This document shows positions 1-64,000 of a DNA stretch of 64,000 nt, piece by piece. The DNA is taken from the NCBI GenBank assembly GCA_947630765.1, contig CANRIX010000009.1, positions 10,214 to 74,213 of the forward strand. Direction: 5' to 3'. Below the pieces are notes generated by a model, which had not been told where the DNA came from, did no database searches, and saw only the letters and a program-made list of their open reading frames with translations. Position numbers and translations under genes: made by a program. The DNA is from an uncultured Clostridia bacterium. Its GTDB lineage: Bacteria; Bacillota; Clostridia; Oscillospirales; CAG-382. Numbering within the stretch: position 1 is the stretch's first letter; each line of letters begins with the position of its first letter.

Positions 1-190
1 CGGCGTACTGTGCGGTAAATTCCCCAAATTCCCCGACGGGGGAGTATTTCTGGAAGACGACGCCGCCTTCCTCATTCGTAAAGATCTCCAACGGCTCGCC
101 CTCGCGGATGCGCAGGCTGCGGCGGATCTCCTTCGGGATCACGATCCGCCCGAGTTCGTCGATACGGCGAACGATTCCTGTTGCTTTCAT
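1..190 (-). CDS. spoVT: Stage V sporulation protein T (AbrB/SpoVT family regulator). Only the N-terminal part is present; the gene runs off the window edge.
   Basis: Reverse translation from the ATG at 190-188 gives MKATGIVRRIDELGRIVIPKEIRRSLRIREGEPLEIFTNEEGGVVFQKYSPVGEFGEFTAQYA. This is the SpoVT-type swapped-hairpin N-domain followed by the start of the GAF-like part. Confidence 0.8.
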   Translation of the reverse strand, partial: MKATGIVRRIDELGRIVIPKEIRRSLRIREGEPLEIFTNEEGGVVFQKYSPVGEFGEFTAQYA

Positions 191-366
191 AGTTTCATTC
201 TGCCTTTCCTATTTGCTTTCGTTGAACCTTCATTCGCCGTTAGTATTTGACGGGATTGCCTTTTTTATCCGCTCTTTTCGCAAAAAACGTCCAATTTTTC
301 GATACGCAAAAGCGCACGGGAACGTGTCCCGTGCGCCGTCGATTGTTCTTTTCCCCGGCGTGGAGG

Positions 367-1275
367 TTATTCGCCGGAGGAAAGTCCCCCTTCTTCTGAC
401 GGGTTTTGCGGCAATTCGGACGTCAGCAAAGGATCATATTCCTTCGCAGAATAAATTTTTCCAAAATCATATATTTCCCGCCAATTCTCAATACTATCGT
501 CTATTCCGAAAATCGGATCGGTCTCTCCCGCACGATTAATCAGGGCTTTCGCAAAGTCTTTATCTTCGGCGTAATTCGTCAGTTCCGCCCGCTGCGATTT
601 CAACCCGCCGAAATTTTGGACGTAGTACATATCGCCTTTTTCGTCGGTCAGCGCATACAGCGCCGTCGTCCAGCATCCGACGAGTCCGTACGCGTGGTCA
701 AAATCGAAGCTCCAAAGCGGGTCCCCGCGGTCGTCTACATTTTCAACGTACGCGACAAAAACCAGCAATTCCTCCCCCGCCGTGTACAACGGATAGTTAT
801 CAAAGGTATATTCAGAGGTCCCCATCTGCATCAGGATAAAGGAGTCGATCGGGTCGCCTTTATACTGCTCTTCGACGAATACCTCGAAGAAGCTGCTGTC
901 GAGCCATGTGTCCTCTCCGAGCCAGTCGCCGACACGGACACGGGCGACGATGTCGGAATCCTCGATGGCAGTTTCGAGGTCATATCGTTTTGCCAGCATA
1001 CCGCCCGCAGTCCCTTTCTGCCCATACCGCACAGGAGGAAGCACATATTCGGTGGATACGGTGTCCTGCGAAGGAGCAGCGGACGATTCTTCGGAAACCG
1101 GCGGTTCGGATTTGGACAGCGGCAGCATGACGGCAAGCAGCACGACGGCGCAGACCAGCACCAGCGCGCCGCCGGTCAGCAGAAACCGCCTGCGCGACTT
1201 TTGCGCCGCCTGATACTGAGACAGGCGGGCTTGCAGTTCCGCTTTCACCTGTTCCTGCGTTTTTCTCATAATCAA
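367..1275 (-). CDS. Membrane-anchored protein downstream of the ECF sigma factor; possible anti-sigma factor or co-regulated partner
   Basis: 302-aa ORF with a short cytoplasmic N-terminus and one TM helix (FLLTGGALVLVCAVVLLAVML), then an extracytoplasmic domain. It lies 52 nt downstream of the sigma gene on the same strand. No recognisable zinc-binding anti-sigma motif. Confidence 0.5.
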   Translation of the reverse strand: MIMRKTQEQVKAELQARLSQYQAAQKSRRRFLLTGGALVLVCAVVLLAVMLPLSKSEPPVSEESSAAPSQDTVSTEYVLPPVRYGQKGTAGGMLAKRYDLETAIEDSDIVARVRVGDWLGEDTWLDSSFFEVFVEEQYKGDPIDSFILMQMGTSEYTFDNYPLYTAGEELLVFVAYVENVDDRGDPLWSFDFDHAYGLVGCWTTALYALTDEKGDMYYVQNFGGLKSQRAELTNYAEDKDFAKALINRAGETDPIFGIDDSIENWREIYDFGKIYSAKEYDPLLTSELPQNPSEEGGLSSGE

Positions 1276-1327
1276 ATCTCCTTTTCTTGCCCGTTTCCGC
1301 GTGGCAGCGCGTCGGGCTTTTACTTTT

Positions 1328-1876
1328 TTATTTGTTTACCATATTTTGGAGCACTTCGCTTTGTCGCAAAGCGTTCTTGGCACGGGTCAGCAGGTTATCC
1401 ACCTGCTTGCGGTTCTTGCGCATGACGCGTGCCGCCTCTTCGTAGGTGAGGTCCTCGAAGTAAACGAGATGGACCGCCTCCCGCAGCTCCTCCGGCAATT
1501 GCTCCAATTCCCGCATCAGGACCCGATTCCGTTCGTCGGTCAGCAGGTCCTCCTCGAGTGACGCGCGGTCTGCCAATTCCTCCGCGTCATCGACGGAAAC
1601 GGTGTGAAAATGGTCGCGCTTGCGCAGATAGTTGAGCGCTTTGTTGCGGGCGATGGCGAACAGGTACGCATTCAGGGGCGTGCGAAAATGGTAACGGTTC
1701 CGGTGGATCAACAGTTCGAGCAGGGTATCGACCGCGAGGTCCTCCGCGGCATGGAAGTCCTGCGTGAAACGGTTGATATAGTACGCCAGCCGGTCAAAAT
1801 AGATTTTTTGCACCTCGTCGAATGCGGACTCGTCGCCCTCCAGAAAACGGCGGTAGCTACTTGCACCGTCCTCCAT
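1328..1876 (-). CDS. RNA polymerase sigma-70 factor, ECF subfamily
   Basis: 182 aa. Region 2 (AEDLAVDTLLELL...YLFAIARNKALNYLRK) and region 4 (LPEELREAVHLVYFEDLTYEEAARVM) are both recognisable. Confidence 0.85.
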   Translation of the reverse strand: MEDGASSYRRFLEGDESAFDEVQKIYFDRLAYYINRFTQDFHAAEDLAVDTLLELLIHRNRYHFRTPLNAYLFAIARNKALNYLRKRDHFHTVSVDDAEELADRASLEEDLLTDERNRVLMRELEQLPEELREAVHLVYFEDLTYEEAARVMRKNRKQVDNLLTRAKNALRQSEVLQNMVNK

Positions 1877-1987
1877 GGTGATACATCTCCTTTCCTTTTT
1901 GGTTCTCTCCCGCGAGGGGGTTTCATCTATAAATACACGCGAAAAGGAGAAATTCCTTGCGAAACGGGGAAATTTTTTCGATTTTCT

Positions 1988-2173
1988 TCAATTCTGTTTG
2001 CGGACCGTGCCGTACTCGTCGTACTTGCGGAAGTACGGGCATTTTTCCGACGCGTAGAGGCGGCAAAGCTCGTCCTCGTCGAACGGCAGGGCGCAAAGGT
2101 CGGTGTCCGCGTCCTCGTCGTAGCGGAAGTAGACGCAGTCCTCGCATTCGGGGAAGGCAGATTCGGTAGGCAT
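1988..2173 (-). CDS. Small acidic Cys-rich protein (possibly DUF6472-like, recalled from memory)
   Basis: MPTESAFPECEDCVYFRYDEDADTDLCALPFDEDELCRLYASEKCPYFRKYDEYG. The internal ATG at 2173 has a GGAG RBS about 8 nt upstream. The longer ORF-track start at 2221 lacks one. Confidence 0.45.
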   Translation of the reverse strand: MPTESAFPECEDCVYFRYDEDADTDLCALPFDEDELCRLYASEKCPYFRKYDEYGTVRKQN

Positions 2174-2264
2174 ATGAAAAACGCTCCTTTCGGTCGTCAA
2201 AGCAATACCGCCGCAAGGCACCCTCGCGGCGGTATACGGAAAAACGGGTCGGCGGCTTTGCCGG

Positions 2265-4031
2265 TCAGCCCTTGGCTTTGGTGTCGCGCTCGACGGTGAT
2301 GCGTTCGAGGAACGCCGCCGGGTCGACCGTGCCGAGGTTGCCGTCCTTGCGCGAACGGACGGCGTAGGTGCCGTTCTGCGCTTCCTCGTCGCCGAGGACC
2401 AGCATATACGGGATCTTTTCGAGCTGCGCTTCGCGGATCTTGTAGCCGATCTTCTCGCTGCGGGTGTCCACCGTGACGCGGAAGCCCGCTTTCCGCAGGG
2501 CGTCGCGGCAGGCGAACGCGTAGTCGTTGTGGCGGTCGGCGATCGGCAGGATCCGGACCTGTTCGGGCATAAGCCAGAGCGGAAGCGCCCCCGCGTACTT
2601 CTCGATCAGGTACGCGAGCGTGCGCTCGTAGCAGCCGAGGCTGGTGCGGTGAATGATATACGGGGTCTTGCTGGTGTTGTCCGAATCCGTGTACTCCATG
2701 CCGAAGCGCTTGGCGAGCAGGAGGTCGATCTGGATCGTGACAAGCGTATCCTCCTTGCCGTAGACGTTGTGGTACTGGATATCCAGCTTCGGACCGTAGA
2801 AGGCGGCTTCGTCGATGCCGACGGTGTATTCCACGCCGAGGTGGTCGAGGATGCGACCCATGATGGACTGCGCTTCCTCCCACTGTTCGGGGGTGCCTTC
2901 GTACTTGTTTTTCGGGTTCGCCGGATCCCACTGGGAGAAGCGGAAGGTGCAGTCCTCCAGCAGTCCGACCGTGTCCAGACAGTACTTCGCCAGCTCCAGA
3001 CAGCCCTTGAATTCCTCCTCGAGCTGGTCGGGACGCAGGATATAATGCCCCTCGGAGATCGTGAACTGCCGCACGCGGATCAGCCCGTGCATCTCGCCGG
3101 AATCCTCGTTGCGGAACAGGGTGGAGGTTTCGGTCAGGCGCATCGGCAGGTCGCGGTAGGAGCGCTTCTCGTTGAGGTAGACCTGGTACTGGAACGGGCA
3201 GGTCATCGGGCGGAGGGCGAAGCAGTCCTTGGTTTCGTCGTTCGGGTCGCCGATGATGAACATCCCGTCGAGGTAGTGGTCCCAGTGCCCGGAAATCTGG
3301 TAGAGGTCCCGCTTCGCCATGAGCGGGGTCTTGGTCAGGATACAGCCGAGGCTTTCCTCGAGGTCCTCGATCCAACGCTGCATCAGCTGCACGACGCGAG
3401 CGCCCTTCGGCAGCAGGATCGGCAGCCCCTGCCCGACGACGTCGACCGTCGTGAAGTAGCCGAGTTCGCGTCCGAGCCGGTTGTGGTCCCGCTTCTTCGC
3501 CTCCTCCTGGGCGGCGAGATAGGCGTCGAGCTCCTCCTTCGTGAAGAAGGCGGTGCCGTAGATGCGGGTGAGCATCTTGCGGTTGGAATCCCCGCGCCAG
3601 TACGCGCCGGTCGCGGAGGTCAGCTTGAACGCCTTGACCTTTTTGGTGTAGGCGACGTGCGGTCCGGCGCACAGGTCGGTGAAGTCGCCCTGCCGGTAGA
3701 AGGAAATTTCCTCGCCCTCCGGGAGGTCGTTGATCAGTTCGAGCTTGTACGGTTCGTCCTTCATCAGTTCAAGCGCTTCCGCGCGGGGCAGGGTGAAGCG
3801 CTCGATCCGCAGGTTCGCCTTGATGATGGACTTCATTTCCGCTTCGATCGCGTCGAAGTCCTCCGCCGTGAAGGGCTTGCCGGCGCAGTCGAAATCGTAG
3901 TAGAAGCCGTTGTCGATGGCGGGACCGATGGCAAGTTTGGTGTCCGGGTAAAGGTGTTTGACGGCCTGCGCGAGGATATGCGAGCAGGAATGCCGCATGG
4001 TGCGCAGTTCGTCGTAGACAATGTCGCTCAT
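2265..4031 (-). CDS. thrS: Threonine--tRNA ligase, short form without an N-terminal TGS domain
   Basis: 588 aa. It starts near the editing-domain HxxxH motif (RHSCSHILAQAV), followed by a class II catalytic core and an anticodon-binding domain. Confidence 0.95.
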   Translation of the reverse strand: MSDIVYDELRTMRHSCSHILAQAVKHLYPDTKLAIGPAIDNGFYYDFDCAGKPFTAEDFDAIEAEMKSIIKANLRIERFTLPRAEALELMKDEPYKLELINDLPEGEEISFYRQGDFTDLCAGPHVAYTKKVKAFKLTSATGAYWRGDSNRKMLTRIYGTAFFTKEELDAYLAAQEEAKKRDHNRLGRELGYFTTVDVVGQGLPILLPKGARVVQLMQRWIEDLEESLGCILTKTPLMAKRDLYQISGHWDHYLDGMFIIGDPNDETKDCFALRPMTCPFQYQVYLNEKRSYRDLPMRLTETSTLFRNEDSGEMHGLIRVRQFTISEGHYILRPDQLEEEFKGCLELAKYCLDTVGLLEDCTFRFSQWDPANPKNKYEGTPEQWEEAQSIMGRILDHLGVEYTVGIDEAAFYGPKLDIQYHNVYGKEDTLVTIQIDLLLAKRFGMEYTDSDNTSKTPYIIHRTSLGCYERTLAYLIEKYAGALPLWLMPEQVRILPIADRHNDYAFACRDALRKAGFRVTVDTRSEKIGYKIREAQLEKIPYMLVLGDEEAQNGTYAVRSRKDGNLGTVDPAAFLERITVERDTKAKG

Positions 4032-4993
4032 GATTGGTCGTATCCTTTCTGTAAACGTGCGGGGAATTTTGCGTCCGTCGGCGGCGGGGCGCCGTTGAAC
4101 AGCGCTCGCGCAGCGGCGGCGGCGCCGAGGTACGGTTCGCGGTCGAGGACGAACAGTTCCGCCTGCGGCGGGGTCTTTTCCCGCAGCAGCGGAAGGGTCA
4201 GCGGGTCGCGGAACAGTCCGCCCGCGAGCGCGGTGCGGAAGGGAGCCCCGTCGAAGCAGCGCGCGGCGGCGGAAATCAGTTCGGCGACGTAGTGCAGGTT
4301 TTCGCGCAGGATGGCGAGCGCCGCCCCGTCGCTATGCTCCCGCGCCGCTTCAAAGACCAGCGGCGCGTAGGAAGCGAATTGGTTCTTGGTAAAATCGTTG
4401 ATCTCGATGATGTGCGCGTGGCAGTCGCCGCCGAACCGTTCGTGCAGCGCCTGCGCCAGCCAGCCGGACGCGTCCCGACCGTCCATCGCGCGAAAGACGT
4501 GCGCGAACGCGGCGCGGCCGATCTCGTAGCCGTTGCCCTTCAGGTCAAACTGCCCGCACCCGCCGATGCGGTACAGCGAATCCCCCCGGCGGACGAAGCA
4601 GGACGACCCGGTGCCGCAGATGACGGACACGCCGTCCTCGCCGTCCGGGAACGCCGCGTACAGGACGTTGATCCCGTCGTGCGAGCAATCGACGGCGGCA
4701 CGCGGATACGCCCGCCGAAGCGCCGCGCGGAACCGGGGCGCACAGTCGCCCGCGGACAGTCCGGCGACCCCGGCGAATACCGCCGCGACCGCTTCCGACG
4801 GCACGCCCGCCTCCCGGCGGACCTCGTCAAAGGCGGAAAGCAGCAGGCGCTCGGTCGCGTCGTAGCCGATGTCGCCCGGATTCGAGCGGGGAAAGGACTT
4901 GCAGTGCTTTACCCGCAAGTCGAGGTCGGTCAGCACGACGGCGGTCTTGCTCCCGCCGCCGTCCGCGCCGAGCAGATAGCGGTCGGTCGTCAT
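4028..4993 (-). CDS. BadF/BadG/BcrA/BcrD-type ATPase (N-acetylglucosamine kinase-like)
   Basis: 321 aa with the N-terminal phosphate-1 motif LLGADGGGSKT and ICGTGS. It overlaps the thrS start by 4 nt. Confidence 0.75.
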   Translation of the reverse strand: MTTDRYLLGADGGGSKTAVVLTDLDLRVKHCKSFPRSNPGDIGYDATERLLLSAFDEVRREAGVPSEAVAAVFAGVAGLSAGDCAPRFRAALRRAYPRAAVDCSHDGINVLYAAFPDGEDGVSVICGTGSSCFVRRGDSLYRIGGCGQFDLKGNGYEIGRAAFAHVFRAMDGRDASGWLAQALHERFGGDCHAHIIEINDFTKNQFASYAPLVFEAAREHSDGAALAILRENLHYVAELISAAARCFDGAPFRTALAGGLFRDPLTLPLLREKTPPQAELFVLDREPYLGAAAAARALFNGAPPPTDAKFPARLQKGYDQS

Positions 4994-5490
4994 TTCGCGT
5001 CGGGGTCCTTCGGGTCCTTCTCCGAGAGCATGCCCTTGATGTCCTCGAGCACGGCGAGGGTCTTTTCCTCGACGGTCGGTTCCGGCGGAGCGGCGGGCGC
5101 TTCCTCCGCTTCCTTTCGGTGCAGGGATTCCATCTTCTTCTGGAAGCTCATGGAAGCCCGCAGCACGACGAACAGCGTCAGCGCGACGATCAGGAAATTG
5201 ATGATGAACGAGATGAACGCGCCGTAGCGGATCGCGACTTCGGGCGTGACGACGGTTTCCCCGTCCATGACGGCGGGCGTGATGACCGCCTTGAGGTCGG
5301 CGATGTCCTGCGTATTGCAGATCAGGCCGACGACGGGCATGAGGATGTCGTTGACCAGCGACGTGACGATCTGGTTGAACGCGGTACCGATGATCACGCC
5401 GACGGCCATGTCGAGGATGTTGCCCTTGGTGATGAACGCCTTGAAATCGTGGAAGAACCCGGTCACTTTATTCCCTTTCTTGCCGGCCAT
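4990..5490 (-). CDS. mscL: Large-conductance mechanosensitive channel
   Basis: FKAFITKGNILDMAVGVIIGTAFNQIVTSLVNDILMP... is the MscL signature. Only the last 166 codons of the 520-aa track ORF are used, starting at the ATG at 5490. Confidence 0.9.
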   Translation of the reverse strand: MAGKKGNKVTGFFHDFKAFITKGNILDMAVGVIIGTAFNQIVTSLVNDILMPVVGLICNTQDIADLKAVITPAVMDGETVVTPEVAIRYGAFISFIINFLIVALTLFVVLRASMSFQKKMESLHRKEAEEAPAAPPEPTVEEKTLAVLEDIKGMLSEKDPKDPDAK

Positions 5491-5507
5491 ATGTACGTCC
5501 CTCCCCC

Positions 5508-5702
5508 TCAGGCGACCGCCGCGTTCAGCTTCTCCAGCAGGGCGGCGACGTCGGTCCCGTGCACGTCGCAGGCTTCCTCGATGCTCTCCCCGCGGGAATG
5601 CGGGCAGCCGAGGCAGTGCATACCGATCTCGAAGAAGTAGACGGCAAGGTCGGGATACTGATCCAGCACGTCGCCGATCAGCATATCTTTTGTGATTTTC
5701 AT
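5508..5702 (-). CDS. DUF1858 / hybrid-cluster-protein-associated redox disulfide domain protein
   Basis: 64 aa: MKITKDMLIGDVLDQYPDLAVYFFEIGMHCLGCPHSRGESIEEAC. Confidence 0.7.
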   Translation of the reverse strand: MKITKDMLIGDVLDQYPDLAVYFFEIGMHCLGCPHSRGESIEEACDVHGTDVAALLEKLNAAVA

Positions 5703-5729
5703 GATAGCAAGCTCCTTTTTCGTTTTCTT

Positions 5730-8327
5730 TTATCTTTTTTCTTTCTTTTTTCGGTTGGAACGGATCAGCAGGAACAGCTGTACGCAAAGCTGCCACCCGG
5801 CGGCGAATCCGACGGTGAGCAGGGCGCTTCGAAGCGTCGGCAGGGAAAATCCCAGCGCGGTGTTCAGCCCCGGCAGGGCGACCAGCGCGAGCGTCAGCAG
5901 CGCGAGGACCGGGAAAAGCACCCAGAAAAGGCGGTATCCGAACCGCTTGCGCCGGAACGCGCCCTCCGGCCACAGGCAGCCGCAGGCGTAGAGGAACTGC
6001 GAAAGCAGGAAGAAGAGCATTCCGCAGGTCTCGCTTTCGGTCAGGGCGGCGAGGACCGTCAGGCAGATCCCGCTGCCCAGCGCGTAGGCGAACGACGGCA
6101 GCAGGGTACGCAGGCTCAGTCCGCCACCGGGCGTTGGAAACGGCTGAAAAAGCAGTTTGCGGTCCACCGGCAGCAGCGAAATCGCGCAGGCGAGCACCAA
6201 ATTGACGAACAGCCCGCCGTACAGCAGCTCCGGCAACCCGAGCGGCAGCGGCGTTCCGGCACACAGCGACGCGAAAATCGACAGGAACAGCGTCGACGCC
6301 CCGGCGGTCAGGTACCGCGCGAGCCAAAGCAGGCGGAAGCAGAGCGCACGGGCGTCGGTAATGCCGTTGGCGGTCACATGGAAGCCGTTCTCCAGCAGCA
6401 GCACGTCGGCGGACTCCCGCAGCGCGTCGCACGCCCCGGCGGGCACGGCGGACACGTCCGCTTCCCGCAGCAGCGGCAGCTCCTCCTCGCGGGAGGCGAT
6501 GGCGGCGACGGTCCGTCCCGCGCTTTTGCGCAGCTGCAGAACGTCCTGCCATTGGTCGTCGTCCGGCTCTAAGAACAGTTTATATTTCCCCGCGTTCAGC
6601 ACGAACATACCCCGTTCCTGCGCTTTGATCTCGCGGGAACTGACGACCTGCCCCTCGCTTTCGATGATCCCGGCGCTGCGGCCGACGCTGACGGCGGTAT
6701 AGTAGGGGTCGGAAGTGGAGACAACCGCTTCGATCCCCGCCCGCGCACAGCGGAACACGGCGCTTGCCGGGTCGACCTCCATCGAAAGCGCAAACGCGAG
6801 GAAGCCTCGGAAGATCAGCCTGCGCTCCGCTTCGGGGGCGCGCAGGGTGTCCGCGTCGGTGATCCCGGACGCGACGGCGACGAGAAAGGCGTTGGTTTTC
6901 GCGGCGTTCTCCGCAGCCGAAAGGATTTTCCGCCGTGCGACGGCGTCGAGGCGGTACTCCTTGCCGTCCTGTGCATACCCGGCGCAGCGGGAGATGATAT
7001 TTTCCGGCGCGCCCTTGACGACGACGTTGTTATGGTCGTCGTGCAGCGCGAGCACGCCGCAGACGTCGCCGGTCCCGGCGTAATCGAATTCGATGCGGAA
7101 CCACTTGTCGGTCAGGTCGTCCATCGCGACGCAGGCGTCCTTGAGGTAGTCGTAAGCGACCTGCTCGAACGGACGGCGGCTTTTCGGGTGCGCGGAGCAG
7201 ATCAGCGAGAGCTTGAGCAGGTCCTGCACAGCGGGGACCGGCGGGCCTTCCGTCTGGAAGGTCTTGCCGGCGGCGTAGACGCTTTGCAGCTTGGTCCTGC
7301 GGGGCGGGAACATCAGTTCCTGCGGGCACATGACCGTGTCGACCGACGCGAGCTTGGAGACGCGGTCCATGTTGCGGACGATCAGCTTGTCCTTCGCCAT
7401 GCCGCGCAGCCCCACGCCGAAGGACATCAGCGCAAGCGACAGCGCCGTATCGCACAGCGACGCGCCGCCCGCGGCGGCTGTCAGCGCGAACAGCAGATTC
7501 ACGTCCGCCTTTCGGACCGCCCCGAACGCGACCAGCAGCAGGCACGCGAGGATGCAGGCGATCGACGTACAGCGGCAGAACTCCCGCACGCCGCGCAGCA
7601 GCGGCGGCAGATACTCCTCCCGCCGGGCGTGGATCTGGCGGGTCAGCGTGTTCCCGCCGGTCCGGCAGACCATCGCTTTACAGCTTCCGCCGGTCAGAAT
7701 GGTCCCGGCGTAGATCATGTTGGCGGAAACGGACTCGTCCTCCCGACCGACCGCGTAGACGTGCTTGCGCACGCTGTTCCGCTCCCCGCTGACCGGCGTT
7801 TCCAGCGCCGTCAGGTCCCCGGTCGCGTCCACCAGACGGGCGTCGGCGGGGACGAGGCACCCCTTTTGCAGCAGGATCAGGTCGCCGGGGACCAGCAGTC
7901 GGCTGTCCAGCCGCTTCTCCGCGCCGCCGCGCACGGTCCGCACGGACAGCGAAGCGTATTTTCCCGGCACGTTCAGCGCCCCCGCCGCGCGGGATTCGAC
8001 GAACGCGCCAAACAGCATCAGCGCGACGGTCGCGCCCACCCCGACGAGGTAGAGCGTTTCCTGCGTGAACAGGAACAGCAGCAGCATCGCGACGAGCAGG
8101 AACAGGTTGTTGAGCCCCTTGCATTGGTTCTTGAGGCTTTGCGAGAAACGAATATCGATCTCGTTGCGGATCCGGTTCTTGCCGAACCGCCGCAGACGCG
8201 CCCGCGCCGTCTTTTCGCTCAACCCGGCGATCGGATCGCTCCGAAGCTGTTCGGCGACCTCCTCGGGGGTGAGCGTCTGCGGCGGAAACTCCGCCTGCGC
8301 GGTGGAATTGTCGGAGATTCCCTGCAT
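5730..8327 (-). CDS. P-type ATPase homologue (Ca/cation-ATPase architecture) with degenerate catalytic motifs
   Basis: 865 aa. It has a Cation_ATPase_N-like start (LTPEEVAEQL...GLSEKTARARLRRFGKN), the KGAPE motif and about 10 TM segments. DKTGT, TGES and GDGxND are all replaced (see the finding at 5730-8327). Confidence 0.8.
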   Translation of the reverse strand: MQGISDNSTAQAEFPPQTLTPEEVAEQLRSDPIAGLSEKTARARLRRFGKNRIRNEIDIRFSQSLKNQCKGLNNLFLLVAMLLLFLFTQETLYLVGVGATVALMLFGAFVESRAAGALNVPGKYASLSVRTVRGGAEKRLDSRLLVPGDLILLQKGCLVPADARLVDATGDLTALETPVSGERNSVRKHVYAVGREDESVSANMIYAGTILTGGSCKAMVCRTGGNTLTRQIHARREEYLPPLLRGVREFCRCTSIACILACLLLVAFGAVRKADVNLLFALTAAAGGASLCDTALSLALMSFGVGLRGMAKDKLIVRNMDRVSKLASVDTVMCPQELMFPPRRTKLQSVYAAGKTFQTEGPPVPAVQDLLKLSLICSAHPKSRRPFEQVAYDYLKDACVAMDDLTDKWFRIEFDYAGTGDVCGVLALHDDHNNVVVKGAPENIISRCAGYAQDGKEYRLDAVARRKILSAAENAAKTNAFLVAVASGITDADTLRAPEAERRLIFRGFLAFALSMEVDPASAVFRCARAGIEAVVSTSDPYYTAVSVGRSAGIIESEGQVVSSREIKAQERGMFVLNAGKYKLFLEPDDDQWQDVLQLRKSAGRTVAAIASREEELPLLREADVSAVPAGACDALRESADVLLLENGFHVTANGITDARALCFRLLWLARYLTAGASTLFLSIFASLCAGTPLPLGLPELLYGGLFVNLVLACAISLLPVDRKLLFQPFPTPGGGLSLRTLLPSFAYALGSGICLTVLAALTESETCGMLFFLLSQFLYACGCLWPEGAFRRKRFGYRLFWVLFPVLALLTLALVALPGLNTALGFSLPTLRSALLTVGFAAGWQLCVQLFLLIRSNRKKKEKR

Positions 8328-8373
8328 GACGGGCTGTTCCTTTCCAGATAACGTTGAGAATACTTTTCCGCCC

Positions 8374-10653
8374 TCAGCGGACCTGCAGGACCGGCTTGCC
8401 GTCCTCCACCGAAACCTCCACGGCGGTCACCGTCTCGCGGTAACGCGCGACCAGCTCCGACGCGATGGCGTCCTCCAGCTCGGTCTGGATCAGCCGGCGC
8501 AGGTTGCGGGCGCCGTACTTCTCGGAGAACCCTTTCTCCGACAGCCAGTCGATGACGCCGTCCGTCCAGGACAGCTTGATCCCCTTTTCTTCGAGCACGC
8601 CCGCCAGTTCGCCGAGCATGATCCGGCAGATCTTCCCGAAATGCTCCCGCGTCAGGCGGTTGAATACGACGATCTCGTCGACCCGGTTGAGGAATTCCGG
8701 GCGCAGGAACGCTTCCAGGGCGGTGCGGACCCGCAGTTCGTCGCTTTCGTGCGCCGTATGGGTGAACCCGGTCGGCGACGCGGCGGTCGCCCCGGCGTTG
8801 GTCGTCATGATGATGACGGTGTTTTCAAAGTTGACTTCCTTGCCGTGCGAATCCGTGATCCGACCGTCGTCGAGGATCTGCAGGAGGATATTGAGCACGT
8901 CCGGGTGCGCCTTTTCGATCTCGTCGAACAGCACGACCGAATACGGCTTGCGGCGAATTTTTTCGGTCAGCTGTCCCGCGTCGTCGTAGCCGACGTAGCC
9001 CGGCGGGGAGCCGATGATGCGGGAAACCGAGTATTTTTCCATATATTCGCTCATATCCAGCCGGATCAGCGCGTCCGGCGAATCGAACAGGTACTGCGCG
9101 AGGTCCTTGACCAACTGCGTCTTGCCGACGCCGGTGCTCCCGGCGAAGATGAACGAAACCGGCTTTTTCTTATACGCGATGCCCGCACGGGAGCGGCGGA
9201 TCGCACGGGCGACCTTTTCGATCGCCTCGTCCTGCCCGACGATGTGGGAACGCAGGGTGTCGGTCAGCCGTTCGAGCTTGCGGAAATCGTTTTCGCCGAT
9301 GCTGGACGCGGGGATCCCCGTCCAGACCTCGATGACAGATGCGATGTCGTCCAGCGTCAACTGCAGGCGGTCCCGCTCGGCGGACAGCTCGTCGAACCGC
9401 TCCTCCTTCTGCAAAAGGGCGGTCTTCAGTTCCGCGAGGCGGGCGTAGTCGGATTCGTCCTTGGTCTCCTGCGCTTCGAGGTCCGCCTGCGTGTCCCGCA
9501 GCCGCTTGAGCTCGTCGGTCAGGGCGGAAAGCTCGTTGATGACGGGGGAGTGCATGGAAACGTTCGCGCACGCCTCGTCCATCAGATCGATGGCCTTGTC
9601 CGGCAGGAACCGGTCGGTGATATACCGCTCCGAGAGCGTGACCATCTGCCGCACGACGGCGTCCGGGATACGGATGCCGTGGAATTTCTCGTAGTACGGG
9701 CGGATCCCCTGCAGGATCTTCACGGAATCCGCGATGGACGGCTCGTTGATCATGACCGGCTGGAACCGGCGCTCCAGCGCCGCGTCGTGCTCGATATACT
9801 TGCGGTACTCGGTCAGCGTCGTCGCGCCGATGATCTGCACCTCCCCGCGGGACAGGGCGGGCTTGAGGATGTTCGCGGCGTTCATGCCGCCCTCGGCGTT
9901 GCCCGCGCCGACGATGGAATGGATCTCGTCGATGACGAGGATGATGTTGCCGTTTTCGCGGACCTCGTTGATCAGCCCCTTCATGCGGTTCTCGAACTGC
10001 CCGCGGAACTGCGTCCCCGCGACGATGGCGGTCATATCGACCAGAAAGACCTCCTTGTCGCGCAGCTTATACGGGACTTTCCCATCGGCGATGCGCATGG
10101 CGAGCGCTTCCGCGACGGCGGTCTTGCCAACGCCCGGTTCGCCGATGAGACAGGGATTGTTCTTCTGTCGACGGCAGAGGATCTGCGTGACCCGCTCCAG
10201 CTCGGCGTCCCGCCCGACGACGCGGTCGAGCTTCCCTTCCCGTGCGCGGGAGGTCAGGTCGATGCAGAACGCGTCGAGGCATTTGCGCTTGCGCTTTTGG
10301 TCCGCGCCGGGCGCCTTGCGACGTTCGTCGCCTGCCGCGCGGGGCGCGGGGCGGTTCTCCCCGCCGTTAAAGACCGCGTTGAGGTCGATGGCGGGCGCAC
10401 GGCCCTCGTCGGTCCCGTCGTCCTCCCCGGTGACGTCGGGGAGCAGGGAATCCAGCTCGGAGGACATATTTTCGAGGTCGTCGTCGCTCAGACCCATCTG
10501 CTTGAGGATCGTATCGATCGGCTTGATGTCAAGCTCTTTGGCGCATTTGATGCAGTACCCCTCCTGCACGGGCTTCCCGTCGACCTCCTTGTTCATGAAG
10601 ATCACGGCGGGCCGCACATGGCATCGGCTGCACTTTGGAAATCTTGGGGTCAT
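8374..10653 (-). CDS. ClpA/ClpB/ClpC-family double AAA+ ATPase with an N-terminal CxxC...CxxC zinc-ribbon-like segment
   Basis: Two Walker A motifs (GEPGVGKTA, GSTGVGKTQ). The start is chosen at the ATG at 10653 (MTPRFPKCSRCH), which has a GGAG RBS. The upstream 113 codons of the track ORF are Arg-rich and overlap pgsA. Confidence 0.85.
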   Translation of the reverse strand: MTPRFPKCSRCHVRPAVIFMNKEVDGKPVQEGYCIKCAKELDIKPIDTILKQMGLSDDDLENMSSELDSLLPDVTGEDDGTDEGRAPAIDLNAVFNGGENRPAPRAAGDERRKAPGADQKRKRKCLDAFCIDLTSRAREGKLDRVVGRDAELERVTQILCRRQKNNPCLIGEPGVGKTAVAEALAMRIADGKVPYKLRDKEVFLVDMTAIVAGTQFRGQFENRMKGLINEVRENGNIILVIDEIHSIVGAGNAEGGMNAANILKPALSRGEVQIIGATTLTEYRKYIEHDAALERRFQPVMINEPSIADSVKILQGIRPYYEKFHGIRIPDAVVRQMVTLSERYITDRFLPDKAIDLMDEACANVSMHSPVINELSALTDELKRLRDTQADLEAQETKDESDYARLAELKTALLQKEERFDELSAERDRLQLTLDDIASVIEVWTGIPASSIGENDFRKLERLTDTLRSHIVGQDEAIEKVARAIRRSRAGIAYKKKPVSFIFAGSTGVGKTQLVKDLAQYLFDSPDALIRLDMSEYMEKYSVSRIIGSPPGYVGYDDAGQLTEKIRRKPYSVVLFDEIEKAHPDVLNILLQILDDGRITDSHGKEVNFENTVIIMTTNAGATAASPTGFTHTAHESDELRVRTALEAFLRPEFLNRVDEIVVFNRLTREHFGKICRIMLGELAGVLEEKGIKLSWTDGVIDWLSEKGFSEKYGARNLRRLIQTELEDAIASELVARYRETVTAVEVSVEDGKPVLQVR

Positions 10654-11243
10654 TCCTTGGTTCTCCTCATATTCTCGAATTTTTTGATTCCGTATTTCCC
10701 ACGGAAGATCTTGACGTAATACATGATCAGCGCGAACAGGATCGTGCAGACCAGCAGCGTGCAGAGCACGGCGCAGAGCGGCAGGTTGCCCGGATCCAGG
10801 ATCAGCACGACGGTGATGATGAAGAAGATGACCGTCGCGAGCTTCCCGTACCAGACGGACGCGACGACGTTGCGCTTGACGCGCAGGACCACGATCGCAC
10901 CGGCGAGCATCGCCAGCTCCTTGAGCGAAAACAGCACCAGCACGATCGACGCGATGATCTGAGCGGGTCCGCTGAACGAACAGGTCAGGCACAGCAGGAC
11001 GGTGAACTGCATCAGCTTATCCGCGACCGGGTCGAGGATCTTTCCGACGTTCGTGACCCAGTTGTTCCGACGCGCTAAGTACCCGTCGACCACGTCCGTC
11101 GCCGACGCGAAGCAGAACACTCCCGCCGAGGCGACGCGCTTCTCCCGTATGAACAGAAAGACGAACACGGGAATGCAGAGCAGACGGATCACAGACAGGA
11201 TATTCGGGATCTGTTTTTGGATATTCTTTTTCATGGGACGCAT
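10650..11243 (-). CDS. pgsA: CDP-diacylglycerol--glycerol-3-phosphate 3-phosphatidyltransferase
   Basis: CDP-alcohol phosphatidyltransferase motif DVVDGYLARRNNWVTNVGKILDPVADK; multi-TM. Confidence 0.85.
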   Translation of the reverse strand: MRPMKKNIQKQIPNILSVIRLLCIPVFVFLFIREKRVASAGVFCFASATDVVDGYLARRNNWVTNVGKILDPVADKLMQFTVLLCLTCSFSGPAQIIASIVLVLFSLKELAMLAGAIVVLRVKRNVVASVWYGKLATVIFFIITVVLILDPGNLPLCAVLCTLLVCTILFALIMYYVKIFRGKYGIKKFENMRRTKE

Positions 11244-11292
11244 ACCTTGTCCTTTTTTATGTTATTCCGCGTTCCTTGCCGCGCGGCGGCCA

Positions 11293-12009
11293 TCAGAAGA
11301 ACATCCGAACGAACGGAATGCTTCCGAACAGGCGGAACAGCAGGGTCTTGTCCGGGTCGATCCCGGCGAGAGCGCTCCAGCCGGAGAACAGAGATGTATT
11401 GAGCAGCACCCGCACCACCGTGCAGAAGATCAGAATGCGGATCAGCGCGAGCACGACGCCGAGCACGACGCCGAGCAGATGATTCGCGCCCCGCACGAAC
11501 GGGATCTTCTCCACCACGCCGGTCAGCAGGATGCTCAGCAGCTTCAGCGCGATGTACGAGCCGAAGAACAGGATGGCGACCGAGATCGCGCTCAGCAGCA
11601 TCGGCGTGACGCTGTCGGCGATGAAATCGACCAGTTCGTCGCGGAATTCCTCCTTGACCATGTTCTCGTGCTCCGCGACCCAGTTCGACAGGCTTTCGCT
11701 GTCGATACCGATCCCTTCGAGCAGGGCATACAGCTCGCTGTCGTGGTCGGAAGCGAGGGATTGACTGTCGCCCGCGTCCTGCTGCTCGACGAGGCTGTCG
11801 ATCACGGAAGCGGTATTCGTGCGGACGGCTTCGGGAAGCGAAGTGCTTTCCAGAAGGTTGGTCAATGGAGAGGTGAAGAGGAAAACGATTACCAACGCGA
11901 CGAGCGTGCTCGCGGTGGAAAGCAGAGTCTTGACAAAGCCCCGTTTGGCGGCAAGGAAGATGGTGACTCCTGCGATCAGCAGCAGGATCAGGTCAAGCAA
12001 TAGGCTCAT
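11293..12009 (-). CDS. CvpA-family membrane protein
   Basis: 238 aa with an N-terminal LLDLILLLIAGVTIFLAAKRGFVKTL pattern and 4 TM segments. Confidence 0.65.
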   Translation of the reverse strand: MSLLLDLILLLIAGVTIFLAAKRGFVKTLLSTASTLVALVIVFLFTSPLTNLLESTSLPEAVRTNTASVIDSLVEQQDAGDSQSLASDHDSELYALLEGIGIDSESLSNWVAEHENMVKEEFRDELVDFIADSVTPMLLSAISVAILFFGSYIALKLLSILLTGVVEKIPFVRGANHLLGVVLGVVLALIRILIFCTVVRVLLNTSLFSGWSALAGIDPDKTLLFRLFGSIPFVRMFF

Positions 12010-13247
12010 TGTGATTCTCCTTTTGAATTGGTTTCATCGGTCAGCCGATAGGCGTCGTTTTTTTCAAATAGGACCAGCGTTCCGTCGTCGTCGAGCAGCT
12101 GCAGGGCGTCCTTGCCGACGGTATACGCGGTCGGTTCGCCGCCGGAAAGCGGCAGGACGGTCACTTTTCCGACGGTCAGCACGCAAAGCGCGTCGCCGAG
12201 CATGCGTTTGTCCGTCACCGCGCCCTCGAAGCGGTATTCCCCCTGTACGACCGCGTCATCTCCGTAGACGCGCAGGACCGTCCCGCCGGAAAGTCCGGCG
12301 TCGTAGAAGGTCAGCAGCACGCGCCCGCCGGAAAAATCGCACCCGCGCAGCGACGCGTCCTCCAGCGAAACGCTCCCGACCGGGTCCTCCGCGCCGACAT
12401 CGTAGCACCGCAGCGCCCCGTCGGTCAGCACGGCGAAGCGGCCGTCCGAAAGGTAATCGATCCGCAGCGGCAGCTCCCCGGCAAACGAGGCGGTGAACAC
12501 CGGCTCCTCGTCGGTCAGCGAATAGCGCTGCAGCACAGAAATCAGATCCCCGCCCTGCGCGGAATGCCCGAGCGCGAGGAAGCTCTTTCCGTCCGGGGAG
12601 AGGGCGAGCTGGTCGACGTAAAGGTCGCTGAGACGGCGGGTGTAGATCCGCTGCGCATACGAATTGTAGACGTAGATGACGCTGCGGTAGTTCTTTTCGG
12701 AGGTCGCGACGGCGAAATTGCCGGAATCGTTGGCGGACAGGGCGTACACCGGGTACTCCGTCGTGATGTGGGCGGTCTGCTCGTAGGAATTGAACAACCG
12801 CACGTCCGGGTTTCCGAGGTCGTAAACGAAAATGCTCTGGGAGGTAACGGTCATGCGCGGGGATTCCAGCCGGAAGGCGGCGGAAAAGAGCTGTTCCGCG
12901 TCCCAGCCGTACAAAGCGAGCCCGTCGGTATTCAGCACGGCGACGTCCCCGCGGAACAAACCGCCGATATTCCCCGCCGCGTAGTCGAACCGCACGGTGT
13001 TCGCTTCGACCTCGTCGTCCTCCTCCGTGACGTTGAGGAATTTGAGCATATAGCGGAAATTCTCCGCCGTCAGCTCCTCGCCGTGGACGGCGAAACCGTA
13101 CAGGAGGAAGGCGGCGCACAGCAGCAGGCAAAGGTACCGCACGCGGGACAGGCGCTTGGCGCGATCCCGGTAGTACTGTTCCACCGTGGGCGTTTGCATA
13201 TTCTTTTTTCGTTTCCTGTGGTCGGAAAAGACGGAAAACGCGGACAC
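12006..13247 (-). CDS. Membrane-anchored protein with a repeat-rich extracellular domain (DUF5711-like, from memory)
   Basis: 413 aa. GTG start 6 nt after a GGAGG; one TM (YLCLLLCAAFLLYGF). Confidence 0.5.
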   Translation of the reverse strand: MSAFSVFSDHRKRKKNMQTPTVEQYYRDRAKRLSRVRYLCLLLCAAFLLYGFAVHGEELTAENFRYMLKFLNVTEEDDEVEANTVRFDYAAGNIGGLFRGDVAVLNTDGLALYGWDAEQLFSAAFRLESPRMTVTSQSIFVYDLGNPDVRLFNSYEQTAHITTEYPVYALSANDSGNFAVATSEKNYRSVIYVYNSYAQRIYTRRLSDLYVDQLALSPDGKSFLALGHSAQGGDLISVLQRYSLTDEEPVFTASFAGELPLRIDYLSDGRFAVLTDGALRCYDVGAEDPVGSVSLEDASLRGCDFSGGRVLLTFYDAGLSGGTVLRVYGDDAVVQGEYRFEGAVTDKRMLGDALCVLTVGKVTVLPLSGGEPTAYTVGKDALQLLDDDGTLVLFEKNDAYRLTDETNSKGESQ

Positions 13248-13265
13248 GGGGAACCTCCGAGAATT

Positions 13266-14000
13266 TTAGTAGAAAACTTGTTCGAGACACAGCCCTTTCG
13301 CGGGCATGGTGCGCCCGGCGGCGGTGCGGTCGCGGGCGGACAGGATCTCCGCCGCTCGCCGTTCGGCGTCCGGCGCCGGCAGCAGGTCGAGCACGGTGCC
13401 GACGAGGATGCGGACCATATGGTACAAAAAGCCGTCCGCCGTCACGGTAAAGCGAACGATCTCGCCGTCGCGGCGGCAGGAAAAGTCCGAAACCGTGCGG
13501 ACCGTATCCGTCACGTCCGAGCCCGCCGCCTGGAAGGAACGGAAATCCCGCTTCCCGCAGAAGCATCTGCAAAGCTCGTCCGCCCGCTTTTCGTCGATCC
13601 GCGGGAACCACAGCGCCGAAAACGCGTAATCGAACGGGTCGGACAGGCGGCTGTTGCGGACGCGGTAGCTGTAGGTCTTGCCCTTCGCGTCGTAGCGCGG
13701 GTGGAAGCTTTCTGGGACCACCCACGCCTCCCGCACGGCGATGTCCGGCGGAAGCAGTCTCCCGAGCGCTTCCGGCACGCGTTCCGGCGGGAGCCGGTCG
13801 GGCAGTCCTTCCGCCTTGCAGACGAACCCCTTCGCGTGCACCCCGGCGTCCGTCCGGCTGCACCCGGTGACGATCCCGCGCGAACCGAAGGCGGCTTCCA
13901 TCGCGTCCTGCAGGGTCTGCTGGACGCTGCGGGCGTTCTTCTGCACCTGCCAGCCGCAGTAGGCGGTCCCTTTGTAGGCGAGCCGCAGCGCACAGGTCAT
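13266..14000 (-). CDS. truA: tRNA pseudouridine(38-40) synthase
   Basis: LAYKGTAYCGWQVQ...GCSRTDAGVHA contains the catalytic Asp motif. Confidence 0.9.
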   Translation of the reverse strand: MTCALRLAYKGTAYCGWQVQKNARSVQQTLQDAMEAAFGSRGIVTGCSRTDAGVHAKGFVCKAEGLPDRLPPERVPEALGRLLPPDIAVREAWVVPESFHPRYDAKGKTYSYRVRNSRLSDPFDYAFSALWFPRIDEKRADELCRCFCGKRDFRSFQAAGSDVTDTVRTVSDFSCRRDGEIVRFTVTADGFLYHMVRILVGTVLDLLPAPDAERRAAEILSARDRTAAGRTMPAKGLCLEQVFY

Positions 14001-14830
14001 AGCGTGAAAACCCCCACTTCAAACGACAGGAAACGGTTCGCGAGCACCACCCCGGCGCACAGCAGCGCCATGGCGAGCAGGAACACATAATCCGACGGAC
14101 GGCTGCGCATGACCTTGAGCTTGGTGCGCCCTTCGCCGCCGTGGTAGCAGCGGCACTCCATCGCTTCCGCCAGTTCGTCCGCCCGCCGGAACGCGGATAC
14201 GAACAGCGGGATCAGGATCGGGACGATCGCTTTCGCTTTGCGGACCAGTCCGCCGGATTCAAAATCCGCGCCCCGCGCCTTCTGGGCGGAGATGATCTTG
14301 TCGGTTTCCTCCGTCAGCGTCGGGATGAAGCGGAGCGCGATGGTCATCATCATCGCGAATTCGTGGATCGGCACGTGCAGCTTCTTGAGGAAGCCGAACA
14401 GCGATTCGATCGCGTCGGTCAGGTCCAGCGGGCTGGTCGTATAGGACAGCAGCAGACTGCTCCCGCCCACGAGGCAGACCAGCCGCAGCATCATGTAGAC
14501 TGCCGTGCGCACCCCTTCGGGGTAGATATGGATGAATTTCCATTCGACAAGCGGGGTCTCCCCGGTCGTCAGGAACAGGTTGAGCACCCCGGTGAACAGC
14601 AGAATGAACACCACCGGCTTCAGCGAACGCGCCAGCACCGAAAACGGGATGCGGGACACCGCCGCGAGCGTCAGCATCGTGACCAGTACGATCCCGAGCG
14701 CGCAGGCGGTCTTCGCCAGCAGCACGAACACCAGATACACCACCAGCGCCACGAGCTTGACGCGGGGGTCCGCCCGGTGCAGGAAGGAATTCCCCGGGAA
14801 GTACTGCCCGAGCGTCATGTCTTTGAACAT
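13997..14830 (-). CDS. ecfT: Energy-coupling factor transporter, transmembrane T component
   Basis: 277 aa with the start GQYFPGNSFLHRADPRVKL and coupling Arg motifs (ALRFIP...AFRRADELAEAMECR). Confidence 0.85.
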   Translation of the reverse strand: MFKDMTLGQYFPGNSFLHRADPRVKLVALVVYLVFVLLAKTACALGIVLVTMLTLAAVSRIPFSVLARSLKPVVFILLFTGVLNLFLTTGETPLVEWKFIHIYPEGVRTAVYMMLRLVCLVGGSSLLLSYTTSPLDLTDAIESLFGFLKKLHVPIHEFAMMMTIALRFIPTLTEETDKIISAQKARGADFESGGLVRKAKAIVPILIPLFVSAFRRADELAEAMECRCYHGGEGRTKLKVMRSRPSDYVFLLAMALLCAGVVLANRFLSFEVGVFTL

Positions 14831-16560
14831 TCGAGCAACCTCCCGATCCTCTTTTTCGCGTACGGGACGGTGTAGACGTCCGTTTCCGCGCAGAGGGAAC
14901 GCTTCTTCAGCTCCAAAAACAGCTTGGTGATCTGCGGCAGGTCAAGGGACGCGTCGAACAGCTTTTCCGCCTGCCCGAACACCTCGCCGACCGTCCCGTA
15001 CAGGTACACCCTTCCATTTTTCAGGACCAGAATGCGGTCGGCGTACCGGGCGACCTCCTCCATGCTGTGGGAGATCAGCAGCAGCGTCGCACCGCGGCGT
15101 TCGCGGTACTCCATCAGCCCGCCGAAGATCTCCTCCCGTCCCTTCGGGTCCAGCCCTGCTGCGGGTTCGTCCAGCACCAACACTTCCGGCTCCATGGCGA
15201 TCACCCCCGCGATGGCTGCCCGCCGCTTCTGTCCGCCGGACAGCTCGAACGGGCTCTTTTCCAGCTCCTCCGCGGAAAGCCCGCAGAAGGAGGCCGCGTC
15301 CCGCACCCGCCGGTCGATCTCCTCCGCCGGCAGCGCCATATTGCGCGGTCCGAAGGCGATGTCCGCCCGGACGGTCTCCTCGAACAGCTGGTACTCCGGG
15401 TACTGGAACACCAGCCCGACCCGGCTGCGGATCTTCCGCATCTGCTTGGGCTCCTTCCATAGATCCACGCCGCCGAGCAGCACGGTCCCTTCCGTCGGCT
15501 TGCGAAGCCCGTTGAGCAGGGTCGCGAGCGTGCTCTTGCCGGAGCCTGTATGCCCGATGACGCCGATGACCTCCCCGCGCGGGAAGCGCACCGAGACCCG
15601 CGAGAGCGCCTCCGTGCGGAACGGGGTCTTTTCTCCGTAGACGACGGTCACGTCCCGCAGCTCCAGCGCCGCGTCCGTTTCCGGCGCGCCGGACGGTTCC
15701 GGGGCTTTCGCGTCCGCCGGCAGGGCGCGCTTCGGCAGGACCGCTTCGAGCGCGTCCGCCGCTTCCATGGCGTGCAGGATGCCCTTCGGGAAAGCGTAGC
15801 CGTCCTTTCCGAGCAGATACAGCAGTTCCGTGACTTGCGGGACCGAAAGCGACGCTTTCTGCAGCTCCGCGACGTGGGAAAAGATGTCCCGCGGGGAGCC
15901 GTCCATAAGCAGCTTCCCGTGGTCGAGCACGAGCACCCGATCCGCTTCGATCGCCTCCGCCATATAGTGCGTGATCGTGACGACCGTGATGTTCTTTTCC
16001 CGGTTGAGCTTCTTCATCGCCGCCATGATGTCCCGGCGGCCGGTCGGGTCGAGCATGGCCGTCGCTTCGTCGAACAGGATGCAGTCCGGCAGCATGGCAA
16101 GCACGCCGGCGACGGCGACCCGCTGCTTCTGCCCGCCGGACAGCTTGGCGGTGGAATGGCGGGCGTATGCGGTCATGCCGACGGTCTCGAGCGCTTCATC
16201 CACACGGCGGCGGATCTCCTCGCGCGGGAGCCCGAGGTTTTCCGGCGCGAACGCCACATCCTCCTCCACCATGCCGGCGACCAGCTGGTTGTCCGGGTTC
16301 TGGAAGATCATGCCGCAGGTCTTGCGCAGGCGAAGCGAAACCGATTCGTCGGACGTGTCCATTCCGTCGACGGTGATCTTCCCTTCGGACGGGGTCAGGA
16401 TGCCGCAAAGCAATTTCGCCAGCGTGCTTTTCCCGCTGCCGTTATGCCCCAAAATGGCGGTATAGCTGCCCTTTTCGATCGAAAGGGTCAGATTTTGCAG
16501 CACCGGCGCCCCGGTCGGATGGTACCGAAACGACAGCTGATCGACTTCGATGAAACTCAT
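14815..16560 (-). CDS. ecfA: Fused ECF transporter ATPase (EcfA-EcfA' tandem ABC domains in one polypeptide)
   Basis: 581 aa. Two Walker A motifs (GHNGSGKST, GHTGSGKST) and two LSGGQ signatures. Confidence 0.85.
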   Translation of the reverse strand: MSFIEVDQLSFRYHPTGAPVLQNLTLSIEKGSYTAILGHNGSGKSTLAKLLCGILTPSEGKITVDGMDTSDESVSLRLRKTCGMIFQNPDNQLVAGMVEEDVAFAPENLGLPREEIRRRVDEALETVGMTAYARHSTAKLSGGQKQRVAVAGVLAMLPDCILFDEATAMLDPTGRRDIMAAMKKLNREKNITVVTITHYMAEAIEADRVLVLDHGKLLMDGSPRDIFSHVAELQKASLSVPQVTELLYLLGKDGYAFPKGILHAMEAADALEAVLPKRALPADAKAPEPSGAPETDAALELRDVTVVYGEKTPFRTEALSRVSVRFPRGEVIGVIGHTGSGKSTLATLLNGLRKPTEGTVLLGGVDLWKEPKQMRKIRSRVGLVFQYPEYQLFEETVRADIAFGPRNMALPAEEIDRRVRDAASFCGLSAEELEKSPFELSGGQKRRAAIAGVIAMEPEVLVLDEPAAGLDPKGREEIFGGLMEYRERRGATLLLISHSMEEVARYADRILVLKNGRVYLYGTVGEVFGQAEKLFDASLDLPQITKLFLELKKRSLCAETDVYTVPYAKKRIGRLLECSKT

Positions 16561-16581
16561 GCTTCCCCTTTTCTTTTCCCT

Positions 16582-17448
16582 TCAGATCTCGTCGCACACC
16601 CAGCGGCTGGACGCGCCGCAGGGGAGCGCAAGCCCGCTTTCGACGACCGGCAGTCCCAGTTCCCCGCTCTCCACATGACCGCCGAAGCGCTTCAGATGGC
16701 GGGCGAGCAGGTAGCCGTTGGTCGCGGGGGACAGCCCGGTCGTGTAGGAATTGAGCAGAACGAACAGCGGGCGCTCCGAAAGCACACTGCAGACCAGCCC
16801 GAGCAGTTCGTCCAGCCCTTCTTCGATGACCCAGCGCTCCCCGTTCGGTCCGCGCCCGAAGGACGGCGGATCGAGGATGATCGCGTCGTAGCGGTTGCCC
16901 CGGCGGTACTCCCGCGCGACGAATTTGGCGCAGTCGTCGACGATGTACCGCACGCGGTCCCCCGGGATCCCGGAGAGGGCGGCGTTCTGCTTGGCGCGGG
17001 CGACCATGCCCTTCGACGCGTCGACGTGGCAGACGAACGCGCCCGCCTTCGCTGCCGCGACCGTCGCGCCGCCGGTATATGCGAACAGATTCAACAGCTT
17101 CACTTCCCGCGGGCAGGAACGGATGCGCTCGGAAAACCAATCCCAGTTCGCCGCCTGCTCCGGGAACAGCCCGGTATGCTTGAAGCCCATCGGGGAAAGC
17201 GAAAAGCGCAGGTCCCCATAGGAGACCGTCCATTCCTCCGGCAGATCCTTCTTGACCCACCGCCCGCCGCCTTCGCGGCTCCGGCGGTAGATCCCGTCCG
17301 CCTTTTCCCATTCCGGCCGGCGCTTCTCCCCGCGCCAGATCACCTGCGGGTCCGGGCGGACGAGGAGGTACTTCCCCCAGCGTTCCAGCCGTTCCCCGTT
17401 CGCGGCGTCGAGCAGCGTGTACTCCCGCCAGCGGTCCGCGACAAACAT
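16582..17448 (-). CDS. Class I SAM-dependent (RlmI/RlmK-like) RNA methyltransferase
   Basis: LNLFAYTGGATVAAA (SAM motif I) and IILDPPSFGRG (motif IV). Confidence 0.7.
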   Translation of the reverse strand: MFVADRWREYTLLDAANGERLERWGKYLLVRPDPQVIWRGEKRRPEWEKADGIYRRSREGGGRWVKKDLPEEWTVSYGDLRFSLSPMGFKHTGLFPEQAANWDWFSERIRSCPREVKLLNLFAYTGGATVAAAKAGAFVCHVDASKGMVARAKQNAALSGIPGDRVRYIVDDCAKFVAREYRRGNRYDAIILDPPSFGRGPNGERWVIEEGLDELLGLVCSVLSERPLFVLLNSYTTGLSPATNGYLLARHLKRFGGHVESGELGLPVVESGLALPCGASSRWVCDEI

Positions 17449-17451
17449 TCC

Positions 17452-18552
17452 TTACCCGTCCTCCCCGGTATCCATCAGCTGCTGCCCGGAAGCAGCGCCC
17501 GTCAATCCGTCCGGCGGCGTGACGCCCATGTGCCGGTACGCCCCGGCGGTCGCCATTCGCCCGCGCGGCGTGCGGTTGAGGAACCCGAGCTGCATCAGGT
17601 ACGGCTCGTACACGTCCTCGATCGTGACGGCGGCTTCGCCCGTGACGGCGGCGAGCGTTTCCAGCCCGACGGGACCGCCCCCGAAGTGGCGGATGATCGC
17701 GTCGAGCATCTTGCGGTCCACCGAATCCAGCCCGAGCTCGTCGATCTCCATCGCGCGGAGCGCGAGGTCGGCGATCTCCTCGGTCACGGTGCCGTCCCCC
17801 TTGACGATGGCGAAATCCCGCACCCGCTTGAGCCAGCGGTTGGCGATTCGCGGCGTCCCACGGGAGCGCTTCGCAATCTCCAGCGCACCTGCCGGCGTGA
17901 TGGAGGTTTCGAGCAGTCCGGCGGAACGGGTGACGATGCGGGCGAGGTCCTCCGGCGGATACATCTCCAGCCGAAAGGACATGCCGAATCGGTCGCGCAG
18001 TGGCGCGGACAACTGCCCGGCGCGGGTGGTCGCGCCGATGAGCGTGAACGGCTTGAGCGGGATCCGAATGGAGCGGGCGGACGGCCCTTTCCCCATCATC
18101 AGATCCAGACAGAAATCCTCCATCGCGGGGTACAGAACCTCCTCGACCTGCTTGGGCAGGCGGTGGATCTCGTCGATAAAGAGAATATCGTTGCGTTCGA
18201 GCGTCGTCAGGAGCGCGGCGAGGTCGCCCGCCTTTGCGATGGCGGGCCCGGACGTGACCTTGAGGTTGACGCCGAGCTCCGAGGCGACGAGGAAGGACAG
18301 CGTGGTCTTTCCCAGCCCCGGCGGACCGAACAGCAGCACATGGTCGAGCGCTTCCTGCCGCGCGGCGGCTGCTTCGATATAGATTTTCAGGTTGCTTTTG
18401 ACCTTTTCCTGCCCGACGTACTCGTCGAGCGTCTTCGGACGGAGGGACAGCTCGGTCTCGGTGTCCTCCGGCGTATATTCGGCGGCGGTGTAGCGGCTTT
18501 CAAAGTCGAAGTCGCCGTCCCCGTATTCCGGGACTTTGGTATTGATCGGCAT
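17452..18552 (-). CDS. ruvB: Holliday junction branch migration helicase RuvB
   Basis: [19 protein letters not shown]...[13 protein letters not shown]...DEIHRL. Confidence 0.95.
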
Positions 18553-18573
18553 GACGCCCCTCCTTTCCTCGGT

Positions 18574-19167
18574 TTACCGTTTCGACGCGAGCACCCGCAG
18601 CGTATCCGCGATGAGCTCCTCGATCGGGCGGTCGAAGTCCATTCCGCGCGTGGCGCTTTGGATCTCCTCGCGGGAAAACCCGTACAGCACCAGCGTGTCC
18701 GTGATCTGCGAAAGCGTGTTTCTGCTGGATTGAACGGACGAGCCGGGCGAACCTTGCGGCAGGTCGGGCAGACGCCCCTTCAGCTCCAGCACCACCCGTT
18801 GCGCCGTCTTGTTCCCGACCCCCGGCGCACGGGCGACCGCCTTGTAATCCCCGTCGGCGCAGGCGCGGATCAGGTCCGCCGGCGTCAGCACGCCGAGGAT
18901 GGACAGGGCGGCCTTCGGGCCGATGCCGGAGATGTCGATCAGCTTTTCAAACAGCTCCAGCTCCTCCTCCGACGAAAACCCGCAAAGCTCCATGGCGTTT
19001 TCGCGGACGGAAAGATAGGTATACAGCATCGCTTCCTTGCCGAGCGACGCGGAAAGCGACGCGAACGTCGACGCGGAGATCGCCAGCCGAAAGCCGACGC
19101 CGCCGCATTCGAGGACCGCGAACCCCTGCCGAAGTACGGACAGCGTCCCGCGCAGATAGTAAAACAT
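18574..19167 (-). CDS. ruvA: Holliday junction DNA-binding protein RuvA
   Basis: MFYYLRGTL...GVGFRL...ISGIGPKAALSIL HhH motifs. Confidence 0.9.
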   Translation of the reverse strand: MFYYLRGTLSVLRQGFAVLECGGVGFRLAISASTFASLSASLGKEAMLYTYLSVRENAMELCGFSSEEELELFEKLIDISGIGPKAALSILGVLTPADLIRACADGDYKAVARAPGVGNKTAQRVVLELKGRLPDLPQGSPGSSVQSSRNTLSQITDTLVLYGFSREEIQSATRGMDFDRPIEELIADTLRVLASKR

Positions 19168-19204
19168 ACCGTTTTTCGTGTCCTTTCCTTATACGTAAGA
19201 ATTC

Positions 19205-19693
19205 CTATTGCGGCATGAGGCGGTGCAGAACGCTGTTGCCGTGGCAGATGGCGATGGCGATGGCGTCCGCCGCGTCGTCCGGGCGGGGCGTTTCCCGCAG
19301 ATGCAGGTATTGTCGGACCATATACATGACCTGCTGCTTTTCGGCACGCCCGTAGCCGACGACGGCGCTTTTGACCTGCAGCGGGGTGTATTCGTAGATC
19401 GGAAGCCCGCACTGGTCCGCCGCCAGCAGGATCACCCCGCGGGCCTGCGCCACGTCCACGGCGGTCTTTTGGTTGTTGTTGAAGAACAGTTCCTCCACCG
19501 AAACGCAGTCGGGGCGGTGGCGGTCGATGAGTTCTTTCATCCCCGCAAAGATCTCCGAGAGCCGGTGCTCCAGCAACTGGTGCGCCGCCGTGGTGATACA
19601 GCCGTACTCCAGACAGCGGAACTGATCCCCCCGACAGTCCACGACGCCGTACCCGACGGTGGCGACGCCCGGGTCGATCCCGAGAATGACCAT
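19205..19693 (-). CDS. ruvC: Crossover junction endodeoxyribonuclease RuvC
   Basis: MVILGIDPGVATVGYGVVD...VEELFFNNN...DAADAIAIAICH. Confidence 0.9.
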   Translation of the reverse strand: MVILGIDPGVATVGYGVVDCRGDQFRCLEYGCITTAAHQLLEHRLSEIFAGMKELIDRHRPDCVSVEELFFNNNQKTAVDVAQARGVILLAADQCGLPIYEYTPLQVKSAVVGYGRAEKQQVMYMVRQYLHLRETPRPDDAADAIAIAICHGNSVLHRLMPQ

Positions 19694-19874
19694 GCGCTCC
19701 CTCCCGTATGCTCATGGGGATATTATCCCCCATAGGGATTTTCCCTATAGGGATACTTTCCCCTTTTAATGATACATTGTAATATTATAGCATACGAATC
19801 CGCGTCCGTCAAGAAGCAGGACGCAAAAATTTCGATTCCGGCGGAAAAAAGTGCGGGGAAATGCCAAAACCCAC

Positions 19875-19903
19875 TTGATTTTCCGAACGGAATGCGGTAT
19901 ACT
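19875..19903 (+). promoter_or_regulatory. Putative sigma-A promoter for trkA/ktrA
   Basis: TTGATT (19875-19880), a 17-nt spacer, then TATACT (19898-19903). This leaves a leader of about 130 nt before the ATG at 20040. Confidence 0.5.
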
Positions 19904-20039
19904 GTATGCAGGAAATTTCTGACGCCGGAGGAATCGGTACGGAAACCGGGAGACGCGCACGACGGCGAAGGAAAATGCCTTTTGGAATACTGCGGGTCAT
20001 GGCGCGGACGGAAGGAACGCGCAAAGGGAGGATTTTCGC

Positions 20040-20696
20040 ATGGAAAAAACCTACTGTGTCATTGGACTGGGCAACTTCGGCGCGAACGTCGCGCGGACGC
20101 TGGCGGCCAGCCGCAAGCGGGTGGTGGTCATCGACTGCGACCGGGAGCGGGTCAACCGCATCGCCCGCGAGGTGTCGGACGCGGTCTGCGGCGACGCGAC
20201 GGACGACGCCGTCCTGCGGGACGCGGACGTGCGGGACTGCGAATGCTGCATCGTCTGCCTGGAAAGCAGCATCGAGAGCAGCGCAATGATCACGCTCAGC
20301 CTCAAGGAGATGGGCATTCCGAACATCATCGCCCGTGCGTCCTCAGAGCGGCACGAAAAGCTGCTGCGCAAGCTGGGCGCCGACCGTATCATCTTCCCGG
20401 AGCGGGACGCCGGACGCCGTCTGGCGCAGACGGTCACGGTGCGGGACGCGTTGGAGTACTTCAAGCTGAGCGACGACCTGGTCATCTGCGAGCTGCCGGT
20501 GCCGAAGAACTGGGTCGGCAAGAGCCCGCTGGAGCTGGATATCCGCAAGAACTGGAACGTCAACGTCATCGCTTACAGCAAGCCCGGCACGGACCGCTTC
20601 CTGCTGACCTCCGACCCCCGCATCCAGTTTTTCCCGGATACGTTCGTCGTGGTCGCCGGGGACGTGAAGGCGATCCGAAAGCTGACGGAAAAATAG
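20040..20696 (+). CDS. ktrA: Potassium uptake regulatory subunit, TrkA/KtrA (RCK N and C domains)
   Basis: VIGLGNFGANVARTL Rossmann motif plus a C-terminal TrkA-C region. Confidence 0.85.
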   Translation: MEKTYCVIGLGNFGANVARTLAASRKRVVVIDCDRERVNRIAREVSDAVCGDATDDAVLRDADVRDCECCIVCLESSIESSAMITLSLKEMGIPNIIARASSERHEKLLRKLGADRIIFPERDAGRRLAQTVTVRDALEYFKLSDDLVICELPVPKNWVGKSPLELDIRKNWNVNVIAYSKPGTDRFLLTSDPRIQFFPDTFVVVAGDVKAIRKLTEK

Positions 20697-20770
20697 ATTT
20701 TATACTGTAGGGAAATTCTCTTTCCCATATCCCAGTAAAAAAGAAATTTACATAGACAAGAGGCAAAGAC

Positions 20771-21904
20771 ATGAAAGCGATCACCAACGGAAAAATCATC
20801 CTCAAGGACCGCATCGTCGAGGGCAAGGTCCTGCTGTACACGGACGTCATCGAAGGCATTTCGGACGCCGTCCCGGCGGGTGCGGAAGTCATCGACGCGA
20901 GCGGTAAGTACGTCGCCCCGGGTCTGATCGACCTGCACATTCACGGATACCTCGGCAAGGACGTCTGCGACGGCGACCCGGAGAGCATCCGCACCATCGC
21001 CGGCGGCATCGTGCAGAACGGCGTGACCGGCTTCCTGCCGACGACCATGACGGTGGACAAGAAGGTCATCGTCAAGGCGCTCGAGGTCTGCCGTGCGCTC
21101 CAGGAGGAAAGCAAGACCTGGAACGGCACGACCATTCTCGGCGTACACGCGGAAGGCCCGTTCATCAACCCGAAGAAGAAGGGCGCGCAGGCGGAGGAGC
21201 ACATCCTCAAGCCGGACGCGAAGTTCGTCAAGGAATACGCCGACATCATCAAGATCATCACGCTCGCCCCGGAAATGGACGAGGATTTCGCCGCGATCCG
21301 GGAGATCCGTCGGGATACCGACGTCGTCGTCTCCATGGGACACACGGACGCGGACTATAACACCGCCATGGCGTCCACCAACGTCGGCGTGCGCCATGCG
21401 ACCCACCTGTTCAACGCCATGTCCGCGCTCGCGCACCGCAATCCCGGCGTCGTCGGCGCCGCGCTCAATTCGGACGTGACGACCGAGCTGATCGTGGACA
21501 CCTTCCACGTCAATCCGGCGCTCTACCCGATCGTGCACGCGCTCAAGGGCGAACGGCTCTGCTTCATCACCGACTGCCTCCCCGCCGGCGGACTGCCGGA
21601 GGGCGAATACACGCTCGGCGGGCAGAAATTCATCTCCAAAGGCATCGAGTGCCGCCTGCCGGACGGGACCATCGCCGGTTCGGTGCTGAAGCTCAACAAG
21701 GGCGTCTGGAACGTCTATACGCACAGCGATATCCCGCTTTACGAGTGCGTCAACTGCGCGTCGCTGCACCCGGCGAAAGCCATCGGCGTCGATCAACGCA
21801 AGGGCTCGCTGGAGGTCGGCAAGGACGCGGACATCATCATCACGGACGCGGAATTCAACGTCGAAAAAACCATCATCGGAGGAACAGTACGTTATGGAGC
21901 TTAA
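20771..21904 (+). CDS. nagA: N-acetylglucosamine-6-phosphate deacetylase
   Basis: GLIDLHIHGYLGKD...HTDADY...ATHLFNAM amidohydrolase ligand pattern. Confidence 0.9.
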   Translation: MKAITNGKIILKDRIVEGKVLLYTDVIEGISDAVPAGAEVIDASGKYVAPGLIDLHIHGYLGKDVCDGDPESIRTIAGGIVQNGVTGFLPTTMTVDKKVIVKALEVCRALQEESKTWNGTTILGVHAEGPFINPKKKGAQAEEHILKPDAKFVKEYADIIKIITLAPEMDEDFAAIREIRRDTDVVVSMGHTDADYNTAMASTNVGVRHATHLFNAMSALAHRNPGVVGAALNSDVTTELIVDTFHVNPALYPIVHALKGERLCFITDCLPAGGLPEGEYTLGGQKFISKGIECRLPDGTIAGSVLKLNKGVWNVYTHSDIPLYECVNCASLHPAKAIGVDQRKGSLEVGKDADIIITDAEFNVEKTIIGGTVRYGA

Positions 21905-23282
21905 AGTCAAGGCCATTTTGGACCCGCAATTCGCGCCGATGGCGCTCAAGGTGCGCGAGATGCGCGAAAAGACCAAGGAGAACGGGCAGGATATCGTCAT
22001 CGCCGTCGAGCGCAACAAGGGCGCGATCACGACCTACCGCACCCGCATCTTCCCGGACGGCACCGGGCACGACGAGGAGAACTACGAATTCGTCGAGCGC
22101 ATCGTCAAGTCCATGCTGTGGGTGGCGGGCGGCTTCCGCATCACCATCGCCGGTTCCGAAACGGTCGCCAAGCGCATCCAGCAGGCGTACGTTGACGGCG
22201 GCTACCGCGATTTCGACCTGCACTTCATGGAGGGCGTGTACGAGACCAAGTTTGAAGTGCTGTCCGTGCCGCTCGACAAGGCGCCGAAGGACGTCAGCAC
22301 GGCGTCCCCGGTCGGGCGTCACCTCGACGGCTGCCGCATCGGGTTCGACGCGGGCGGTTCCGACCGCAAGGTTTCCGCCGTCGTGGAGGGGGAATCCGTG
22401 TATTCCGAGGAGGTCGTCTGGCTGCCGAAGGTCAACCCGGACCCGCAGTACCATTTCGACGGCATCTACGCGGCGATGAAGACCGCCGCAGAGCATATGC
22501 CCCGCGTGGACGCGATCGGCGTTTCCTCCGCCGGCGTGTATATCGACAACAAGATCATGGTCGCGTCGCTGTTCCTGAAGGTTTCCAAGGAGGACTTCGA
22601 GAAGCGCGTCAAGACCATGTACATGGACGTCGCGAAGAAGCTGAGCGAGGAACTCGGACATGAGATCCCGATCGAAGTCGCCAACGACGGCGACGTGACG
22701 GCGCTCGCGGGCGCGATGGACCTCAACGACGACTCGGTGCTGGGCGTCGCGATGGGCACGTCCGAGGCGGGCGGCTACGTCGACCCGGACGGCAACATCA
22801 CCGGCTGGCTCAACGAGCTGGCGTTTGTGCCGGTGGACTTCTGTAAGAACGCGATGGTCGACGAATGGTCGGGGGACTACGGCTGCGGCGTCAAGTACTT
22901 CTCGCAGGACGGCGTCATCAAGCTCGCCCCGGCGGCGGGGATCGAACTGGATCCATCCATGACCCCGGCGGAGAAGCTGAAGGTCGTCCAGAAGCTGATG
23001 GCGGAGGGCGACGAGCGCGCCGCGAAGATCTACGACACGATCGGCTGCTACTTCGGCTACGCGATCGGCTATTACGCGGAGTTCTACCAGATGAAGCACG
23101 TCCTGATCATGGGACGCGTGACCTCCGGCAAGGGCGGGGAGATCCTGCTCGCCCGTGCGCAAGAGGTGCTCGACAAGGAGTTCCCGGAGCTGGCAAAGAC
23201 CTGCAAACTGCACATCCCGGACGAGTCCAGCCGCCGCGTCGGTCAGTCCGTCGCCGCCGCGTCCTTGCCGGAACTGAAGTAA
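21894..23282 (+). CDS. ROK-family sugar kinase-like protein with an N-terminal extension
   Basis: 462 aa with GFDAGGSDRK, ANDGDVTALAG and a ROK-type sugar-kinase core. It overlaps the nagA stop. Confidence 0.75.
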   Translation: MELKVKAILDPQFAPMALKVREMREKTKENGQDIVIAVERNKGAITTYRTRIFPDGTGHDEENYEFVERIVKSMLWVAGGFRITIAGSETVAKRIQQAYVDGGYRDFDLHFMEGVYETKFEVLSVPLDKAPKDVSTASPVGRHLDGCRIGFDAGGSDRKVSAVVEGESVYSEEVVWLPKVNPDPQYHFDGIYAAMKTAAEHMPRVDAIGVSSAGVYIDNKIMVASLFLKVSKEDFEKRVKTMYMDVAKKLSEELGHEIPIEVANDGDVTALAGAMDLNDDSVLGVAMGTSEAGGYVDPDGNITGWLNELAFVPVDFCKNAMVDEWSGDYGCGVKYFSQDGVIKLAPAAGIELDPSMTPAEKLKVVQKLMAEGDERAAKIYDTIGCYFGYAIGYYAEFYQMKHVLIMGRVTSGKGGEILLARAQEVLDKEFPELAKTCKLHIPDESSRRVGQSVAAASLPELK

Positions 23283-23310
23283 ACGTCTTGCGCCCGAACG
23301 CGTGAAAAAG

Positions 23311-23358
23311 AAGCCGTCGGCGTTCCTTCTCGAAGGGATGCCGACGGTTTGTGTTTGC
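23311..23358 (+). terminator. Rho-independent terminator after the ROK gene
   Basis: AAGCCGTCGGC / GCCGACGGTTT stem followed by a TTTGTGTTTG tail. Confidence 0.6.
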
Positions 23359-23441
23359 AGACAGGGGTCAAAAGGGGTTCGCTCCGAAAAAATTACATAC
23401 CTTTTCTTTTTTCGGGGCAAACTACCGAAAACAGGAAGGGA

Positions 23442-25622
23442 ATGGTTATGACCATGGAACAGCGAACCAACGAACGACGGTGGGAAGTCGTCATCCTCGC
23501 GGGCGGCATGGGGAGCCGGCTCGCGCCGATCACGGACGACCTGCCGAAACCCCTCGTGCCCGTCTGCGGCACGCCGGTGCTGACCCGGCTGACCGACTGC
23601 CTCAAGCGGAACGGCTGGAAGGACGCGCTGCTGACCGTCTGCGCCCTGCCGGAGGCGTTTGATCTCTACCGCGACCCCAATATCGAGCTGGAAACCGTCA
23701 AGGGCAGCGTTCCGCTCGGGAGCGCCGGGAGCGTGCGGGCGGTCCGCGACAGGCTTGCGGACACGATTCTGGTGATCTCCGGCGACACCGTGACCGATTT
23801 CGACCTGCGTCGCGCCTACGAACGGCATAAAAAGGAGCGCCGGCTCGCGACCATCCTGCTGACCCACGCGGAAGCGCCCGGGGAATTCGGGGTGGTCACG
23901 CTGGACGGGAGCCGCATCGTCGGCTTTTCCGAAAAGCCCTCGTGGCGGGACACGGCGTCGGATCTGGTGTCGACCGGCATCTACCTGCTCGACCGCTCGC
24001 TGCTCGACGAGGTGCCGGAGGGCATAAAGTTCGATTTCGGGCGGGACCTGTTTCCCCGCCTGCTGAAGCGCGGGATCGAGGTGTTCGGCGAGGTCCTGCC
24101 GGGGCACTGGTGGGACGTCGGCACGCCGGAAAGCTACTACCGCTGCTGCATGGCGCTGTCCGACGGGCAGACGGTCACGGGGCAGGAATGCGCGATCTCC
24201 CTGGACGCGACGGTCCGCGCGAGCGTCCTGCATGACCGGGTTTCGGTCGGGAGCGGCTCGCGGGTGGAGGGAAGCATCCTCTGTTCCGGCGTGCGGGTCG
24301 GGGAAGGCTGTACGGTGCCGCCCGGTTGCGTGATCGGGGAGAATACCGTGCTGGAGGACGGCGCGTCGCTGAAAGCCGGGGTGCGCCTGAAGGGCGGACT
24401 GCTGGTCGGGAAGAACGCGTCGGTGGGCGAACGGTACGTTTTCGGTGCGCTGGACAGGCGCTGGTTCGGCGACGAGCAGATCCAGGGCGACCGGGCGGAG
24501 CTGGACAGCAGTTTCTGCCTGCGGCTGGGGCGCGCTTTGAAAACGCCGGGGCGGGAACTGAAGCTCGGCGTCCTGCACGGGCCGTCTGCCGGGAGCCGCC
24601 TGTACGCGGAACTGCTCTCACGCGGGGCGCAGGACGCGGGCGCGAAGGTCTGGGAGCTTGGGGACGGGTTCCCGGCGGTCATCTCGTTCGCCGTGCGGCA
24701 GTACGAATTGGATCTGGCGGTGTTCGTCGACCTGCGCGAGAGCGTCGGACGGGTGCGGTTCTGGTTCTGTGACCGCAGCGGACTGCCGCTGACGCGGGAA
24801 GCCCAGCGGGACATCGAATCCCGCCTGCGCGGCGAGCAGTACGACCGCTGCATCACGCCGCAGCCCGCCGTATTCCCGGACGGCGAGGACCGGGTGCTGC
24901 GCCGGTACTGCGTATGGCTGCAGGAGCAGGTCGGTTCGCTTTCCGGGGTAAAATTTTCCGTCACGCGGCGGGACGACGCCGGGGAATTCCTGTTCTCCAA
25001 CGCGAAGGAACTGGGCGCGGACGTCTCCTACGGGGAGAGCGAGGACAACTTCACGGTGTCCCCGGACGGGCGCCGCGCCTGCGCCTACACCCGTTCTGGC
25101 AAGCCGTTGACCTACTGGCACCTCGTCGCCCTCGCGGCCGCCGAAAGCGACGAGCGGAAGGTCTACCTGCCCGCACGCCTGCCGAAAACCGTCGAGGACT
25201 ACCTGCGGAATATGGGCAAGGAGCTGCGCCTGTACGCCGACGGGCGGGACGAGGTCCGCACGCATATGGAAGAGCAGCCGTCGAACAGCCCGTACGTCAA
25301 CGACGGCGTCCTACTCTGCCTGACCGTCGCGAAGCGCCTGCAGGAGCGGAAGGTTTCGCTGGATGAAGCGTTGAGCGCCCTGCCCGCGTTCTTCGTCTGC
25401 CGGCGGGAATTGCCGGTCGTTCCCGCGACCGAAGCCGCCGACCGCCGCGCTTCGCGCATCGCGGCGCTGACGCAGAAGGATACCTTCCCGGCACGAGTGT
25501 TCTGGCCGACCGGGTGCGTGACCGTCTTCCCGAACGCCGCAGGCGGATACACCCTGCTCGCTGAAGCGTCCGGCTGGGAGACCGCCGAGGAGCTCTGCGC
25601 GGAAACCGAAAAACTGCTGTAA
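23442..25622 (+). CDS. Bifunctional-type sugar-1-phosphate nucleotidyltransferase with a phosphohexomutase-like C-terminal region
   Basis: ATG at 23442 after AGGAAGGG. The N-terminus VVILAGGMGSRLAPITDDLPKPLVP is the NTP-transferase signature, followed by left-handed beta-helix-like repeats and a long C-terminal region. Confidence 0.75.
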   Translation: MVMTMEQRTNERRWEVVILAGGMGSRLAPITDDLPKPLVPVCGTPVLTRLTDCLKRNGWKDALLTVCALPEAFDLYRDPNIELETVKGSVPLGSAGSVRAVRDRLADTILVISGDTVTDFDLRRAYERHKKERRLATILLTHAEAPGEFGVVTLDGSRIVGFSEKPSWRDTASDLVSTGIYLLDRSLLDEVPEGIKFDFGRDLFPRLLKRGIEVFGEVLPGHWWDVGTPESYYRCCMALSDGQTVTGQECAISLDATVRASVLHDRVSVGSGSRVEGSILCSGVRVGEGCTVPPGCVIGENTVLEDGASLKAGVRLKGGLLVGKNASVGERYVFGALDRRWFGDEQIQGDRAELDSSFCLRLGRALKTPGRELKLGVLHGPSAGSRLYAELLSRGAQDAGAKVWELGDGFPAVISFAVRQYELDLAVFVDLRESVGRVRFWFCDRSGLPLTREAQRDIESRLRGEQYDRCITPQPAVFPDGEDRVLRRYCVWLQEQVGSLSGVKFSVTRRDDAGEFLFSNAKELGADVSYGESEDNFTVSPDGRRACAYTRSGKPLTYWHLVALAAAESDERKVYLPARLPKTVEDYLRNMGKELRLYADGRDEVRTHMEEQPSNSPYVNDGVLLCLTVAKRLQERKVSLDEALSALPAFFVCRRELPVVPATEAADRRASRIAALTQKDTFPARVFWPTGCVTVFPNAAGGYTLLAEASGWETAEELCAETEKLL

Positions 25623-25629
25623 CGCCGTA

Positions 25630-25666
25630 AAAGCCCCCGAAAAGCGGTCGCTTTTCGGGGGTTTTG
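25630..25666. terminator. Bidirectional intrinsic terminator (host side)
   Basis: CCCCCGAAAAGC (25634-25645) pairs with GCTTTTCGGGGG (25650-25661). It is flanked by an A-run upstream and a T-run downstream. Confidence 0.7.
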
Positions 25667-25792
25667 CAGACCTGAAAACGAACAGGTCAAATTTCCCACG
25701 GGGAGCCGTTGGAGATAACGTTGACACCGTCGGATTCGTTCGTTTTCGGAATGCTGCATCTTGCCGAACAGATGGGGTGGGGTACATAAAAG

Positions 25793-25830
25793 AAGTCAGC
25801 CGATTGGGGAAAATTCTCAATCGGCTGACT
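25793..25830 (-). terminator. Possible terminator for the island minus-strand block
   Basis: AGTCAGCCGATTG / CAATCGGCTGACT 13-bp stem. On the minus strand it is followed by CTTCTTTTAT. It lies about 170 nt downstream of the stop at 26001. Confidence 0.4.
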
Positions 25831-26000
25831 TGCGTTTGCTCTAATGACCCCCTTTGCCGTACAAGTTTTGAACATCTTACTGACTGCTTTTTCTGTGACT
25901 TAATCCACTTTAGTCAAACAGCTTCGCGTCCGTTATGATAGATTCCCCAAAAAACAATAACACACTTTCGCGACGATTTATCATTACACCACAATATGAT

Positions 26001-29000
26001 TTAAGATGTTTGTTTGATTTTAGACTTCACAATATCTAAGCTCTTGCGGTCTTGATTTGTTTCATAAAACCCGCGAATTACCTGCTGCATGGTTTCATCG
26101 AACCAAAAGATTTTTAATTTTTCTTTGGCTCTTGTAATCGCGGTATAAAAGATGCCGTGCGTTATTTTTTCGGCATTGGCAGAAGGAATAAGAATTTTCA
26201 CCGAGTTAAATTCCAAACCTTGAGCCTTATGGATTGATACTGCATAAGCAAGATGAAACGGAATAACCGTGCGTAGCCGCATTTCGTCCTGCTTTTCAGC
26301 TGGAGCCTTTGGATCATATTGATATACCGTAAACCGAACGCGCGTTTCTTCGCCAAACGTATCAATATATTCAACGTCTGTTCCGAAAAAGTGACTTTCT
26401 GTCAAAATAGTCCCTATATCTACGGTAAATGTAATGCTGTGATTGTCTTTTTTTATGTCGGCAATTCTCCCTTTCAAATTATTATAGAACATGGGAAATC
26501 GAGGTGCATTACTGAAAAGAATCGGATCACCGATTTTGTACTTCCATTCTTGCCATTCAAAAGCTTCGCTTTGCTTATTTAGGCTCTGGAAATATTTATT
26601 AATGTTGTTCAAACCAAACTTCCCGTCATAGTTCAAGCACAATATAACTTCGTCTTCTTCCTCTCTATGAAAAATATTTTCCCCGATTTTTTCAGAAAAC
26701 GGACCCTCAAAGACGAGTTTTCAGTTATCATCCCTTTGTTTCGAACTTCGTCCCACAAATTGATGAGTTCTTGCTTTTCGGTTCGCCATGTGGTCAGAAG
26801 TTCCACATTGACACCTGGCGCCTTTACCAATTCTTTCGCATAAGAAAACCAATTTCCAAAATCGATTGATTCAATCTGATAAGTATCCCCCGCCAAAACC
26901 AGAAAAGAATCCTCGTTGATTTTGCTCAACAATCTTCTCATCGTGCGATTGTCAATCGTACTGCATTCGTCAACAAAGATGACATCGTAATCTTTCAAAT
27001 TTACTTTGCGCGTAAAGCTGTCAATACTGATAAAATCATGTTCTGTTCCGGGATTGTCAATACGAGCTTTCAAATTTTGTAGTGCTGTATGTGTCTTCGT
27101 TAAAAACAGCTTGCTTCGATCATTCATCATATTGGAAAGATAATTAATCAAAGTCGTTTTGCCGGTTCCGGCAGCGCCGTATATCAACAAAATACGGGAA
27201 TTTACAAAAGCAGTTGTCAAAGCCTGTTTTTTCAACGGATCCGTAATATTGTTTTCCTGGCGTTTCACAAATTGCCGGTTAAATGCTTCTTGCCCTTTGT
27301 TGCCAATAGACGACAGTTCCAAAAGCTTTTTGATAATAAACAAAGTATCCTCTTCATAAAAGTCAATACAGGTAAATCCGTTTTCTCTTTTGATCTTATA
27401 CCCGTTTTTCAGCTCCCAATCACTGAGACTTTCATTAAATTTATCAATAGATCCTTCTGAAAAAATTGTTTCGTCAAAATAAATTTCGCCAGTTTGACGT
27501 ATCAAGCTTTTCAATTTTATAAACGGACTCATTTCATCCAGTTTACTGTCGCCCGCGGCTTTTAATATATTTTTCAAATTTCCGATTTCGTTTGTTCGAC
27601 TGCCGGGAAGATTAGAGATAAAAGGATTCCGTTCAAACGGGATACATTTCGTAGATAGAAGAAATTGGTCGCATAAACATTTTGGAGTAAACTGTGAAAC
27701 CATTACATTCTCCAGCGTTTCTTCTTTTAATTCGATCAATAAATATCTTATCGTGTTGTATCCAACGCTTTTTGAACCTTCTGCGAAATTTTTTCTCAAG
27801 TAAAGAAGGACATCCTTAAAACAAGCAGTATTGCAGTTTTGATAAATCTGATTGACAATATCATGAAACTGAAGTTCCCTTAAATCAATCAAAGATAAAA
27901 GATCAATACCCGTAGTAGTTAAAAAATTCATAAGTGCCGCATATTCTCCGTAATTTGAACTAAGCTTAGCAGAAAAACGAAACAGAATTTTTGTCAACTT
28001 ATTCAGGCACGCCGGCTCAATTGATACTTTCCAACCGGATATGATTTTGATTTCCGATGGAACATCCCACAATTTTATAGGAACTTCTTGATAGGATATC
28101 TCAATGGAGTAGTTTGTAGAAATATTCTCTTTGGTATAAACCGTGATTCGGTTATATTTCGTAGCATATATTCCCGCCAGTTGCAATGTCATCTCATAAT
28201 ACCGCTCAGTTCCAACAAAGAACGATGCTTTTTTCTGAATGTAATAGCGGTCATGGCTGGCTTTTTCAACATAACAAGGGGTATTTTCTATTATTTGAGC
28301 AACTGCTTTATAATACTCCTCATCAGCAGGATCCTCCTGATTTCGTGGGAATCTTTCTAAATTATGCAATACCGATATTCCATATTTTTTCTTTAAGAAA
28401 TCTCTGATTTGCCAAAGAAATTCATAATATTTCAACATTAGGCGTTCCGCCTGCCCTTCGTCGGGGATACGTCCTCCTATATATTTAAGAGATTTCAAAA
28501 AAGCTCCTAAATACTTGGTGCGTATATCCAGCAATGATTGTTCCCATGCCAGACTAAGGCTCACTTTGTCCTGATTGTGGCTTAATGCATTCAATATAAG
28601 TGTTGCTTTGCAAAGATCCTCCAAACGAGTCAAAATCCGCTTTGAGATATTATCGCGTGTTTCATTGCAAATGTCCATTCGGTCAATACTCTCTGTGATT
28701 TGTAGATCGCAGGACTTGATAATTTCAACTGCATCTTTTTTGGAATAGCTCGAATTGTTCAGCTCTCTGATAAAGGCATGTCGATCAATAATATCAATGA
28801 GTTCTTCGCAAAACCGTTCCACACTTTCATCCGTATTTTTAATTTCTTCTTCTGAAGAAAAAGAAATCGTTACACTTTCTTTTCCAAAATCTATGCCGTT
28901 CAAAAAGCTAACCGACATATATTTCCAAAACACTCGTTCCATTCCTCGATTGTCCGGGTGGAGTACTACAAATAAAATACAGGGATCAAATGTAACGGGC

Positions 29001-29311
29001 TGATAAGCAAAAGCGGGGAACGCCAGACTTTTCAGACAGTATTTGATTTTTCCATCAACTTCTGAATAACAGGTTGTTCCCTTTATTTGCACAAATAGGT
29101 TTTGACTTGGCCGGCGGCTGATATTCGGATTTTCCACAAACTCAAACGTCCCATCCGTATTTGGCCAGCTGTCTGTACTGGAAAAATGCGGATTGATTCT
29201 CCCGTCAGACCTTAAAAAAGATTCTAAAACGGAAACAGCAGAACGGTCTTCGGCAGATCGTTCCGTATGTGTTTTAATGTGACGTTGAATCACTTCAATT
29301 TGGTTATCCAT
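26001..29311 (-). pseudogene. N-terminal PD-(D/E)xK-like (DUF4365-like) domain fused to a C-terminal Dda/RecD-like SF1 helicase, about 1100 aa. It is split by one frameshift.
   Basis: The 892-aa ORF carries helicase motifs I GAAGTGKTT, II DVIFVDECS and III LAGDTYQ. The 213-aa ORF carries motifs V/VI (AVSIHKAQGLEFNSV, YTAITRAKEKL). The downstream frame is open back to 26706, so the two frames overlap at 26633-26706. The shift probably lies at the T6 run at 26687-26692 or just upstream. Confidence 0.75.
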
Positions 29312-29379
29312 ACACTTTACCCTCCTTAAAAGAGCGGTTTTCGATTAAGATAGCTTTTAATTCTATTAGATGTTTACAG

Positions 29380-30660
29380 TCAGGACTCCGTATCCAATTT
29401 CAAAAATCCCTGTTCAAAAGCACCGGGGAATTGAAATCTTTTATCCATACCGCCGAATACGACAACGATAATTCCTCCGTCAATGCCCTTGACCTGCCCT
29501 GCGCCAAATGCCTTGTGTGTGACAATAGTGCCCGCGCGAACTTTAGAAGTGTCTACCTTTATTGTCGCTTTCTTTGCAGACGGCGCGGGAACAGATGTAG
29601 GGGGTACGTAAGACGGACGATAGGTACCGCCCGTAGATGGCTTTGTATCATGCACAATCGGCGTTCGCTTTACATCATATTTCACTTTCGGCTCCGCCAT
29701 CAGCAAATCTTCTTCATCTTCGTCTTCATCTTCATCAAAATTGGAGCTGACGTTTGTAAATACCGGTCTTTCAGGAAGATCGTCTTCTGACGGTGCGTCT
29801 GCTTGCATGGAAGAAGCAAGTTGTCCCGCCATCGCGTCATAATCCGCGCTGGAAATGACGGTACTGTACAGACCCACATCCTCTCCGGAATGCTTGTCAA
29901 TACCCGTATAAATCAGGCTTGCGTCTTCATACCGCTTAAATTTATAAACGGCGTCATTCATCAAAGCCTCATTGAACACATTCAAGGAAACAAGCAGCTC
30001 AAAATCTTTCACATTCAGACCGGTGACTTTTTTGAAAAGCTCCGGCTCCAGCTGCGTGATGACATCCTGTAAGCTGTATTCCCGATAGTCCGTCAGATAC
30101 ATGAACACAGGCACACGGGTCGCCAACTTAATCAGTTTCTCCTGAATCATTTTCCGCTTCGATTTATATTCCTTCTCGGCGTCTGTCAGCTCTTTCTTCT
30201 CTTTTGGCGTCAATTTCTCTCCGTCACGCTTGGCTTTCTTTACGGCATTGGACTTATTGATAATCGTTTCAATATCCGAATTCAAACTACGGAAGCCTTC
30301 AATACGCATGAGTGCGTCCATGGCTTCCTCGCCGGCAAGCAACCTCGCAAGCGTGTCATTGTCTACATTAATAAGCAGCGCGGATTCCCAACGCTTGGCG
30401 AGCAGCGTCGCGGAAGTACCGGCCATAGCAATATCCAAAATCTCAGCGGCGTTGACCTGCCGCATGGCGCTTCCGTCATAGGCAAGCACAGGCAGGAAAT
30501 TGATAAACTCCCCGACCTTCTTTTCAGGGTTGCTCTCCGCCACATTCAGGCGGCAGCTGTAATCGGAAATCTGACGAAGCGCACGGTCAAGGGCGAAATC
30601 AAAGACATAACATTCCTTTCCATGGATTGTTCTGATAATTTTTTCACTTTGTGAAGAATA
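29380..30660 (-). pseudogene. C-terminal fragment of about 420 aa from an SF2 helicase/restriction (Res-like) protein with a Tudor-like tail. The 5' helicase core is missing.
   Basis: The frame is open upstream of the annotated GTG through ...IHGKECYVFDFALDRALRQISDY, which resembles the segment after helicase motif VI. There are no motifs I-VI upstream because that space encodes the methyltransferase in another frame. The C-terminus VTHKAFGAGQVKGIDGGIIVVVFGG...FLKL resembles the UvrD/PcrA C-terminal Tudor-like domain. Confidence 0.6.
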
Positions 30661-31619
30661 CCTACTGCCTCGTTGTATCGAATAAAGGTATCACATCCTT
30701 TTTCAAGCAAAGGACGGCTAACCGGTCCCAACACTTCGTTTCCTTTATGAGAATATACAGCACAGATTCCGGCATTATCTCTATCCCACAGGAAGTACGA
30801 CACACCACCTTTAATTTGAACACCAGTGAAACAATCGGATGCTTCAGGAAAATCATGAATAATTCGCAAATGATTATCGTGTAACATCTCATCACGATAT
30901 TCGTCAAGGCCTTTCCCACCTGTGAACCATCTTGATGGGGTAATCATAGAAATAAACCTTGGATTCAATTTCTTAGCACCTTGGACAAATAGTTGATATA
31001 TAGGCTTTGCACTTGCGCCATTTCCACCTCCGTCATTTAATTGATATGGCGGATTACTGATTATCACGTCAAACTTCATCTTAAATATTTCCTCCGGCTT
31101 TATGGTATGTATCCATTCATAGGCGTGAGTTTCGAGTCCTGCCTCGCGGTCGTATTCCTTTTGCGACGCCCCGCAGAACACACATCGCCCGTCTTTCCAT
31201 CTGTGCTGAATATTCTTAAAGCGTATATTCCCGTCAACCGTATCAAAGTGCGTCACGGAATAATTTCCGTTTGCCGTCTTGGAACAATACAGACTGCGTC
31301 GCGAGAGGTGAGCGGTCAGCTCCGTGATGGAAATGCCGTAAAGCTGATGTTTGAAAATGTGGTCAGTCCGCTCTTGAAGGTCAGGATAAATCGGCTCAAG
31401 ACCATCGAGAAGCCGCTTCGCTATTTCCCGCAAAAATACGCCGCTCTTTGCAGTCGGGTCTAAAAACGTGGTGTTTGGATCGCTGAACAATTCCTGCGGC
31501 AGAAGGTCGAGCATGGCGTTTGCTACTTCCGGCGGGGTGAACACCTCGTCGTTTGACAGATTGGCAACACAGGACAGCACGTCCGGGTTATACATTGTAT
31601 TATAGAGATTATTTGCCAT
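30546..31619 (-). CDS. N6-adenine DNA methyltransferase (Eco57I-like, NPPY type), possibly 3'-truncated
   Basis: FTPPEVANAMLDLLP (motif X), FLDPTAKSGVFLREI (motif I) and DVIISNPPYQ (motif IV). Confidence 0.8.
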   Translation of the reverse strand: MANNLYNTMYNPDVLSCVANLSNDEVFTPPEVANAMLDLLPQELFSDPNTTFLDPTAKSGVFLREIAKRLLDGLEPIYPDLQERTDHIFKHQLYGISITELTAHLSRRSLYCSKTANGNYSVTHFDTVDGNIRFKNIQHRWKDGRCVFCGASQKEYDREAGLETHAYEWIHTIKPEEIFKMKFDVIISNPPYQLNDGGGNGASAKPIYQLFVQGAKKLNPRFISMITPSRWFTGGKGLDEYRDEMLHDNHLRIIHDFPEASDCFTGVQIKGGVSYFLWDRDNAGICAVYSHKGNEVLGPVSRPLLEKGCDTFIRYNEAVGILHKVKKLSEQSMERNVMSLISPLTVRFVRFPITAAA

Positions 31620-32358
31620 ATTCCCAAACCCTCCTGTAATCGGTAATATAGGACGTCAGCAGTTCGCCTTCGTCGTCGGGCGAAACGTCAAACAAACTAA
31701 TCTGATAATCGCTTCCTGTTTTTTCTTCGCCGGCGGCTCATATTCGCCGGCGAGCAGTTTATCAAAGCGGAAGTCCTTGCGCTGCATTTTACTGCCCGTC
31801 ACGAACGCCCACTCGGAGAAAATGATAGGCTCGTCCGTGTCGTTTCCGTTTTCATCTACTTTTTTAAGACTCAATGCGTTGCCACAGACGATGTTCCTGC
31901 TCAAAATAAAGCGGACAGCGGCCCGACAGTCCTCACTTACTTCTTTTTTTGCAAACTGCCTCATATTCGGTGTTCCATATCTCATAAAGCCGCTCTCGGC
32001 AAGCGATAACGTTATCCATCATTAAGTCAACGCCGTAAATACTTGCCACGGCGATAACCGACTGCTTTTCAAATTCAAGAGGCAGAGGTTTCTTCTTTTT
32101 CGGCGGTGTAGAGCGCCTCTTTGCCGACTCCAGCTTGCGCCGGAGTATCTCAACCACAAAATTTCCATCGCCACAGGCAGGCTCTAAAAACCGGCTGTCC
32201 ACCCGTTCTGTCTCTTGTTTTACCAAATCGAGCATTGCGTTGACTTCGCGCTCAGCGGTAAACACTTCACCGAGATCCGCTACACGCTGCTTGGATTTCA
32301 CTTGCTTTATCGAAGATTTGCCTTCGATTGATTTTTCAGATAAATTCGTACTGTTCAT
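31609..32358 (-). pseudogene. Methyltransferase-fold protein with SAM motif I but no (N/D)PPY seen, interrupted by two homopolymer frameshifts
   Basis: GEVFTAEREVNAMLDLV, FLEPACGDGNF, IYGVDLMMDNV, NIVCGNALS. Three frames must be joined, at the T7 run at 31944-31950 and the T-run at 31718-31725. The last frame ends ...DYQISLFDVSPDDEGELLTSYITDYRRVWEYGK* and overlaps the ATG of the next gene. Confidence 0.6.
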
Positions 32359-32370
32359 GATGCTTTCCCC

Positions 32371-34236
32371 TTACCGGCAATCTGCCGCCACCGCCACCCG
32401 TTTTCCGCTGAACGCGACGCCGTATTTATATACGATTTTGACGCCCGCGGCGGTGAGCTCGGTGTCGTATTTTCTGTCGATGATCTGCTGCAGCGCGGCT
32501 TCTGACAGGCGTTTCAGCTCCGCGTCCGAGCAATTTTTGGCGGCTTTCAGCTCAATCAAAATGCCAGGTAGGTTTTTCTTTGCGGGTTTCAGCTGAATGT
32601 CATACCTACCGTCGCCGGACTCCCGGTTGGAGGAGACAAACGCCCCGCCGAGCAAGGCACAAAGGCCGAGCATGAAGCCGTGATAAAAATTTTCGCCCGC
32701 TGTATCAAAGGAGCTGACAGACTGGGTCAGCAGGGCTTGGATCAGGTCTTTCAGCCTGTCCTGATTGCCGGAGAAAATTGCTTCCTGAATGGAAATGGCG
32801 ACGGGCTGTGGAATGATGTCGTTCAGCTTTTGCAAAATTTCCTTGTGGTAGACGAGAGCAATTTCTTTGTTCGGCAGCGCCACCTCACACATAAAATCTC
32901 CGTTGAACGACGGCGTGGTTTTCAGTACTTTCAGGTAACCCGCCACCAGCAGGAAGCTGTAAATGGTGGACGGATTGTTTTTGATCTGCGGGTAAATCAC
33001 GCCCGTATCAATATAAGTCGTAAAAGACTGCCCGTTGACAAGGGAGATCAGCTTTTCGTAGATTTCCCGGTCTGCCTCCGCGATAATCTCGCCGATGATA
33101 TCATTGCTGCCGGTGGACTGCCAAAAGGCGCGCGGCTCACATTCGTTGTTGAAATAGTTAATCACCGACCAGGGGTTGAAAATCTCGGTTTTCCCGAAAC
33201 GATAGCCGTCGTACCATTGACAGAGTTCTTCGTATTTATCGGAAACGCCGTAGTAAGCCGCCATTTCCTTGACCTCTTCGGAGGTGAAGCCGAAATAGGC
33301 GCTGTATTTGTTATCTAGCACGGAATGAATGGTCAAATTATTCAGTCCGCTGAAAATGCTTTCCTTGGCCACACGGAGAATGCCCGTGAGAAACCCGTAT
33401 GACAGGTGCTTGTTGTCCTTCAGCCCGCCGGAAAAGAGGTTTCGCATAAAGAGAATCACGTTATCGTAGTAACCTCTCATGTAACCTTGCTGGATCGGGA
33501 TATCGTACTCGTCAATGATGATAATGGGCGCGACACCGTGATGCTTGTGGAGCATTCCTGACAGATTCAAAAGCGCGCCGGAAAGCTCGACCTCGCTCAC
33601 GTCACTGGAGAGCAGGTTTTCAAACGCCTTCTTTTCATATTCATTGCATTTGTCGGAGGCTTGCAGCTCGATATGGCGGGCCGCCTCTTTGGAAAAAACG
33701 TCCCGTATGGCCTCAAAGGTTTCTTCCCAAGTGTTGAACTTGATGTCCTTAAAGGTGATGAAGATCACCGGATATTTGCCTTGGCAGGCGCGGTATTTCT
33801 CGCCGCAGGCCCAAATCTTTTTGTCCTTGAAATATACGGATGTGTCTTCGTCGGTCTTTTCAAAAAAGGTGCGAAGCATATCCATATTCAGCGTTTTTCC
33901 GAACCGGCGCGGGCGGGTAAACAGAGACACCATCGGCTTTTCGTCGAGAAAATCCTTGATCATCATGGTTTTGTCGACGTAATAATATTCGGTGGACGCC
34001 AAGCGGTAGTCGGACACGCCGACCGGCAGCGGCAGCGCCGTTTTTCGGACGGTTTTTCGATAGGCTCCCGTCTTGACTCGTTTATCAATAGGTTTTTCTG
34101 CATCGGCGGGAATGACCCAATTCCTGCCGTCTTTTTTCGCCCCTGCAATGCGCCCCTCTTTGCAAAGCGTCGAAATCCTGCGTTCGCTGATATTCCAAAG
34201 GGCGGCGGCCTCTTTTGCGGACATGGTATTTGACAC
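32371..34236 (-). CDS. HTH (excisionase/MerR-like) + AAA-ATPase_like (PF09820-type) + PDDEXK_9 (PF08011-type) protein
   Basis: 621 aa. The N-terminus is AKEAAALWNISERRISTLCKEGRIAGAKKDGRNWVIP. YYYVDKTMMIKDFL...FTRPRRFGKTLNMDML is the predicted AAA-ATPase signature. The C-terminus GDGRYDIQL...ILIELKAA...AALQQIIDRKY is the PD-(D/E)xK signature. GTG start 7 nt after a GGAGG. Confidence 0.8.
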   Translation of the reverse strand: MSNTMSAKEAAALWNISERRISTLCKEGRIAGAKKDGRNWVIPADAEKPIDKRVKTGAYRKTVRKTALPLPVGVSDYRLASTEYYYVDKTMMIKDFLDEKPMVSLFTRPRRFGKTLNMDMLRTFFEKTDEDTSVYFKDKKIWACGEKYRACQGKYPVIFITFKDIKFNTWEETFEAIRDVFSKEAARHIELQASDKCNEYEKKAFENLLSSDVSEVELSGALLNLSGMLHKHHGVAPIIIIDEYDIPIQQGYMRGYYDNVILFMRNLFSGGLKDNKHLSYGFLTGILRVAKESIFSGLNNLTIHSVLDNKYSAYFGFTSEEVKEMAAYYGVSDKYEELCQWYDGYRFGKTEIFNPWSVINYFNNECEPRAFWQSTGSNDIIGEIIAEADREIYEKLISLVNGQSFTTYIDTGVIYPQIKNNPSTIYSFLLVAGYLKVLKTTPSFNGDFMCEVALPNKEIALVYHKEILQKLNDIIPQPVAISIQEAIFSGNQDRLKDLIQALLTQSVSSFDTAGENFYHGFMLGLCALLGGAFVSSNRESGDGRYDIQLKPAKKNLPGILIELKAAKNCSDAELKRLSEAALQQIIDRKYDTELTAAGVKIVYKYGVAFSGKRVAVAADCR

Positions 34237-34265
34237 GGTCGCACCTCCTCACAAGTATTGTGTAT

Positions 34266-34294
34266 AGTATAGCAGATTTCAAGAATAAAATCAA
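34266..34294 (-). promoter_or_regulatory. Putative sigma-A promoter of the island minus-strand block
   Basis: On the minus strand: TTGATT (34294-34289), a 17-nt spacer, then TATACT (34271-34266), about 30 nt upstream of the GTG at 34236. Confidence 0.5.
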
Positions 34295-34298
34295 TATC

Positions 34299-34339
34299 TA
34301 TCGGAACAATGTCAAATAAATTTTGATATTGTTCCGATA
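34299..34339. repeat. Perfect 12-bp inverted repeat next to the -35 box; candidate operator
   Basis: TATCGGAACAAT (34299-34310) and ATTGTTCCGATA (34328-34339), separated by 17 nt. Confidence 0.6.
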
Positions 34340-34848
34340 AAATGTTCTTTTGTGTGTTCTATGCGCGAGCGGGAAGAAAAACCACACTCATTTTCAAATG
34401 AAAAATGACAATCATTTAAAAAAGCAAACGGATTTCTATTGGATTTGTCTTGGATTTATGCCGTTCTTTTCGATAGGATTGCCTCCTCTCGTTTCGATAT
34501 GACGGGGACTCTCCCTTCGGAAGTCAGGCTCTTTTCGGCATGATTTCCTCTTCGTTATGACTAATCTGCTCCCTCATTTCGAGAGCAGGGGGGATTTCCC
34601 TCTTGTCATATCGGAAAGAACCTCATTTTCTTTGTCATTGAAAAGGGGTCTTTTTCAGTCAAAAAAAGAGCCTTGAAAAATGAATTTCCTATGCCCCACT
34701 TTTTGACTGAATTTTTTGAAAGAAAGTGAGCGTCCGAAAACGGAAGTCATAACAAAAAAGCTCTCGAAATTTGGTCCGTTTCGAAGAGAGGGTCATTCTT
34801 TCCAATTTTATGATAGAGGGTCGTAAATTCGGGGTAAAACCATAGTAA

Positions 34849-34916
34849 ACTTCGATTCTTGCCGAGTAAAACTTCGATTCTACCCCTTGCGAGTTCGATT
34901 CCAGCCCATTTTACCA
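34849..34916 (+). repeat. Three phased direct repeats A(C/G)TTCGATTC(T/C). The third lies inside a segment resembling a tRNA 3' end that finishes in ACCA.
   Basis: Copies at 34849-34859, 34871-34881 and 34892-34902, with 22- and 21-nt spacing. From 34894: TTCGATT + 5 nt + 7 nt + A + CCA reproduces T-loop-to-CCA spacing. Only 3 of 5 T-stem pairs form and there is no 5' half. Confidence 0.5.
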
Positions 34917-35040
34917 TCACGAATCCTAAAGGGGGCGTTTCCAGAATCCAAGTTGCACAAATTGGAAACGAAGTTGCACGCCTCGTGTTCCGACCGATTT
35001 TTGAGTCTGACGCGGACGTCGACCCGTGGTTCCAAACGAA

Positions 35041-35077
35041 AAGTAGGGGCATACCGCTCCTACTTATGCCCCTACTT
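35041..35077. other. Strong 12-bp hairpin; terminator-like on the minus strand
   Basis: AAGTAGGGGCAT (35041-35052) pairs with ATGCCCCTACTT (35066-35077). On the minus strand it is followed by TTTTCGTTTGG. Confidence 0.35.
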
Positions 35078-35254
35078 ACGCCCCTACCGTTTGGGAGCAT
35101 TGCCCCGCTAACATCTTCATCAAAAATCACCTCTTTTCTTGAAATATGTTTCCGCAAAAGTCAAACTCCTTTTGTCTTCTAAAAAAATCAGGAGGAATCG
35201 CAGCGGACTATTTTTCCGAAAAATGGAAAGACCAAAAGAGAAAGAGGTGAGAGC

Positions 35255-35504
35255 TTGCGGGTCGAAGTGAAGGAGAAACCGATTCGGGCAGCGTTTGTCT
35301 GGCTGAGTCGGGAGGAGGGGAAGAACGAAGCGCTGCTGCAATCGCTGAAGCCGCAATATGCGGCATGGAAAGCGCAGGGGTATTTGCCCGTGGTGATGGA
35401 ATCGGGTGCGGGAAATCCTAAAGACTGCCTGTACGGGCTGGTGAAGCACTACTGCGAGAAAAAAGGCAAAGGAGCAGACAAAAGACGAACGCCCACGCCG
35501 ATGA
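35255..35504 (+). CDS. Small hypothetical protein of the recombinase module; 3' end uncertain
   Basis: TTG start 7 nt after AGAGG. Sequence: ...KPIRAAFVWLSREEGKNEALLQSLKPQYAAWKAQGYLPVVMESGAGNPKDCLYGLVKHYCEKK. After the A6 run at 35459-35464 the track frame runs on to 35725. A neighbouring frame stops at 35504 (KKAKEQTKDERPRR*). Confidence 0.35.
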
Positions 35505-35641
35505 GCGGATGCCGAGCGCATCCGTTACATAAAAGTCACACTTCGGCTCTTGCTTTCCCGAGAAATTTTACGATACTACGATACAATGTTATCAAGATAA
35601 ATCTTATAAGAGCAATGTCGTTGTGTGCAAGGAGAAGTATT

Positions 35642-36494
35642 ATGGATAATTCGATACAGCTGTTTGAAGATCAACCAATCCGCATGGCGTGGGATTCGGA
35701 AAAAGAGGAATGGTATTTTCCGTAGTGGATGTGGTCGGGGTTTTGACCGAACAGCAGAATCTTGATGGCGCAAGAAATTACTGGAAAGTTTTAAAATCGC
35801 GTCTGTTAAAAGAGGGCGGCGAGTTGGTTACAAATTGTACCCAACTGAAAATGAAATCGCCCAAAGACGGAAAGCACTATCAAACCGATGTGGCCAATAC
35901 CGAACAACTCTTGCGCATTATCCAGTCCGTCCCGTTCAAAAAAGCCGAACCGTTTAAGCTGTGGCTCGCCAAGGTTGGCAAAGAGCGTCTCGAAGAAACC
36001 GTCGACCCGGAACAAGCCATCGATCGTGCGCTGGAAACGTATCTAAAAAAGGCTATTCCGCTGAATGGGTACACCAGCGCTTGCTGTCAATTCGCATCCG
36101 CAACGAATTAACCGACGAATGAAAAAAACGCGGCGTGGAAAAAGGGACGGAATACGCGATTTTAACCGACGACATCAGCAAGGCATGGTCAGGCATGACG
36201 ACGCGGCAGTATAAGAACTTGAAGGGGCTCAAAAAGGAAAATCTGCGTGACAATATGAGTGATACCGAGCTGGTATTAACCATGTTGGCAGAGACTGCTA
36301 CGCGTGACATTTCAAAATCTGAAAATCCAAACGGATTTAACGAGAGCCGCAAGGTAGCAACTCGCGGCGGCAAAATCGCCGGAAACGCCCGAAAGGAACT
36401 TGAATCCGAAATCGGCGAACCGGTAATTACGCCGAAAAACGCATCCGAACTCGGTCTTCTTGTCCGTGAATTGATTGAGGAGGGGAAGTCATGA
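35642..36494 (+). pseudogene. Bro-N / DinD-like (phage antirepressor-type) gene with two frameshifts and an in-frame TGA
   Basis: ATG at 35642 after GGAG. MDNSIQLFEDQPIRMAWDSEKEEWYF|SVVDVVGVLT... shifts at the T4 run at 35716-35719. ...ETYLKK|GYSAEWVHQRLLSIRIRNELTDE shifts at the A6 run at 36045-36050. TGA at 36120-36122 sits where W is expected (DE*KKRGVEKGTEYAILTDD). Confidence 0.75.
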
Positions 36495-38326
36495 GCGAAC
36501 CGTTTCAAATTGCGGGATATTGCCGCATTTCGGTGGACGAGGAGCTTGACTGCGACAACACCTCGATTGAAAACCAAAAATCCATCATCAGGGACTACGT
36601 ATCCCGCGCCTTTCCCGGCTCAAGCCTGACCTTTTACGAGAACCGTGACCGGTCGGGTTATACCTTCGAGCAGCGGGAGGGGTATCAGGCCATGCGACCG
36701 CTGCTGATGAATCACGGGTACGACGTTCTTGTCATCAAGGACTTTTCCCGCTTTTCCCGCCGCAACAGCCGGGGACTGGTGGAGCTGGAGGATCTGCGGG
36801 ACGCAGGACTGCGGATCATCTCGCTCGGCGACAGCATCGACTACCCCACCTATGACGACTGGACGGCGATCCAGCTCCGTTTCCTCGTCAACGAAATGCC
36901 GGTGACCGACGCGTCCAAAAAGGTCCGTTCGGTCATCAAACGTCGACAGGAGGACGGAAAGTGGATCTGCGCCGTGCCCTATGGTTACGTCATTACCAAC
37001 TCCAAGACCATGACCTTTGAGCCCGAACCCACCGAAGCGGAGGTGGTGCGGGAGATTTTTTCGCTGTATAACGACGGCTGGGGCTATAAGCGGATCGCGG
37101 AGCATTTGACCGACAAGCACATTCCTACGCCCCGCATGAACGAGCGCACCCGCAAGGAAGCCCGCGGCGAGGACTGTAAAATCAAGGCGCGTCCGGAATG
37201 GAGCATCGCCACGGTGCAGGGCATTTTGCAGAACGATTTTTACATCGGCACCCTGCGGCAGGGCAAATACACCCGCAAAAAAAACGGCGGCGACGTGAAA
37301 CGGGAGCAGGACGAGCATATCGTTTTTGAAAATCACCACGAGGCCATCGTGGACTATAAGACCTTCGCCGTCACAAAACAGTCGCTGAAAGTCCGCTCCA
37401 CCGGCAACTATCGCGGCGTGCGTAAGTATGACAACGTCTATTCGGGGCTGATGGAATGCGGCGACTGCGGCAGTCCCATGTTCCCCATGAGCCGCAAGGA
37501 CTTAAAAGAAGCCTACCGCTGCGGTACGTATCACCGGCGGGGGTTGAAAGGCTGCACCAGCCACCACATCCGGGTAAACGTGCTGGACGGACTGCTGAAA
37601 GAATATCTGCGCAAGGTGCTGGACGGCTCGGCGGATGATCAGAAAGTTGGAAAAACAGATCGCCGACGAGTCCTCCGCCGAAAAGCAGAACCGGGAAATA
37701 ATTTCCATTTTGGAACGCCAGCTTGCCGACGCAAAGAGGAGCTGAAAGTCCTTATCCGGCAAAAGACCCGCGAGGTGATGCGAAAGCCGGAAGAAGAGGC
37801 GCAAATCGAAGAAACCTACGGCGAGTTGATCGACGAGTGCCGTCTGCGGGCTGCGGGGCTGGAAAATCAAATCGCCCTCACCGCCGACAAGCGCAACACG
37901 ATCATTCGCGTCAACCGCATCGCGTCGACTGCGCTAGGGATCTTCGATGAGATCCTCGCACACGACCGCCTGGACAAGCGCGACTTGGAATTGCTGGTGG
38001 AGCGCATTTACGTCTATGAGGATCATATTCACATCAAGTCAAAACCCGATATAGAATGTATCCTGCAAAGCGGCGCGCTGCCGGAGGAAAACGGGTCGGA
38101 AGCCGCAAATTTTGATTCGGGCGTCATAGGTATCGCACAGACCCGCGCAGTCCAGACGAGCGCACACCGTCCGGACAAGGTCTATGGCGTCAATGTTATC
38201 AGCAGCGGCGACGGCGACGAAATGCGCACGAACGGCGTTATCCGCTTCCTTACGAGAGCATCCAGCCGGGATTCCCGAGGGAAACGTTGTCGCAGGTGTT
38301 CCCGTCCCCCGCGTCCCCGCAGGTGA
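36491..38326 (+). CDS. Large serine recombinase. The ORF stays open but about 35 codons in the coiled-coil region are out of their apparent native frame, and the 3' end reads into host DNA.
   Basis: The resolvase catalytic domain is YCRISVDEE...SIENQ...RDRSGYTFEQREG...FSRFSRR. It is followed by a recombinase domain and a zinc ribbon (CGDCGSPM...CGTYHRRGLKGCTSH). It overlaps the Bro gene stop by 4 nt. Confidence 0.85.
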   Translation: MSEPFQIAGYCRISVDEELDCDNTSIENQKSIIRDYVSRAFPGSSLTFYENRDRSGYTFEQREGYQAMRPLLMNHGYDVLVIKDFSRFSRRNSRGLVELEDLRDAGLRIISLGDSIDYPTYDDWTAIQLRFLVNEMPVTDASKKVRSVIKRRQEDGKWICAVPYGYVITNSKTMTFEPEPTEAEVVREIFSLYNDGWGYKRIAEHLTDKHIPTPRMNERTRKEARGEDCKIKARPEWSIATVQGILQNDFYIGTLRQGKYTRKKNGGDVKREQDEHIVFENHHEAIVDYKTFAVTKQSLKVRSTGNYRGVRKYDNVYSGLMECGDCGSPMFPMSRKDLKEAYRCGTYHRRGLKGCTSHHIRVNVLDGLLKEYLRKVLDGSADDQKVGKTDRRRVLRRKAEPGNNFHFGTPACRRKEELKVLIRQKTREVMRKPEEEAQIEETYGELIDECRLRAAGLENQIALTADKRNTIIRVNRIASTALGIFDEILAHDRLDKRDLELLVERIYVYEDHIHIKSKPDIECILQSGALPEENGSEAANFDSGVIGIAQTRAVQTSAHRPDKVYGVNVISSGDGDEMRTNGVIRFLTRASSRDSRGKRCRRCSRPPRPRR

Positions 38327-41129
38327 TCGTGATCGTCTCCGCACCCGCCGGGACGGACAGCTCCAGCAACACCTTTTCCCCGTAAACGAACGTGCGTGTC
38401 CGATAGTAGACCGCCTCCGGGTCCAATCCGGCTCCGTCGAAGGACACGAGGATCTGGGAACTCGCCATGACGTAGTTCGCGTCCACCTTCGCGTTGTCGT
38501 CGATGCCGCAGACCGCGACGAACCGCTTCGCCCCGTCCGGGACGGCGTAGGTGAACGACCCGACCGCGTTCGTGCCCAGTCCGCGGGAATAGACGGTCCC
38601 GTCGATCGTGATCGGGTTGTTCTTGGTGTTGCGGTCCTTGGTCGCCGGGTCGCCGGGGTAGCCGGTCGTGGCGTTCAGCCAGTCGGCGTCGGTCAGCTGG
38701 AGGTCCGGCTCGGTTTCGGCCAGGCAGGACGCCGAAAGATAGCGGTCGAGGCGGAAGATTTGCCCGTCCGGTTCGGCGTACAGCCTTAACATTCCGCCGG
38801 CGCCGAGGGAAAGCGGTTCGCCGTAGACCGGGGAATCCGCGTTCGGTTCGCTGCCGTCGGTGGTGTAGTGCAGCGGGGCGGAAAAGTTCGGTCTGAGGGC
38901 GACGGTCAAGCCGGAATCGTCCTCGTCGGTCTGCACCCGCACGCGGGGCGAGGTGCCTTCCACGAAGCGGCAGGAAAGCTCGCTGCCCGCCCCGTCGCCG
39001 TCCAAAATGCGGACGCGCAGGGTGCAGCCTTCGGTGATCGGAAGCGGCTGCCCGGAAACGATTCGGGCGGAATTCTCGCCCGGCTGACTGCCGTCGAGCG
39101 TGTAGACCGCCGTGGCAGACGGGTCGGCGAGCTCGGCGAGGACGGGAAGACTGTCGTACAGCTCCCCGCCGTACTGCGAGAGCGTCACGCGGTCAAACCG
39201 CGCGAGGAACCCGCTGACCGCCGGGAACGGCAGTTCGACGGTATCCGCTTTCGTGACGTTTCGGACCTCCTTCGCAAGACCGCTTTCCGCGTCCGTCCAA
39301 AGCTCCATGCGGTAGGTCCCTTCGCCGAGGAACTCGGAAAGGTTCAGCGTGACCGTGCGCTTGACGGACTGGTAGTTGATCCCGCCGACGAACCAGCTCC
39401 CGCCTTCGCTCTCCCGCGCGAAGACCGCCGCCGATCCGATGCGGCTGGGCTCCAGCACGACCGTGCGCTTCCAGACCGTCGGAACGCTCTTGATCATCTC
39501 CAGCGTCGGGAGCTCGAGCAGGGTCTCCGGGTCGGTGCCGAGCACCTGCAGCGGCGAATCCGTCAGCACCAATTGCGCGAGGTGGAAAGCGGTATCGACG
39601 GCGGGAGTGAAGTCCGCGTGCCCCGCCAGATTGCGGGTGAACACCTGCGTCGTGAACATCTGCGCCTGCGTGCGCAGGTCGGTGACAGCGGTGGATTCCA
39701 GCCCGAGGATCGCCTCCCGTCCCAGCTCGTTTGGCCAGGTCACGTCGTAGCCGGTCGGCTTGTTGCAGCCGTGGAAGTCGACCAGAAGCCGTTTTTCCGC
39801 CGCTGATTGCAGGATCTGCCGGTAAAGGTCCACCCCGTTCCTGACGTCGGTCTCCTGCGGGAAAAAGTCGATCTTTCCGCCGGACATGCCGGTCTGCGCA
39901 AGAAACGAGAGGAATTCCTCCGCTTCCTCCGCCGAGCGGATCCCGTTGTGGAAGCCCGCCCCGGCGATGACGCCGGTCCAGAGAAGCTGCCCCACGCCGA
40001 GCGCTTTCCCCTGTTCGGAAAGTTCCTGCAGGACGGTCTCATAGTCGTCCCAATACACCCAGCCCTCGTCGATGAGGTTGTACTCGAATCCCAGCGCACC
40101 CGCCGCGTCCGTATACGAGCGCATCAGCTCCGGGGTCACGCGGTCGGTGGTCCGGCCGGTGATCCACGACCAGACTGCCCGCCCGGGCTTGACCCAGTCG
40201 TCCGCGAACAGCTCCTCGTCCGCCGGTTCGCAGAGCTGGTAAAGGATGGTGTTGTTCACCAGTTCGTTCAGGTCGTCCGCCACCGCGAGCACCCGCCACG
40301 GGGTCAGGATCTCGCCGGTTACCGTGAAGCGGACGTTTTCCACGCCGTCGCGGGAAAAATCCGCCGTATAGCGGTTCGCGTCCGTCCAGCGCAGGCAGAT
40401 CCCCGCGTAGGCGGCAAGGTCCGCTTCCAGCAGGGCGACGTACCGCCCGTCGTCGAGCGCGACCGTCGCGGGCAGTCCGAGCGTCGTCGGATTCTCCCGC
40501 GAGGGCAGGTGGGCTTCGATCTTGCTTTCGTAGTAGATGTGCGTGCTGCCCGCCCAAAGACGGCTTTCGGCGGGGAGGACGAAGGTGGTTTGCTCGCTTT
40601 CCACGGTGCGTTCCCCGTCGCCGGGCAGGCGGTAGCGGAAGGCCGCACCCGTTTCAAAGACCCGCGCTTCCAGCGTGAACGCGGTTTCGCCCTCGCCGAC
40701 CGGCAGGGAAACGGACAGGCAGGGCGCATTCGCTTCGCTGACGCGACCAAACACCCGCCGTACGTCCGTCCGCAGTTCGCTCACCGCGTCGCCCAAACCG
40801 TCCGCGCCGAGCGCCGTGCCGTAGGAAACGCCGTCGACGGTCAAACCGAGCGCCCCCTCCTCGAGGAAAACCTTCCCGTCCCGGGAAAGGGAATAGCAGA
40901 GCTCCCCGTCCCGCACGGCGACCGTCAGGACGGTCCGCCCTTCCGGCGAATACAGTTTCCACGCCCCGTCCTCCCGCATGGCGACGCCGGCGGGACCCGT
41001 CGGCCCGGACGGGGCGGCGCTTTCGTCCGTCGGCGGGGCGTCCGGCGATCTCGCGCAGGAAGCGCCGAGCGCGAGGGCGACGAGCAGAAGCGTGCAGATG
41101 CGCAGACAGGAAAAAATGCGACGTTTCAT
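38250..41129 (-). CDS. Secreted GH97-like glycoside hydrolase with C-terminal accessory and NPCBM-like carbohydrate-binding domains
   Basis: 959 aa with a signal peptide or lipoprotein-like start MKRRIFSCLRICTLLLVALALGASC. Other motifs are NLIDEGW, GGKIDFF, VDFHGCNKPTGYDVTWPNELGREAILGLE and a C-terminal ...ITIDGTVYSRGLGTNAVGSFTY. Confidence 0.75.
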   Translation of the reverse strand: MKRRIFSCLRICTLLLVALALGASCARSPDAPPTDESAAPSGPTGPAGVAMREDGAWKLYSPEGRTVLTVAVRDGELCYSLSRDGKVFLEEGALGLTVDGVSYGTALGADGLGDAVSELRTDVRRVFGRVSEANAPCLSVSLPVGEGETAFTLEARVFETGAAFRYRLPGDGERTVESEQTTFVLPAESRLWAGSTHIYYESKIEAHLPSRENPTTLGLPATVALDDGRYVALLEADLAAYAGICLRWTDANRYTADFSRDGVENVRFTVTGEILTPWRVLAVADDLNELVNNTILYQLCEPADEELFADDWVKPGRAVWSWITGRTTDRVTPELMRSYTDAAGALGFEYNLIDEGWVYWDDYETVLQELSEQGKALGVGQLLWTGVIAGAGFHNGIRSAEEAEEFLSFLAQTGMSGGKIDFFPQETDVRNGVDLYRQILQSAAEKRLLVDFHGCNKPTGYDVTWPNELGREAILGLESTAVTDLRTQAQMFTTQVFTRNLAGHADFTPAVDTAFHLAQLVLTDSPLQVLGTDPETLLELPTLEMIKSVPTVWKRTVVLEPSRIGSAAVFARESEGGSWFVGGINYQSVKRTVTLNLSEFLGEGTYRMELWTDAESGLAKEVRNVTKADTVELPFPAVSGFLARFDRVTLSQYGGELYDSLPVLAELADPSATAVYTLDGSQPGENSARIVSGQPLPITEGCTLRVRILDGDGAGSELSCRFVEGTSPRVRVQTDEDDSGLTVALRPNFSAPLHYTTDGSEPNADSPVYGEPLSLGAGGMLRLYAEPDGQIFRLDRYLSASCLAETEPDLQLTDADWLNATTGYPGDPATKDRNTKNNPITIDGTVYSRGLGTNAVGSFTYAVPDGAKRFVAVCGIDDNAKVDANYVMASSQILVSFDGAGLDPEAVYYRTRTFVYGEKVLLELSVPAGAETITITCGDAGDGNTCDNVSLGNPGWMLS

Positions 41130-41155
41130 GAGATTGACCTGCCTTTTTTACGGAT

Positions 41156-42949
41156 TTACGAGAACTGCGAACGGTAGAGGGAAGCGTAGAAACCGTTCTG
41201 CCGCAGCAGTTCCTCGTGGGTGCCGCGCTCGACGACGTCGCCGTCCCGGACGACGAGGATGAGGTCGGCGTTCTGGATCGTGGAGAGGCGGTGGGCGATG
41301 ACGAAGCAGGTCCGCCCTTGCATGAGCGCGGACATGGCGTCCTGGATCTTGCGCTCGGTGCGGGAGTCGACGTTGGAGGTCGCCTCGTCGAGAATGAGCA
41401 TACGGCTCGCCGGGAGCATGGCGCGTGCGATGGTCAGAAGCTGCTTCTGCCCCTTGGAGATGTTGACCCCGTCGTCGGACAGGACGGTCTCGTACCCCTG
41501 CGGGAGCCGCTCGATGAAGGAGTGGATCCCGGCGGTCTTTGCCGCCTGCACGACCTCCTCCATGGTCGCACCCTCGCGCCCGTAGGTGATGTTTTCGAAG
41601 ATCGTGCCGTAAAAGAGCCACGTATCCTGCAGAACCATGGTGTACGCGAGCCGCAGGCTGTCCCGCGTCAGGTCGCGCACCTCCTGCCCGTCGACCGTGA
41701 TTTCCCCGCTGTCCGCGTCGTAGAAGCGCATGAGCAGGTTGATGATCGTGGTTTTTCCCGCGCCGGTCGGTCCGACGATGGCGACGGTCTTGCCGGGCAT
41801 GGTGGCGAAGGAGAGGTTATGCAGGACGGTCTTTTCCGGGGAATAACCGAAGAAGATGTTCTTCGCGACGACTTCCCCGCGCACGTCGGACAGCACGGAC
41901 GCGCCCGGACGGTCCGGGGCTTCCGGCTTTTCGTCGATGATGCGGAAGATGCGTTCGGCGGCGGTGAAGGCGGACTGGAATTCGCTGATGATGTTGGCGA
42001 ACTCGTTGATCGGTCCGGCGAACTTGCGGGAATACATGACGAATTCCGCGATCCCGCCGGCGGTCATGAACCAGACCGACCCTTCCGCGACCGTCCCGTT
42101 GCCGGACAGTAGGAGCAGCACGCCTCCGAAGATCATCACGAGCGAGAGGGACAGGTTGTTGACGAAGTTGACCGACGGACCGATGACGGCGCCGTAGTAG
42201 TCGGCTTTGTAGTAGGCGTCGACCGCGTCGAGGTTGCGCTCGTCGAACCGGGCGGTGACGGTTTCGGACTGGTGGTAGGCGCCGATGGTCTTGGCGCCGG
42301 AAAGCATTTCCTCGGCGTAGCCGTTGAGCTCGCCGAGCTTGCGGGAGCGCTTGCGGAACAGCGGTTGGAGTTTCTTGGCTTTCAGGCGGGTGAAAACGAT
42401 GGAGATCGGCAGGGTCACGGCGAACACCAGCAGCATCGGCGGCGAGATGCGGACCATGAAGTAGAGCGCCCCGAACACCGTGAACAGGCTGGAAAGCACC
42501 TGCACGAGGTCGGTCGACAGGGAGGAGTTGACCGTGTCGATGTCGTAGGAGATGCGGCTGACGATGTCGCCGGTCGGGTGGGTGTCGAAGTAGGAGACCG
42601 GCAGGGTCGTGAGGGTTTCAAACAGCTGCTTGCGCATACGGTAGGTGATGCGCTGGCTGAGGTTGGTCATCAGGAAGGTCAGCAGGTAGGCGAGCACCGC
42701 CGAACAGCCGTAGCAGAGCAGCATACGCCAGAAACTCGCCCAGACCACGTCCAATTGCACCCCGTTTTCGAGGCTGATCGCGTCGATGCCTTGTCCGAGG
42801 TACTGCGGACCGCGCAGGGCGAGGTAGTTCGCGAGCAGCGAGCAGGCGACGGCCGGCAGGGCGAGCGTCCAGTTCTGCAGCAGGTACCCGAACAGACGCG
42901 GGAACAGGTGCGCTCTGGATTTCTTCTTCGGCTCAGTCAAGGATCGCAC
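41156..42949 (-). CDS. ABC exporter, fused permease/ATPase (heterodimer partner B)
   Basis: 597 aa: six-TM domain, Walker A GPTGAGKTT, signature ISKGQKQ, Walker B LILDEATS. Confidence 0.9.
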   Translation of the reverse strand: MRSLTEPKKKSRAHLFPRLFGYLLQNWTLALPAVACSLLANYLALRGPQYLGQGIDAISLENGVQLDVVWASFWRMLLCYGCSAVLAYLLTFLMTNLSQRITYRMRKQLFETLTTLPVSYFDTHPTGDIVSRISYDIDTVNSSLSTDLVQVLSSLFTVFGALYFMVRISPPMLLVFAVTLPISIVFTRLKAKKLQPLFRKRSRKLGELNGYAEEMLSGAKTIGAYHQSETVTARFDERNLDAVDAYYKADYYGAVIGPSVNFVNNLSLSLVMIFGGVLLLLSGNGTVAEGSVWFMTAGGIAEFVMYSRKFAGPINEFANIISEFQSAFTAAERIFRIIDEKPEAPDRPGASVLSDVRGEVVAKNIFFGYSPEKTVLHNLSFATMPGKTVAIVGPTGAGKTTIINLLMRFYDADSGEITVDGQEVRDLTRDSLRLAYTMVLQDTWLFYGTIFENITYGREGATMEEVVQAAKTAGIHSFIERLPQGYETVLSDDGVNISKGQKQLLTIARAMLPASRMLILDEATSNVDSRTERKIQDAMSALMQGRTCFVIAHRLSTIQNADLILVVRDGDVVERGTHEELLRQNGFYASLYRSQFS

Positions 42950-44669
42950 CCCCCATCTGCGAATCGCTGATTTCCCGGTAAATTTCGCAGGTTTCGAGCA
43001 GTTCCTCGTGCCTGCCCATGCCGGCGAGCCTGCCGTCCTCCAGCACGAGGATCAGGTCCGCGTGCTTGACCGAGCTGACCCGCTGCGCGACGACGACCGA
43101 CGTCACCCCCGTGACCTCTTTCGCGATGGCGGCGCGCAGATTCGCGTCCGTGCGGTAGTCCAGCGCGGACGAGGAGTCGTCGAGAATCAGGATTTCCGGG
43201 TTCGCGGCGAGGGCGCGGGCGATCAGCAGCCGCTGCTTCTGCCCGCCGGAGAGGTTCGCGCCCTTTTGCGCGAGGACGTGGTCATAGCCGTCCGGCAGGG
43301 CGGAGATGAACGGGTCTGCCTGCGCGATCTTCGCGGCGCGGACGACGGCTTCGTCCGGCAGGTCCCGCCCGAAGCGGATATTTTCGCGGATCGTGTCCGC
43401 GTAGAGGAAATCGTTCTGCATGGCGACGCCGAAGAGCGTGTGCAGGGTCTCCTCCGGGATCGTGCGGACGTCCTTCCCGCCGATGCGGACGGCGCCGCCG
43501 TTCACGTCGTAGAACCGCATGAGCAGGTGGGTCAGGGTGGTCTTTCCGCTGCCGGTCGAGCCGATGATGCCGAGCGTTTGCCCTTTTTGCAGGGAGAAGG
43601 ACAGGCGGTCGATCAGCGGTTTGCCGGGGAGGTAGGAGAAGGAAACGTCGTCGAACACCAGGTACGGCTCGCCCTCGCGGGGCGGAAAATCGGATTCCGG
43701 CCGGACGGCGAGGTCCTTCGGCGCGTCGACCACCTCGGCGATGCGGCGGGCGGAGGCGGCGCTCTTGGTGTAGAGCATGAAGATGCGCGTGACGGAGAGC
43801 GTTGCGTTGGAGATCATGGTGAAATACTGCGTAAAGGCGATGATGCGCCCGGGGGCGGTCTGCCCGCCGATGACGCGGTAGGCGCCGAGCAGCATGACGA
43901 ACGTGATGCCGAGGTTCATCAGCAGGTTCATGATCGGGTTGACGGACCCCATCGTCAGCGCGGCGCGTCGGTCCGCCTTGACGAGGCGGCGGTTGACCGC
44001 GTCGTAGCGCTCGTGTTCCTTTTCGACGCGGGAAAGCGCCTTGATGACCCGGATCCCCTGCGCGTCCTCGCGGACGACGCGGATCATTCCGTCCACCGAG
44101 CGCTGCACGGCGGCGTACAGCCGCGACCCGCAGCGGGAAACCAGATAGACGGCGCAAAAGATCATCGGCATGACCGCCAGCATGATCAGCGACAGGAACG
44201 GGTCCATGACCAGCGTGACGAAAATGCCCCCGACCAGCAGCAGCGGGGCGCGGACGCCGAGCCGCTGCATCTGCCCGATGAAGGCGTGGACGTTGTAGGT
44301 GTCGGTGGTGATGCGGGCTTCCAGCGACGGGACGGTGAACGCGTCGATCTGGCTTGCGGAGAGGGTCATCGTGCGGTGGAACAGGTCGTGCCGGATCCTC
44401 TCCGCGCCGTCCCGCGCGACGCGGGACGCCATGCGGTTCGCCTTCACGTTCGCAAGCATCGCGAGCAGGGCGCACAGCACCATCGCGGCCCCCCACACGA
44501 GGATCATGCGCAGCCGCCCGTCGTGCGGGACGACCTCGTCGACGATATGGCTGAGGATATACGGCAGCGCAAGCTCGATGAGCGTGCCGAAGCATTTGAT
44601 GGACAGCCCCAGCAGCATCGCTTTTCCGAACGGCCGCAGGTAGCGGTATAGGAATTTCATCCGGGTCAT
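42933..44669 (-). CDS. ABC exporter, fused permease/ATPase (heterodimer partner A)
   Basis: 578 aa: Walker A GSTGSGKTT, LSGGQKQR, ILILDDSSS. It overlaps the downstream partner. Confidence 0.9.
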   Translation of the reverse strand: MTRMKFLYRYLRPFGKAMLLGLSIKCFGTLIELALPYILSHIVDEVVPHDGRLRMILVWGAAMVLCALLAMLANVKANRMASRVARDGAERIRHDLFHRTMTLSASQIDAFTVPSLEARITTDTYNVHAFIGQMQRLGVRAPLLLVGGIFVTLVMDPFLSLIMLAVMPMIFCAVYLVSRCGSRLYAAVQRSVDGMIRVVREDAQGIRVIKALSRVEKEHERYDAVNRRLVKADRRAALTMGSVNPIMNLLMNLGITFVMLLGAYRVIGGQTAPGRIIAFTQYFTMISNATLSVTRIFMLYTKSAASARRIAEVVDAPKDLAVRPESDFPPREGEPYLVFDDVSFSYLPGKPLIDRLSFSLQKGQTLGIIGSTGSGKTTLTHLLMRFYDVNGGAVRIGGKDVRTIPEETLHTLFGVAMQNDFLYADTIRENIRFGRDLPDEAVVRAAKIAQADPFISALPDGYDHVLAQKGANLSGGQKQRLLIARALAANPEILILDDSSSALDYRTDANLRAAIAKEVTGVTSVVVAQRVSSVKHADLILVLEDGRLAGMGRHEELLETCEIYREISDSQMGGAILD

Positions 44670-44823
44670 TCACCTCGGTTTCCGAAATCCTGTTCAGTAT
44701 ACACCATTTCGCGGGAAATGTCAAATCCGTTCGGCAAATTTTTCTTGACAAAACCGACGGGAAGTGGTATGCTGGAATTGTGAGAAATTCACGGAAACAA
44801 AAAATTGCAAAGGAGACGGACGT

Positions 44824-45690
44824 ATGCGCGCAAAGGTCTATTTTTCAAAGGAAATCACGCCGGAGAAGGTGCTGGAGCTGTACCGGGCGCTCGGGAAGAC
44901 CCTGCCGGGGAAGGTGGCGATCAAGGTGCATTCCGGGGAGGTCGGCAACCAGAACTTCCTGCACCCGGACTTCTGGAAGCCGGTCGTCGACGCGGTCGGC
45001 GGGACGGTCGTCGAATGCAATACCGCCTATGACGGCGAACGCAACACCACCGAAAAGCACCGCAAGGCCATTCGTCTGCACGGCTGGGATCGGTACTTCC
45101 CGTTCGACCTGATGGACGCGGAAGGGCCGGATCTGGAGCTCGCCATTCCGAACGGGCGGGTCATTCAAAAGAATTTCGTCGGGAAAAACCTGCAGAACTA
45201 CGATTCCATGCTGGTCCTTTCCCATTTCAAGGGGCACCCGATGGGCGGCTACGGCGGAGCGCTCAAGCAGCTCTCCATCGGCGTCGCGTCGTCCTACGGC
45301 AAGGCGTATATCCACGGGGCGGGCGTCCCGGAGGAGATGTGGACGGCGGAACACGACGCGTTCCTGGAATCCATGGCGGACGCGGCGTCCTCGGTCGTCG
45401 GGTTCTTCGGCGGGAAGCTGCTGTACGTCAACGTGATGAAGAACCTGTCGGTGGACTGCGACTGCTGCGCGGTCGCGGAGGACCCGTGTATGCGGGACGT
45501 CGGCATCCTCGCGTCGGACGACCCGGTGGCGATCGATCAGGCGTGTTTGGATCTGGTCTACGCGGCGACGGACGACCCGGGGCAGAAGCATTTTCTGGAG
45601 CGCGTCGAGAGCCGGCACGGGGTGCATACGATCGAAGCGGCGGCCGCGCTGGGCTTCGGTACGCGGGAATACGAATTGATCGAGCTGTGA
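44824..45690 (+). CDS. DUF362 domain-containing protein
   Basis: ATG at 44824 after AAAGGAG. MRAKVYFSKEITPEKVLELY...IKVHSGE...LSHFKGHPMGGYGGALKQLSIG...DCDCC. Confidence 0.7.
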   Translation: MRAKVYFSKEITPEKVLELYRALGKTLPGKVAIKVHSGEVGNQNFLHPDFWKPVVDAVGGTVVECNTAYDGERNTTEKHRKAIRLHGWDRYFPFDLMDAEGPDLELAIPNGRVIQKNFVGKNLQNYDSMLVLSHFKGHPMGGYGGALKQLSIGVASSYGKAYIHGAGVPEEMWTAEHDAFLESMADAASSVVGFFGGKLLYVNVMKNLSVDCDCCAVAEDPCMRDVGILASDDPVAIDQACLDLVYAATDDPGQKHFLERVESRHGVHTIEAAAALGFGTREYELIEL

Positions 45691-45720
45691 AGCGCTTGAC
45701 GGATACGGAGGTGTTTTGAA

Positions 45721-46614
45721 ATGCCGGGACCCGGTGGAGGAAGAAACGGCGGGGGATTCGGCGGCGGTTCGCGCGGCGGCGGGGGCGGTGGTTCCCGCGG
45801 CGGCGGTTTCGGCGGCCCACGCTATTGGGGACCGCGCCCGTATTACGGCGGCGGCTGTCTCAGCGGGCTTATGGGCATGCTCTTGGGCCCGATCCTGCTT
45901 GTGCTCGTTCTGCTGCTTGTCCTGACCGGCGTGGTCGGGTCGGCGTTTTCCAGCGTGTTCAGCGGCGGCGAGGTCAACTATGACGAAGCGTCCTTCCAGA
46001 CGTATGCCGACGGGCAGTACGCAGCGGAATTCGGCTCGTCCTCGGCATATGAGAACAACCTGCTGATCGCGTTCCTTACCAACGAGGAAGCGGACGGCTA
46101 TTACGCGATCGCGTGGGTGGGCGACAACATTCAAAGCGACATTTCCGCCCTGTTCGGGAACGAGTATAGTGCGTTCGGTCGTGCGATCTATGATTCGGTC
46201 AACGAGTCCTACTACGCGTATTCGCTCGACACCAATCTCGCGTCGGCGATGGACGTCATGACGGACGAAGTGACGGCGCTGGGGCTGGATTCCTCCTTCC
46301 GCGACGGGTCGTCCGGGGCGGGTTCGTCGAAGTCCCATGTGACCAACCGCACAGGCCTGTCCATCACGGCGGAGACCGTTGACCGTTCCCTTCAAAACTT
46401 CACCGAGCAGACCGGGATCCCCGTCGTCATCGTCATCGACGACATGGAAGCGGTGTTCAAGAAAACCGTGCCCGTGGGGAACGTCCTGATCGTGTTCGTG
46501 ACGGTCGGCGTCGTCATATTCGCGGTGTACTGCATCGTCCGCTCGGTCCGGCGCAAGAAAGCGGCGCAGGAACAGCAGGAGGAAACGCAGAACCGCTATC
46601 GCCACGACGAATAA
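45721..46614 (+). CDS. Membrane protein with a Gly/Arg-rich N-terminal tail; function unknown
   Basis: 297 aa. MPGPGGGRNGGGFGGGSRGGGGGGSRGGGFGGPRYWGPRPYYGGG, then a TM segment, an extracellular domain and a C-terminal TM segment. Confidence 0.55.
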   Translation: MPGPGGGRNGGGFGGGSRGGGGGGSRGGGFGGPRYWGPRPYYGGGCLSGLMGMLLGPILLVLVLLLVLTGVVGSAFSSVFSGGEVNYDEASFQTYADGQYAAEFGSSSAYENNLLIAFLTNEEADGYYAIAWVGDNIQSDISALFGNEYSAFGRAIYDSVNESYYAYSLDTNLASAMDVMTDEVTALGLDSSFRDGSSGAGSSKSHVTNRTGLSITAETVDRSLQNFTEQTGIPVVIVIDDMEAVFKKTVPVGNVLIVFVTVGVVIFAVYCIVRSVRRKKAAQEQQEETQNRYRHDE

Positions 46615-46630
46615 GGCTGCAAAGCAGAGA

Positions 46631-46660
46631 AAAACACGGCGTTTGTGCGCCGTGTTTTTT
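46631..46660. terminator. Bidirectional intrinsic terminator between convergent genes
   Basis: AAAACACGGCG / CGCCGTGTTTT stem flanked by A- and T-runs. Confidence 0.6.
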
Positions 46661-46664
46661 GCGT

Positions 46665-48254
46665 TTACGGTTCGGGTTCGTTCCCGACGTAATAGACGCT
46701 GCAGAGCCCCAAATCCGCGAACAGGCGGCACTCGGAAAAGCCGAACGCGGACTGTACGGTCTGCGGGTAGGGGGCGCTCTCGCCGCAGAACTGGAACACC
46801 AGCACCCCGCCGGAGACGTCCTGCCCGTCCAAGATCCGCCGGAACGCGTCCTCCGTGCAGGCGGGGTCATGCGTGACGTAGGAGCTGTCGAGCAGGGTGA
46901 ACAGGTACACGTCGTCGAGGAATCGGTCGCAGCAGGGGTTGATGCAGTAGACGGCTGGCAGGTCGTGCGCGTCCTGCACCCGCGAAACGGTTTCCCGCCG
47001 ATCGGCGTACAGCATTTCCGGCTCGTCCCCGACGGCGGCGGGGAGCGCGACGGACAGCACCAAAAGCAGGGCAAGCAGGACGCAGACGTCCCGCGGCTTC
47101 AGGACGCCGGCGAGCAGTCGGAGAAAGACGAAAACCACCAAAACGGTCAACAGTCCGCACACCGGCAGGTAGTACCGCAGCGTCCCGTAGGGGGAAACGA
47201 ACGCGACGGCCGCCGTGTAGAAGGCGACGGGGAGCGCGACGGTCCGAAACGCTTTTTCGCGGGGAAAGACCGTCGTTTCCCGTTTTTTGCGGCGAACGCG
47301 GGCGTAAATCGCGCATCCGGCGCCGATGAGGAGCATCAGGAACAGCGTGCGGTTGAACGCATAGCAGTCCAGATAGTAGATAGAAGCCCCGATGTTGATG
47401 ATGCGGTCGAGCGGGTGGAACACGCTTTGCAGCGCTTCCTTCCCGCGATAGCCGAGGAAGAGGTGTTGGAGCGAGAACGGGAAGATCGCGACGGACGCGC
47501 CCCCTGCGGCGACCAGCGTCAGCAGGTAGAAAACCAGTTCCCGCTTCCGTTTTTCCCGTGCGAGCCGCACGACGGTCAGCAGAGATAGCGGCGCGAGGAA
47601 GAGCAGGTAGTAGTAATGCGTCAGCGACCCGCACAACGCGGCAAGCCCGACGGCGGGCAGGAGCGCATAGAGCGTTTCCCGTTCGCCGATGCGCAGATGC
47701 AGCCAGAGCGTCAGCAGGACCCAGACCCCGGTCAGGGCGTACATGCGGAGGAACACCACCGACGAGAAGGCCGCCATGGTCAGGGACGCGAGCGCGGTAA
47801 AGACGAACGCCGTCCTCGGGCGGGCGAACAGCCGCTTGCAGACCGCGTACAGCAGAAGCACCGTCGGCACTTGCAGCAGCAGGTTGAGCAGGACACCTGG
47901 CCAGAACGCGACCTGTCCGGGCGCTAAATTCAAAGCCAGCCGCAGCAGAAAATAGTAGAGCGGGGGATGCACGTCGTCGCGCTGATTGACGTAGACCGCT
48001 CGCAAGTCGCCGCGTTGGTCCTCGCCGAGGGACAGGTAGTCGGCGTAGTAGTCCGCGGTATGCCAGGAATCGTAGAAATCCGGGTTTTTCGTCAGGTCGA
48101 CGCGGTCGTATTGGCAAAGGCCGAGGGAGTACGCCTCGTCCATGTGCAGGTATGCTTTTTGGGCTCCGACGAGCGCGTAGGCGGCAAGCAGGACGCATAG
48201 CAGGACCGCGAGCAGCAGCCGTTCGCGCTTCGCGAAGAACGGTTTTTCGGGCAT
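46665..48254 (-). CDS. ArnT/GT39-like (PMT family) membrane glycosyltransferase
   Basis: Start at the ATG at 48254 after AGGAGG. HMDEAYSLGL...DVHPPLYYFLLRL; polytopic. Confidence 0.7.
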   Translation of the reverse strand: MPEKPFFAKRERLLLAVLLCVLLAAYALVGAQKAYLHMDEAYSLGLCQYDRVDLTKNPDFYDSWHTADYYADYLSLGEDQRGDLRAVYVNQRDDVHPPLYYFLLRLALNLAPGQVAFWPGVLLNLLLQVPTVLLLYAVCKRLFARPRTAFVFTALASLTMAAFSSVVFLRMYALTGVWVLLTLWLHLRIGERETLYALLPAVGLAALCGSLTHYYYLLFLAPLSLLTVVRLAREKRKRELVFYLLTLVAAGGASVAIFPFSLQHLFLGYRGKEALQSVFHPLDRIINIGASIYYLDCYAFNRTLFLMLLIGAGCAIYARVRRKKRETTVFPREKAFRTVALPVAFYTAAVAFVSPYGTLRYYLPVCGLLTVLVVFVFLRLLAGVLKPRDVCVLLALLLVLSVALPAAVGDEPEMLYADRRETVSRVQDAHDLPAVYCINPCCDRFLDDVYLFTLLDSSYVTHDPACTEDAFRRILDGQDVSGGVLVFQFCGESAPYPQTVQSAFGFSECRLFADLGLCSVYYVGNEPEP

Positions 48255-48289
48255 TCCGGGACCTCCTGTCGGTTTTTGCCGAACGGCAG

Positions 48290-48340
48290 AAAAGAAAAAG
48301 GGGGAAGGCGCGAACGGCCTTGCCCCTCCGCTTTTTCTTT
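48290..48340 (-). terminator. Probable terminator after rubredoxin
   Basis: GGGGGAAGGC...GCCTTGCCCC imperfect stem (one mismatch) with flanking A- and T-runs. Confidence 0.45.
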
Positions 48341-48342
48341 TT

Positions 48343-48504
48343 TCAGCCCTCGGCCTTCTCGAAATCTTCCTTGCCGGCGCCGCAGAGCGGGCAGACGAAG
48401 TCCTCCGGCAGATCCTCAAAGCTGGTGCCGGGTTCGATGCCGTTGTCCGGGGAACCGGCCTCCTCGTCGTATTCCCAGCCGCAAAGTTCGCAAACGTATT
48501 TCAT
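48343..48504 (-). CDS. Rubredoxin
   Basis: [48 protein letters not shown]. Two CxxC pairs; ATG at 48504 with an AGGAAAGG RBS. Confidence 0.9.
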
Positions 48505-48586
48505 ATCGGTATCCTTTCCTGCGTGATGTTTTACGCCATAGCATAGCACAACCGAAGGGTCTTGTCAAGAGCCTGAACGGATTTTT

Positions 48587-49366
48587 TTACGCATTTCCGC
48601 CGGCGGAGGTCTGGTTTGACGTGTCGGACGAGGTGCCCGAGGTCTGCGAGGTGCTGCGCTCGGCGAGGGCGAGCTGCTCGTCCGTGCAGGGAGCGGACGG
48701 CGTCGGGCGGTGCTGCTTGAGCGTGAAAACCGGGGTTTTCGGCAGGGTGACGGCGCAGATCTTCTCCTCGTCGTCGTACTGCACGGTCAGACCGATGATG
48801 TAATTCTCCAGCAGGGAAACCGGGAGCAGGTAGTCGTCCCCTTCGAACAGGATCGGCGACGCGAGCCGGACCGGGCTGCCGTTGACGCGCACGAGAGAGG
48901 AATCCCGGCTGCACTGGATGCTGCCCAGCTCCCCGTCCTCCCCGGGAAGGAACAGCGTGACCTGTTCGCCGTCCCCCGCCACGCCGAACGAGCAGGGTGC
49001 GGCGAGGTCGGAATAGGGGATATACAACCCGTAGCGGTTGTTCGCCTGCTTGACCGAATAGGTCTTGATCCGGGTCTTCCCGTCGCTTTCGAGCAGTTCC
49101 AATTCGTAAAGAGCGGTATTTTTCGGCGTCGTACCGAATGAATACCAGAGAAAGACGGCGATAATCAACACGGCGACGACGTAGAGGACCAACGCGACCG
49201 TGAGAATGGCGAGCAAAAGCTGGGCGCCCCGCTTCTCCCCGGCGGACAGCGAACGCTTTTTGTTCGGTTTGCGTGCAGGCTTGCTCTGCGCCGGTCTGCC
49301 CTGTGCGGGCCTGCCTTGCGTCGGTCTTTTCTGCGCCGGTCTGCCGGAATGGCCGGGTGCGGGCAT
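48587..49366 (-). CDS. Membrane-anchored hypothetical protein with a basic Pro/Gln-repeat N-terminus
   Basis: 259 aa. GRPAQKRPTQGRPAQGRPAQSKPARKP, then a TM segment and an extracellular domain. Confidence 0.55.
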   Translation of the reverse strand: MPAPGHSGRPAQKRPTQGRPAQGRPAQSKPARKPNKKRSLSAGEKRGAQLLLAILTVALVLYVVAVLIIAVFLWYSFGTTPKNTALYELELLESDGKTRIKTYSVKQANNRYGLYIPYSDLAAPCSFGVAGDGEQVTLFLPGEDGELGSIQCSRDSSLVRVNGSPVRLASPILFEGDDYLLPVSLLENYIIGLTVQYDDEEKICAVTLPKTPVFTLKQHRPTPSAPCTDEQLALAERSTSQTSGTSSDTSNQTSAGGNA

Positions 49367-49522
49367 GGCGGTTCCCCCTTTCCTCTGTTCTGCTTTCCAT
49401 TATAGCGGAAACCGAACGGAAAGTAAAGGGGGTAAACGGAACCTTTTCAAAATTTTTTCATAGGATGTAACATCGCGGCTTTTGCGCCGGAGCGGCGCAG
49501 GAGCCGAGCGAAAGGAGACTGC

Positions 49523-51784
49523 TTGAAGTTGAGTGACCTGACCAAACGATTTTCCGACAGCGCGAAGCGGGCGCTGGGGACGGCGCTTTCGCTCGCCAAG
49601 GAACTGGGGCATACCTATATCGGCAGCGAGCATCTGCTCGCCGGGATCGTCGCGGAGCGGGAGAGTTCCGCGTCGCGGCTGCTGACCGAACGCGGGGTGA
49701 CGGAGTCGGAGCTGCGCCGCCGGATCGTCGGCATCGTCGGCACCGGAATGCGCAGTACGGTCACGACCGAGGATCTGACGCCGACCTGCCGCCGGATCCT
49801 TATGCGGGCGTCGCTGCTGGTGCGCGGGAGCGGGCGGAACGCGCTCATCGGCGCGGAGCATCTGCTTATGGCGCTCCTGCAGGAGGAATGCGTCGGCAAG
49901 CGGCTGGCGGAGGGGTGCGGCGCGGACGCGAACGAACTGCTGGACATCCTCGAGGAACTCTACGGGCGGGGCGCGGACGGACGGCAGGACCGCCGCGTCG
50001 AAGCCGAACGGGTGCGCAAAAGCACGCCGACGCTGGACAAAAACGCGGTCAACCTGACCGAAAAGGCGCTGTTCGGGCGCACCGACCCGGTCGTCGGGCG
50101 GGAAAAGGAGGAGGAGCAGATCATCAGCATCCTGCTCCGCCGCACCAAGAACAACCCCTGCCTCGTCGGGGAAGCGGGGGTCGGAAAGACGGCGATCGTC
50201 GAATCGGTCGCCGCACGCATCGCGGAGGGGCGGGTCCCGGAAGCGCTGCTCGGCAAGCGCATCATGAGTTTGGAGCTCGCGTCCATCGTTGCGGGGACCA
50301 AGTACCGCGGGGAATTTGAGGAGAAAATACGGAGCATCCTCGCCGAAGCGCGGGAAGCGGACGACGTGATCCTGTTCATCGACGAACTGCATACCATCGT
50401 CGGCGCGGGGGCGGCGGAGGGCGCCATCGACGCGTCGAACATCCTCAAGCCCTCGCTCGCCCGCGGGGAGATCAAGCTCATCGGCGCGACCACGCAAAAG
50501 GAGTACAAACGCTGCATCGAGAAGGATGCGGCGCTCGACCGGCGGTTCCGGCGGGTGTCGGTGGAGGAACCGACCGAGGAGGAGTGCCTGCGGATCCTCA
50601 ACGGCCTGCGGGAGAAGTACGAGACCTTCCACGGCGTGCGGCTGCTGCCGGAAGCGCTCGAGAGTGCTGTGCGGCTGTCGGCGCGGTATATCAGCGACCG
50701 CTACCTGCCGGATAAAGCCATCGACCTGATCGACGAAGCGGCCGCCTGCAAGCGTATGCGGGGTGGGACGGCGGTGACGGCGGAGGACATCGCCGCGTCG
50801 GCGCAGGAAAAGACCGGCATCCCGCTGACGGCGCTCAAAGACAGCGAAGCGGAGCGCCTGCGGCGGCTGGAGAGCGGGCTGAAGGAGCGCATCCTCGGGC
50901 AGGACGGCGCGGTCGAAGCGATCTGTTCCGCCCTGCGGCGTGCGGGGACCGGCGTGCGGGAATCGGAGAAGCCGGCGAGCAGCTTCCTGCTGATCGGTCC
51001 GTCCGGCGTGGGAAAGACCGCCTGCGCCAAGGCGCTCGCTGAGCTGCTCTACGGCAAGGATTCCTTCGTGCGGCTGGATATGACCGAGTACGCCGAGCCG
51101 CACAGCGTTTCCAAGCTGATCGGTGCGCCGCCCGGCTACAGCGGCTACGGGGAGGGCGGATTCCTGACCGAGCGCGTCCGCCGCAAACCGTATTCGCTGA
51201 TCCTGTTCGACGAGGTGGAAAAGGCGCACCCGGAGGTGCGGGCGCTGCTGCTGCAGATCCTCGACGAGGGCAAGCTGACCGATTCCGCCGGGCTGACCGT
51301 CAGCTTCCGCAACGCGGCGGTGGTACTGACCGCCAACCTCGGCGAGGGCGCGTCCGGCATCGGGTTTGCGTCGTCGCCCGAAGCGGCGGGGAACGCGGCG
51401 AGACTGCGGGCGGAAGCCCTGCTTTCGCGGGAACTGGTGGACCGCGTCGACGAACTCGCGGTGTTCCGTCCGCTCGGGCGCGACGCGCTCGAACAGGTCG
51501 CCCGGAGCGGGGTGCGCAGTTTCGCGGAACGGCTGCGCCAGAAGGGGATCGGCGTGCGGTTCGACGAGAGCTTCCTTTCGCAGGCGCTCTCCTGCGCGCA
51601 GGCGCGTCTGCCGTCGCAGGGCGGCGCACGGGAGGTCCGGCGGCAGGCGGTGCGTGCGGCGGAGGAACTGGTGAGCGGCGGGATCCTCGACGGGAGCGTC
51701 GGAACCGACTGCGACGTGCTGCTTTGCGCCGAAAACGGGCGGTATGAGATGAAAATTTCGCAAAAAAGCTGTCAGACCCCTTGA
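49523..51784 (+). CDS. clpC: ATP-dependent Clp protease ATP-binding subunit ClpC-like (Clp_N repeats plus two AAA+ modules)
   Basis: TTG start 6 nt after AAAGGAG. HTYIGSEHLLAGI Clp_N repeat, GEAGVGKTA and GPSGVGKTA Walker A motifs. Confidence 0.85.
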   Translation: MKLSDLTKRFSDSAKRALGTALSLAKELGHTYIGSEHLLAGIVAERESSASRLLTERGVTESELRRRIVGIVGTGMRSTVTTEDLTPTCRRILMRASLLVRGSGRNALIGAEHLLMALLQEECVGKRLAEGCGADANELLDILEELYGRGADGRQDRRVEAERVRKSTPTLDKNAVNLTEKALFGRTDPVVGREKEEEQIISILLRRTKNNPCLVGEAGVGKTAIVESVAARIAEGRVPEALLGKRIMSLELASIVAGTKYRGEFEEKIRSILAEAREADDVILFIDELHTIVGAGAAEGAIDASNILKPSLARGEIKLIGATTQKEYKRCIEKDAALDRRFRRVSVEEPTEEECLRILNGLREKYETFHGVRLLPEALESAVRLSARYISDRYLPDKAIDLIDEAAACKRMRGGTAVTAEDIAASAQEKTGIPLTALKDSEAERLRRLESGLKERILGQDGAVEAICSALRRAGTGVRESEKPASSFLLIGPSGVGKTACAKALAELLYGKDSFVRLDMTEYAEPHSVSKLIGAPPGYSGYGEGGFLTERVRRKPYSLILFDEVEKAHPEVRALLLQILDEGKLTDSAGLTVSFRNAAVVLTANLGEGASGIGFASSPEAAGNAARLRAEALLSRELVDRVDELAVFRPLGRDALEQVARSGVRSFAERLRQKGIGVRFDESFLSQALSCAQARLPSQGGAREVRRQAVRAAEELVSGGILDGSVGTDCDVLLCAENGRYEMKISQKSCQTP

Positions 51785-51808
51785 CAAGCGGCAAAAAATG
51801 TGTATAAT
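51781..51808 (+). promoter_or_regulatory. Consensus sigma-A promoter upstream of ylxM-ffh
   Basis: TTGACA (51781-51786, overlapping the clpC stop), a 16-nt spacer, then TATAAT (51803-51808). Confidence 0.5.
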
Positions 51809-51809
51809 A

Positions 51810-51846
51810 AGCCTGTAAAGCATTTCCCTTTACAGGCTCGTTTTTT
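51810..51846 (+). terminator. Intrinsic terminator of clpC
   Basis: AGCCTGTAAAG (51810-51820) pairs with CTTTACAGGCT (51828-51838), then CG and TTTTTT (51841-51846). Confidence 0.6.
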
Positions 51847-51902
51847 GCGGTCGGGAGGCGGAATGCCGTCCGCGTTCGGCGGGGAAAGGGACGTGCGGGA
51901 AC

Positions 51903-52229
51903 ATGGAGGATCGGCGGGAAACGCTTTGCAGACTGCTGGATTGCTATGGGGGAGCGCTCTCGGCGCGGTGCCGGGACGTCCTGAACGCGTACTACGCCGA
52001 GGACCTTTCGCTCGCGGAGATCGCCGAAAACGCGGGGATCACGCGGCAAGCCGTGCACGACGCGATCCGTCGCGGGGAAAGCGACCTGCTCGCGTGGGAA
52101 GCGGCGATCGGGCTTCTGGAGAAGCGCGAAAAGCTGTTCGCCGTCGTCGACCGGCTTTCCGGGAGCGAACGCGCGGAGGACCGTGCGCTCGCGGCGGAAC
52201 TGACCGCGATCCTGACGGACGAACGATAG
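51903..52229 (+). CDS. ylxM: YlxM/UPF0122 putative DNA-binding protein, SRP-operon associated
   Basis: LLDCYGGALSARCRDVLNAYYAEDLSLAEIAENAGITRQAVHDAIRR. Confidence 0.85.
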   Translation: MEDRRETLCRLLDCYGGALSARCRDVLNAYYAEDLSLAEIAENAGITRQAVHDAIRRGESDLLAWEAAIGLLEKREKLFAVVDRLSGSERAEDRALAAELTAILTDER

Positions 52230-52244
52230 GAAGGAGAAACACGG

Positions 52245-53582
52245 ATGTTTTCCAGTTTGGCGGAGAAACTGTCCGAAGCGTTCAAGAAATTTCGCAACAA
52301 AGGCAAGCTGACCGAAGCGGACGTCAAGGCGGGGATGCGGGAGATCAAGCTCGCCCTGCTGGAAGCGGACGTCAACTTCAAGGTCGTCAAGGCGTTCGTG
52401 AACAAGGTGTCCGAACGTGCGGTCGGGTCGGAGGTGCTCGAAAGTCTGCTGCCCGGTCAGCAGATCGTCAAGATTGTCAACGAGGAACTGATCTCCCTCA
52501 TGGGCGGGAGCAACGCGAAGCTCGCGGTCGCGCCCAAGCCGCCGACGGTGATCCTGATGTGCGGGCTGCAGGGCTCGGGCAAGACCACCCACACGGCGAA
52601 GCTCGCAAAACTGCTCAAGAAGCAGGGCAAGAACCCGCTTCTGGTCGCCTGCGACATCTACCGTCCCGCCGCGATCCGGCAATTGCAGGTGGTCGCGGAG
52701 CAGGTCGGTGCGCCGGTGTTCGAGCGCGGGACGCAAAGCCCGCCGAAAACCGCGCAGGAGGCGGTCAAGCATGCGGTCAAATACGGATACGATACCGTTC
52801 TGATCGACACGGCGGGCCGCCTGCACGTTGACGAAGCGCTCATGGAGGAGCTCAAGCAGGTGCGGGACGCGGTCGAACCGACCGAGATCCTGCTGGTCGT
52901 CGACGCGATGACCGGGCAGGACGCCGTCAACGTCGCCGAGCGGTTCAACGAACTGCTCGACATCACCGGCGTGATCCTGACCAAGCTCGACGGCGACACC
53001 CGCGGCGGCGCAGCGCTTTCCGTGCGGTATGTGACCGGCAAGCCGATCAAATTCGTCGGCACCGGCGAAAAGCTGGACGCGCTCGAACCGTTCTACCCGG
53101 ACCGCATGGCGTCGCGGATCCTCGGCATGGGGGACGTGCTGACGTTGATCGAAAAGGCGGAGGCGGCGATCGACGAAAAGAAGGCCGCCGAAATGGAGCG
53201 CAAGCTGCGGGAGCAGTCGTTCACGCTGGAGGATTTTCTCGACCAGCTCGAACAGCTGCGCGGCATGGGGTCGATGGAGCAGCTGCTCGGCATGATGCCC
53301 GGCGTCAAGCCCGGTGCGCTGAAGGACGCGAAGATCGACGAAAAAGCGCTCTCGCACACGGAAGCGATCATTCGTTCCATGACGCCCTACGAGCGGACCC
53401 ATCCGCAGACGCTCAATTCCTCCCGCAAGAAGCGCGTCGCCGCCGGCAGCGGGACGTCTGTCGAGGAGGTCAACCGCCTGCTCAAGCAGTACGAACAGAC
53501 CCGGGACATGATGAAGAAGTTCATGGGCGGCGGCAAGAAGCGCGGCCGGGGCTTCGGCGGGTTCGGCAGGCTGTTCGGCTGA
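52245..53582 (+). CDS. ffh: Signal recognition particle protein Ffh
   Basis: [21 protein letters not shown], and an M-domain with a Met-rich segment. Confidence 0.95.
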
Positions 53583-53653
53583 AACACGAAAAACGAAAAA
53601 AGAAAATGAACATACAGGGGAGGATCCCCTATCCATTCGGAGGAAACACAACC

Positions 53654-53899
53654 ATGGCAGTAAAAATCAGACTCAGAAGACTCGGCGCGAAGAAGGCGCC
53701 CTACTACCGCATCGTCGTCGCGGATTCCCGTGCGCCCCGTGACGGACGGTTCATCGAGGAGATCGGGACCTACAACCCGATGACCAACCCGTCCACCGTG
53801 ACGGTCGACGCCGAAAAGGTCAAGGCGTGGATCGCCAACGGCGCGCAGCCGACGGATTCGGTGCGCAGCCTGCTCAAGAAAAACGGAGTGATCGAATGA
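53654..53899 (+). CDS. rpsP: 30S ribosomal protein S16
   Basis: [42 protein letters not shown]. Confidence 0.95.
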
Positions 53900-54123
53900 A
53901 ACAGATGCTTCTGGACCTCGTCCGGGGTCTGGTCGAGCATCCGGAGGAGGTTTCCGTCGAGGAACGCGTCAGCGGGGACACGGTCGTGCTGGAGCTTCGC
54001 GTCGCGAAGAAGGACGTCGGTCGCGTCATCGGCCGGGAAGGCCGGATCGCCCGGAGTATCCGCACGGTCATGCGTGCGCAGGCGGTCCGGGAAAACAAGC
54101 GGGTCATCGTCGACATCCTGTGA
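53896..54123 (+). CDS. khpA: KH-domain RNA-binding protein KhpA (YlqC)
   Basis: [21 protein letters not shown]...[22 protein letters not shown] overlap with rpsP. Confidence 0.85.
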
Positions 54124-54629
54124 TGAGGCGGTACCTTGAAGCGGGGCGGCTGAACGCGCCCCGCGGACTGAAGGGCGAAGTGCGATTCTCCTGCTGGTGC
54201 GACAGCATGGAGTTCCTTTCCGGGGTAAAGAAACTGTATCTGGACCCGGAAGGGAAGGCGTATTTAGAGGTAGAAAAGTGGCTCGTGCACCTCGGAACCG
54301 TCGTGTTCAAGGGGTACGGGGACCGCACGTCCGCGTCATCGCTGACCGGGCGGACCCTTTGGTTCGACCGCGAGGACGTCCCGCTGCCGCCGGGAAGCTA
54401 TTTTAACGACGACCTGATCGGGACGCCGGTTTTTGATCTGCGAACGGAACGAACGGTCGGGAAGGTGCTTTCCGTCGAGGAACGGGGCAGGCAGGTGCTT
54501 TGGGAGATCGGGGACGGGGAAAGAACGTTCCTGTTTCCGCCGGCGCCGGCGTACCTCGTTTCGGTAAAGCCCGGCGAGGAGATCCGCGTGAACCTCATCG
54601 ACGGCTTCGCGCCGGGGACGGAGGGCTGA
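54120..54629 (+). CDS. rimM: 16S rRNA processing protein RimM
   Basis: GRLNAPRGLKGEVR...; PRC-barrel C-terminus; conserved operon position. Confidence 0.85.
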   Translation: MMRRYLEAGRLNAPRGLKGEVRFSCWCDSMEFLSGVKKLYLDPEGKAYLEVEKWLVHLGTVVFKGYGDRTSASSLTGRTLWFDREDVPLPPGSYFNDDLIGTPVFDLRTERTVGKVLSVEERGRQVLWEIGDGERTFLFPPAPAYLVSVKPGEEIRVNLIDGFAPGTEG

Positions 54630-54630
54630 G

Positions 54631-55329
54631 ATGCGTTTTGACGTGCTGACCCTGTTCCCGGAGCTGATGGAGGCGATTTTTTCGTCGAGCATCGTCGGTC
54701 GTGCGCGGAGCGCCGGGATTCTGGACATTCGCTGCACGGATATCCGCGCTTACACGGCGGACAAGCACCGCCGCGTGGACGACACGCCCTACGGCGGCGG
54801 ATACGGCATGGTCATGATGTGCCAGCCGGCCGTCGATTGCATTCGCGCCGTCAAGGCGCAGGAAGCGGGTCGGACGCGGACCATCTACCTGTCCCCGCAG
54901 GGGGAGCTGTTCACCCAGCAAAAAGCCCGGGAGCTTTGCGCATACGACCGGCTGATCCTGCTGTGCGGACATTACGAAGGAATCGACGAACGGATCTTGG
55001 AGCTGGAAGTGGACGAGGAGCTGTCCGTCGGGGACTATGTGCTGACCGGCGGGGAGCTGCCCGCGGCGATCGTCGTCGACTGCATCGCCCGCTTGCAGGA
55101 CGGCGTGCTCGCCAACCGGGAATGCTATGAAAAGGAAAGCCTTTCGGACGGGCTCCTGGAGTACCCGCAGTACACCAGACCGCGGGTGTTCGAGGGGCTG
55201 GAGGTGCCGGAGGTGCTGATCAACGGCAACCACGCTCTGCAGGAGCGCTGGAAGCGGGAGCAATCGCTCGAACGCACCCGCCGGAAGCGCCCGGACCTGC
55301 TGAAGAAGGACGTCGGGGAAGGCGAATGA
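54631..55329 (+). CDS. trmD: tRNA (guanine37-N1)-methyltransferase
   Basis: MRFDVLTLFPELM...DDTPYGGGYGMVM...CGHYEGIDERI. Confidence 0.95.
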   Translation: MRFDVLTLFPELMEAIFSSSIVGRARSAGILDIRCTDIRAYTADKHRRVDDTPYGGGYGMVMMCQPAVDCIRAVKAQEAGRTRTIYLSPQGELFTQQKARELCAYDRLILLCGHYEGIDERILELEVDEELSVGDYVLTGGELPAAIVVDCIARLQDGVLANRECYEKESLSDGLLEYPQYTRPRVFEGLEVPEVLINGNHALQERWKREQSLERTRRKRPDLLKKDVGEGE

Positions 55330-55344
55330 GAAAAGGAGAGACGC

Positions 55345-57207
55345 ATGGCGAAGGAGAAGGCGGCGACCCGCGAAAAGTCTGCCGGACTTCGTTCCCGCAG
55401 GGGACGGGCTTCGGGCAGTCTGCTTTTGTCGCGCACCCGTCGGGCGTCCATTCGCTGCGTCGATTGGTTCCGCAACGGACCCGCTTCCCGGCTTTTCTGT
55501 TCCGCCGACCGGGTGGACGAAGCGTCCCGCACGGGGTTCGTCGCGCGGCTGTCGCGCACGGTGGGGTTCCGCGAGACGGTTTCCGGCCCGCTGCGCACGG
55601 AGATCGCGTCCGGCGCCTGCGAGAGCCGGCTGTTCGCGCTCGCGGGGCGGCTTCGCCGTGCGTTCCTACATACGCGTGTGCGCTTTTTCGGCATCGCCGG
55701 GATCGTGTTTGCGCTGTACACGGTCGGGGTCTTTCTCGCCAAGCGCTTCCTGCTGCCGGGCATCGGACAGCCGGACGCGCTGGCGCTCTGCACGGCGGCG
55801 CTGACGCTCGTCGCGTCGGTCCCGCTGCTGTTTTTCGGGAAACCCATCAACGTTTCCTGCGCGGAAAGCCTGTTTTTCCGCCGGTTCTTCATCGAATCCC
55901 TCGGCTTTGACCCGGAAGGGCTGCGGCAGGGGGAGGACCGCGTGACGGCCCGCGGCGGGATCGCGTTCGTGGCGGGGACGCTCGCGGGGCTTGCGACGGT
56001 GTGGTTCGCGCCGCACCGGGTGCTGCTGTTCCTGGCTGCGACGCTGTTTTGCTTCTGCGTGCCGGCGACGCCGGAATGCGGACTGCTCGCGGCGGTGTTC
56101 CTGCTGCCGTTCGCGCCGCTGCGCTGGACGGGCTGTCTGACGCTTTTGACGGTATTCGGGTATCTGCAGAAGTATTTCCGGCTCAAGCGGGCGTTCCGCG
56201 TCCGCCTGCCCGAGGTCCTGCTGCTGCTTCTGCTCGCGGCATGCGGGCTTTCGGCGGTGACGGCGGGGGATGGATATGCGTTCGTTCGGATGCTGCTGTT
56301 CGCCTGCATTTGGGTGCTCGCGGTCTGCATGCTGACGACGGAAACGCTCGGTCGCGCCTTTCACGCGGTGCTGGTGTACGGCGGGGTCGTAACGCTCGCG
56401 CTGTCCGCGCTGCGAATGGGCTGGTCGTACGTCGGCGGACCGCTTTCGGAGATGTTCCCGGGGTGGAACTTCGGGCTTCCGGCGGCGGTTTATCGACTCG
56501 GCTTGTCCGGGACGGTGCTGGGCTGCTACCTCGCGGTGCTGCTGCCGGTGGTGCTCGCCCGGGGGCGGTGCCGGAGCGGGGCGGTCGCGCTGCTGCTCAT
56601 CGCGGTGGACGCGGTGCTGCTGCGTTCCGCGTGGACGGTGCTCGGGCTGCTGCTCGCGGTGCTGCTGTACGCCGTGTTCGCGCACGGTGCGCCGGTGGGC
56701 GCGGCGCTGACCGGGTGCGTCTCTTTGCCGGCGGCGGTCCTGCTGCTGGGCGACCGGCTGGGGCCTATCTTGTCCGGCTTTTCCCCGGCGGCGGGGGCTT
56801 TGATGAAAAAATACTTCCTGACCGGCGTCGGCGCCGGGGACGGTGCGCTCGCGGCGGCCGCGCTCGCGAACGGGATCTTCCCGGACGGGTTCGCCGCCGG
56901 GTTGTACACGCGATTGCTTCTGGACGGCGGCGCGGCGACGCTGCTGCTGTTCTTCGGCTGCGCGTTCTGCGCCCTGCAAAGGCTGTTCACCTGCATGCGG
57001 CGGGAGAATGACCGCGAAAGGACGATGCGCTTCGGCGGGGTCGCCGCTTCGGTGCCGGTGTTCCTGCTTACGGCGTGGGCGGTGAACGTCTGGGCGGATC
57101 TGCGGCTGCTCGGGGTCTTTTGGTGCCTGTGCGCGATGTCGTCGCTGACCGGGAACCTTTACGGATACGGATGCGAAAGAGAGGCGGGAGAAACGCAATG
57201 GATCTGA
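55345..57207 (+). CDS. Polytopic membrane protein, tentatively O-antigen ligase/Wzy-like
   Basis: 620 aa with a basic N-terminal cytoplasmic region and more than 10 hydrophobic segments. The family call rests on architecture only. Confidence 0.5.
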   Translation: MAKEKAATREKSAGLRSRRGRASGSLLLSRTRRASIRCVDWFRNGPASRLFCSADRVDEASRTGFVARLSRTVGFRETVSGPLRTEIASGACESRLFALAGRLRRAFLHTRVRFFGIAGIVFALYTVGVFLAKRFLLPGIGQPDALALCTAALTLVASVPLLFFGKPINVSCAESLFFRRFFIESLGFDPEGLRQGEDRVTARGGIAFVAGTLAGLATVWFAPHRVLLFLAATLFCFCVPATPECGLLAAVFLLPFAPLRWTGCLTLLTVFGYLQKYFRLKRAFRVRLPEVLLLLLLAACGLSAVTAGDGYAFVRMLLFACIWVLAVCMLTTETLGRAFHAVLVYGGVVTLALSALRMGWSYVGGPLSEMFPGWNFGLPAAVYRLGLSGTVLGCYLAVLLPVVLARGRCRSGAVALLLIAVDAVLLRSAWTVLGLLLAVLLYAVFAHGAPVGAALTGCVSLPAAVLLLGDRLGPILSGFSPAAGALMKKYFLTGVGAGDGALAAAALANGIFPDGFAAGLYTRLLLDGGAATLLLFFGCAFCALQRLFTCMRRENDRERTMRFGGVAASVPVFLLTAWAVNVWADLRLLGVFWCLCAMSSLTGNLYGYGCEREAGETQWI

Positions 57208-57713
57208 ATCGGAAAACCGAACGGAAGAAGCGGCGCTTCCCGCTGTTTGACGTCGCTTTGCTGCTGCTGCTCGCGCTGACGGTCGCGGCGGGGGTGTACT
57301 GGGTCATGCATCGCGGGGAGACCCCGACGGCGGAGCTGGTCTGCACGGTGCGCTTCTCCGGCGTGGATAACGCGTACAGCGGAACCTTCGCCGAAGGCGA
57401 GACGCTTTACGCGTCGTTCGGCGCGGCGCTCGGCGAAGTGCGTGCGGTGGCGGTTTCCCGCGCGATGGAGGCGTACTTCGACGCGCAGGACGCGGAGCCG
57501 GACGCGGCGGGGCTTTACGCCTATACATACGCCCGCTCGGACCAAAAGAGCGACGTCCTGCTGACCGTGCACATCACGGCGGAAATGCGGGACGGCGGGT
57601 ACTTCGTCGGGGACGACCGCATCGCGTCCGGCGTCCTTCTGGACGCGATGGTGCCGGGGTACCGCGGGCAGGCGTTGATCCTGACGCTGACACGGGAGGA
57701 GGAGCAGTCATGA
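57198..57713 (+). CDS. DUF4330-like membrane-anchored protein
   Basis: ATG at 57198. RRFPLFDVALLLLLALTV anchor followed by a beta-rich domain. Confidence 0.55.
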   Translation: MDLNRKTERKKRRFPLFDVALLLLLALTVAAGVYWVMHRGETPTAELVCTVRFSGVDNAYSGTFAEGETLYASFGAALGEVRAVAVSRAMEAYFDAQDAEPDAAGLYAYTYARSDQKSDVLLTVHITAEMRDGGYFVGDDRIASGVLLDAMVPGYRGQALILTLTREEEQS

Positions 57714-58195
57714 GCGACGAAAAGGCAAAGCGGGAGCGCCGGATCAACGGGCTGGATATCCTGCTTCTGGTGCTGCTCCTCGCGGTGCTTGCCGCGCTGC
57801 TCGGTCGGACGTGGGTCCGCTCCCTGTTCAAGGAGGAAGGGTCCGCCATCGTGACCTACAGCTTTTCGGTCGTGGGCGTGGAGGAGCAGACCGCCGCGTA
57901 TCTGCGCGAGGGCGCGACGCTGTACGCGTCGGACGGGTCCGCCATGGGCGAACTGCTCACCTGCGTGGCCGGCGACGCGACCGACGAACAGGAACTGCCG
58001 GACGGCCGCACGGTTCGGGTGCGCAACGGTCTGTACACGGTAAACGGCACCGCCACGGCGACCGGGTACGAAACGAACGGCTTTGTCCGGCTCAACGGCG
58101 GGACGCTGCTCGTGCCGGGGGAGACGGTGTACCTTTCGACCGCGGACGCCTTTTTCGCCGCGGAAATCACGAGTGTGCGCGTTTCGGAACCGTAA
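57710..58195 (+). CDS. DUF4330-like membrane-anchored protein (paralogue of the preceding gene)
   Basis: RRINGLDILLLVLLLAVL anchor; same size and layout; 4-nt overlap with the preceding gene. Confidence 0.55.
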   Translation: MSDEKAKRERRINGLDILLLVLLLAVLAALLGRTWVRSLFKEEGSAIVTYSFSVVGVEEQTAAYLREGATLYASDGSAMGELLTCVAGDATDEQELPDGRTVRVRNGLYTVNGTATATGYETNGFVRLNGGTLLVPGETVYLSTADAFFAAEITSVRVSEP

Positions 58196-58265
58196 AACCG
58201 TCCCGCATCGTCGGAAATCACCAAAAAACAAGGGAATCGGCACTGTTTTTTCTGGTTTGGCGCTA

Positions 58266-58294
58266 TTGATTTTTTCGCGCGGATTTGCTATACT
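58266..58294 (+). promoter_or_regulatory. Putative sigma-A promoter of ptsH
   Basis: TTGATT (58266-58271), a 17-nt spacer, then TATACT (58289-58294). Confidence 0.5.
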
Positions 58295-58326
58295 ATCTAT
58301 AATCAATTCTCAGGGGAGTTTGTGTC

Positions 58327-58587
58327 ATGACGAGGAAAGATGTAACCATTCGGAATGAGAAGGGACTTCATGCGCGTCCTGCGACATTCTTTATCCAGAA
58401 GGCGAATTCCTACCGCAGTTCCATTTGGGTGGAAAACAGCGACCGCACGGCGAACGCGAAAAGTCTGCTCGGCGTGCTTTCCCTGGCTGTCTCCAAGGGT
58501 GACGTGGTCACGCTGATCGCGGACGGCGCCGACGAGGAGCAGGCGATCGCGGGGCTTTCGGAGCTGATCGAGGGTTTCGAGGACTGA
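58327..58587 (+). CDS. ptsH: Phosphocarrier protein HPr
   Basis: GLHARPA (His15 site) and NAKSLLGVLSL (Ser46 site). Confidence 0.9.
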   Translation: MTRKDVTIRNEKGLHARPATFFIQKANSYRSSIWVENSDRTANAKSLLGVLSLAVSKGDVVTLIADGADEEQAIAGLSELIEGFED

Positions 58588-58706
58588 AAGACGCGCATTT
58601 CTTCGAGCGCCAACGGGTCCGCCCGCCAATCGAAAGGAACCTGTGAAGGGTGAAATCCGTTCGGACTGCCGGGCGGATTTTTGTCATGAAAGGGGAAAAT
58701 GGACGG

Positions 58707-60536
58707 ATGAACCGCGAGGAACTGCTTGAAAAAGCGAAACTGCTCCCGCTCACGCCGGGGGTGTACCTGATGCGCAACCGGGCGGGGACGGTCATCTACG
58801 TCGGCAAATCGAAGGCTTTGCGCAACCGGGTATCCAGTTACTTTTCCCCCTCCGTGCCGCACTACGGGAAAACCGAAAAGATGATCCGCTCGGTCTACGA
58901 CTTTGAGGTGTACCACACGGCGACCGAGCTCGAGGCGCTCCTGCAGGAGAACGCCTTCATCAAGCAGTTCCAACCGCACTACAACATCAAGCTCAAGGAC
59001 AGCGTGGTCTACCCGTATATCCGCCTGTCCGCCGGGGAATACCCCGCCCTTTCGGTCGTCTACACCCGTTCCAAGGAGGAAGGCAGCGAAAAGGATCGGT
59101 ATTTCGGCCCGTTTTCCTCCTCGCACGTCGCCTACGAGATCGTCTCGGCCGCGTCGCGGGCGTTCGGGCTGCCGACCTGCCGGAAATCCTTCCCGAAGGA
59201 CATCGGGAAGGGTCGCCCGTGTTTGAATTACCACATCGGGCAATGCTGCGGGCTTTGCATTCGCGGGGAAGTCAGCCCCGAGGAGTACCGCGAGCGGGTC
59301 GCCGGCGCGGTGCAGCTGCTGCGCGGGGAATACGGCGGGCTGCTGCGGAGCCTGCAGGAGCAGATGGAGCAGGCGAGCGAAAACCAGCAGTACGAGCGGG
59401 CCGCCCGGTACCGCGACTGCATGCGGGCGGTGAAGAAGCTCGGCGACAAGCAGCAGATCGTGGCGGAGCCGGACGTCGAAGCGGACATCGTGGGGACGTA
59501 TCAGGACGATTTGGGCAGTGCGGTGGCGCTGCTGTTCGTGCGGGGCGGTGCGATCACCGACCGGGACTGCTTCTTTTTCGGGGCGGACGAGATCCTCGGT
59601 CCCGCCGCACTGGAGGGACTGCTGCAGCGGTTTTACGAGCTGCGCGGGTTCGTCCCGCGCAGGATCTGCCTGTCGATGGAGCTGCCGGAGGAGGAGAGCG
59701 CCCTGCTGACCGGCTGGCTGTCCGAACGGGCGGGCGGGAAGGTGCAGCTGTACCGTCCGCAGCGCGGGGAATTTCGTGCGCTGACCGATCGCGCCGACGA
59801 GAACGCCAAACAGCTTCTGCTGCACAAGCGGGCCGAGGAGGAGAAGCAGGGCGGGTTCCTGCTGTCCTTCGCGCAGTTCCTGCGGCTGGAAGTCCTGCCG
59901 GACCGCATCGAGTCCTACGATATTTCCAACAGCGGCGGGGAGCACACCTCCTGCGGCATGATCGTGCTGGAGCACGGGCGGTTCGCCAAGCGGCTCTACC
60001 GCTCGTTCAATATGCGCGAGGTGGAGGGGCAGAACGACGTCGCCTCGCTGACCGAGGCGCTGAAACGTCGGTTCGGGCACGACGGCGCGGAAGCTGGCTG
60101 GGAATACCCGGACCTGATCCTGATGGACGGCGGGGCGGCGCAGGTGCACGCGGCGCAGGCGGTCCTCGCGGAACGGGGATTGCAGATCCCGGTGTTCGGC
60201 ATGGTCAAGGACGAGCACCACAAGACCCGCACGCTGACCGACGGGGAAAACGAGCTGTCGCTCAACCGCCGGCAGGACGTGTTCGTTTTCCTCTACAAGA
60301 TTCAGGAGGAAGTGCACCGCTATTCGCTTTCCCGCATGGACGCGAAGCGGCGAAAGACGGTCAAGCAGTCCAGCCTGACCGCGATCAAGGGGATCGGGGA
60401 AGCGAAGGCGCAGGCGCTGCTCGTGCATTTCGGCACGTTTGAAAAGCTCAAGCAGGCGACGGAGGAGGAAATCCGGGCGGTCAAGGGCGTCAACGCCGAG
60501 GTGGCGCACAGCGTTTACCTGCATTTCCACGAATGA
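58707..60536 (+). CDS. uvrC: Excinuclease ABC subunit C
   Basis: The GIY-YIG N-terminus is PGVYLMRNRAGTVIYVGKSKALRNRV. It is followed by a UVR domain, an Endo V-like domain and a C-terminal (HhH)2. ATG at 58707. Confidence 0.95.
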   Translation: MNREELLEKAKLLPLTPGVYLMRNRAGTVIYVGKSKALRNRVSSYFSPSVPHYGKTEKMIRSVYDFEVYHTATELEALLQENAFIKQFQPHYNIKLKDSVVYPYIRLSAGEYPALSVVYTRSKEEGSEKDRYFGPFSSSHVAYEIVSAASRAFGLPTCRKSFPKDIGKGRPCLNYHIGQCCGLCIRGEVSPEEYRERVAGAVQLLRGEYGGLLRSLQEQMEQASENQQYERAARYRDCMRAVKKLGDKQQIVAEPDVEADIVGTYQDDLGSAVALLFVRGGAITDRDCFFFGADEILGPAALEGLLQRFYELRGFVPRRICLSMELPEEESALLTGWLSERAGGKVQLYRPQRGEFRALTDRADENAKQLLLHKRAEEEKQGGFLLSFAQFLRLEVLPDRIESYDISNSGGEHTSCGMIVLEHGRFAKRLYRSFNMREVEGQNDVASLTEALKRRFGHDGAEAGWEYPDLILMDGGAAQVHAAQAVLAERGLQIPVFGMVKDEHHKTRTLTDGENELSLNRRQDVFVFLYKIQEEVHRYSLSRMDAKRRKTVKQSSLTAIKGIGEAKAQALLVHFGTFEKLKQATEEEIRAVKGVNAEVAHSVYLHFHE

Positions 60537-60551
60537 AAAGGAGGGTGTAAG

Positions 60552-61106
60552 ATGCGCATTATCACGGGCAAGGCACGCGGACGGAAGCTGCGTGCGCCGG
60601 AAGGGACGGACACCCGCCCCACGACGGAAGCCGCCAAGGAGGGGATGTTCTCGGCGGTGCAGTTCGACCTGCACGACCGCAGGGTGCTGGACCTGTTCGG
60701 CGGGACCGGGCAGCTTGCGCTCGAGGCGCTATCCCGCGGGGCGGCGACGGCGGTCATCTGCGACGAATCCCGCGAAGCCGTCGCGCTGATCAAGGAGAAT
60801 GCCCAGTCCACCGGGCTGATGCCTCATTGCCGCATTCTGCAGGAGGACTGGAAGGCGTTCGTGCGGAGCGAAAAGGGGCGGGAGACGTTCGATCTGGTGC
60901 TTTTGGACCCGCCGTATCAGCCGGGCGTGTTGGACGAGGTACTGGACGCGCTGGAAAACGCGGGACTGCTCGCGGCGGACGCGATCCTGATCTGCGAAAG
61001 CGACGCGGACGGCGTGCCGCTGCCCCGCGCAGGGTACCGCCAGAAACTGCACCGCTACGGCAAGACCCACGTTTCCATCTACCGAAAGGGGGCGGAGGAA
61101 CCGTGA
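60552..61106 (+). CDS. rsmD: 16S rRNA (guanine966-N2)-methyltransferase
   Basis: MRIITGKARGRKL...RPTTEAAKEGMF...LDLFGGTGQLALEALSRGA...LLDPPY. Confidence 0.85.
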   Translation: MRIITGKARGRKLRAPEGTDTRPTTEAAKEGMFSAVQFDLHDRRVLDLFGGTGQLALEALSRGAATAVICDESREAVALIKENAQSTGLMPHCRILQEDWKAFVRSEKGRETFDLVLLDPPYQPGVLDEVLDALENAGLLAADAILICESDADGVPLPRAGYRQKLHRYGKTHVSIYRKGAEEP

Positions 61107-61594
61107 GGACCGCCGTTCTGACCGGGATGTTCGACCCGTTCACACGCGGACACGAGGACCTCGTCCGCCGTGCGCTTTCGCTGTTCGGTCGCGTGGTCGT
61201 GCTGGTCAGCCGGAACGCGAAGAAACGCGCACTGCTGCCGGTGGAGGTCCGTTTGGAGGCCATTCGCGCCTGCTTTCCGGCAGAGGAGGTCTCGGTCGTC
61301 CCGCTGGAGGGGCTGTTAGCGGACTTCGTGCGGCGGTACGAGTCGCCGGTGCTGGTGCGCGGGGCGCGGAACGGCGTGGATTTCGATTACGAAACGCAGC
61401 TTTGCGCCATCAACCGGCAGCTCGGCGGGATCGACACGGTCGTCTTGCCCGCGTCCGGGGAATTTTCGCACATCAGTTCGACCTTTGCGCGGGAGCTGAT
61501 CCGCTATGGAAAACCGCTGGAGGGCGCACTGCCCGCGCCGGCGGCGGAGGTCGTCGGGAGGTATCTGCATGGGCATTCGGATCCGTCGCTGTGA
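61103..61594 (+). CDS. coaD: Phosphopantetheine adenylyltransferase
   Basis: GTG start overlapping the rsmD stop. AVLTGMFDPFTRGHEDLV...ISSTFAREL. Confidence 0.9.
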   Translation: MRTAVLTGMFDPFTRGHEDLVRRALSLFGRVVVLVSRNAKKRALLPVEVRLEAIRACFPAEEVSVVPLEGLLADFVRRYESPVLVRGARNGVDFDYETQLCAINRQLGGIDTVVLPASGEFSHISSTFARELIRYGKPLEGALPAPAAEVVGRYLHGHSDPSL

Positions 61595-62864
61595 TTTGGA
61601 GTTCGTCCGCGAGCCGCTTCGCGCGCCGTTCGGCTTCAAGGGAAGGAGCCTGACCGAGCTTTGGCAGACGGTCGCGAAGCTGGAAAGCGAGACGCATACC
61701 GCCGTCGCCCCCTGCGTGGAAAGCGTGCTGTGGTCGGACGCACGGGTGTTCGGCGAAAACCCGCCCGCCGTCTCCTCGGCGATGATGCTGCTGGTGACCA
61801 ACCGCGCCCTGCGCATGCTGGAAGGGACGTCCTTTGAAAATCCGCCGGAGGTCATCGACGGGCTGCTGCCGGAGCTGAAACGGTACGCGGAGCAGGTCTG
61901 CGGGCGGCCGGTCGCGACGACGTTTTTGCTCAACGCGCTGGTCGGCGTGGACTGTGCCCTCTGGACGCTGTACGCGCTCGAACACGGGGTCACCTCCTTC
62001 GACGGGCTGATCCCCGCATCGGCGAAAAAAGCGCTTTCCTGCCGCCACGAATCCCTCGCGCAGATCCCGCTGGTGTCCTACGCGGTGCCGGAACCCGAGA
62101 TCCGTTCGCTGCTCGACAGCGGCATTTCCCTGCTGAAGATCAAGATCGGCAAGGCGGTCGCCGGCGTTTCGACGCGGGAGGAGGATATGCGGGAGATGCT
62201 CGCGTGGGATATCGCCCGCCTGAAGCAGATCCACGAGCTCGCCTCGCGCTACGAAACGCCGTATACCCGTTCCGGTCATGTGCTTTACTACCTCGACGCG
62301 AACGGGCGGTACGACAGCCTTTCGCGCGTGGAAGCGCTGCTCGACGCCGCCGACCGCATGGGCGCGCTGGACCGCATCGCCCTGCTCGAGGAGCCGTTCG
62401 ACCCGGAAAACAAGGTCTTTGTCGGCGATCTGCCGGTTTGCGTCAACGCGGACGAATCGGCGCACGCGCTCGAGGACGTGCGGGAGCGGCTGGCGCTCGG
62501 GTACCGCGCGGTGGCGCTCAAGCCCATCGCAAAGACGGTTTCCGTCTCCTTCCGCATGGCGGAGGCGATCTGCGAAGCCGGCGGGCAGTGCCTGTGCGCC
62601 GATCTGACGGTCAACCCGTACCTCGCGGAGTGGAACAAGCAGTTCGCCGCCCGGCTTCCCGCGCTTGCGGGCATGAAGGTCGGGTGCGTCGAGATCAACG
62701 GCGACCAGAACTACACCCATTGGGCGGAGCTGCAAAAACTCCTGCCGGACGGACTGGAGCCGGCTCCGCTGCAAAACGGGGTCTTCCCGCTGGACGAATC
62801 CTTCTACCGGCAGGGGGAAAAGCTGTTCGCGCCGAACGGATATGCACGGTATTTTGCCAAATAA
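61569..62864 (+). CDS. Enolase-superfamily (mandelate racemase/muconate lactonizing enzyme-like) protein
   Basis: ATG at 61569 after GGGAGG. LLKIKIGK, YLDANGRY, LLEEPF and NADES fit the K/D/E/D ligand layout. Confidence 0.65.
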   Translation: MGIRIRRCDLEFVREPLRAPFGFKGRSLTELWQTVAKLESETHTAVAPCVESVLWSDARVFGENPPAVSSAMMLLVTNRALRMLEGTSFENPPEVIDGLLPELKRYAEQVCGRPVATTFLLNALVGVDCALWTLYALEHGVTSFDGLIPASAKKALSCRHESLAQIPLVSYAVPEPEIRSLLDSGISLLKIKIGKAVAGVSTREEDMREMLAWDIARLKQIHELASRYETPYTRSGHVLYYLDANGRYDSLSRVEALLDAADRMGALDRIALLEEPFDPENKVFVGDLPVCVNADESAHALEDVRERLALGYRAVALKPIAKTVSVSFRMAEAICEAGGQCLCADLTVNPYLAEWNKQFAARLPALAGMKVGCVEINGDQNYTHWAELQKLLPDGLEPAPLQNGVFPLDESFYRQGEKLFAPNGYARYFAK

Positions 62865-62882
62865 GGGAAAGGACTGTTGAAC

Positions 62883-63872
62883 ATGGAAAAAATCGTATTG
62901 CTGATGGACCCCGGCACGCGGAACATGGTCATCGACCAAAAGACCGTCGACCGCCTGCGCCGGGTCGGGGAGGTCGTGCTGAACGAGGGCGGGACGTCCG
63001 CCGAGGAGGTCAAGCCGCTGCTCGCGGGCGCGACCGTCTGCGTCACGTCGTGGGGCAATAAGCCGCTGGACGCGGACCTGCTTGCGGTCTGCCCGGACCT
63101 GAAACTGCTCGTCCACGCGGCGGGGAGCGTCAAGCCGGTCGTGTCCGACGCGCTTTGGGAGAAGGGCGTGCGCGTTTCGTCGAGTGCGCCGATGCTTTCG
63201 ATGGGGGTTTCGGAAACGGCGCTCGGCTTCACCATCGCCGCCTCCAAGAATTTCTTCAACCTCAACGCCAACCTGCACGCGGGCGGCTGGGCGGAAGGCA
63301 AGGAGGACATCCGCGAACTGTACGACCTGACCGTCGGCGTCATCAGCGGCGGCTGGGCGGGTCGGCACTACATCGAACTGCTGCGCCCGTTCGACGTGGA
63401 CGTGCTTCTGTACGACCCGTTCGTTTCGTCGGAGAGGGCGGCGGAATGGGGCGCCCGCAAGGCGGACTTCGAGGAGGTCCTGCGGCAGTCGGACATCATT
63501 TCCATTCACGCCCCGTCCATCCCGGAAACCTACCATATGTTCGACGCGGAAACGCTCGCGCTGATGAAAAAGGACGCGGTGCTGATCAACACCGCACGCG
63601 GCTCGGTCATCGACGAAGCGGCGCTGTACGCGCACATGAAGGCGGGCAACCTGAAATACGCCTGCCTCGACGTGTACGACCCGGAACCGCCTGCCGCGGA
63701 CAACCCGCTGCGCAGTCTGCCGAACGTCATCATGACCCCGCACCTCGCAGGACTTGCGAACAACGGGCTGAAGAAGATCGGGCGGCACGTTTGCGAGGAA
63801 CTGGAGCGCTTCCTTGCCGGACAGCCGCTGTTCGCGGAAGTCACGAAGGATATGCTCGCCAAAATGGCGTAA
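62883..63872 (+). CDS. D-isomer-specific 2-hydroxyacid dehydrogenase family protein
   Basis: VGVISGGWAGR NAD motif, LINTARGSVIDEAAL, DVYDPEP, TPHLAG. Confidence 0.85.
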   Translation: MEKIVLLMDPGTRNMVIDQKTVDRLRRVGEVVLNEGGTSAEEVKPLLAGATVCVTSWGNKPLDADLLAVCPDLKLLVHAAGSVKPVVSDALWEKGVRVSSSAPMLSMGVSETALGFTIAASKNFFNLNANLHAGGWAEGKEDIRELYDLTVGVISGGWAGRHYIELLRPFDVDVLLYDPFVSSERAAEWGARKADFEEVLRQSDIISIHAPSIPETYHMFDAETLALMKKDAVLINTARGSVIDEAALYAHMKAGNLKYACLDVYDPEPPAADNPLRSLPNVIMTPHLAGLANNGLKKIGRHVCEELERFLAGQPLFAEVTKDMLAKMA

Positions 63873-63893
63873 AAAAATCGAAATAACTACGAA

Positions 63894-63930
63894 AAAGAGA
63901 CGGTTTTGCGCAAAACCGTCTCTTTTCTTG
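63894..63930. terminator. Intrinsic terminator, probably bidirectional
   Basis: AAAGAGACGGTTTT / AAAACCGTCTCTTT stem followed by TCTTG. Confidence 0.7.
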
Positions 63931-63941
63931 CTTTGCGAAAG

Positions 63942-64000
63942 CTACTTAGCGAGCGTCAGCAGCGGAAGCCGCACCAGCTTTCCCGAAAATCCGAAAGCCG
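63942..64000 (-). CDS. 3' end of an unidentified convergent gene (partial)
   Basis: The minus-strand frame ends ...LTLAK* with the stop at 63944-63942. Too short to name. Confidence 0.3.
   Translation of the reverse strand, partial: AFGFSGKLVRLPLLTLAK

Follow-up and report, generated by a model that had tools for sequence, protein, structure and literature searches.

The question raised by this locus is how a low-G+C block of DNA came to lie between two undamaged genes of an uncultured Clostridia bacterium, and whether it can still leave. The host genome (G000) comprises 2.1 Mb in 39 contigs, and the window, i.e., the whole stretch of DNA that was analysed, covers 64 kb of one of these contigs. 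In 500-bp steps the G+C content was 0.59–0.69 in the flanks and 0.34–0.57 between approximately 25.7 and 38.2 kb; the means were 0.64 for the flanks and 0.46 for the island. An earlier note on this DNA had proposed a serine-recombinase island of about 12.5 kb between two host genes. The island is real, and the spot counts given for it (23/60 G+C at 27001–27060; 38/60 at 24001–24060) were correct when recounted. It is of mobile-element type and spans 12,507 bp (25705–38211; Table 1).

A nucleotidyltransferase gene lies to the left of the island and a GH97-like gene to the right. Both ORFs are complete and no gene is interrupted; their stop codons are where they had been placed (TAA at 25620–25622; TTA, minus strand, at 38250–38252). 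Joining the flanks had been predicted to give a short spacer with one strong hairpin, and joined at the GA described below they form a spacer of 120 bp. The hairpin folds at −28.2 kcal/mol on the plus strand and −23.5 on the minus strand (z −6.4 and −4.6). Since there are only four T residues after the stem, it was missed by a simple terminator scan.

Table 1. Features of the island and its surroundings (positions are those of the window).
Feature	Position	Strand	Remarks
Host spoVT, 5' part	1–187	−	Intact gene with the unoccupied family attB; central GA at 96–97
Host hairpin	25626–25672	.	Likely bidirectional terminator of the original spacer; 3' of the nucleotidyltransferase gene, outside the island
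attL	25679–25728	+	Host B arm 25679–25702, crossover GA 25703–25704, element P' arm 25705–25728
Orphaned native recombinase 3' end	25705–25789	+	...(G)EPLEITLTPSDSFVFGMLHLAEQMGWGT plus stop at 25787–25789
Element hairpin	25793–25831	+	Likely recombinase-gene terminator in the attP form; directly 3' of the orphaned stop
Broken DUF4365 + SF1-helicase gene	26001–29311	−	PADLOC candidate defence family PDC-S53; ORFs of 892 and 213 aa
387-aa ORF	29380–30543	−	No family assignment
Eco57I / type IIG-like DNA methyltransferase remnants	30546–32358	−	ORFs of 357, 109 and 141 aa
Intact 621-aa protein	32371–34236	−	HTH, AAA-ATPase_like and PDDEXK_9 (Pfam)
Stretch of ~1 kb without a convincing ORF	34237–35254	.	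Short ORFs only; between cargo block and recombinase module
Small conserved gene upstream of recombinase	35255–35725	+	82 aa in L113; frameshifted near the 3' end here
Broken Bro-N / PDC-S13-type gene	35689–36494	+	Pieces in different frames
Large serine recombinase (LSR), element-encoded part	36491–38211	+	Resolvase, Recombinase and Zn_ribbon_recom domains
Out-of-frame coiled-coil stretch	37633–37736	+	~37 codons; −2 nt at 37633/37634, −1 nt at 37736
attR	38186–38235	+	Element P arm 38186–38209, crossover GA 38210–38211, host B' arm 38212–38235

The two ends carry the halves of a recombinase attachment site. The 15-mer GATAACGTTGACACC at 25714–25728 recurs as its reverse complement, with two mismatches, at 38186–38200. 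These were the only matches at ≤2 mismatches in the window; shuffled sequences gave a mean of 0.07 matches, and two matches were found in 0 of 100 shuffles. Imperfect inverted 15-mers with two mismatches at these positions, and likeness running on outward of them, had both been reported before and were verified: the arms gain nine bases flankward, and 7 of 10 extra positions pair in a count that includes the last base of the 15-mer. In the attP rebuilt from attL and attR the full 24-bp P' and P arms form a dyad about GA, with agreement at 19 of 24 positions. Each 15-mer makes up the outer 15 nt of its arm, so that their assignment to P' and P arms holds, as does the layout attL = B-core-P' and attR = P-core-B'. 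A dyad-symmetric attP and hybrid sites with one common central dinucleotide are the marks of an LSR element.

Relatives of the island in other contexts delimit its ends. On the left, homology with the closest of these begins at 25700–25705. Loci L114, L115, and L116, all in spoVT, align from 25700 onward; upstream of this point lies spoVT in these loci and other sequence in the window. On the right, locus L113, also in spoVT, aligns from 36490 to exactly 38211 and departs from the window directly after the central GA, where spoVT continues in L113 and unrelated DNA in the window. The P arm is identical to that of L113 (24/24), and the arms of two contiguous attP forms match at 16/24 (L065) and 17/24 (L038) positions. 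L045, a relative inserted backwards, has TC at the crossover position. The dinucleotides CG and GG are also common to attL and attR just upstream of GA but lie off the dyad center. Crossovers at +8/+9 (GA) and +11/+12 (AT), also common to both sites, were ruled out: family members encode varying residues there in attL (LQ, LL, SQ, LP) and always PLE in attR, which assigns these codons to P' in attL and to B' in attR. Within the interval allowed by the family, the central GA is the sole dinucleotide that fits the evidence. Precise loss of the island would be expected to leave ...CCCACGGG-GA-CGGCGACG... as the empty site.

The recombinase ORF (36491–38326) extends beyond 38211 into the host sequence, where it is antisense to the GH97-like gene, and holds the right 15-mer, which bears out the earlier claim that the right arm lies inside the 3' end of this gene. 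Domain matches (PF00239, 2.1e-15; PF07508, 3.8e-24; PF13408, 9.9e-14; PHROG 95 integrase, 6.8e-81) give the resolvase, recombinase, and zinc-ribbon combination of a large serine recombinase, and an R-I-S motif at residues 12–14 is invariant in the alignment of homologues. Identity with L113 is 90% at the amino acid and 92.8% at the nucleotide level, up to exactly 38211. Because attP is embedded in the recombinase gene, the 27 final native codons are found, together with the stop and the terminator, at the island's left end (25705–25831), and only in the excised attP form would the gene recover this tail. In the attL of relatives (P0121, 92%; P0122, 83%) it comes after the N-terminus of SpoVT, and it also terminates free-form recombinases of ~600 aa (P0020, P0040, and P0051). 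The element hairpin (−28.6 kcal/mol, z −7.5) is kept in L114–L116 and is unique in the genome. The present C-terminus of the recombinase is a 38-residue tail from host DNA. In the coiled-coil stretch, alignment to homologues showed that the +1 frame restores the conserved sequence; the intact coiled coil is present in P0002. The island recombinase does not have the intact coiled-coil motif within its zinc-ribbon domain, and the gene is thus best called an LSR pseudogene.

The recombinase is a member of a large family from Clostridia whose elements split spoVT, the gene of a sporulation regulator. Among the 120 best homologues, 116 carried the C-terminal domain of SpoVT (SpoVT_C) as an in-frame fusion and three were free-form (attP) proteins of ~600 aa with native tails; besides these three, the island recombinase is the only one with a tail that is not spoVT. 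At 65 of the 68 family loci inspected the frame continued into GDPLEI...FLGKQMEE, the C-terminal part of SpoVT, and spoVT was split by 13.5–41 kb in all five genomes checked. The nearest relatives sit in spoVT: P0002, which is 90% identical to the island recombinase in amino acids, carries SpoVT_C, and the left module is 97.5% identical in nucleotides over 3.6 kb to L115 and L116. The island shares with the family an orthologous recombinase, the same attP arms, and a native tail matching P0121 and P0122. Taken alone, it is an ordinary decaying genomic island.

The normal insertion point of the family is the GA of spoVT codons 32–33, and the island does not occupy it. The host spoVT extends beyond the left edge of the window (G000:C9:9843–10400) and matches TIGR02851 over positions 1–179 of 180 (187 bits) in an open frame without stops; its attB reads ...CGCGAGGGC GA GCCGTTGGAGATC.... 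The island lies 25.6 kb from this intact gene, in an intergenic spacer. Known targets of sporulation elements (sigK, spsM, and gerE) are genes of the mother cell, whereas spoVT acts in the forespore. No paper linking spoVT to intervening elements was found in the literature, and the family is apparently undescribed in print. An LSR of the family was not found in 60 other species of the genus, which together with the G+C of the island (0.46 vs. 0.64) points to a recent import. Close relatives of the recombinase were not found in annotated phages or plasmids, and the close matches on the phage side were unannotated faecal phage contigs only.

As a mimic of the cognate attB the occupied site qualifies only weakly. 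The rebuilt target matches it at 20 of 48 positions in direct and 22 of 48 in inverted orientation, which places it in the top 1–4% of GA-centered sites, i.e., approximately 1–4% of the 303,071 such sites in the host genome match equally well. The occupied site and attP have little beyond GA in common. The spacer segments beside the junctions (57 bp and 38 bp) have no counterpart in genomes G001 or G024, and their host origin is therefore assumed.

Much of what the island carries is broken. The two ORFs of the split helicase gene cover positions 6–682 and 692–896 of the PDC-S53 profile (4e-180), with Pfam matches to DUF4365, AAA_30, and UvrD_C_2. L115/L116 carry an intact relative of 1103 aa, at 97.5% nucleotide identity; the lesion is the loss of one nucleotide in a T5 run at 26718, and the same split was present in eight contigs. 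The PDC-S13 profile (5e-53) is covered at positions 4–28, 28–136, and 165–275 by three ORFs in three frames, and the homologue in L028–L033 is one open frame. The methyltransferase remnants match Pfam Eco57I (3.7e-37) and cover the PADLOC profiles MTase_II and REase_MTase_IIG in part only; close relatives have a complete type I R-M module in this slot. The defence-type cargo is thus frameshifted (PDC-S53 and PDC-S13, families that are themselves candidates only) or fragmentary (the methyltransferase module). With most cargo pseudogenised, a present-day defence function is doubtful.

The gene of the 621-aa protein is also found in L115/L116 and is part of the backbone common to relatives. The 387-aa ORF had no significant match in Pfam or PADLOC, and the short ORFs of 34237–35254 had none in Pfam. 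The small gene just upstream of the recombinase is conserved over its N-terminal 68 aa in 22 family loci and, by comparison with L113, has an extra A at 35459, within an A6 run. It matched no family in Pfam or PADLOC, and we infer only that it is a candidate directionality factor. Across the island no head, tail, or lysis family of prophages was found among PHROG matches. The sole match classed as head and packaging was a weak small terminase (5.5e-06) on the N-terminal HTH of the 621-aa protein; the remaining matches were to families of integrases, helicases, methyltransferases, and HTH proteins. Scans of the island for Rfam families and tRNAs found neither.

The check set by the earlier note, a search of related genomes for the joined flanks, yielded no empty allele in 60 relatives. 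At the same spot G001 has a different, 4-kb insert with two genes, and G024 has a much shorter, unrelated spacer and no GH97 gene. The gapped pattern for the rebuilt attB was not found in metagenome contigs; the P' arm pattern was not found in metagenome or viral contigs, where no circular attP junction was seen. Exact look-ups of the neighboring nucleotidyltransferase protein returned an occupied contig only, or nothing. The 50-bp attL was identical in five contigs from five samples and the 50-bp attR in two contigs (L118 and L119). All contigs recovered from the same species were occupied. L118, an independent assembly, aligned without gaps over 9.5 kb, with two mismatches, and had identical recombinase lesions, while L119 had a further deletion of 26 bp in the recombinase at 37420. 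Because the same junctions and gene lesions occur in independent assemblies from other samples, they are not artefacts.

These results are well accounted for by an off-target island that was inserted at GA by its LSR, has since decayed, and is most likely immobile; we hold this account as a whole to be probable. The circular form would have carried a 50-bp attP, two 24-bp near-mirror arms around GA, within the coding sequence toward the 3' end of the recombinase gene. The enzyme would have cleaved both attP and a chromosomal site at GA and swapped the halves, yielding attL (host arm-GA-P') and attR (P-GA-host arm), with an unrelated intergenic site used instead of spoVT codons 32–33. The anatomy of the junctions suggests that the LSR itself made the insertion at the present site. 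Integration would have parted the enzyme from its last 27 native codons and given it a meaningless tail of 38 residues. Later decay would have put the coiled coil out of frame and disrupted the methyltransferase module, two genes of defence type, and the small gene upstream of the recombinase. Given the decay of recombinase and cargo genes, the island most likely can no longer move.

The junctions can be read otherwise. The earlier note placed the crossover immediately beside the 15-mers, at 25713/25714 and 38200/38201, and these are the most obvious inverted repeat. The breaks do fall near the 15-mers, but at GA, 9–11 bp farther out: element homology with relatives in other contexts runs that far past both repeats, the dinucleotides that adjoin them (GA on the left, AG on the right) offer no common 2-bp overlap, and the dyad is centered on the outer GA. 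A crossover beside the 15-mers is scarcely credible. Insertion could also have been on-target if the flanks (25667–25702 and 38212–38249) were relics of a second, decayed spoVT copy, and by eye they read ...KRTGQISHGE and GDGDEMRTNGVIRF, loosely SpoVT-like around codon 32. Local alignment to spoVT was, however, no better than for shuffles (p ~0.10 left, ~0.24 right); the rebuilt 120-bp spacer, which holds a terminator, has no room for the gene; and no spoVT paralogue was seen between these two genes in G001 or G024, which makes relics highly improbable. An assembly of 39 contigs and an island G+C foreign to the genome might suggest that the element of another organism was joined to this contig as a chimera. 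The chance of this is practically nil, as both junctions coincide precisely with the crossover of the recombinase and share no k-mer, and independent assemblies from several samples contain the same attL and attR, flanked outwardly by host genes.

The history and present state of the island also have alternatives to the favored account. The island may first have resided in the spoVT of this lineage, been excised with restoration of the gene, and re-inserted nearby, with selection keeping cells that had both. Only 25.6 kb separate it from the cognate attB, and in a genome of 2.1 Mb a random site would be so close in ~2% of cases; the inner 12 nt of P' equal the host's own spoVT at the same positions; and the host spoVT site seems fully competent, with a B arm closely like that of the host of L115. 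We nevertheless consider such a residence unlikely. None of the 60 other species of the genus that were searched has a family recombinase, so that former occupancy of spoVT has left no trace there, a serine recombinase moves no arm sequence between partners, the identity in P' can be family variation (L114/P0121 also encodes PLE there), and a single case of proximity is weak evidence. Whether the island is still mobile is a separate matter. The frame breaks could be tolerated, bypassed, or assembly errors: two of the located lesions, at the T5 and A6 runs, are 1-nt homopolymer changes, and the recombinase ORF is open for 611 codons with catalytic, recombinase, and zinc-ribbon domains that score well. 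Against this, the same lesions recur in independent assemblies (the near-identical, gap-free L118; the split helicase in eight contigs), the recombinase indels lie outside long homopolymers, the recombinase has lost its native tail and ~37 residues of its coiled coil to other sequence, the additional 26-bp deletion occurs in one population, and every recovered same-species contig is occupied. Continued mobility is therefore very unlikely.

Sporulation intervening elements excised by LSRs include skin in sigK (recombinases SpoIVCA in B. subtilis and CD1231, with the directionality factor CD1234, in C. difficile), SPbeta in spsM (SprA/SprB), and gin in gerE (PMC5025042, PMC5499854, PMC4191935, PMC5595907). 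The island has the same type of recombinase, and its family likewise splits a sporulation gene at one fixed point, from which precise exit would be needed for restoration. Unlike these elements, the island copy interrupts no sporulation gene and leaves spoVT intact, and spoVT is not among the targets named in PMC5025042, PMC5499854, PMC4191935, and PMC5595907.

With phage-type integrases (phiC31, Bxb1, A118, SPbeta SprA) the island has in common a three-domain recombinase, a ~50-bp attP with dyad arms, a non-palindromic dinucleotide at the center where exchange takes place and which determines orientation, and the occasional use of weakly similar secondary sites (pseudo-site integration). It differs in that its attP lies inside the recombinase ORF, the tail of the enzyme varying with the integration state, and in having no phage structural genes. 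Clostridial elements of the Tn4451/Tn5397 type carry resistance genes, excise as circles through the LSRs TnpX/TndX, recombine at GA, and use many targets that resemble the element ends. By contrast, the spoVT family shows overwhelming fidelity to one gene. Like defence islands on integrative elements, the island carries defence-type cargo (a PDC-S53 helicase-nuclease, PDC-S13/Bro-N, and R-M parts), but most of it is pseudogenised. DUF4368 is a mark of the multi-targeting LSR clade (Durrant et al., 2022; PMC10083194). The island recombinase had no match to DUF4368 in Pfam, which by this measure argues for a site-specific enzyme caught off-target.

The spoVT-splitting family is a more interesting object than the island itself. 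In normal spoVT insertions a common core of 11–12 bp conceals the crossover, and an off-target site with almost no likeness to attP places the crossover used throughout the family at one GA. The insertion is a natural off-target event in a family that otherwise looks strictly site-specific, and it bears on the trust placed in serine integrases for genome engineering. The aftermath is on record as well: the recombinase tail is lost, the recombinase decays, and the cargo follows. There is a small chance that the locus records a spoVT element escaping its target, i.e., one that left or bypassed spoVT, settled nearby harmlessly, was kept because cells had working sporulation plus the island cargo, and then lost its recombination machinery. 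If so, off-target capture would be a route from developmental element to ordinary fixed genomic island, and the locus would offer a natural minimal target, with little beyond GA, for the study of recombinase strictness.

A hairpin in the 4-kb insert of G001 resembles the terminator hairpin of the element over 46 bp, and G001 has no P' arm. This likeness was treated as either coincidence or a common terminator type.

The right end of the island was located by comparison with L113, a family locus encoding a protein (P0002) with 90% amino acid identity to the island's large serine recombinase (LSR) and fused to a SpoVT_C domain. L113 matched the window at 92.8% nucleotide identity from 36490 to exactly 38211; past this point L113 contained spoVT sequence (GCCGCTTGAGAT...) and the window contained CGGCGACGAAAT... 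At the left end, L115 and L116 had 97.5% identity to the window over 25700-29297 and L114 had 93.5% identity over 25700-25854. Upstream of 25700 these three loci contained spoVT (...CGCGAGGGC) and the window contained ...TTTCCCACGGG. These closest relatives are decisive on the ends because nearly the same element sits there in another context.

Alignment of attL (host B arm, GA, P'; CGAACAGGTCAAATTTCCCACGGG-GA-GCCGTTGGAGATAACGTTGACACC) and attR (P, GA, host B' arm; GGCGTCAATGTTATCAGCAGCGGC-GA-CGGCGACGAAATGCGCACGAACGG) places the crossover at the dinucleotide GA, which coincided with the homology break-points at both ends. GA was the dyad centre of the rebuilt attP (...AGCAGCGGC-GA-GCCGTTGG...), where the arms matched at 19/24 positions; contiguous attP forms had arm matches of 16/24 (L065) and 17/24 (L038). 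Within the interval allowed by the family GA was the sole fitting dinucleotide; CG and GG, common to attL and attR a few bases upstream, lay off the dyad centre. Crossover at +8/+9 or +11/+12, the other dinucleotides common to attL and attR, was rejected. Codons there were variable in family attL (LQ, LL, SQ, LP) and invariant in attR (PLE), which assigns these positions to P' and B', respectively; moreover, divergence between L113 and the window began immediately past GA. One locus, L045 (11749-11856), was inserted backwards in spoVT and its centre, read along the LSR gene, was TC rather than GA, which fits a central dinucleotide that sets polarity. Clostridial TnpX/TndX elements may likewise recombine at GA. 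With a GA crossover at both ends, the element thus comprises 25705-38211 (12,507 bp), and the flanks joined at GA give the rebuilt spacer ...CCCACGGG-GA-CGGCGACG...

The earlier note, which read the region as an LSR-integrated island between two convergent genes, was right about the kind of object and misplaced its ends by 9-11 bp. Its inverted 15-mers, GATAACGTTGACACC (25714-25728) and a two-mismatch reverse complement (38186-38200), are the sole two matches within the window (~0.07 expected by chance); each is the outer 15 nt of a 24-nt arm (P' and P, respectively), and the true breaks lie 9-11 bp further outward. The family, its normal target and the decay of the element were missed. The sharp drop in base composition was borne out, with G+C of 0.59-0.69 in both flanks and 0.34-0.57 across ~25.7-38.2 kb (500-bp windows), and the spot counts of 23/60 and 38/60 were exact. 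Overall, G+C was 0.46 in the island, 0.64 in the flanks and 0.60 genome-wide, and the island was present once in the host genome. Both flanking genes end as described there, and the hairpin at 25626-25672, proposed as a bidirectional terminator, had a strong predicted fold on both strands.

Features of the island and its flanks, in window coordinates, with lesions defined relative to intact relatives
Feature	Coordinates	Size or state	Position	Lesion
Nucleotidyltransferase/hexapeptide protein	end 25622	757 aa	left flank	
Hairpin	25793-25831	predicted fold, -28.6 kcal/mol	left end of island	
DUF4365 + SF1-helicase gene (PADLOC candidate family PDC-S53)		split: 892-aa and 213-aa ORFs		26718, -1 nt in T5 run
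ORF matching no family		387 aa	right of helicase gene	
Eco57I / type IIG-like methyltransferase genes		fragments only		module fragmentary
HTH + AAA-ATPase_like + PDDEXK_9 gene		621 aa, intact		
ORF-free stretch		~1 kb	right of 621-aa gene	
Small conserved gene	35255-35500		just upstream of LSR	35459, +1 A
Bro-N / PDC-S13 gene		read across three frames		two frame changes
LSR gene ORF	36491-38326		rightmost	37283, in-frame 3-nt loss; 37633/37634, -2 nt, and 37736, -1 nt (~37 coiled-coil codons out of frame)
GH97-family protein	stop 38250-38252	959 aa	right flank	

Scanning of species-representative genomes gave 80 loci whose LSR homologues had 56-71% full-length identity, with 80% reached by one partial match among them. 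DNA following the conserved ...VNVIS motif was read in 68 of these loci; in 65 the frame continued into GDPLEIYTxxDGEVIFKKYSP...FLGKQMEE, which is C-terminal sequence of SpoVT, a sporulation regulator. Five genomes were checked for spoVT, and each had it split, with residues 1-~36 and ~28-188 encoded on the same strand as N- and C-terminal pieces separated by 13.5-41 kb. At the left junctions of the family, the element supplied a short tail to the SpoVT N-terminus, with the pattern ...ITLT...ML.L..R.G..*. Among the 120 best homologues in a large protein collection, 116 contained a SpoVT_C domain; the remaining four were three proteins of ~600 aa with a native tail (the free attP form) and the window's own LSR. 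Taken together, the read-throughs, the split genes, the left-junction fusions and the SpoVT_C counts indicate a family of elements that inserts at one fixed point in spoVT. Known intervening elements reside in sigK, spsM, gerE and similar genes (PMC5025042, PMC5499854, PMC4191935, PMC5595907), and no paper was found linking spoVT to intervening elements, serine recombinases or prophage attB sites. The host genome also carried five further, distantly related LSR genes (26-31% identity) on contigs C15, C1, C10 (two places) and C2, one of them with an internal TAG.

Since attP lies within the LSR ORF, the C-terminus of the enzyme varies with integration state. In attP form the coding sequence of the island's LSR would close with ...VNVISSGEPLEITLTPSDSFVFGMLHLAEQMGWGT*, and the strong hairpin now at the island's left end would come next. 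This native tail was 92% and 83% identical to the tails of two attL fusion proteins (P0121 and P0122, respectively). In the integrated state it was stranded at the left end of the island (25705-25789), and the LSR frame instead ran through 38 unrelated host codons on the strand opposite the GH97-like gene, at the end of that gene.

The host spoVT was intact (C9:9843-10400), with its 5' end at window 1-187 on the minus strand and its cognate GA at 96-97, 25.6 kb from the island. Its B arm closely matched that of the L115 host and its inner B' arm was identical to the inner P' arm of the island; from these arms the site looks competent. The 12 inner nucleotides of P' (GCCGTTGGAGAT, 25705-25716) were identical to host spoVT at window 84-95, minus strand, and P' arms of the closest relatives differed from them at 3-4 positions; the identity may have arisen by chance, given the variation in the family, or may reflect the element's past. 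Of 48 flank positions, the rebuilt 50-bp target shared 20 with the cognate attB in direct and 22 in inverted orientation; the host genome has 303,071 GA-centred sites, and ~1-4% of them resembled the cognate attB equally well. The insertion is off-target, into a weakly similar site. A hidden second spoVT at the occupied site was rejected (flanks against spoVT, p ~0.10 and 0.24 against shuffles).

The DUF4368 domain marks a multi-targeting LSR clade (Durrant et al., 2022; PMC10083194); the island LSR, in contrast, has no DUF4368 and so looks like an enzyme that is normally site-specific and here, as a rare event, acted off-target. The island's own LSR would have carried out an exchange between attP and a pseudo-attB at the occupied site, and other routes are unlikely because the ends fall precisely at the attP centre. 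An alternative is that the element hopped locally out of spoVT to its present site. The island does lie near spoVT, and a random site would be equally close ~2% of the time; a local hop is nonetheless judged improbable. The empty cognate site could, speculatively, reflect survivorship: if an element in spoVT were unable to leave the gene in this host, sporulation would be blocked and the insertion lost, whereas an intergenic insertion would be harmless. The island is of interest as a naturally occurring copy of a spoVT-specific element at an off-target site, and it pins the family crossover to GA.

The island is an LSR-borne island with defence-type cargo, an already familiar kind of object. 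No phage structural genes, tRNAs or Rfam families were found in it. Its nearest relatives, L115 (10394-20057) and L116 (1580-11243), both reside in spoVT. They contained an intact 1103-aa DUF4365-helicase and, at the position of the window's methyltransferase remnants, all of a type I restriction-modification module (HsdR, HsdS, HsdM), indicating that the backbone swaps restriction-modification cassettes. The small gene upstream of the LSR (L113 231-479; 82 aa if intact) was seen in 22/80 family loci, had no family assignment and is a candidate recombination directionality factor. Given its lesions, the island is presumably now immobile.

The island was also present in independent ENA and Logan assemblies of other samples; the samples with the island are ERZ27249352, ERZ27249358, ERZ27249129, ERZ27249610 and ERR10663758. 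Contig L118 was 99.98% identical to window 30456-39919 without gaps and L119 was 99.74% identical to 26491-40199. The identical 50-bp attL was found in five contigs from five samples, the identical 50-bp attR in two contigs and the split helicase (892/211 aa) in eight; assembly or sequencing artefacts are therefore ruled out as the source of the junctions and gene breaks. L119 had an extra 26-bp deletion in the LSR at 37420, which shows that decay is still under way. Searches of 60 relatives, metagenome and viral contigs and exact-protein look-ups gave neither an empty site nor a circular junction. A search of 60 other species in the genus gave no family LSR, and this, with the foreign G+C, makes the island a fairly recent import, fixed by now in the sampled populations.

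The same nucleotidyltransferase/GH97 spot in a sister species (G001:C59; L017 3219-7279) held a different, lower-GC insert of 4 kb. It had no recombinase; one of its two genes encoded a 446-aa protein that matched PD-(D/E)XK / PDC-S26 weakly, and the other a 671-aa AAA+ ATPase containing AAA_lid_6. In this genus the position appears to be a hotspot for foreign genes, possibly of defence type. In another relative (G024:C4; L018) the region matched the window at 25645, 38250-38295 and 41137. The whole GH97-like gene was missing, so this gene too is variable among species; 46 bp from the 3' end of the gene remained, beside a different terminator. The element hairpin (25788-25831), which occurs once in the host genome, was 82% similar over 46 bp to L017 7226-7271, the hairpin ending the AAA+ ATPase gene of the unrelated G001 insert.

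Follow-up and report, generated by a model that had tools for sequence, protein, structure and literature searches.

A frameshift-inactivated nuclease-helicase gene, a predicted long form of the candidate defence family PDC-S53, in a decaying Clostridia island

The gene on the minus strand at 26001..29311 of the window (the whole 64,000-nucleotide stretch of DNA from an uncultured Clostridia bacterium that was analysed) is probably a frameshift-inactivated copy of a stand-alone, mobile nuclease-helicase gene, the long form of PDC-S53, whose intact product may act as a DNA-tracking nuclease. Read as two ORFs in the window, the gene encodes after repair a 1103-aa protein with a DUF4365 nuclease domain, an OB-helical middle region and an SF1B helicase. 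The homology of this protein and its nuclease-helicase architecture may be regarded as practically certain.

The frameshift and the island

The gene is divided into an upstream ORF of 892 aa (26633..29311, minus strand) and a downstream ORF of 213 aa (26001..26642, minus strand), which overlap by 10 nt; the frame of the downstream ORF is open back to 26720. The inactivating lesion lies at 26718..26721 (minus strand), where a run of four A (A4) stands in place of the A5 of the intact relatives. Adding one A to this run changes the minus-strand sequence ACTGAAAACTCG to ACTGAAAAACTCG and fuses the two frames into one gene of 1103 aa, free of further stops. The intact homologue P0001 (1102 aa) aligns with the repaired protein without gaps, with 1081 of 1101 residues identical (98%), and its junction sequence, GMITEKLVFEGPF, is the same as that of the repaired protein. 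The reading of the two adjacent minus-strand ORFs as one protein of about 1100 aa, proposed together with their coordinates in an earlier note on this DNA, is thus confirmed. In the alignment with L001, an island carrying an intact allele, the A4/A5 lesion is the sole indel within the coding region. A chance pattern may be dismissed, because 1240 homologues were found at E ≤ 1e-5, the best 120 of which are all about 1100 aa long with a coverage of 98–100%.

A Shine-Dalgarno sequence, AAGGAGG, can be read at 29321..29327 (minus strand), 9 nt upstream of the ATG at 29311. The promoter scan gave promoter-like sites at chance level (11 found, 10.4 expected), and the terminator scan gave seven terminator-like sites against 3.2 expected, none of them directly downstream of the helicase gene on its own strand.

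After codon 864 the frame shifts by -1, and the product ends ahead of helicase domain 2A, which contains motifs V and VI. Because the 1-nt deletion takes away this domain, the copy is considered non-functional in this genome. The identical truncated 892-aa product is encoded on seven other metagenome contigs, which were independently assembled. The three of these contigs that were examined come from three ENA assemblies and are 99.5–99.9% identical to the window, host flanks included, and the same broken methylase and PDC-S13 ORFs adjoin the frameshifted allele on other contigs. Since the allele recurs on seven other contigs together with the same broken neighbours, it is very likely that the gene is a genuine pseudogene, inactivated by the frameshift, and it does not serve as a working defence gene in this genome.

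It is very improbable that the gene is functional here, which would require the frameshift to be a sequencing artefact, to be bypassed by programmed frameshifting or transcriptional slippage, or to leave two products that reassemble. In favour of a functional gene, the lesion affects a single nucleotide of a homopolymer, and PDC-S13, the second broken island gene, appears to have gone from T5 to T4, from a reading of its two frames. Changes 3' of the frameshift relative to the intact allele are seven synonymous and one non-synonymous, and the start of the downstream ORF overlaps the upstream stop (TTGA), from which translational coupling could follow. A sequencing artefact, however, is rejected because the allele is present on the seven other contigs. 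Programmed frameshifting and slippage are likewise rejected: the A4 run is too short for slippage, a slippery heptamer (X-XXY-YYZ) is absent at the site, and more than 1000 homologues are single ORFs. Moreover, the 892-aa product is without motifs V and VI, the arginine finger included, and the methylase and PDC-S13 genes carry the same breaks in every copy, as would fit an island in decay.

The island itself is delimited by the GC profile at 25700..38250, about 12.5 kb at 36–50% GC in a genome of 62–67% GC, the right-hand limit being approximate; the island context given in the earlier note is borne out by this profile. Homology to island L001 stops at 25700. The helicase gene is the final gene at the left end, and a large serine recombinase gene with Resolvase, Recombinase and Zn_ribbon_recom domains lies at the right end. 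A comparison of the two ends for attachment-site repeats gave no common words of 10 or more bases, and the tRNA and Rfam scans of the window gave zero matches. The helicase gene, the neighbouring methylase gene and the PDC-S13 gene are all broken; therefore, this 12.5-kb island of the serine-recombinase type is a decaying defence island and not an active one. The practical message for this genome is the opposite of the first reading.

Domains of the repaired protein

All the motifs quoted in the earlier note are found in the repaired protein at mapped positions. The three-part layout that it described stands, with the sizes revised to about 190 aa for the N-terminal domain, about 500 aa for the middle region (aa 191–690), and aa 691–1103 for the helicase.

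The N-terminal domain (aa 1–190; 28742..29311, minus strand) is predicted, from Pfam and Foldseek matches, to be a nuclease domain of the DUF4365 (DREN-type) PD-(D/E)xK fold, the assignment already made in the earlier note. Pfam DUF4365 (PF14280) matches the isolated domain with 25.9 bits (E = 1.1e-5), above the gathering cut-off of 24.3, and the whole protein with 22.1 bits, under that cut-off. The same family is matched by the N-domains of 13 of 15 relatives, with a best E of 3.7e-10. The AF2 model predicts a topology of two α-helices, five β-strands, a further α-helix and two more β-strands. With the model of aa 1–690, the top PDB fold match in Foldseek is 9qcc_A, the DREN chain of XauSPARDA (152 columns, probability 1.0, with a modest E of 3.5e-3), and the top BFVD match is a DUF4365 protein of Leptospira phage LE1 (TM 0.58, with an equally modest E of 2.3e-3). 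Searches of PDB sequences with an N-domain profile and with two single divergent N-domains gave neither SPARDA nor any other meaningful match; hence, the link to DREN is drawn from Pfam and the fold comparison.

The putative active site (aa 49–79; 29075..29167, minus strand) comprises D53-G-x-x-E57 on strand β2, within WPNTDGTFEFVE (aa 49–60), and Q75-x-K77 on β3, within LFVQIKGT (aa 72–79). The D...E...Q-x-K arrangement pointed out in the earlier note is conserved among the relatives compared: all of 15 N-domains have D53, G54, E57, Q75 and K77, and DGxxE...QxK is kept in 36 of 38 long-form loci. The DUF4365 motif in EAT16 is DxGxD...QxK (PMC11297309). Compared with this, D53-G-T-F-E57...Q75-I-K77 has the same i/i+4 spacing of acidic residues, with E for the second D and the glycine shifted. 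In the DREN of NbaSPARDA the active-site residues are D41/Q60/K62 (PMC12205087), and DUF4365 proteins lose their nuclease activity or toxicity when the equivalent residues are mutated (PMC12205087; PMC11297309; PMC10810196). The dN/dS ratio in the N-domain relative to L001 is about 1, from just 12 changes.

The middle region (aa 191–690; 27242..28741, minus strand) had been left unassigned in the earlier note. In part this stands: the Pfam scan of the region matched no family, and its profile gave nothing significant against PDB sequences. The PADLOC PDC-S53 profile, however, covers the region, which is therefore part of the conserved core of that candidate and forms its N-terminal half. AF2 models it mostly at a pLDDT of 80–93, with a helical part (191–343), a β-barrel (355–430) and a second helical part (432–690). 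Conserved motifs include ERLMLKYY (289–296), K-x-N-R (385–388), W-x-V-S-I-x-P (427–433) and C-x-P-F (556–559).

The barrel (28022..28249, minus strand) is five-stranded and OB-fold-like. After the nuclease match, Foldseek lists editosome KREPA proteins, SSBs, the MCM N-terminal domain and LEF-3, with E values of 0.01–0.6; since Foldseek gives no query positions, these matches are placed on the barrel by inference. Aromatic and basic residues of the barrel, Y357, F364, K385, R388, Y401 and W427, are invariant or nearly so. With low to moderate confidence, the barrel may be an OB-like fold, and from the model a probable function is that of a module binding single-stranded nucleic acid.

The helicase (aa 691–1103; 26004..27241, minus strand) is of the SF1B type, like RecD2, RecD, Dda and Pif1, as indicated by Pfam (AAA_30, 4e-17; UvrD_C_2, 6e-11), Foldseek and motifs. 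It is complete, in agreement with the Dda/RecD-like SF1 helicase claimed for the C-terminus. The motifs include Walker A GAAGTGKTT (aa 712–720), DVIFVDECS (aa 776–784) with the Walker B residues D781-E782, motif III LAGDTYQ (aa 806–812), motif V SIHKAQGLEFNSV (aa 1026–1038) and motif VI YTAITRAKEKL (aa 1056–1066). The motif residues are invariant in 72 family members, and the AF2 model has a β-rich 2B insert at about 916–996, between motifs III and V. The best Foldseek match of this RecA-like 1A/2A fold is RecD2 (3gpl_A; E = 2.8e-20, TM 0.71), followed by RecD, Pif1 and Dda. With the full-length model, the PDB matches are to helicases only, without a solved full-length relative. From the SF1B family only, we infer that the helicase would translocate 5' to 3' on ssDNA.

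The PDC-S53 family and its possible function

Residues 196–1101 match PADLOC PDC-S53 (model PDLC05035) over profile positions 6–896 of 900, with E = 4e-277 and 920 bits. The short relatives P0171 and P0184 align to positions 1–895/896. Canonical PDC-S53 proteins, about 900 aa long and found across many phyla, start near residue 196 of the present protein and are without the nuclease. The 195 N-terminal residues, which contain DUF4365, lie outside this architecture; therefore, the protein is a variant of PDC-S53. The possible novelty raised in the earlier note narrows accordingly to the N-terminal fusion, which is outside the profile, because the rest falls end to end in a catalogued family. 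By sequence comparison, the PDC-S53 core is already listed as a candidate and the predicted nuclease is the sole addition. The PDC systems are 145 'guilt-by-embedding' predictions of phage defence (Payne et al., bioRxiv 10.1101/2024.01.29.577857) and are given as candidates only (PMC13645617). The name PDC-S53 did not turn up in the literature searched, the supplementary files of the PDC paper included, and no description of a DUF4365-helicase fusion was found in the literature searched.

In a tree of the shared core, the DUF4365-fused long forms are monophyletic, and their clade is found mostly in gut Bacillota; the nuclease was gained once, in this clade. Thirty-five of the 38 long-form loci are intact, and dN/dS relative to the intact allele is 0.145. 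The neighbours vary in every context and include type I R-M, Septu PtuAB, GmrSD, a Mokosh-like helicase, a type IV restriction enzyme and Pbe. All-against-all clustering of the ORFs within 3.5 kb of 55 loci gave no obligate partner: the most frequent neighbour family is HsdR, immediately upstream, and no family occurs in more than eight of the 55 loci. The intact allele in L001 lies directly 3' of hsdR. Both observations fit the description of PDC-S53 as a single-gene system that has no fixed partner and lies within or beside type I R-M, BREX or DISARM. In two short forms, the ORFs lying 5' of the gene show no relation to the N-domain. The gene is stand-alone and horizontally mobile, without a conserved partner, and located in defence islands. 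A 278-aa upstream partner, unrelated to the domains of the long form, is confined to a phage-borne subclade of the short forms.

A role of the intact protein in defence is rather likely. As to the mechanism, a nuclease that tracks along DNA with the helicase is proposed tentatively. The OB/helical module would load the protein onto ssDNA, or onto ends or forks of phage or plasmid DNA that is invading the cell or being replicated; the SF1B motor would move 5' to 3' on ATP; and the tethered DREN nuclease would cut the tracked DNA, so that replication of the invader is blocked. Under strong activation, spill-over damage to host DNA might give an outcome resembling abortive infection. Most of the family, the short form, is without the nuclease, and therefore the core must act or signal on its own, which weakens a simple model in which the helicase feeds the nuclease. 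In SPARDA, the DREN monomer has no activity, and tetramerisation is required (PMC12205087). By analogy, this requirement points to a possibly different activation logic.

Such a logic underlies the main alternative, a collateral DNase: the helicase/OB core would sense invader DNA or a phage protein and oligomerise, and an active DREN tetramer would degrade all cellular DNA in an abortive infection. This is rather unlikely on the present evidence. It agrees with the behaviour of DREN, which alone is an inactive monomer and becomes active only when it forms tetramers on the Argonaute filament (PMC12205087), with the killing of E. coli by a DUF4365 toxin (PMC11297309), and with AbiO, an abortive-infection gene that is toxic at high copy (PMC13064643). 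The nuclease is also a modular addition to a core that functions in its absence, and the same domain is fused to an unrelated ATP-grasp/radical-SAM-like protein (P0150). Against this, there is no sign of oligomerisation, the AF2 model being a monomer; a filament-forming partner, an APAZ domain and an Argonaute are all absent from the protein and the scanned island ORFs; and processive enzymes such as Dna2, to which the fold match is weak, likewise have nuclease and motor fused covalently. A bolder form of this alternative is less probable still. In it, the long form would use the DREN collateral nuclease without an Argonaute, as the first system to do so, and an SF1B/OB sensor of invader ssDNA or replication intermediates would license DREN by ATP-driven self-assembly. 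It would provide single-protein abortive-infection immunity, widespread in human and animal gut Bacillota, and the nuclease-free short form of many phyla would be the ancestral sensor-motor with another, nuclease-independent effect.

It is improbable that the protein has no part in defence and is instead a DNA-processing helicase-nuclease of a mobile element, serving replication, transfer or maintenance of an island or prophage, or a repair enzyme like RecD2 or Dna2. The serine recombinase in the island, weak matches to TraA/TraI helicase regions and to RecD/RecD2, the annotation of relatives as 'RecD-like' or 'Dda-like helicase', and a few copies in temperate phages and plasmids would fit such a role. 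However, Pfam gives no relaxase or replication-initiator domain, and the NCBIfam scores are 120 bits against a cut-off of 310 for RecD and 119 against 500 for RecD2. The family is also rare on mobile replicons, with about 14 members in 2.9 million viral contigs, three in 50,697 phages and seven in 72,556 plasmids, and in two phages the gene is on the strand opposite to the replication module and adjoins R-M and recombinase genes. Defence systems, not transfer genes, surround it; it is distributed patchily, in an HGT-like manner; and this genome tolerates its loss.

Should the intact protein prove to protect against phages or plasmids, a validated system would be gained from among the 145 PADLOC candidates. 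Targets for mutagenesis are defined in D53/E57/K77, the Walker A residue K718 and the residues of the OB barrel, and the long, nuclease-bearing and short, nuclease-free forms provide a natural test of the conserved sensor-motor core alone. A helicase-driven DREN, if true, would be a second context for this domain beyond the Argonaute effector and the eCIS toxin, and would bear on the control of collateral nucleases.

Comparison with known systems

The present protein shares with PDC-S53 the middle region and the SF1B helicase, and it too is encoded by a partnerless single gene, often beside type I R-M; it differs from the canonical form in the 190-aa DUF4365 nuclease. The helicase fold and all the motifs are shared with RecD2, RecD, Dda and Pif1. 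There is no orthology to RecD2 (119 vs 500 bits), and the present gene is mobile, patchy and island-borne rather than housekeeping. Like the present protein, Dna2 is a single chain with a PD-(D/E)xK nuclease, an OB/barrel element and an SF1B motor. It aligns with the present protein only at TM 0.20, and the nuclease family and the domain order are different.

The helicase of Nhi is Upf1-like, with AAA_11/AAA_12, whereas Pfam gives an AAA_30/UvrD_C_2 SF1B motor here, and the PADLOC Nhi model (PDLC02372) does not match the present protein at E ≤ 1. Hna has an SF2 helicase and a C-terminal nuclease in one protein; since the present helicase is SF1B and not SF2, membership of Hna is unlikely, and the PADLOC matches included no model of that name. 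Nhi and Hna are mentioned among nuclease-helicase anti-phage proteins (PMC13064643), and they hold as precedents, as the earlier note had used them, by analogy only: the common concept is a nuclease and a helicase in one anti-phage protein, while the Nhi model gives no match.

AbiO, a validated lactococcal phage-resistance gene, encodes an N-terminal PD-(D/E)xK nuclease-like domain and a C-terminal SF1 helicase in one polypeptide (PMC13064643), the same layout as here. It is much smaller (468 positions in the PADLOC profile), is without the middle OB/helical region, and has a nuclease resembling a type II restriction endonuclease in place of DUF4365. The AbiO model does not match the present protein, and the short forms match it only at positions 176–345 of 468, the P-loop region.

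With the DREN of SPARDA, the N-domain has in common the domain family, the fold and the D/E...Q-x-K site, the sequence similarity against PDB chains being below detection. No APAZ or PIWI match was obtained in the present protein or the scanned island ORFs. In SPARDA, too, the nuclease forms the N-terminal effector part of a larger protein that acts as a sensor; there it is accompanied by an APAZ domain and a short pAgo partner, whereas here it is fused instead to a helicase.

Architecture and family of the repaired protein

The two adjacent minus-strand ORFs, an upstream one of 892 aa (26633..29311) and a downstream one of 213 aa (26001..26642) that overlap by 10 nt, were taken in the earlier note to encode a single protein of about 1100 aa, and a one-nucleotide repair bears this out. 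The downstream frame is open upstream as far as 26720, encoding ...KLVFEGPFSEKIGENIFHREEEDEVILCLNYDG, and the addition of one A to the A4 run at 26718-26721 fuses both frames into a product of 1103 aa with zero internal stops, in which all the motifs quoted in that note are found. The repaired protein aligns without gaps with P0001, an intact homologue of 1102 aa (98% identical), the junction reading GMITEKLVFEGPF. When the DNA of the window is aligned with the P0001 contig, the A4/A5 difference is the sole indel within the coding region. A strong Shine-Dalgarno sequence (AAGGAGG, minus strand) lies 9 nt 5' of the ATG at 29311.

The PADLOC model of the phage-defence candidate PDC-S53 covers aa 196-1101 of this protein (profile positions 6-896 of 900; E = 4e-277). 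The PDC systems are 145 candidates whose prediction rests on their being embedded within BREX, DISARM, or type I R-M loci ('guilt by embedding'; bioRxiv 10.1101/2024.01.29.577857; PMC13645617). Relatives were gathered by an exhaustive HMMER search with aa 1-690 (E ≤ 0.001, clusters at 50% identity), which yielded 717 clusters of two architectures: a long form of ~1100 aa with the N-domain, and a short form of ~900 aa that starts at residue ~196 of the window protein and matches the PDC-S53 profile end to end. Relatives are encoded at no fewer than 591 loci (one genome per species). The long form is found in gut anaerobes, mostly Bacillota, and the short form in Actinomycetota, Proteobacteria, Patescibacteria, Bacteroidales, and other groups. 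Neighbour-joining on the shared core groups the 28 long forms in a single clade, which suggests that the nuclease was acquired in a single event. The window protein is a member of the PDC-S53 candidate family with an extra nuclease domain. Its novelty is therefore partial: aa 196-1101 already belong to PDC-S53, but the N-terminal nuclease lies outside the profile, and no description of the fusion was found in the literature searched.

The isolated N-terminal domain (aa 1-190) scores 25.9 bits against Pfam DUF4365 (gathering score 24.3), while the whole-protein scan gives 22.1 bits, slightly under the cut-off; the N-domains of 13 of 15 relatives match the same family (best E = 3.7e-10). Sequence searches of the N-domain against PDB chains gave no match. 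For fold comparison, an AlphaFold model of aa 1-690 (pLDDT 79) was used. In the PDB its top match is 9qcc_A (E = 3.5e-3, probability 1.0), the DREN-APAZ chain from the filament of activated XauSPARDA; among viral models, a DUF4365 protein encoded by Leptospira phage LE1 ranks first (TM 0.58). Residues D53, G54, E57, Q75, and K77 are invariant among the N-domains compared, and DGxxE...QxK is retained in 36 of 38 long-form loci. D53/E57...Q75/K77 are the counterparts of DxGxD...QxK in EAT16, a DUF4365 toxin that loses its toxicity when this motif is mutated (PMC11297309), and conserved N-domain residues likewise correspond to D41/Q60/K62 of the NbaSPARDA DREN (PMC12205087) and Q62/K64 of TmuRE (PMC10810196). 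The Pfam and fold matches, together with invariant residues that match the known DUF4365/DREN motif, support the DUF4365-type PD-(D/E)xK fold that had been proposed for the N-terminus.

A protein from outside the window, P0150 (1038 aa), has the same DUF4365 N-domain (59% identical over aa 2-185), but an ATP-grasp domain and a region with weak likeness to radical SAM take the place of the helicase. It matches no PADLOC model and may be another effector fusion. Since the N-domain is also fused to this unrelated protein, it behaves as a mobile module.

The middle region (aa 191-690), described earlier as unmatched, indeed has no Pfam family and no PDB sequence relative, but it is covered by the PDC-S53 profile. 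The predicted model confidently shows a beta-barrel of five strands (aa 355-430) between two helical regions. Apart from the nuclease, the Foldseek matches are to OB-folds, namely editosome KREPA proteins, SSBs, the MCM N-terminal domain, and LEF-3 (E 0.01-0.6). Several aromatic and basic residues of the barrel are conserved (Y357, F364, K385, R388, Y401, W427), and it may, with low to moderate confidence, be an OB-like nucleic-acid-binding module.

The C-terminal region (aa 691-1103) is a complete SF1B helicase, in agreement with the earlier reading. It is matched by Pfam AAA_30 and UvrD_C_2, its best fold match is RecD2 (3gpl_A, E = 2.8e-20, TM 0.71), followed by RecD, Pif1, and Dda, and the helicase motif residues are all invariant in 72 family members. 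Orthology with RecD or RecD2 is ruled out by NCBIfam scores far under the cut-offs.

A broken allele in a variable island

As judged from the sequence, the gene in the window is a pseudogene. The frameshift deletes helicase domain 2A, including motifs V and VI. Programmed frameshifting is unlikely, as no slippery sequence is present there. A truncated product of 892 aa, identical to that of the window, is encoded on seven other contigs. Three of these were examined, each from a separate ENA metagenome assembly (ERZ27249358, ERZ27249129, and ERZ27249352); with the host flanks counted in, they match the window at 99.5-99.9% identity, and they share its fragmented Eco57I-like methylase ORFs; L008, the contig that reaches that part of the island, has the split PDC-S13 ORFs as well. 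This recurrence with the same broken neighbours indicates a real allele of the lineage and no one-off error. Elsewhere, 35 of 38 long-form loci are intact. The dN/dS against the intact allele is 0.145, and 3' of the lesion there are seven synonymous changes and only one non-synonymous change; the inactivation would thus be recent.

The gene is the last at one end of a low-GC island (about 25,700-38,250) in a genome of 62-67% GC, and a large serine recombinase (36491-38326, plus strand) stands at the opposite end. The last part of this 611-aa ORF appears to extend toward the convergent host gene ending at 38250. A stretch of 26 nt within it (37421-37446) is missing from L008, where gene calling gives a recombinase of 373 aa and additional fragments; the gene thus carries an indel polymorphism. 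PDC-S13, a second PADLOC candidate with a Bro-N domain, is split in three frames (35255-36494, plus strand). Its N-terminus MDNSIQLFEDQPIRMAWDSEKEEWYF is located at the end of ORF 35255-35725, and ORFs 35689-36111 and 36135-36494 correspond to profile positions 28-136 and 165-275, respectively; the first break looks like a T5 to T4 deletion at 35716-35719.

Next to the helicase gene, four consecutive minus-strand ORFs of 141, 109, 357, and 387 aa (29380-32358) resemble a disrupted R-M or methylase cassette. Methylase fragments of Eco57I/MmeI-like (type IIG-like) enzymes are found in the ORFs of 141 and 357 aa, and the latter has an apparently out-of-frame tail followed in frame by the 387-aa ORF. 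Comparison of window 29298-32388 with 2214-8621 of L001, the contig of P0001, reveals common flanking genes and a replaced middle. The flanks are the helicase gene (97.5% DNA identity) and a gene for an intact protein with HTH_17, AAA-ATPase_like (PF09820), and PDDEXK_9 domains (92%; 621 aa at 32371-34236, minus strand, in the window, 620 aa in the comparison), which is conserved in both island versions. Between them L001 has what appears to be a complete type I R-M operon, made up of hsdM, one unassigned gene, hsdS, and hsdR, in contrast to the Eco57I-like fragments of the window. By this alignment, the two differ by an R-M cassette swap within a conserved island frame. Past the island end, L001 12206-12312 matches window 84-190 (80% identity) and not the island-adjacent sequence; therefore either the island occupies another site in L001, or its high-GC host differs or has been rearranged.

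Another homologous contig, L010, has an identical helicase gene, but differs from the window at 39 of 525 nt in 30001-30526, many of the differences being spaced by multiples of three, against only three in the remaining ~8,470 aligned positions. Such clustering suggests that the 5' portion of the 387-aa ORF includes a recombination tract.

Genomic neighbourhoods

The genes beside the family loci vary from locus to locus and are defence genes. For example, the intact allele in L001 comes after the type I R-M operon, a type IV restriction enzyme and a Pbe system are close to the family gene in Clostridium sp. KNHs216, and GmrSD, type I R-M, Septu PtuAB, and a Mokosh-like helicase are near it in another lineage. 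In ORF clustering around 55 loci, no neighbour family occurred in more than eight, HsdR being the commonest. Viral contigs, phages, and plasmids seldom carry the family; in two temperate phages its gene is antisense to the replication genes and adjoins R-M and recombinase genes. The varied defence neighbours, this rarity, and the antisense position support a stand-alone accessory gene of defence type over a replication or transfer role.

Two upstream genes were observed. A conserved gene of ~278 aa lies directly 5' of the short-form gene in the temperate phages Terrisporobacter TPDSL_ph1 and Erysipelothrix phi1605 (L129, 5137-5970; L130, 5131-5964) and in seven viral contigs (IMG/VR loci L096-L101 and L103). 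It has no Pfam match and no similarity to the domains of the window protein, and is absent from the 80 loci retained from the genome scan and all other loci examined; with the short form it may constitute a two-gene sub-type. In L035, L056, L058, and L091, which include both short-form and long-form loci, the gene immediately 5' of the helicase gene encodes HTH and Peptidase_M78 (ImmA/IrrE-like) domains and may be a regulatory module. Three actinobacterial loci have a conserved 230-aa gene ahead of it.

Possible mode of action and relation to known systems

In the proposed mechanism, the OB/helical module would load the protein onto invading or replicating DNA, at its ends or single-stranded stretches, the SF1B motor would move 5' to 3', and the tethered DREN nuclease would cleave the DNA being tracked. 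The main rival follows the logic of SPARDA, in which sensing leads to self-assembly and a DREN tetramer degrades DNA indiscriminately, resulting in abortive infection. In its favour, the SPARDA DREN requires tetramerisation (a D2 tetramer), and AbiO, a validated analogue, is an Abi protein that is toxic at high copy. The existence of a nuclease-free short form means that the PDC-S53 core must have an activity of its own, which is explained by no current model.

The DUF4365/DREN nuclease family is common to SPARDA and the window protein, but the latter does not belong to a SPARDA system. A similar layout is seen in AbiO, Nhi, Hna, and Dna2; membership in Nhi or AbiO is ruled out, as their models give no match to the window protein. 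What is known is thus the PDC-S53 core, as a candidate kind, and what is new is the variant with an N-terminal DUF4365 nuclease.

What the first reader, a model, noticed from the sequence alone, without database searches (positions are those of the whole stretch)
26001..34339. Co-oriented five-gene block as a possible composite modification-plus-nuclease/helicase system
All cargo between 26001 and 34236 is on the minus strand, tightly spaced or overlapping. It sits behind one near-consensus promoter (34266-34294) and a 12-bp perfect palindrome. The order is:
1. HTH-AAA-ATPase_like-PDDEXK_9 protein.
2. Methyltransferase-fold protein without NPPY.
3. NPPY adenine methyltransferase.
4. SF2 helicase/Res-like C-terminus.
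5. DUF4365-like-SF1 helicase.

Two different nuclease-fold proteins, two helicase lineages and a modification module in one transcription unit do not match the layout of any system I can name. It may be a stack of independent defence genes, or the remains of a larger multi-component system. Operon structure is an inference from spacing only.
Basis: inference. Interest (0 to 1): 0.65.

Follow-up and report, generated by a model that had tools for sequence, protein, structure and literature searches.

The report
Decayed defence island, not one system
The "five-gene system" is a stack of three unrelated defence modules on a mobile island: only the first gene is intact, and the other four are frameshifted or deletion-truncated remnants, so it is an ordinary decaying defence island and not a new composite system.

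Summary
The block is not one system.

- **Three independent modules.** They sit on a ~12.5-kb low-GC island carrying a serine recombinase.
- **Module 1 (32371-34236) is intact.** It encodes a 621-aa HTH/AAA-ATPase_like/PDDEXK_9 protein. The promoter and palindrome are this gene's own regulatory region, conserved upstream of its homologues in dozens of unrelated genomes.
- **Module 2 (29380-32358) is a wreck.** It derives from a widespread three-gene restriction-modification-like cassette: a 234-aa half-methyltransferase-like protein, a 515-aa Eco57I-family methyltransferase, and a ~990-aa T5orf172/GIY-YIG-SF2 helicase. Here the first gene has two frameshifts. A 2.3-kb deletion removed the methyltransferase C-terminus and the nuclease and motor of the third gene.
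- **Module 3 (26001-29311) is broken.** It is the PADLOC single-gene candidate PDC-S53, interrupted by a 1-nt deletion in an A-run.
- **Co-occurrence fails across modules.** 0/80 loci of 621-aa homologues carry the cassette, and 0/80 cassette loci carry the 621-aa gene or PDC-S53. Inside the cassette the partner genes are present in 68/68 and 59/59 testable loci.
- **A sister island has a different middle.** It carries an intact type I R-M system in place of the wreck.

Interest is low.

The parts
25666..38211 (.). Low-GC mobile island (~12.5 kb) carrying all the parts below. The left end lies between 25666 and 25706. The right end is at about 38211.
   Evidence: GC is 35-50% against ~63% in the flanks. 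DNA homology to the sister island L009 runs from window 38211 down to 25706, where the L009 locus ends. The terminator of the host gene is at 25630-25665. The sister copy sits at a different site, inside spoVT, so the element is mobile.
34299..34339 (.). Inverted repeat: 12-bp perfect outer arms, 18-nt arms at 94%. Operator-like element of the 621-aa gene.
   Evidence: The same ATT(G/A)TTCCGA box occurs at about -76 to -80 upstream of homologues, as inverted pairs or as direct repeats about 21 nt apart. The 12-mer (up to 2 mismatches) is present in 48/75 loci; the 10-mer core is present in 54/75 and in two or more copies in 30/75.
34266..34294 (-). Sigma-70-type promoter of the 621-aa gene (TTGATT, 17 nt, extended -10 TG-n-TATACT).
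   Evidence: The alignment of 75 homologous upstream regions has consensus TTGACA and TATAAT at the same columns, followed by a GGAGG ribosome-binding site.
32371..34236 (-). Intact 621-aa gene: HTH_17 (5-45), AAA-ATPase_like (71-295), PDDEXK_9 (514-616). It belongs to the DUF1703 family.
   Evidence: Pfam. Walker A G113-K114-T115, Walker B D242-E243 and nuclease D546/K564 are invariant, and E562 is nearly invariant, in 34 sequences that include two 38%-identical paralogues. dN/dS against L009 is 0.076. More than 8000 clusters of ~619 aa exist.
31612..32358 (-). Pseudogene of the 234-aa 'half-methyltransferase' (motif I present, no NPPY). Two frameshifts, at about 31939-31949 and between 31752 and 31689. 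It reads as ORFs of 141 aa and 109 aa.
   Evidence: tblastn of the intact L006 234-aa protein matches three segments in frames +3, +1 and +3. The intact gene lies upstream of the methyltransferase in 68/68 testable loci.
30609..31619 (-). Truncated Eco57I-family N6-adenine methyltransferase: residues 1-337 of 515. NPPY is kept and the C-terminal ~180 residues are lost. The ORF then runs out of frame to 30546.
   Evidence: 95% identity to P0004 over residues 1-337 only. It covers PADLOC MTase_II profile positions 9-154 of 348, against 9-348 for the intact protein. blastn against L006.
30608..30617 (.). Deletion junction. About 2.3 kb is missing relative to the intact cassette.
   Evidence: Window 31641-30608 matches L006 9979-11012. 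Window 30617-29392 matches L006 13307-14523. Junction sequence CCATGGAAAG|GAATGTTATG.
29380..30617 (-). C-terminal remnant of a 994-aa T5orf172/GIY-YIG-ResIII (SF2) protein: residues ~587-992 at DNA level, read as a 387-aa ORF. The nuclease (17-110) and ResIII (127-291) domains are absent.
   Evidence: 87% identity to P0044 residues 612-992. Domain positions in P0044. No Pfam or PADLOC domain is found in the fragment itself.
26001..29311 (-). PDC-S53 (DUF4365-like N-terminus plus SF1B RecD-like helicase) broken by a 1-nt deletion in an A5 run at about 26718-26722. It reads as 892 aa + 213 aa.
   Evidence: PADLOC PDLC05035 matches at E 4e-180 (profile 6-682) and 1e-84 (profile 692-896). The only indel against the intact 1103-aa L009 gene is the missing A. 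All 120 listed homologues are ~1100 aa.
35255..36494 (+). PDC-S13-like Bro-N gene, split by frameshifts into three ORFs (35255-35725, 35689-36111, 36135-36494).
   Evidence: PADLOC PDLC04920 profile positions 28-136 and 165-275 fall on separate ORFs in different frames. Intact single-frame homologues are in L114, L134, L140 and L162. That a further frameshift joins the 35255-35725 ORF to the next one is read from the translations only. The region is absent from the sister island.
36491..38326 (+). Large serine recombinase of the island (Resolvase, Recombinase and Zn_ribbon_recom domains).
   Evidence: Pfam. 90% identical to the L009 recombinase over residues 1-581. dN/dS is 0.18.

Best explanation
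The block is a mosaic defence island carried by a large-serine-recombinase element. It holds three modules that work, or once worked, independently.

1. **The 621-aa gene travels as a self-contained cassette.** The cassette is about 110 nt of operator-promoter plus the gene. The protein has an N-terminal HTH, a P-loop ATPase and a C-terminal PD-(D/E)XK nuclease. I infer that the HTH binds the repeated ATTGTTCCGA boxes that flank and overlap the -35 and so represses its own promoter. I also infer that the protein acts as an ATP-dependent nuclease against DNA, in defence or as an addictive/selfish gene.
2. **The 141/109/357/387-aa ORFs are dead remains of one R-M-like cassette.** In its intact form the Eco57I-family methyltransferase marks host DNA, and the T5orf172/GIY-YIG-SF2 helicase protein translocates on and cuts unmarked DNA. 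This is inferred by analogy with Type ISP and Type III enzymes. One deletion spanning the 3' end of the methyltransferase gene and the 5' two-thirds of the nuclease-helicase gene removed both activities at once. The upstream 234-aa gene then picked up two frameshifts.
3. **PDC-S53 is a stand-alone nuclease-helicase candidate.** A -1 frameshift separates its two RecA-like halves.

The tight spacing reflects insertion of swappable cassettes between the 621-aa gene and PDC-S53, not functional coupling. Shown here: the anatomy, the lesions, the co-occurrence statistics and the conservation of the promoter/operator. Inferred: autoregulation, the biochemical activities and the loss of function.
For: Intact cassette:
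- The 234-aa, 515-aa and 994-aa genes are adjacent in L006-L008.
- The deletion is mapped to the base. The frameshifts are mapped.
- The same lesions occur in four independently assembled metagenome contigs, L001-L004.

Co-occurrence:
- 80 genome loci of 621-aa homologues (69-95% identity): 0 with the cassette and 1 with PDC-S53.
- 80 metagenome loci of the methyltransferase (55-82% identity): the 234-like gene is upstream in 68/68 and the 994-like gene downstream in 59/59 testable loci. The 621-aa gene is in 0/80 and PDC-S53 in 0/80.
- Neighbours of 621-aa homologues share no family beyond 11/80 loci, and that family is an ABC transporter. No family occurs in more than 2 of 64 immediate downstream genes.
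- PDC-S53 homologues sit in five different defence or integrase contexts and never beside the other two modules.

Sister island L009:
- Same recombinase, same 621-aa gene and an intact PDC-S53, with a type I hsdM/S/R system between them. Homology breaks fall within the last 18 nt of the 621-aa gene and 14 nt into PDC-S53.
- dS is 0.33 for the 621-aa gene and recombinase but 0.05-0.075 for PDC-S53, so the island has a mosaic history.

Promoter and operator:
- Both are conserved with the 621-aa gene. DNA homology never reaches more than 113 nt upstream or past the stop codon.

Known profiles:
- PADLOC profile PDLC03626 ('REase_MTase_IIG', 1359 positions) covers the helicase protein (positions 152-809) and the methyltransferase (863-1359). 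A fused version is therefore already classed as an R-M enzyme.
Against: - No expression, methylation or phage-challenge data exist, so co-transcription from the single promoter is neither shown nor excluded.
- dN/dS of the remnants against intact relatives is still low (0.04-0.17). This fits recent inactivation but does not prove loss of function.
- The two halves of PDC-S53 could in principle reassemble.
- The order 621 gene / R-M cassette / PDC-S53 recurs in both island variants. That leaves room for loose cooperation between whatever R-M is present and its flanking genes.
- The role of the 621-aa family is unknown (PMC6387759), and my structure model of it failed.
Confidence: 0.85

Rival explanations
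1. One functional composite operon, as the first reader proposed in the headline. The HTH-ATPase-nuclease, the two methyltransferase-fold proteins, the helicase C-terminal protein and the DUF4365-helicase would act together as a new multi-component modification/restriction system.
For: The genes are co-oriented and tightly spaced behind one strong promoter. No convincing terminator lies at the gene junctions. Weak PADLOC hits of three different genes to MADS components mad1, mad2 and mad8.
Against: Four of the five genes are fragments of longer, conserved genes. There is no co-occurrence across modules. The sister island has a type I R-M in place of the cassette. The MADS hits score 16-25 bits on generic HTH, SAM-binding or P-loop segments, and NCBIfam MAD2 scores 24.5 bits against a cut-off of 720.
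Confidence: 0.03
2. The remnants keep some function. The truncated methyltransferase would act as an orphan or regulatory enzyme, and the 892-aa and 213-aa halves of PDC-S53 would reassemble. Alternatively the A-run would be a phase-variable on/off switch.
For: The methyltransferase catalytic core, including NPPY, is intact up to residue 337. PDC-S53 carries a single lesion in a homopolymer, and both halves keep low dN/dS. Orphan methyltransferases left over from R-M relics are documented, for example DnmA in B. subtilis (PMC9973331).
Against: The part of the methyltransferase matching PADLOC MTase_II profile positions 155-348 is deleted. This is the C-terminal region that would carry target recognition. 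An A5/A4 run is short for slippage, and L001 and L002, the two contigs that span this gene, show the same broken state. The frameshift separates the Walker A/B domain from the UvrD_C_2 domain. A further variant, L005, has lost the cassette remnant and most of PDC-S53 altogether.
Confidence: 0.1
3. The frameshifts and the truncation are sequencing or assembly errors, and the genes are really intact.
For: The window and the related contigs come from low-coverage metagenome assemblies (3-4x). Homopolymer indels are a common error type.
Against: The identical ORF pattern (141/109/357/387/892 aa) recurs in four separately assembled samples at 98.3-99.98% identity. A clean 2.3-kb deletion cannot be a base-calling error. 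The 234-aa gene has two separate frameshifts.
Confidence: 0.02

Closest known systems
Single-polypeptide helicase-methyltransferase restriction enzymes: PADLOC/REBASE-derived class 'REase_MTase_IIG' (profile PDLC03626). Functionally closest are Type ISP enzymes such as LlaGI and LlaBIII.
   Same: The ancestral cassette has an SF2 helicase-like motor plus a gamma-class N6-adenine methyltransferase. These align to profile positions 152-809 and 863-1359. Nuclease + motor + methyltransferase is the Type ISP logic (PMC3553950, title and abstract seen).
   Different: Here the activities are split over separate genes and accompanied by a conserved 234-aa extra protein. The nuclease is T5orf172/GIY-YIG-like, whereas the LlaBIII abstract describes an Mrr endonuclease. 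No sequence match to any solved structure was found. In the window itself the nuclease, the ResIII motor domain and the methyltransferase C-terminus are deleted.
dnmA-yeeB-yeeC cluster of Bacillus subtilis and Vibrio crassostreae (MmeI-like methyltransferase, SF2 helicase, T5orf172 protein)
   Same: It combines the same three activities (adenine methyltransferase, SF2 helicase, T5orf172 domain) in a conserved, horizontally acquired cluster. The B. subtilis copy is described as a non-functional R-M relic that keeps a methyltransferase. Mutants of the Vibrio homologues became more phage-sensitive (PMC9973331).
   Different: Here the helicase and T5orf172 domains are fused in one ~990-aa protein, the methyltransferase is of the Eco57I Pfam family, and the gene order differs. 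Direct homology to YeeA/B/C was not tested because no sequences were at hand.
PADLOC phage-defence candidate PDC-S53 (single-gene candidate)
   Same: The 892-aa and 213-aa ORFs together cover profile positions 6-896 of 900 at E 4e-180 and 1e-84. Intact relatives are ~1100-aa stand-alone genes in varied defence islands.
   Different: The window copy is frameshifted. I found no paper that names PDC-S53, so its defence role remains a prediction.
DUF1703 family (AAA-ATPase_like PF09820 + PDDEXK_9 PF08011)
   Same: The 621-aa protein has the same two-domain core with conserved Walker A/B and D-E-K residues. The family is horizontally spread, forms paralogue expansions and has no established function (PMC6387759; PMC1913061, listed). 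A review lists PF09820 in RADAR RdrA (PMC10952713).
   Different: This subfamily adds an N-terminal HTH_17 and carries a conserved operator-promoter. No PADLOC model matches it apart from a weak hit on the HTH.

Membership tests
Helicase-methyltransferase R-M enzymes (PADLOC PDLC03626; Type ISP-like) | N6-adenine methyltransferase catalytic core (motif I plus NPPY) | tested here: met
   The 357-aa ORF scores Eco57I PF07669 at 3.7e-37 and carries DVIISNPPYQ. PDLC03626 positions 863-1161 match at 3.7e-30.
Helicase-methyltransferase R-M enzymes (PADLOC PDLC03626; Type ISP-like) | Complete methyltransferase including the C-terminal (target-recognition) half | tested here: not met
   Only residues 1-337 of 515 remain. 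MTase_II profile positions 155-348 are absent.
Helicase-methyltransferase R-M enzymes (PADLOC PDLC03626; Type ISP-like) | SF2 helicase-like ATPase motor | tested here: not met
   The ResIII domain (residues 127-291 of the intact 994-aa protein) lies inside the deletion. The 387-aa remnant has no helicase domain hit.
Helicase-methyltransferase R-M enzymes (PADLOC PDLC03626; Type ISP-like) | Endonuclease domain | tested here: not met
   The T5orf172/MUG113 (GIY-YIG-like) domain at residues 17-110 of the intact protein is deleted in the window.
PADLOC PDC-S53 | Sequence match to the family profile over its full length | tested here: met
   Profile positions 6-682 (E 4.4e-180) and 692-896 (E 1.2e-84) of 900.
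PADLOC PDC-S53 | One uninterrupted ~1100-aa polypeptide carrying both helicase RecA-like domains | tested here: not met
   A 1-nt deletion at about 26722 splits it into 892 aa + 213 aa. Relatives are 1097-1131 aa.
DUF1703 (AAA-ATPase_like + PDDEXK_9) | Both Pfam domains above their gathering scores, in N-to-C order | tested here: met
   PF09820 scores 134 bits (cut-off 26.1) at residues 71-295. PF08011 scores 60 bits (cut-off 25.5) at residues 514-616.
DUF1703 (AAA-ATPase_like + PDDEXK_9) | Conserved Walker A/B and PD-(D/E)XK catalytic residues | tested here: met
   G113-K114-T115, D242-E243, D546 and K564 are invariant, and E562 is at least 90% conserved, in alignment A2.
MADS (methylation-associated defence system, mad1-8) | Proteins reaching family-level scores for MAD components | tested here: not met
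   mad1 scores 16 bits, mad2 18-25 bits and mad8 22 bits, all on generic segments. NCBIfam MAD2 scores 24.5 bits against a cut-off of 720.
A single multi-gene defence system (any) | Components co-occur in other genomes beyond one lineage | tested here: not met
   0/80, 0/80 and 1/80 across modules, against 68/68 and 59/59 within the three-gene cassette.
A single multi-gene defence system (any) | Co-transcription as one operon | not testable with these tools
   Only spacing and consensus scans are available. RNA-seq is needed.

The most novel reading that the evidence does not exclude
The one intact gene, the 621-aa HTH/AAA-ATPase_like/PD-(D/E)XK protein with its own conserved triple-box operator-promoter, may be an autonomous single-gene nuclease module that is missing from current defence catalogues. 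It would be self-repressed and spread horizontally, acting in anti-phage defence or as an addictive selfish gene. Close copies (69-95% identity) occur in MAGs labelled as Firmicutes, Bacteroidota, Spirochaetes and Proteobacteria, though bin assignments of short contigs may be wrong. It stays under strong purifying selection (dN/dS 0.076) while four of the island's other genes (five ancestral genes in all) have decayed.
Probability: 0.3. Interest if true: 0.5.

Novelty: new member of a known kind. Interest (0 to 1): 0.2.

Why it matters
Mostly as a caution. Tight, co-oriented ORFs with defence-type domains behind one promoter can be a graveyard of unrelated modules and not a new system. Comparison with intact relatives resolves this quickly.

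Three smaller points may be worth keeping:
- The intact three-gene cassette is very widespread and has strict synteny. Its conserved 234-aa 'motif I only' partner has no described role that I could find.
- This cassette seems to be lost through deletions that take out the methyltransferase 3' end and the nuclease 5' end together. There are three independent junctions: the window, P0001 and P0002. That is what one would expect if losing the methyltransferase alone is lethal.
- The HTH-DUF1703 gene with its conserved operator is an easy candidate for experimental testing.

Tried and rejected
- **Megablast of the whole island against plasmid and phage collections:** no match.
- **tRNA scan:** none found. 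**Rfam on the island:** nothing. **Repeat search for att-like or cassette-flanking repeats:** only the operator palindrome and a host terminator. The swap junctions show no shared recombination site.
- **PDB sequence searches:** nothing usable for the 994-aa, 515-aa or 621-aa proteins, or for a 34-sequence profile of the 621-aa family.
- **AlphaFold2 model of the 621-aa protein:** poor (mean pLDDT 45.6, pTM 0.37). The only homologues I could supply were at least 81% identical, so I ran no fold search.
- **Viral-contig scan with PDC-S53:** no relatives.
- **Plasmid hit for the helicase protein (pCRULAC2):** the gene was isolated next to transposon genes, which told me nothing about the cassette.
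- **Insertion in spoVT, as in the sister island:** no spoVT fragments at the window's island ends.
- **MADS membership:** considered because of weak mad1/mad2/mad8 hits, and rejected on scores.
- **A transposon-like unit around the 621-aa gene:** homology to other loci ends within 113 nt upstream and before the stop codon, so no shared sequence flanks the gene that could hold terminal repeats.
- **My early guess that PDC-S53 was evolving neutrally:** wrong once the out-of-frame tail was excluded (dN/dS 0.04-0.17).

Full report
**Observation**

Between 26001 and 34236 every long ORF is on the minus strand, with gaps of 2-68 nt or overlaps. The region is part of a 35-50% GC stretch in a ~63% GC genome.

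The promoter-like site is at 34294-34266 on the minus strand (TTGATT, 17 nt, TG-n-TATACT). The palindrome TATCGGAACAAT/ATTGTTCCGATA is at 34299-34339, with 18-nt arms at 94% complementarity. A consensus promoter match here is not above chance by itself: 22 sites were found against 16.7 +/- 3.8 in shuffles.

- HTH_17 + AAA-ATPase_like + PDDEXK_9 in the 621-aa protein.
- Eco57I/N6_Mtase with NPPY in the 357-aa ORF.
- SF1 helicase N-terminal domains, with a borderline DUF4365, in the 892-aa ORF.

The '5 genes' are in fact seven ORFs: 621, 141, 109, 357, 387, 892 and 213 aa.

**The lesions**

*Genes 3 and 4.* I searched with the 357-aa and 387-aa ORFs joined.
- The methyltransferase is normally 515 aa (P0004, 95% identical).
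- The 387-aa ORF is only the C-terminal ~40% of ~985-aa proteins annotated as GIY-YIG nuclease family proteins. They carry T5orf172, MUG113 and ResIII domains and are 84-87% identical to the ORF.
- In a rabbit-gut Clostridia MAG the intact genes lie side by side as 234 aa / 515 aa / 994 aa (L006-L008).
- blastn of the window against L006 gives two collinear blocks. Window 31641-30608 matches L006 9979-11012 at 93%. Window 30617-29392 matches L006 13307-14523 at 87%. This means a 2,295-bp deletion, with junction CCATGGAAAG|GAATGTTATG.
- The deletion removes methyltransferase residues 338-515 and residues 1-586 of the 994-aa protein. That takes out its T5orf172 domain (17-110) and its ResIII domain (127-291).

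*Gene 2.* The 141-aa and 109-aa ORFs are one homologue of the 234-aa gene, read in frames +3, +1 and +3. It therefore has two frameshifts.

*Gene 5.* The 892-aa and 213-aa ORFs match one PADLOC profile, PDC-S53, at positions 6-682 and 692-896 of 900.
- Against the intact 1103-aa gene of a sister island (L009) the only indel is one missing A in an A5 run at about window 26722.
- All 120 listed relatives are about 1100 aa.

*These are not read errors.* The same ORF pattern recurs in four separately assembled metagenome contigs at 98.3-99.98% identity. The recombinase-proximal PDC-S13-like Bro-N gene (35255-36494) is frameshifted too. Only the 621-aa gene, and apparently the recombinase, are whole.

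*From the 621-aa side.* I examined 80 loci from different genomes (69-95% identity), each with up to 10 kb of flank on both sides.
- None contains the 234-, 515- or 994-aa genes.
- One (L009) contains PDC-S53 and the same recombinase.
- Clustering all neighbours gives no family in more than 11/80 loci, and that one is an ABC transporter.
- Among 64 immediately downstream genes, no Pfam or PADLOC family occurs more than twice. The list includes type I and type III methyltransferases and AbiEii (two each), but also glycoside hydrolases and other housekeeping genes.

*From the methyltransferase side.* I examined 80 metagenome loci (55-82% identity) from many habitats.
- The 234-like gene is upstream in 68/68 loci that have room for it.
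- The 994-like gene is downstream in 59/59 loci that have room for it.
- The 621-aa family is in 0/80 and PDC-S53 in 0/80.

*From the PDC-S53 side.* Five distinct contexts were found: type I R-M plus an AAA_15/21 ATPase, SRA-HNH, PLD-ResIII-DUF3427, tyrosine integrases, and the sister island. None has the other two modules outside the sister island.

Genes 2-4 are therefore one conserved cassette. Gene 1 and gene 5 are each independent.

**The sister island**

L009 comes from the same MAG as L006 but from another contig. Its layout is: recombinase, then the 621-aa homologue, then hsdM, a 188-aa ORF, hsdS and hsdR, and last an intact PDC-S53.

Homology to the window breaks 18 nt before the 621-aa stop codon and resumes 14 nt into PDC-S53. 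The R-M slot between these two genes is exchangeable.

Synonymous divergence is 0.33 for the 621-aa gene and the recombinase but only 0.05-0.075 for PDC-S53. The island is a mosaic.

In L009 the recombinase ORF runs into a SpoVT_C domain, so that copy sits inside spoVT. The window copy is intergenic. The element is therefore mobile.

**Promoter and palindrome**

In 75 upstream regions of 621-aa homologues the same layout recurs:
- an inverted pair of ATT(G/A)TTCCGA boxes just upstream of a TTGACA -35;
- a further TTCCGAA half-site immediately after the -35;
- a TATAAT -10 and a GGAGG ribosome-binding site.

The 10-mer core is present in 54/75 loci and in two or more copies in 30/75. The 12-mer with up to 2 mismatches is present in 48/75.

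DNA homology between the window and these loci never starts more than 113 nt upstream and never passes the stop codon. The promoter and palindrome are thus part of the 621-aa gene cassette. The simplest reading, which is an inference, is autorepression through the N-terminal HTH.

**How the parts most likely work**

*Module 1.* It is a DUF1703-type protein. Walker A/B and nuclease D546/K564 are invariant, and E562 is nearly invariant. dN/dS is 0.076. I infer an ATP-controlled nuclease. Its biological role is unknown in the literature (PMC6387759), and a review lists PF09820 in RADAR RdrA (PMC10952713).

*Module 2, ancestral form.* The PADLOC profile PDLC03626, a fused 'Type IIG' restriction enzyme-methyltransferase, aligns to the helicase protein at positions 152-809 and to the methyltransferase at 863-1359. 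The cassette is therefore a split relative of helicase-methyltransferase restriction enzymes. In logic it resembles Type ISP enzymes and the dnmA-yeeB-yeeC cluster (PMC9973331). In the window its nuclease, its ResIII motor domain and the methyltransferase C-terminal half are gone.

*Module 3.* It is a nuclease-like domain fused to an SF1B helicase. It is a predicted single-gene defence candidate, here split between its two RecA-like halves.

*Timing.* Low dN/dS of all the remnants against intact relatives (0.04-0.17) indicates that the lesions are recent. Variant L005, if it is not an assembly chimera, has already lost window 32308-26842.

**Novelty and verdict**

Every component except the 621-aa gene matches an existing PADLOC profile. 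Interest is low (0.2). Residual points of interest:
- the conserved 234-aa partner of the cassette: it has a canonical motif I FLEPACGxGNFL and no motif IV, while the methyltransferase has FLDPxCKSGVFLR plus GNPPYQL;
- the recurrent methyltransferase-to-nuclease deletions in other MAGs (P0001 and P0002);
- the uncharacterised, self-contained HTH-DUF1703 gene.

Noticed in passing
L009:6370-8544 (minus strand); compare window 36491-38326: In the sister island the serine recombinase ORF (724 aa) continues into a SpoVT_C domain (residues 598-723, E 3e-33). That copy is therefore inserted inside the sporulation regulator gene spoVT, like the skin or SPbeta type of intervening element. The window copy is intergenic.
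   Followed up: partly
window 35255-36494; L114:3000-3695, L134:2472-3539, L140:1983-2669, L162:2739-3434: A PDC-S13-like Bro-N gene is frameshifted in the window. Intact copies lie embedded between the methyltransferase and GIY-YIG-helicase genes of other cassettes. 12 of 59 cassettes have a 0.4-2 kb insert at that position.
   Followed up: partly
L006:9307-10011 and L089-L168 (upstream of each methyltransferase); window 31612-32358: The 234-aa partner gene is present in 68/68 testable cassettes. It keeps a canonical SAM-binding motif I (FLEPACGxGNFL) but has no catalytic motif IV. The adjacent 515-aa methyltransferase has an unusual motif I (FLDPxCKSGVFLR) plus GNPPYQL. This may be a two-protein methyltransferase, but that is not tested.
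   Followed up: partly
P0001 (904 aa), P0002 (1150 aa); window 30608-30617: Two other MAG proteins are in-frame fusions of the methyltransferase N-terminus to the helicase protein: residues 252|309 in P0001 and 207|65 in P0002. With the window junction this makes three independent deletions spanning the methyltransferase 3' end and the nuclease 5' end. That fits safe simultaneous loss of both R-M activities. Misassembly is not excluded.
   Followed up: partly
L005:1-3261 (window 35371-32308 joined to 26842-26668): A low-coverage metagenome contig joins the end of the 621-aa gene region directly to the interior of PDC-S53. This is a 5.5-kb deletion variant that lacks the whole cassette remnant. 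It could be a chimera.
   Followed up: no
window 32371-34345 and L009-L088: The 621-aa gene plus about 110 nt of upstream sequence occurs at 69-95% protein identity in MAGs labelled Firmicutes, Bacteroidota, Spirochaetaceae, Succinivibrio and Actinomycetes, with unrelated flanks. How this single-gene cassette moves is unexplained. Some bin labels may be wrong.
   Followed up: partly
window 34340-35250: About 900 nt between the 621-aa promoter and the Bro-N pseudogene has no convincing ORF and no Rfam match. It is nonetheless conserved at ~91% with the sister island.
   Followed up: no
window 25630-25665: A GC-rich hairpin followed by a T-run lies directly after the 757-aa host gene (23349-25622). 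It is probably that gene's terminator, and it marks the left limit of the island.
   Followed up: no
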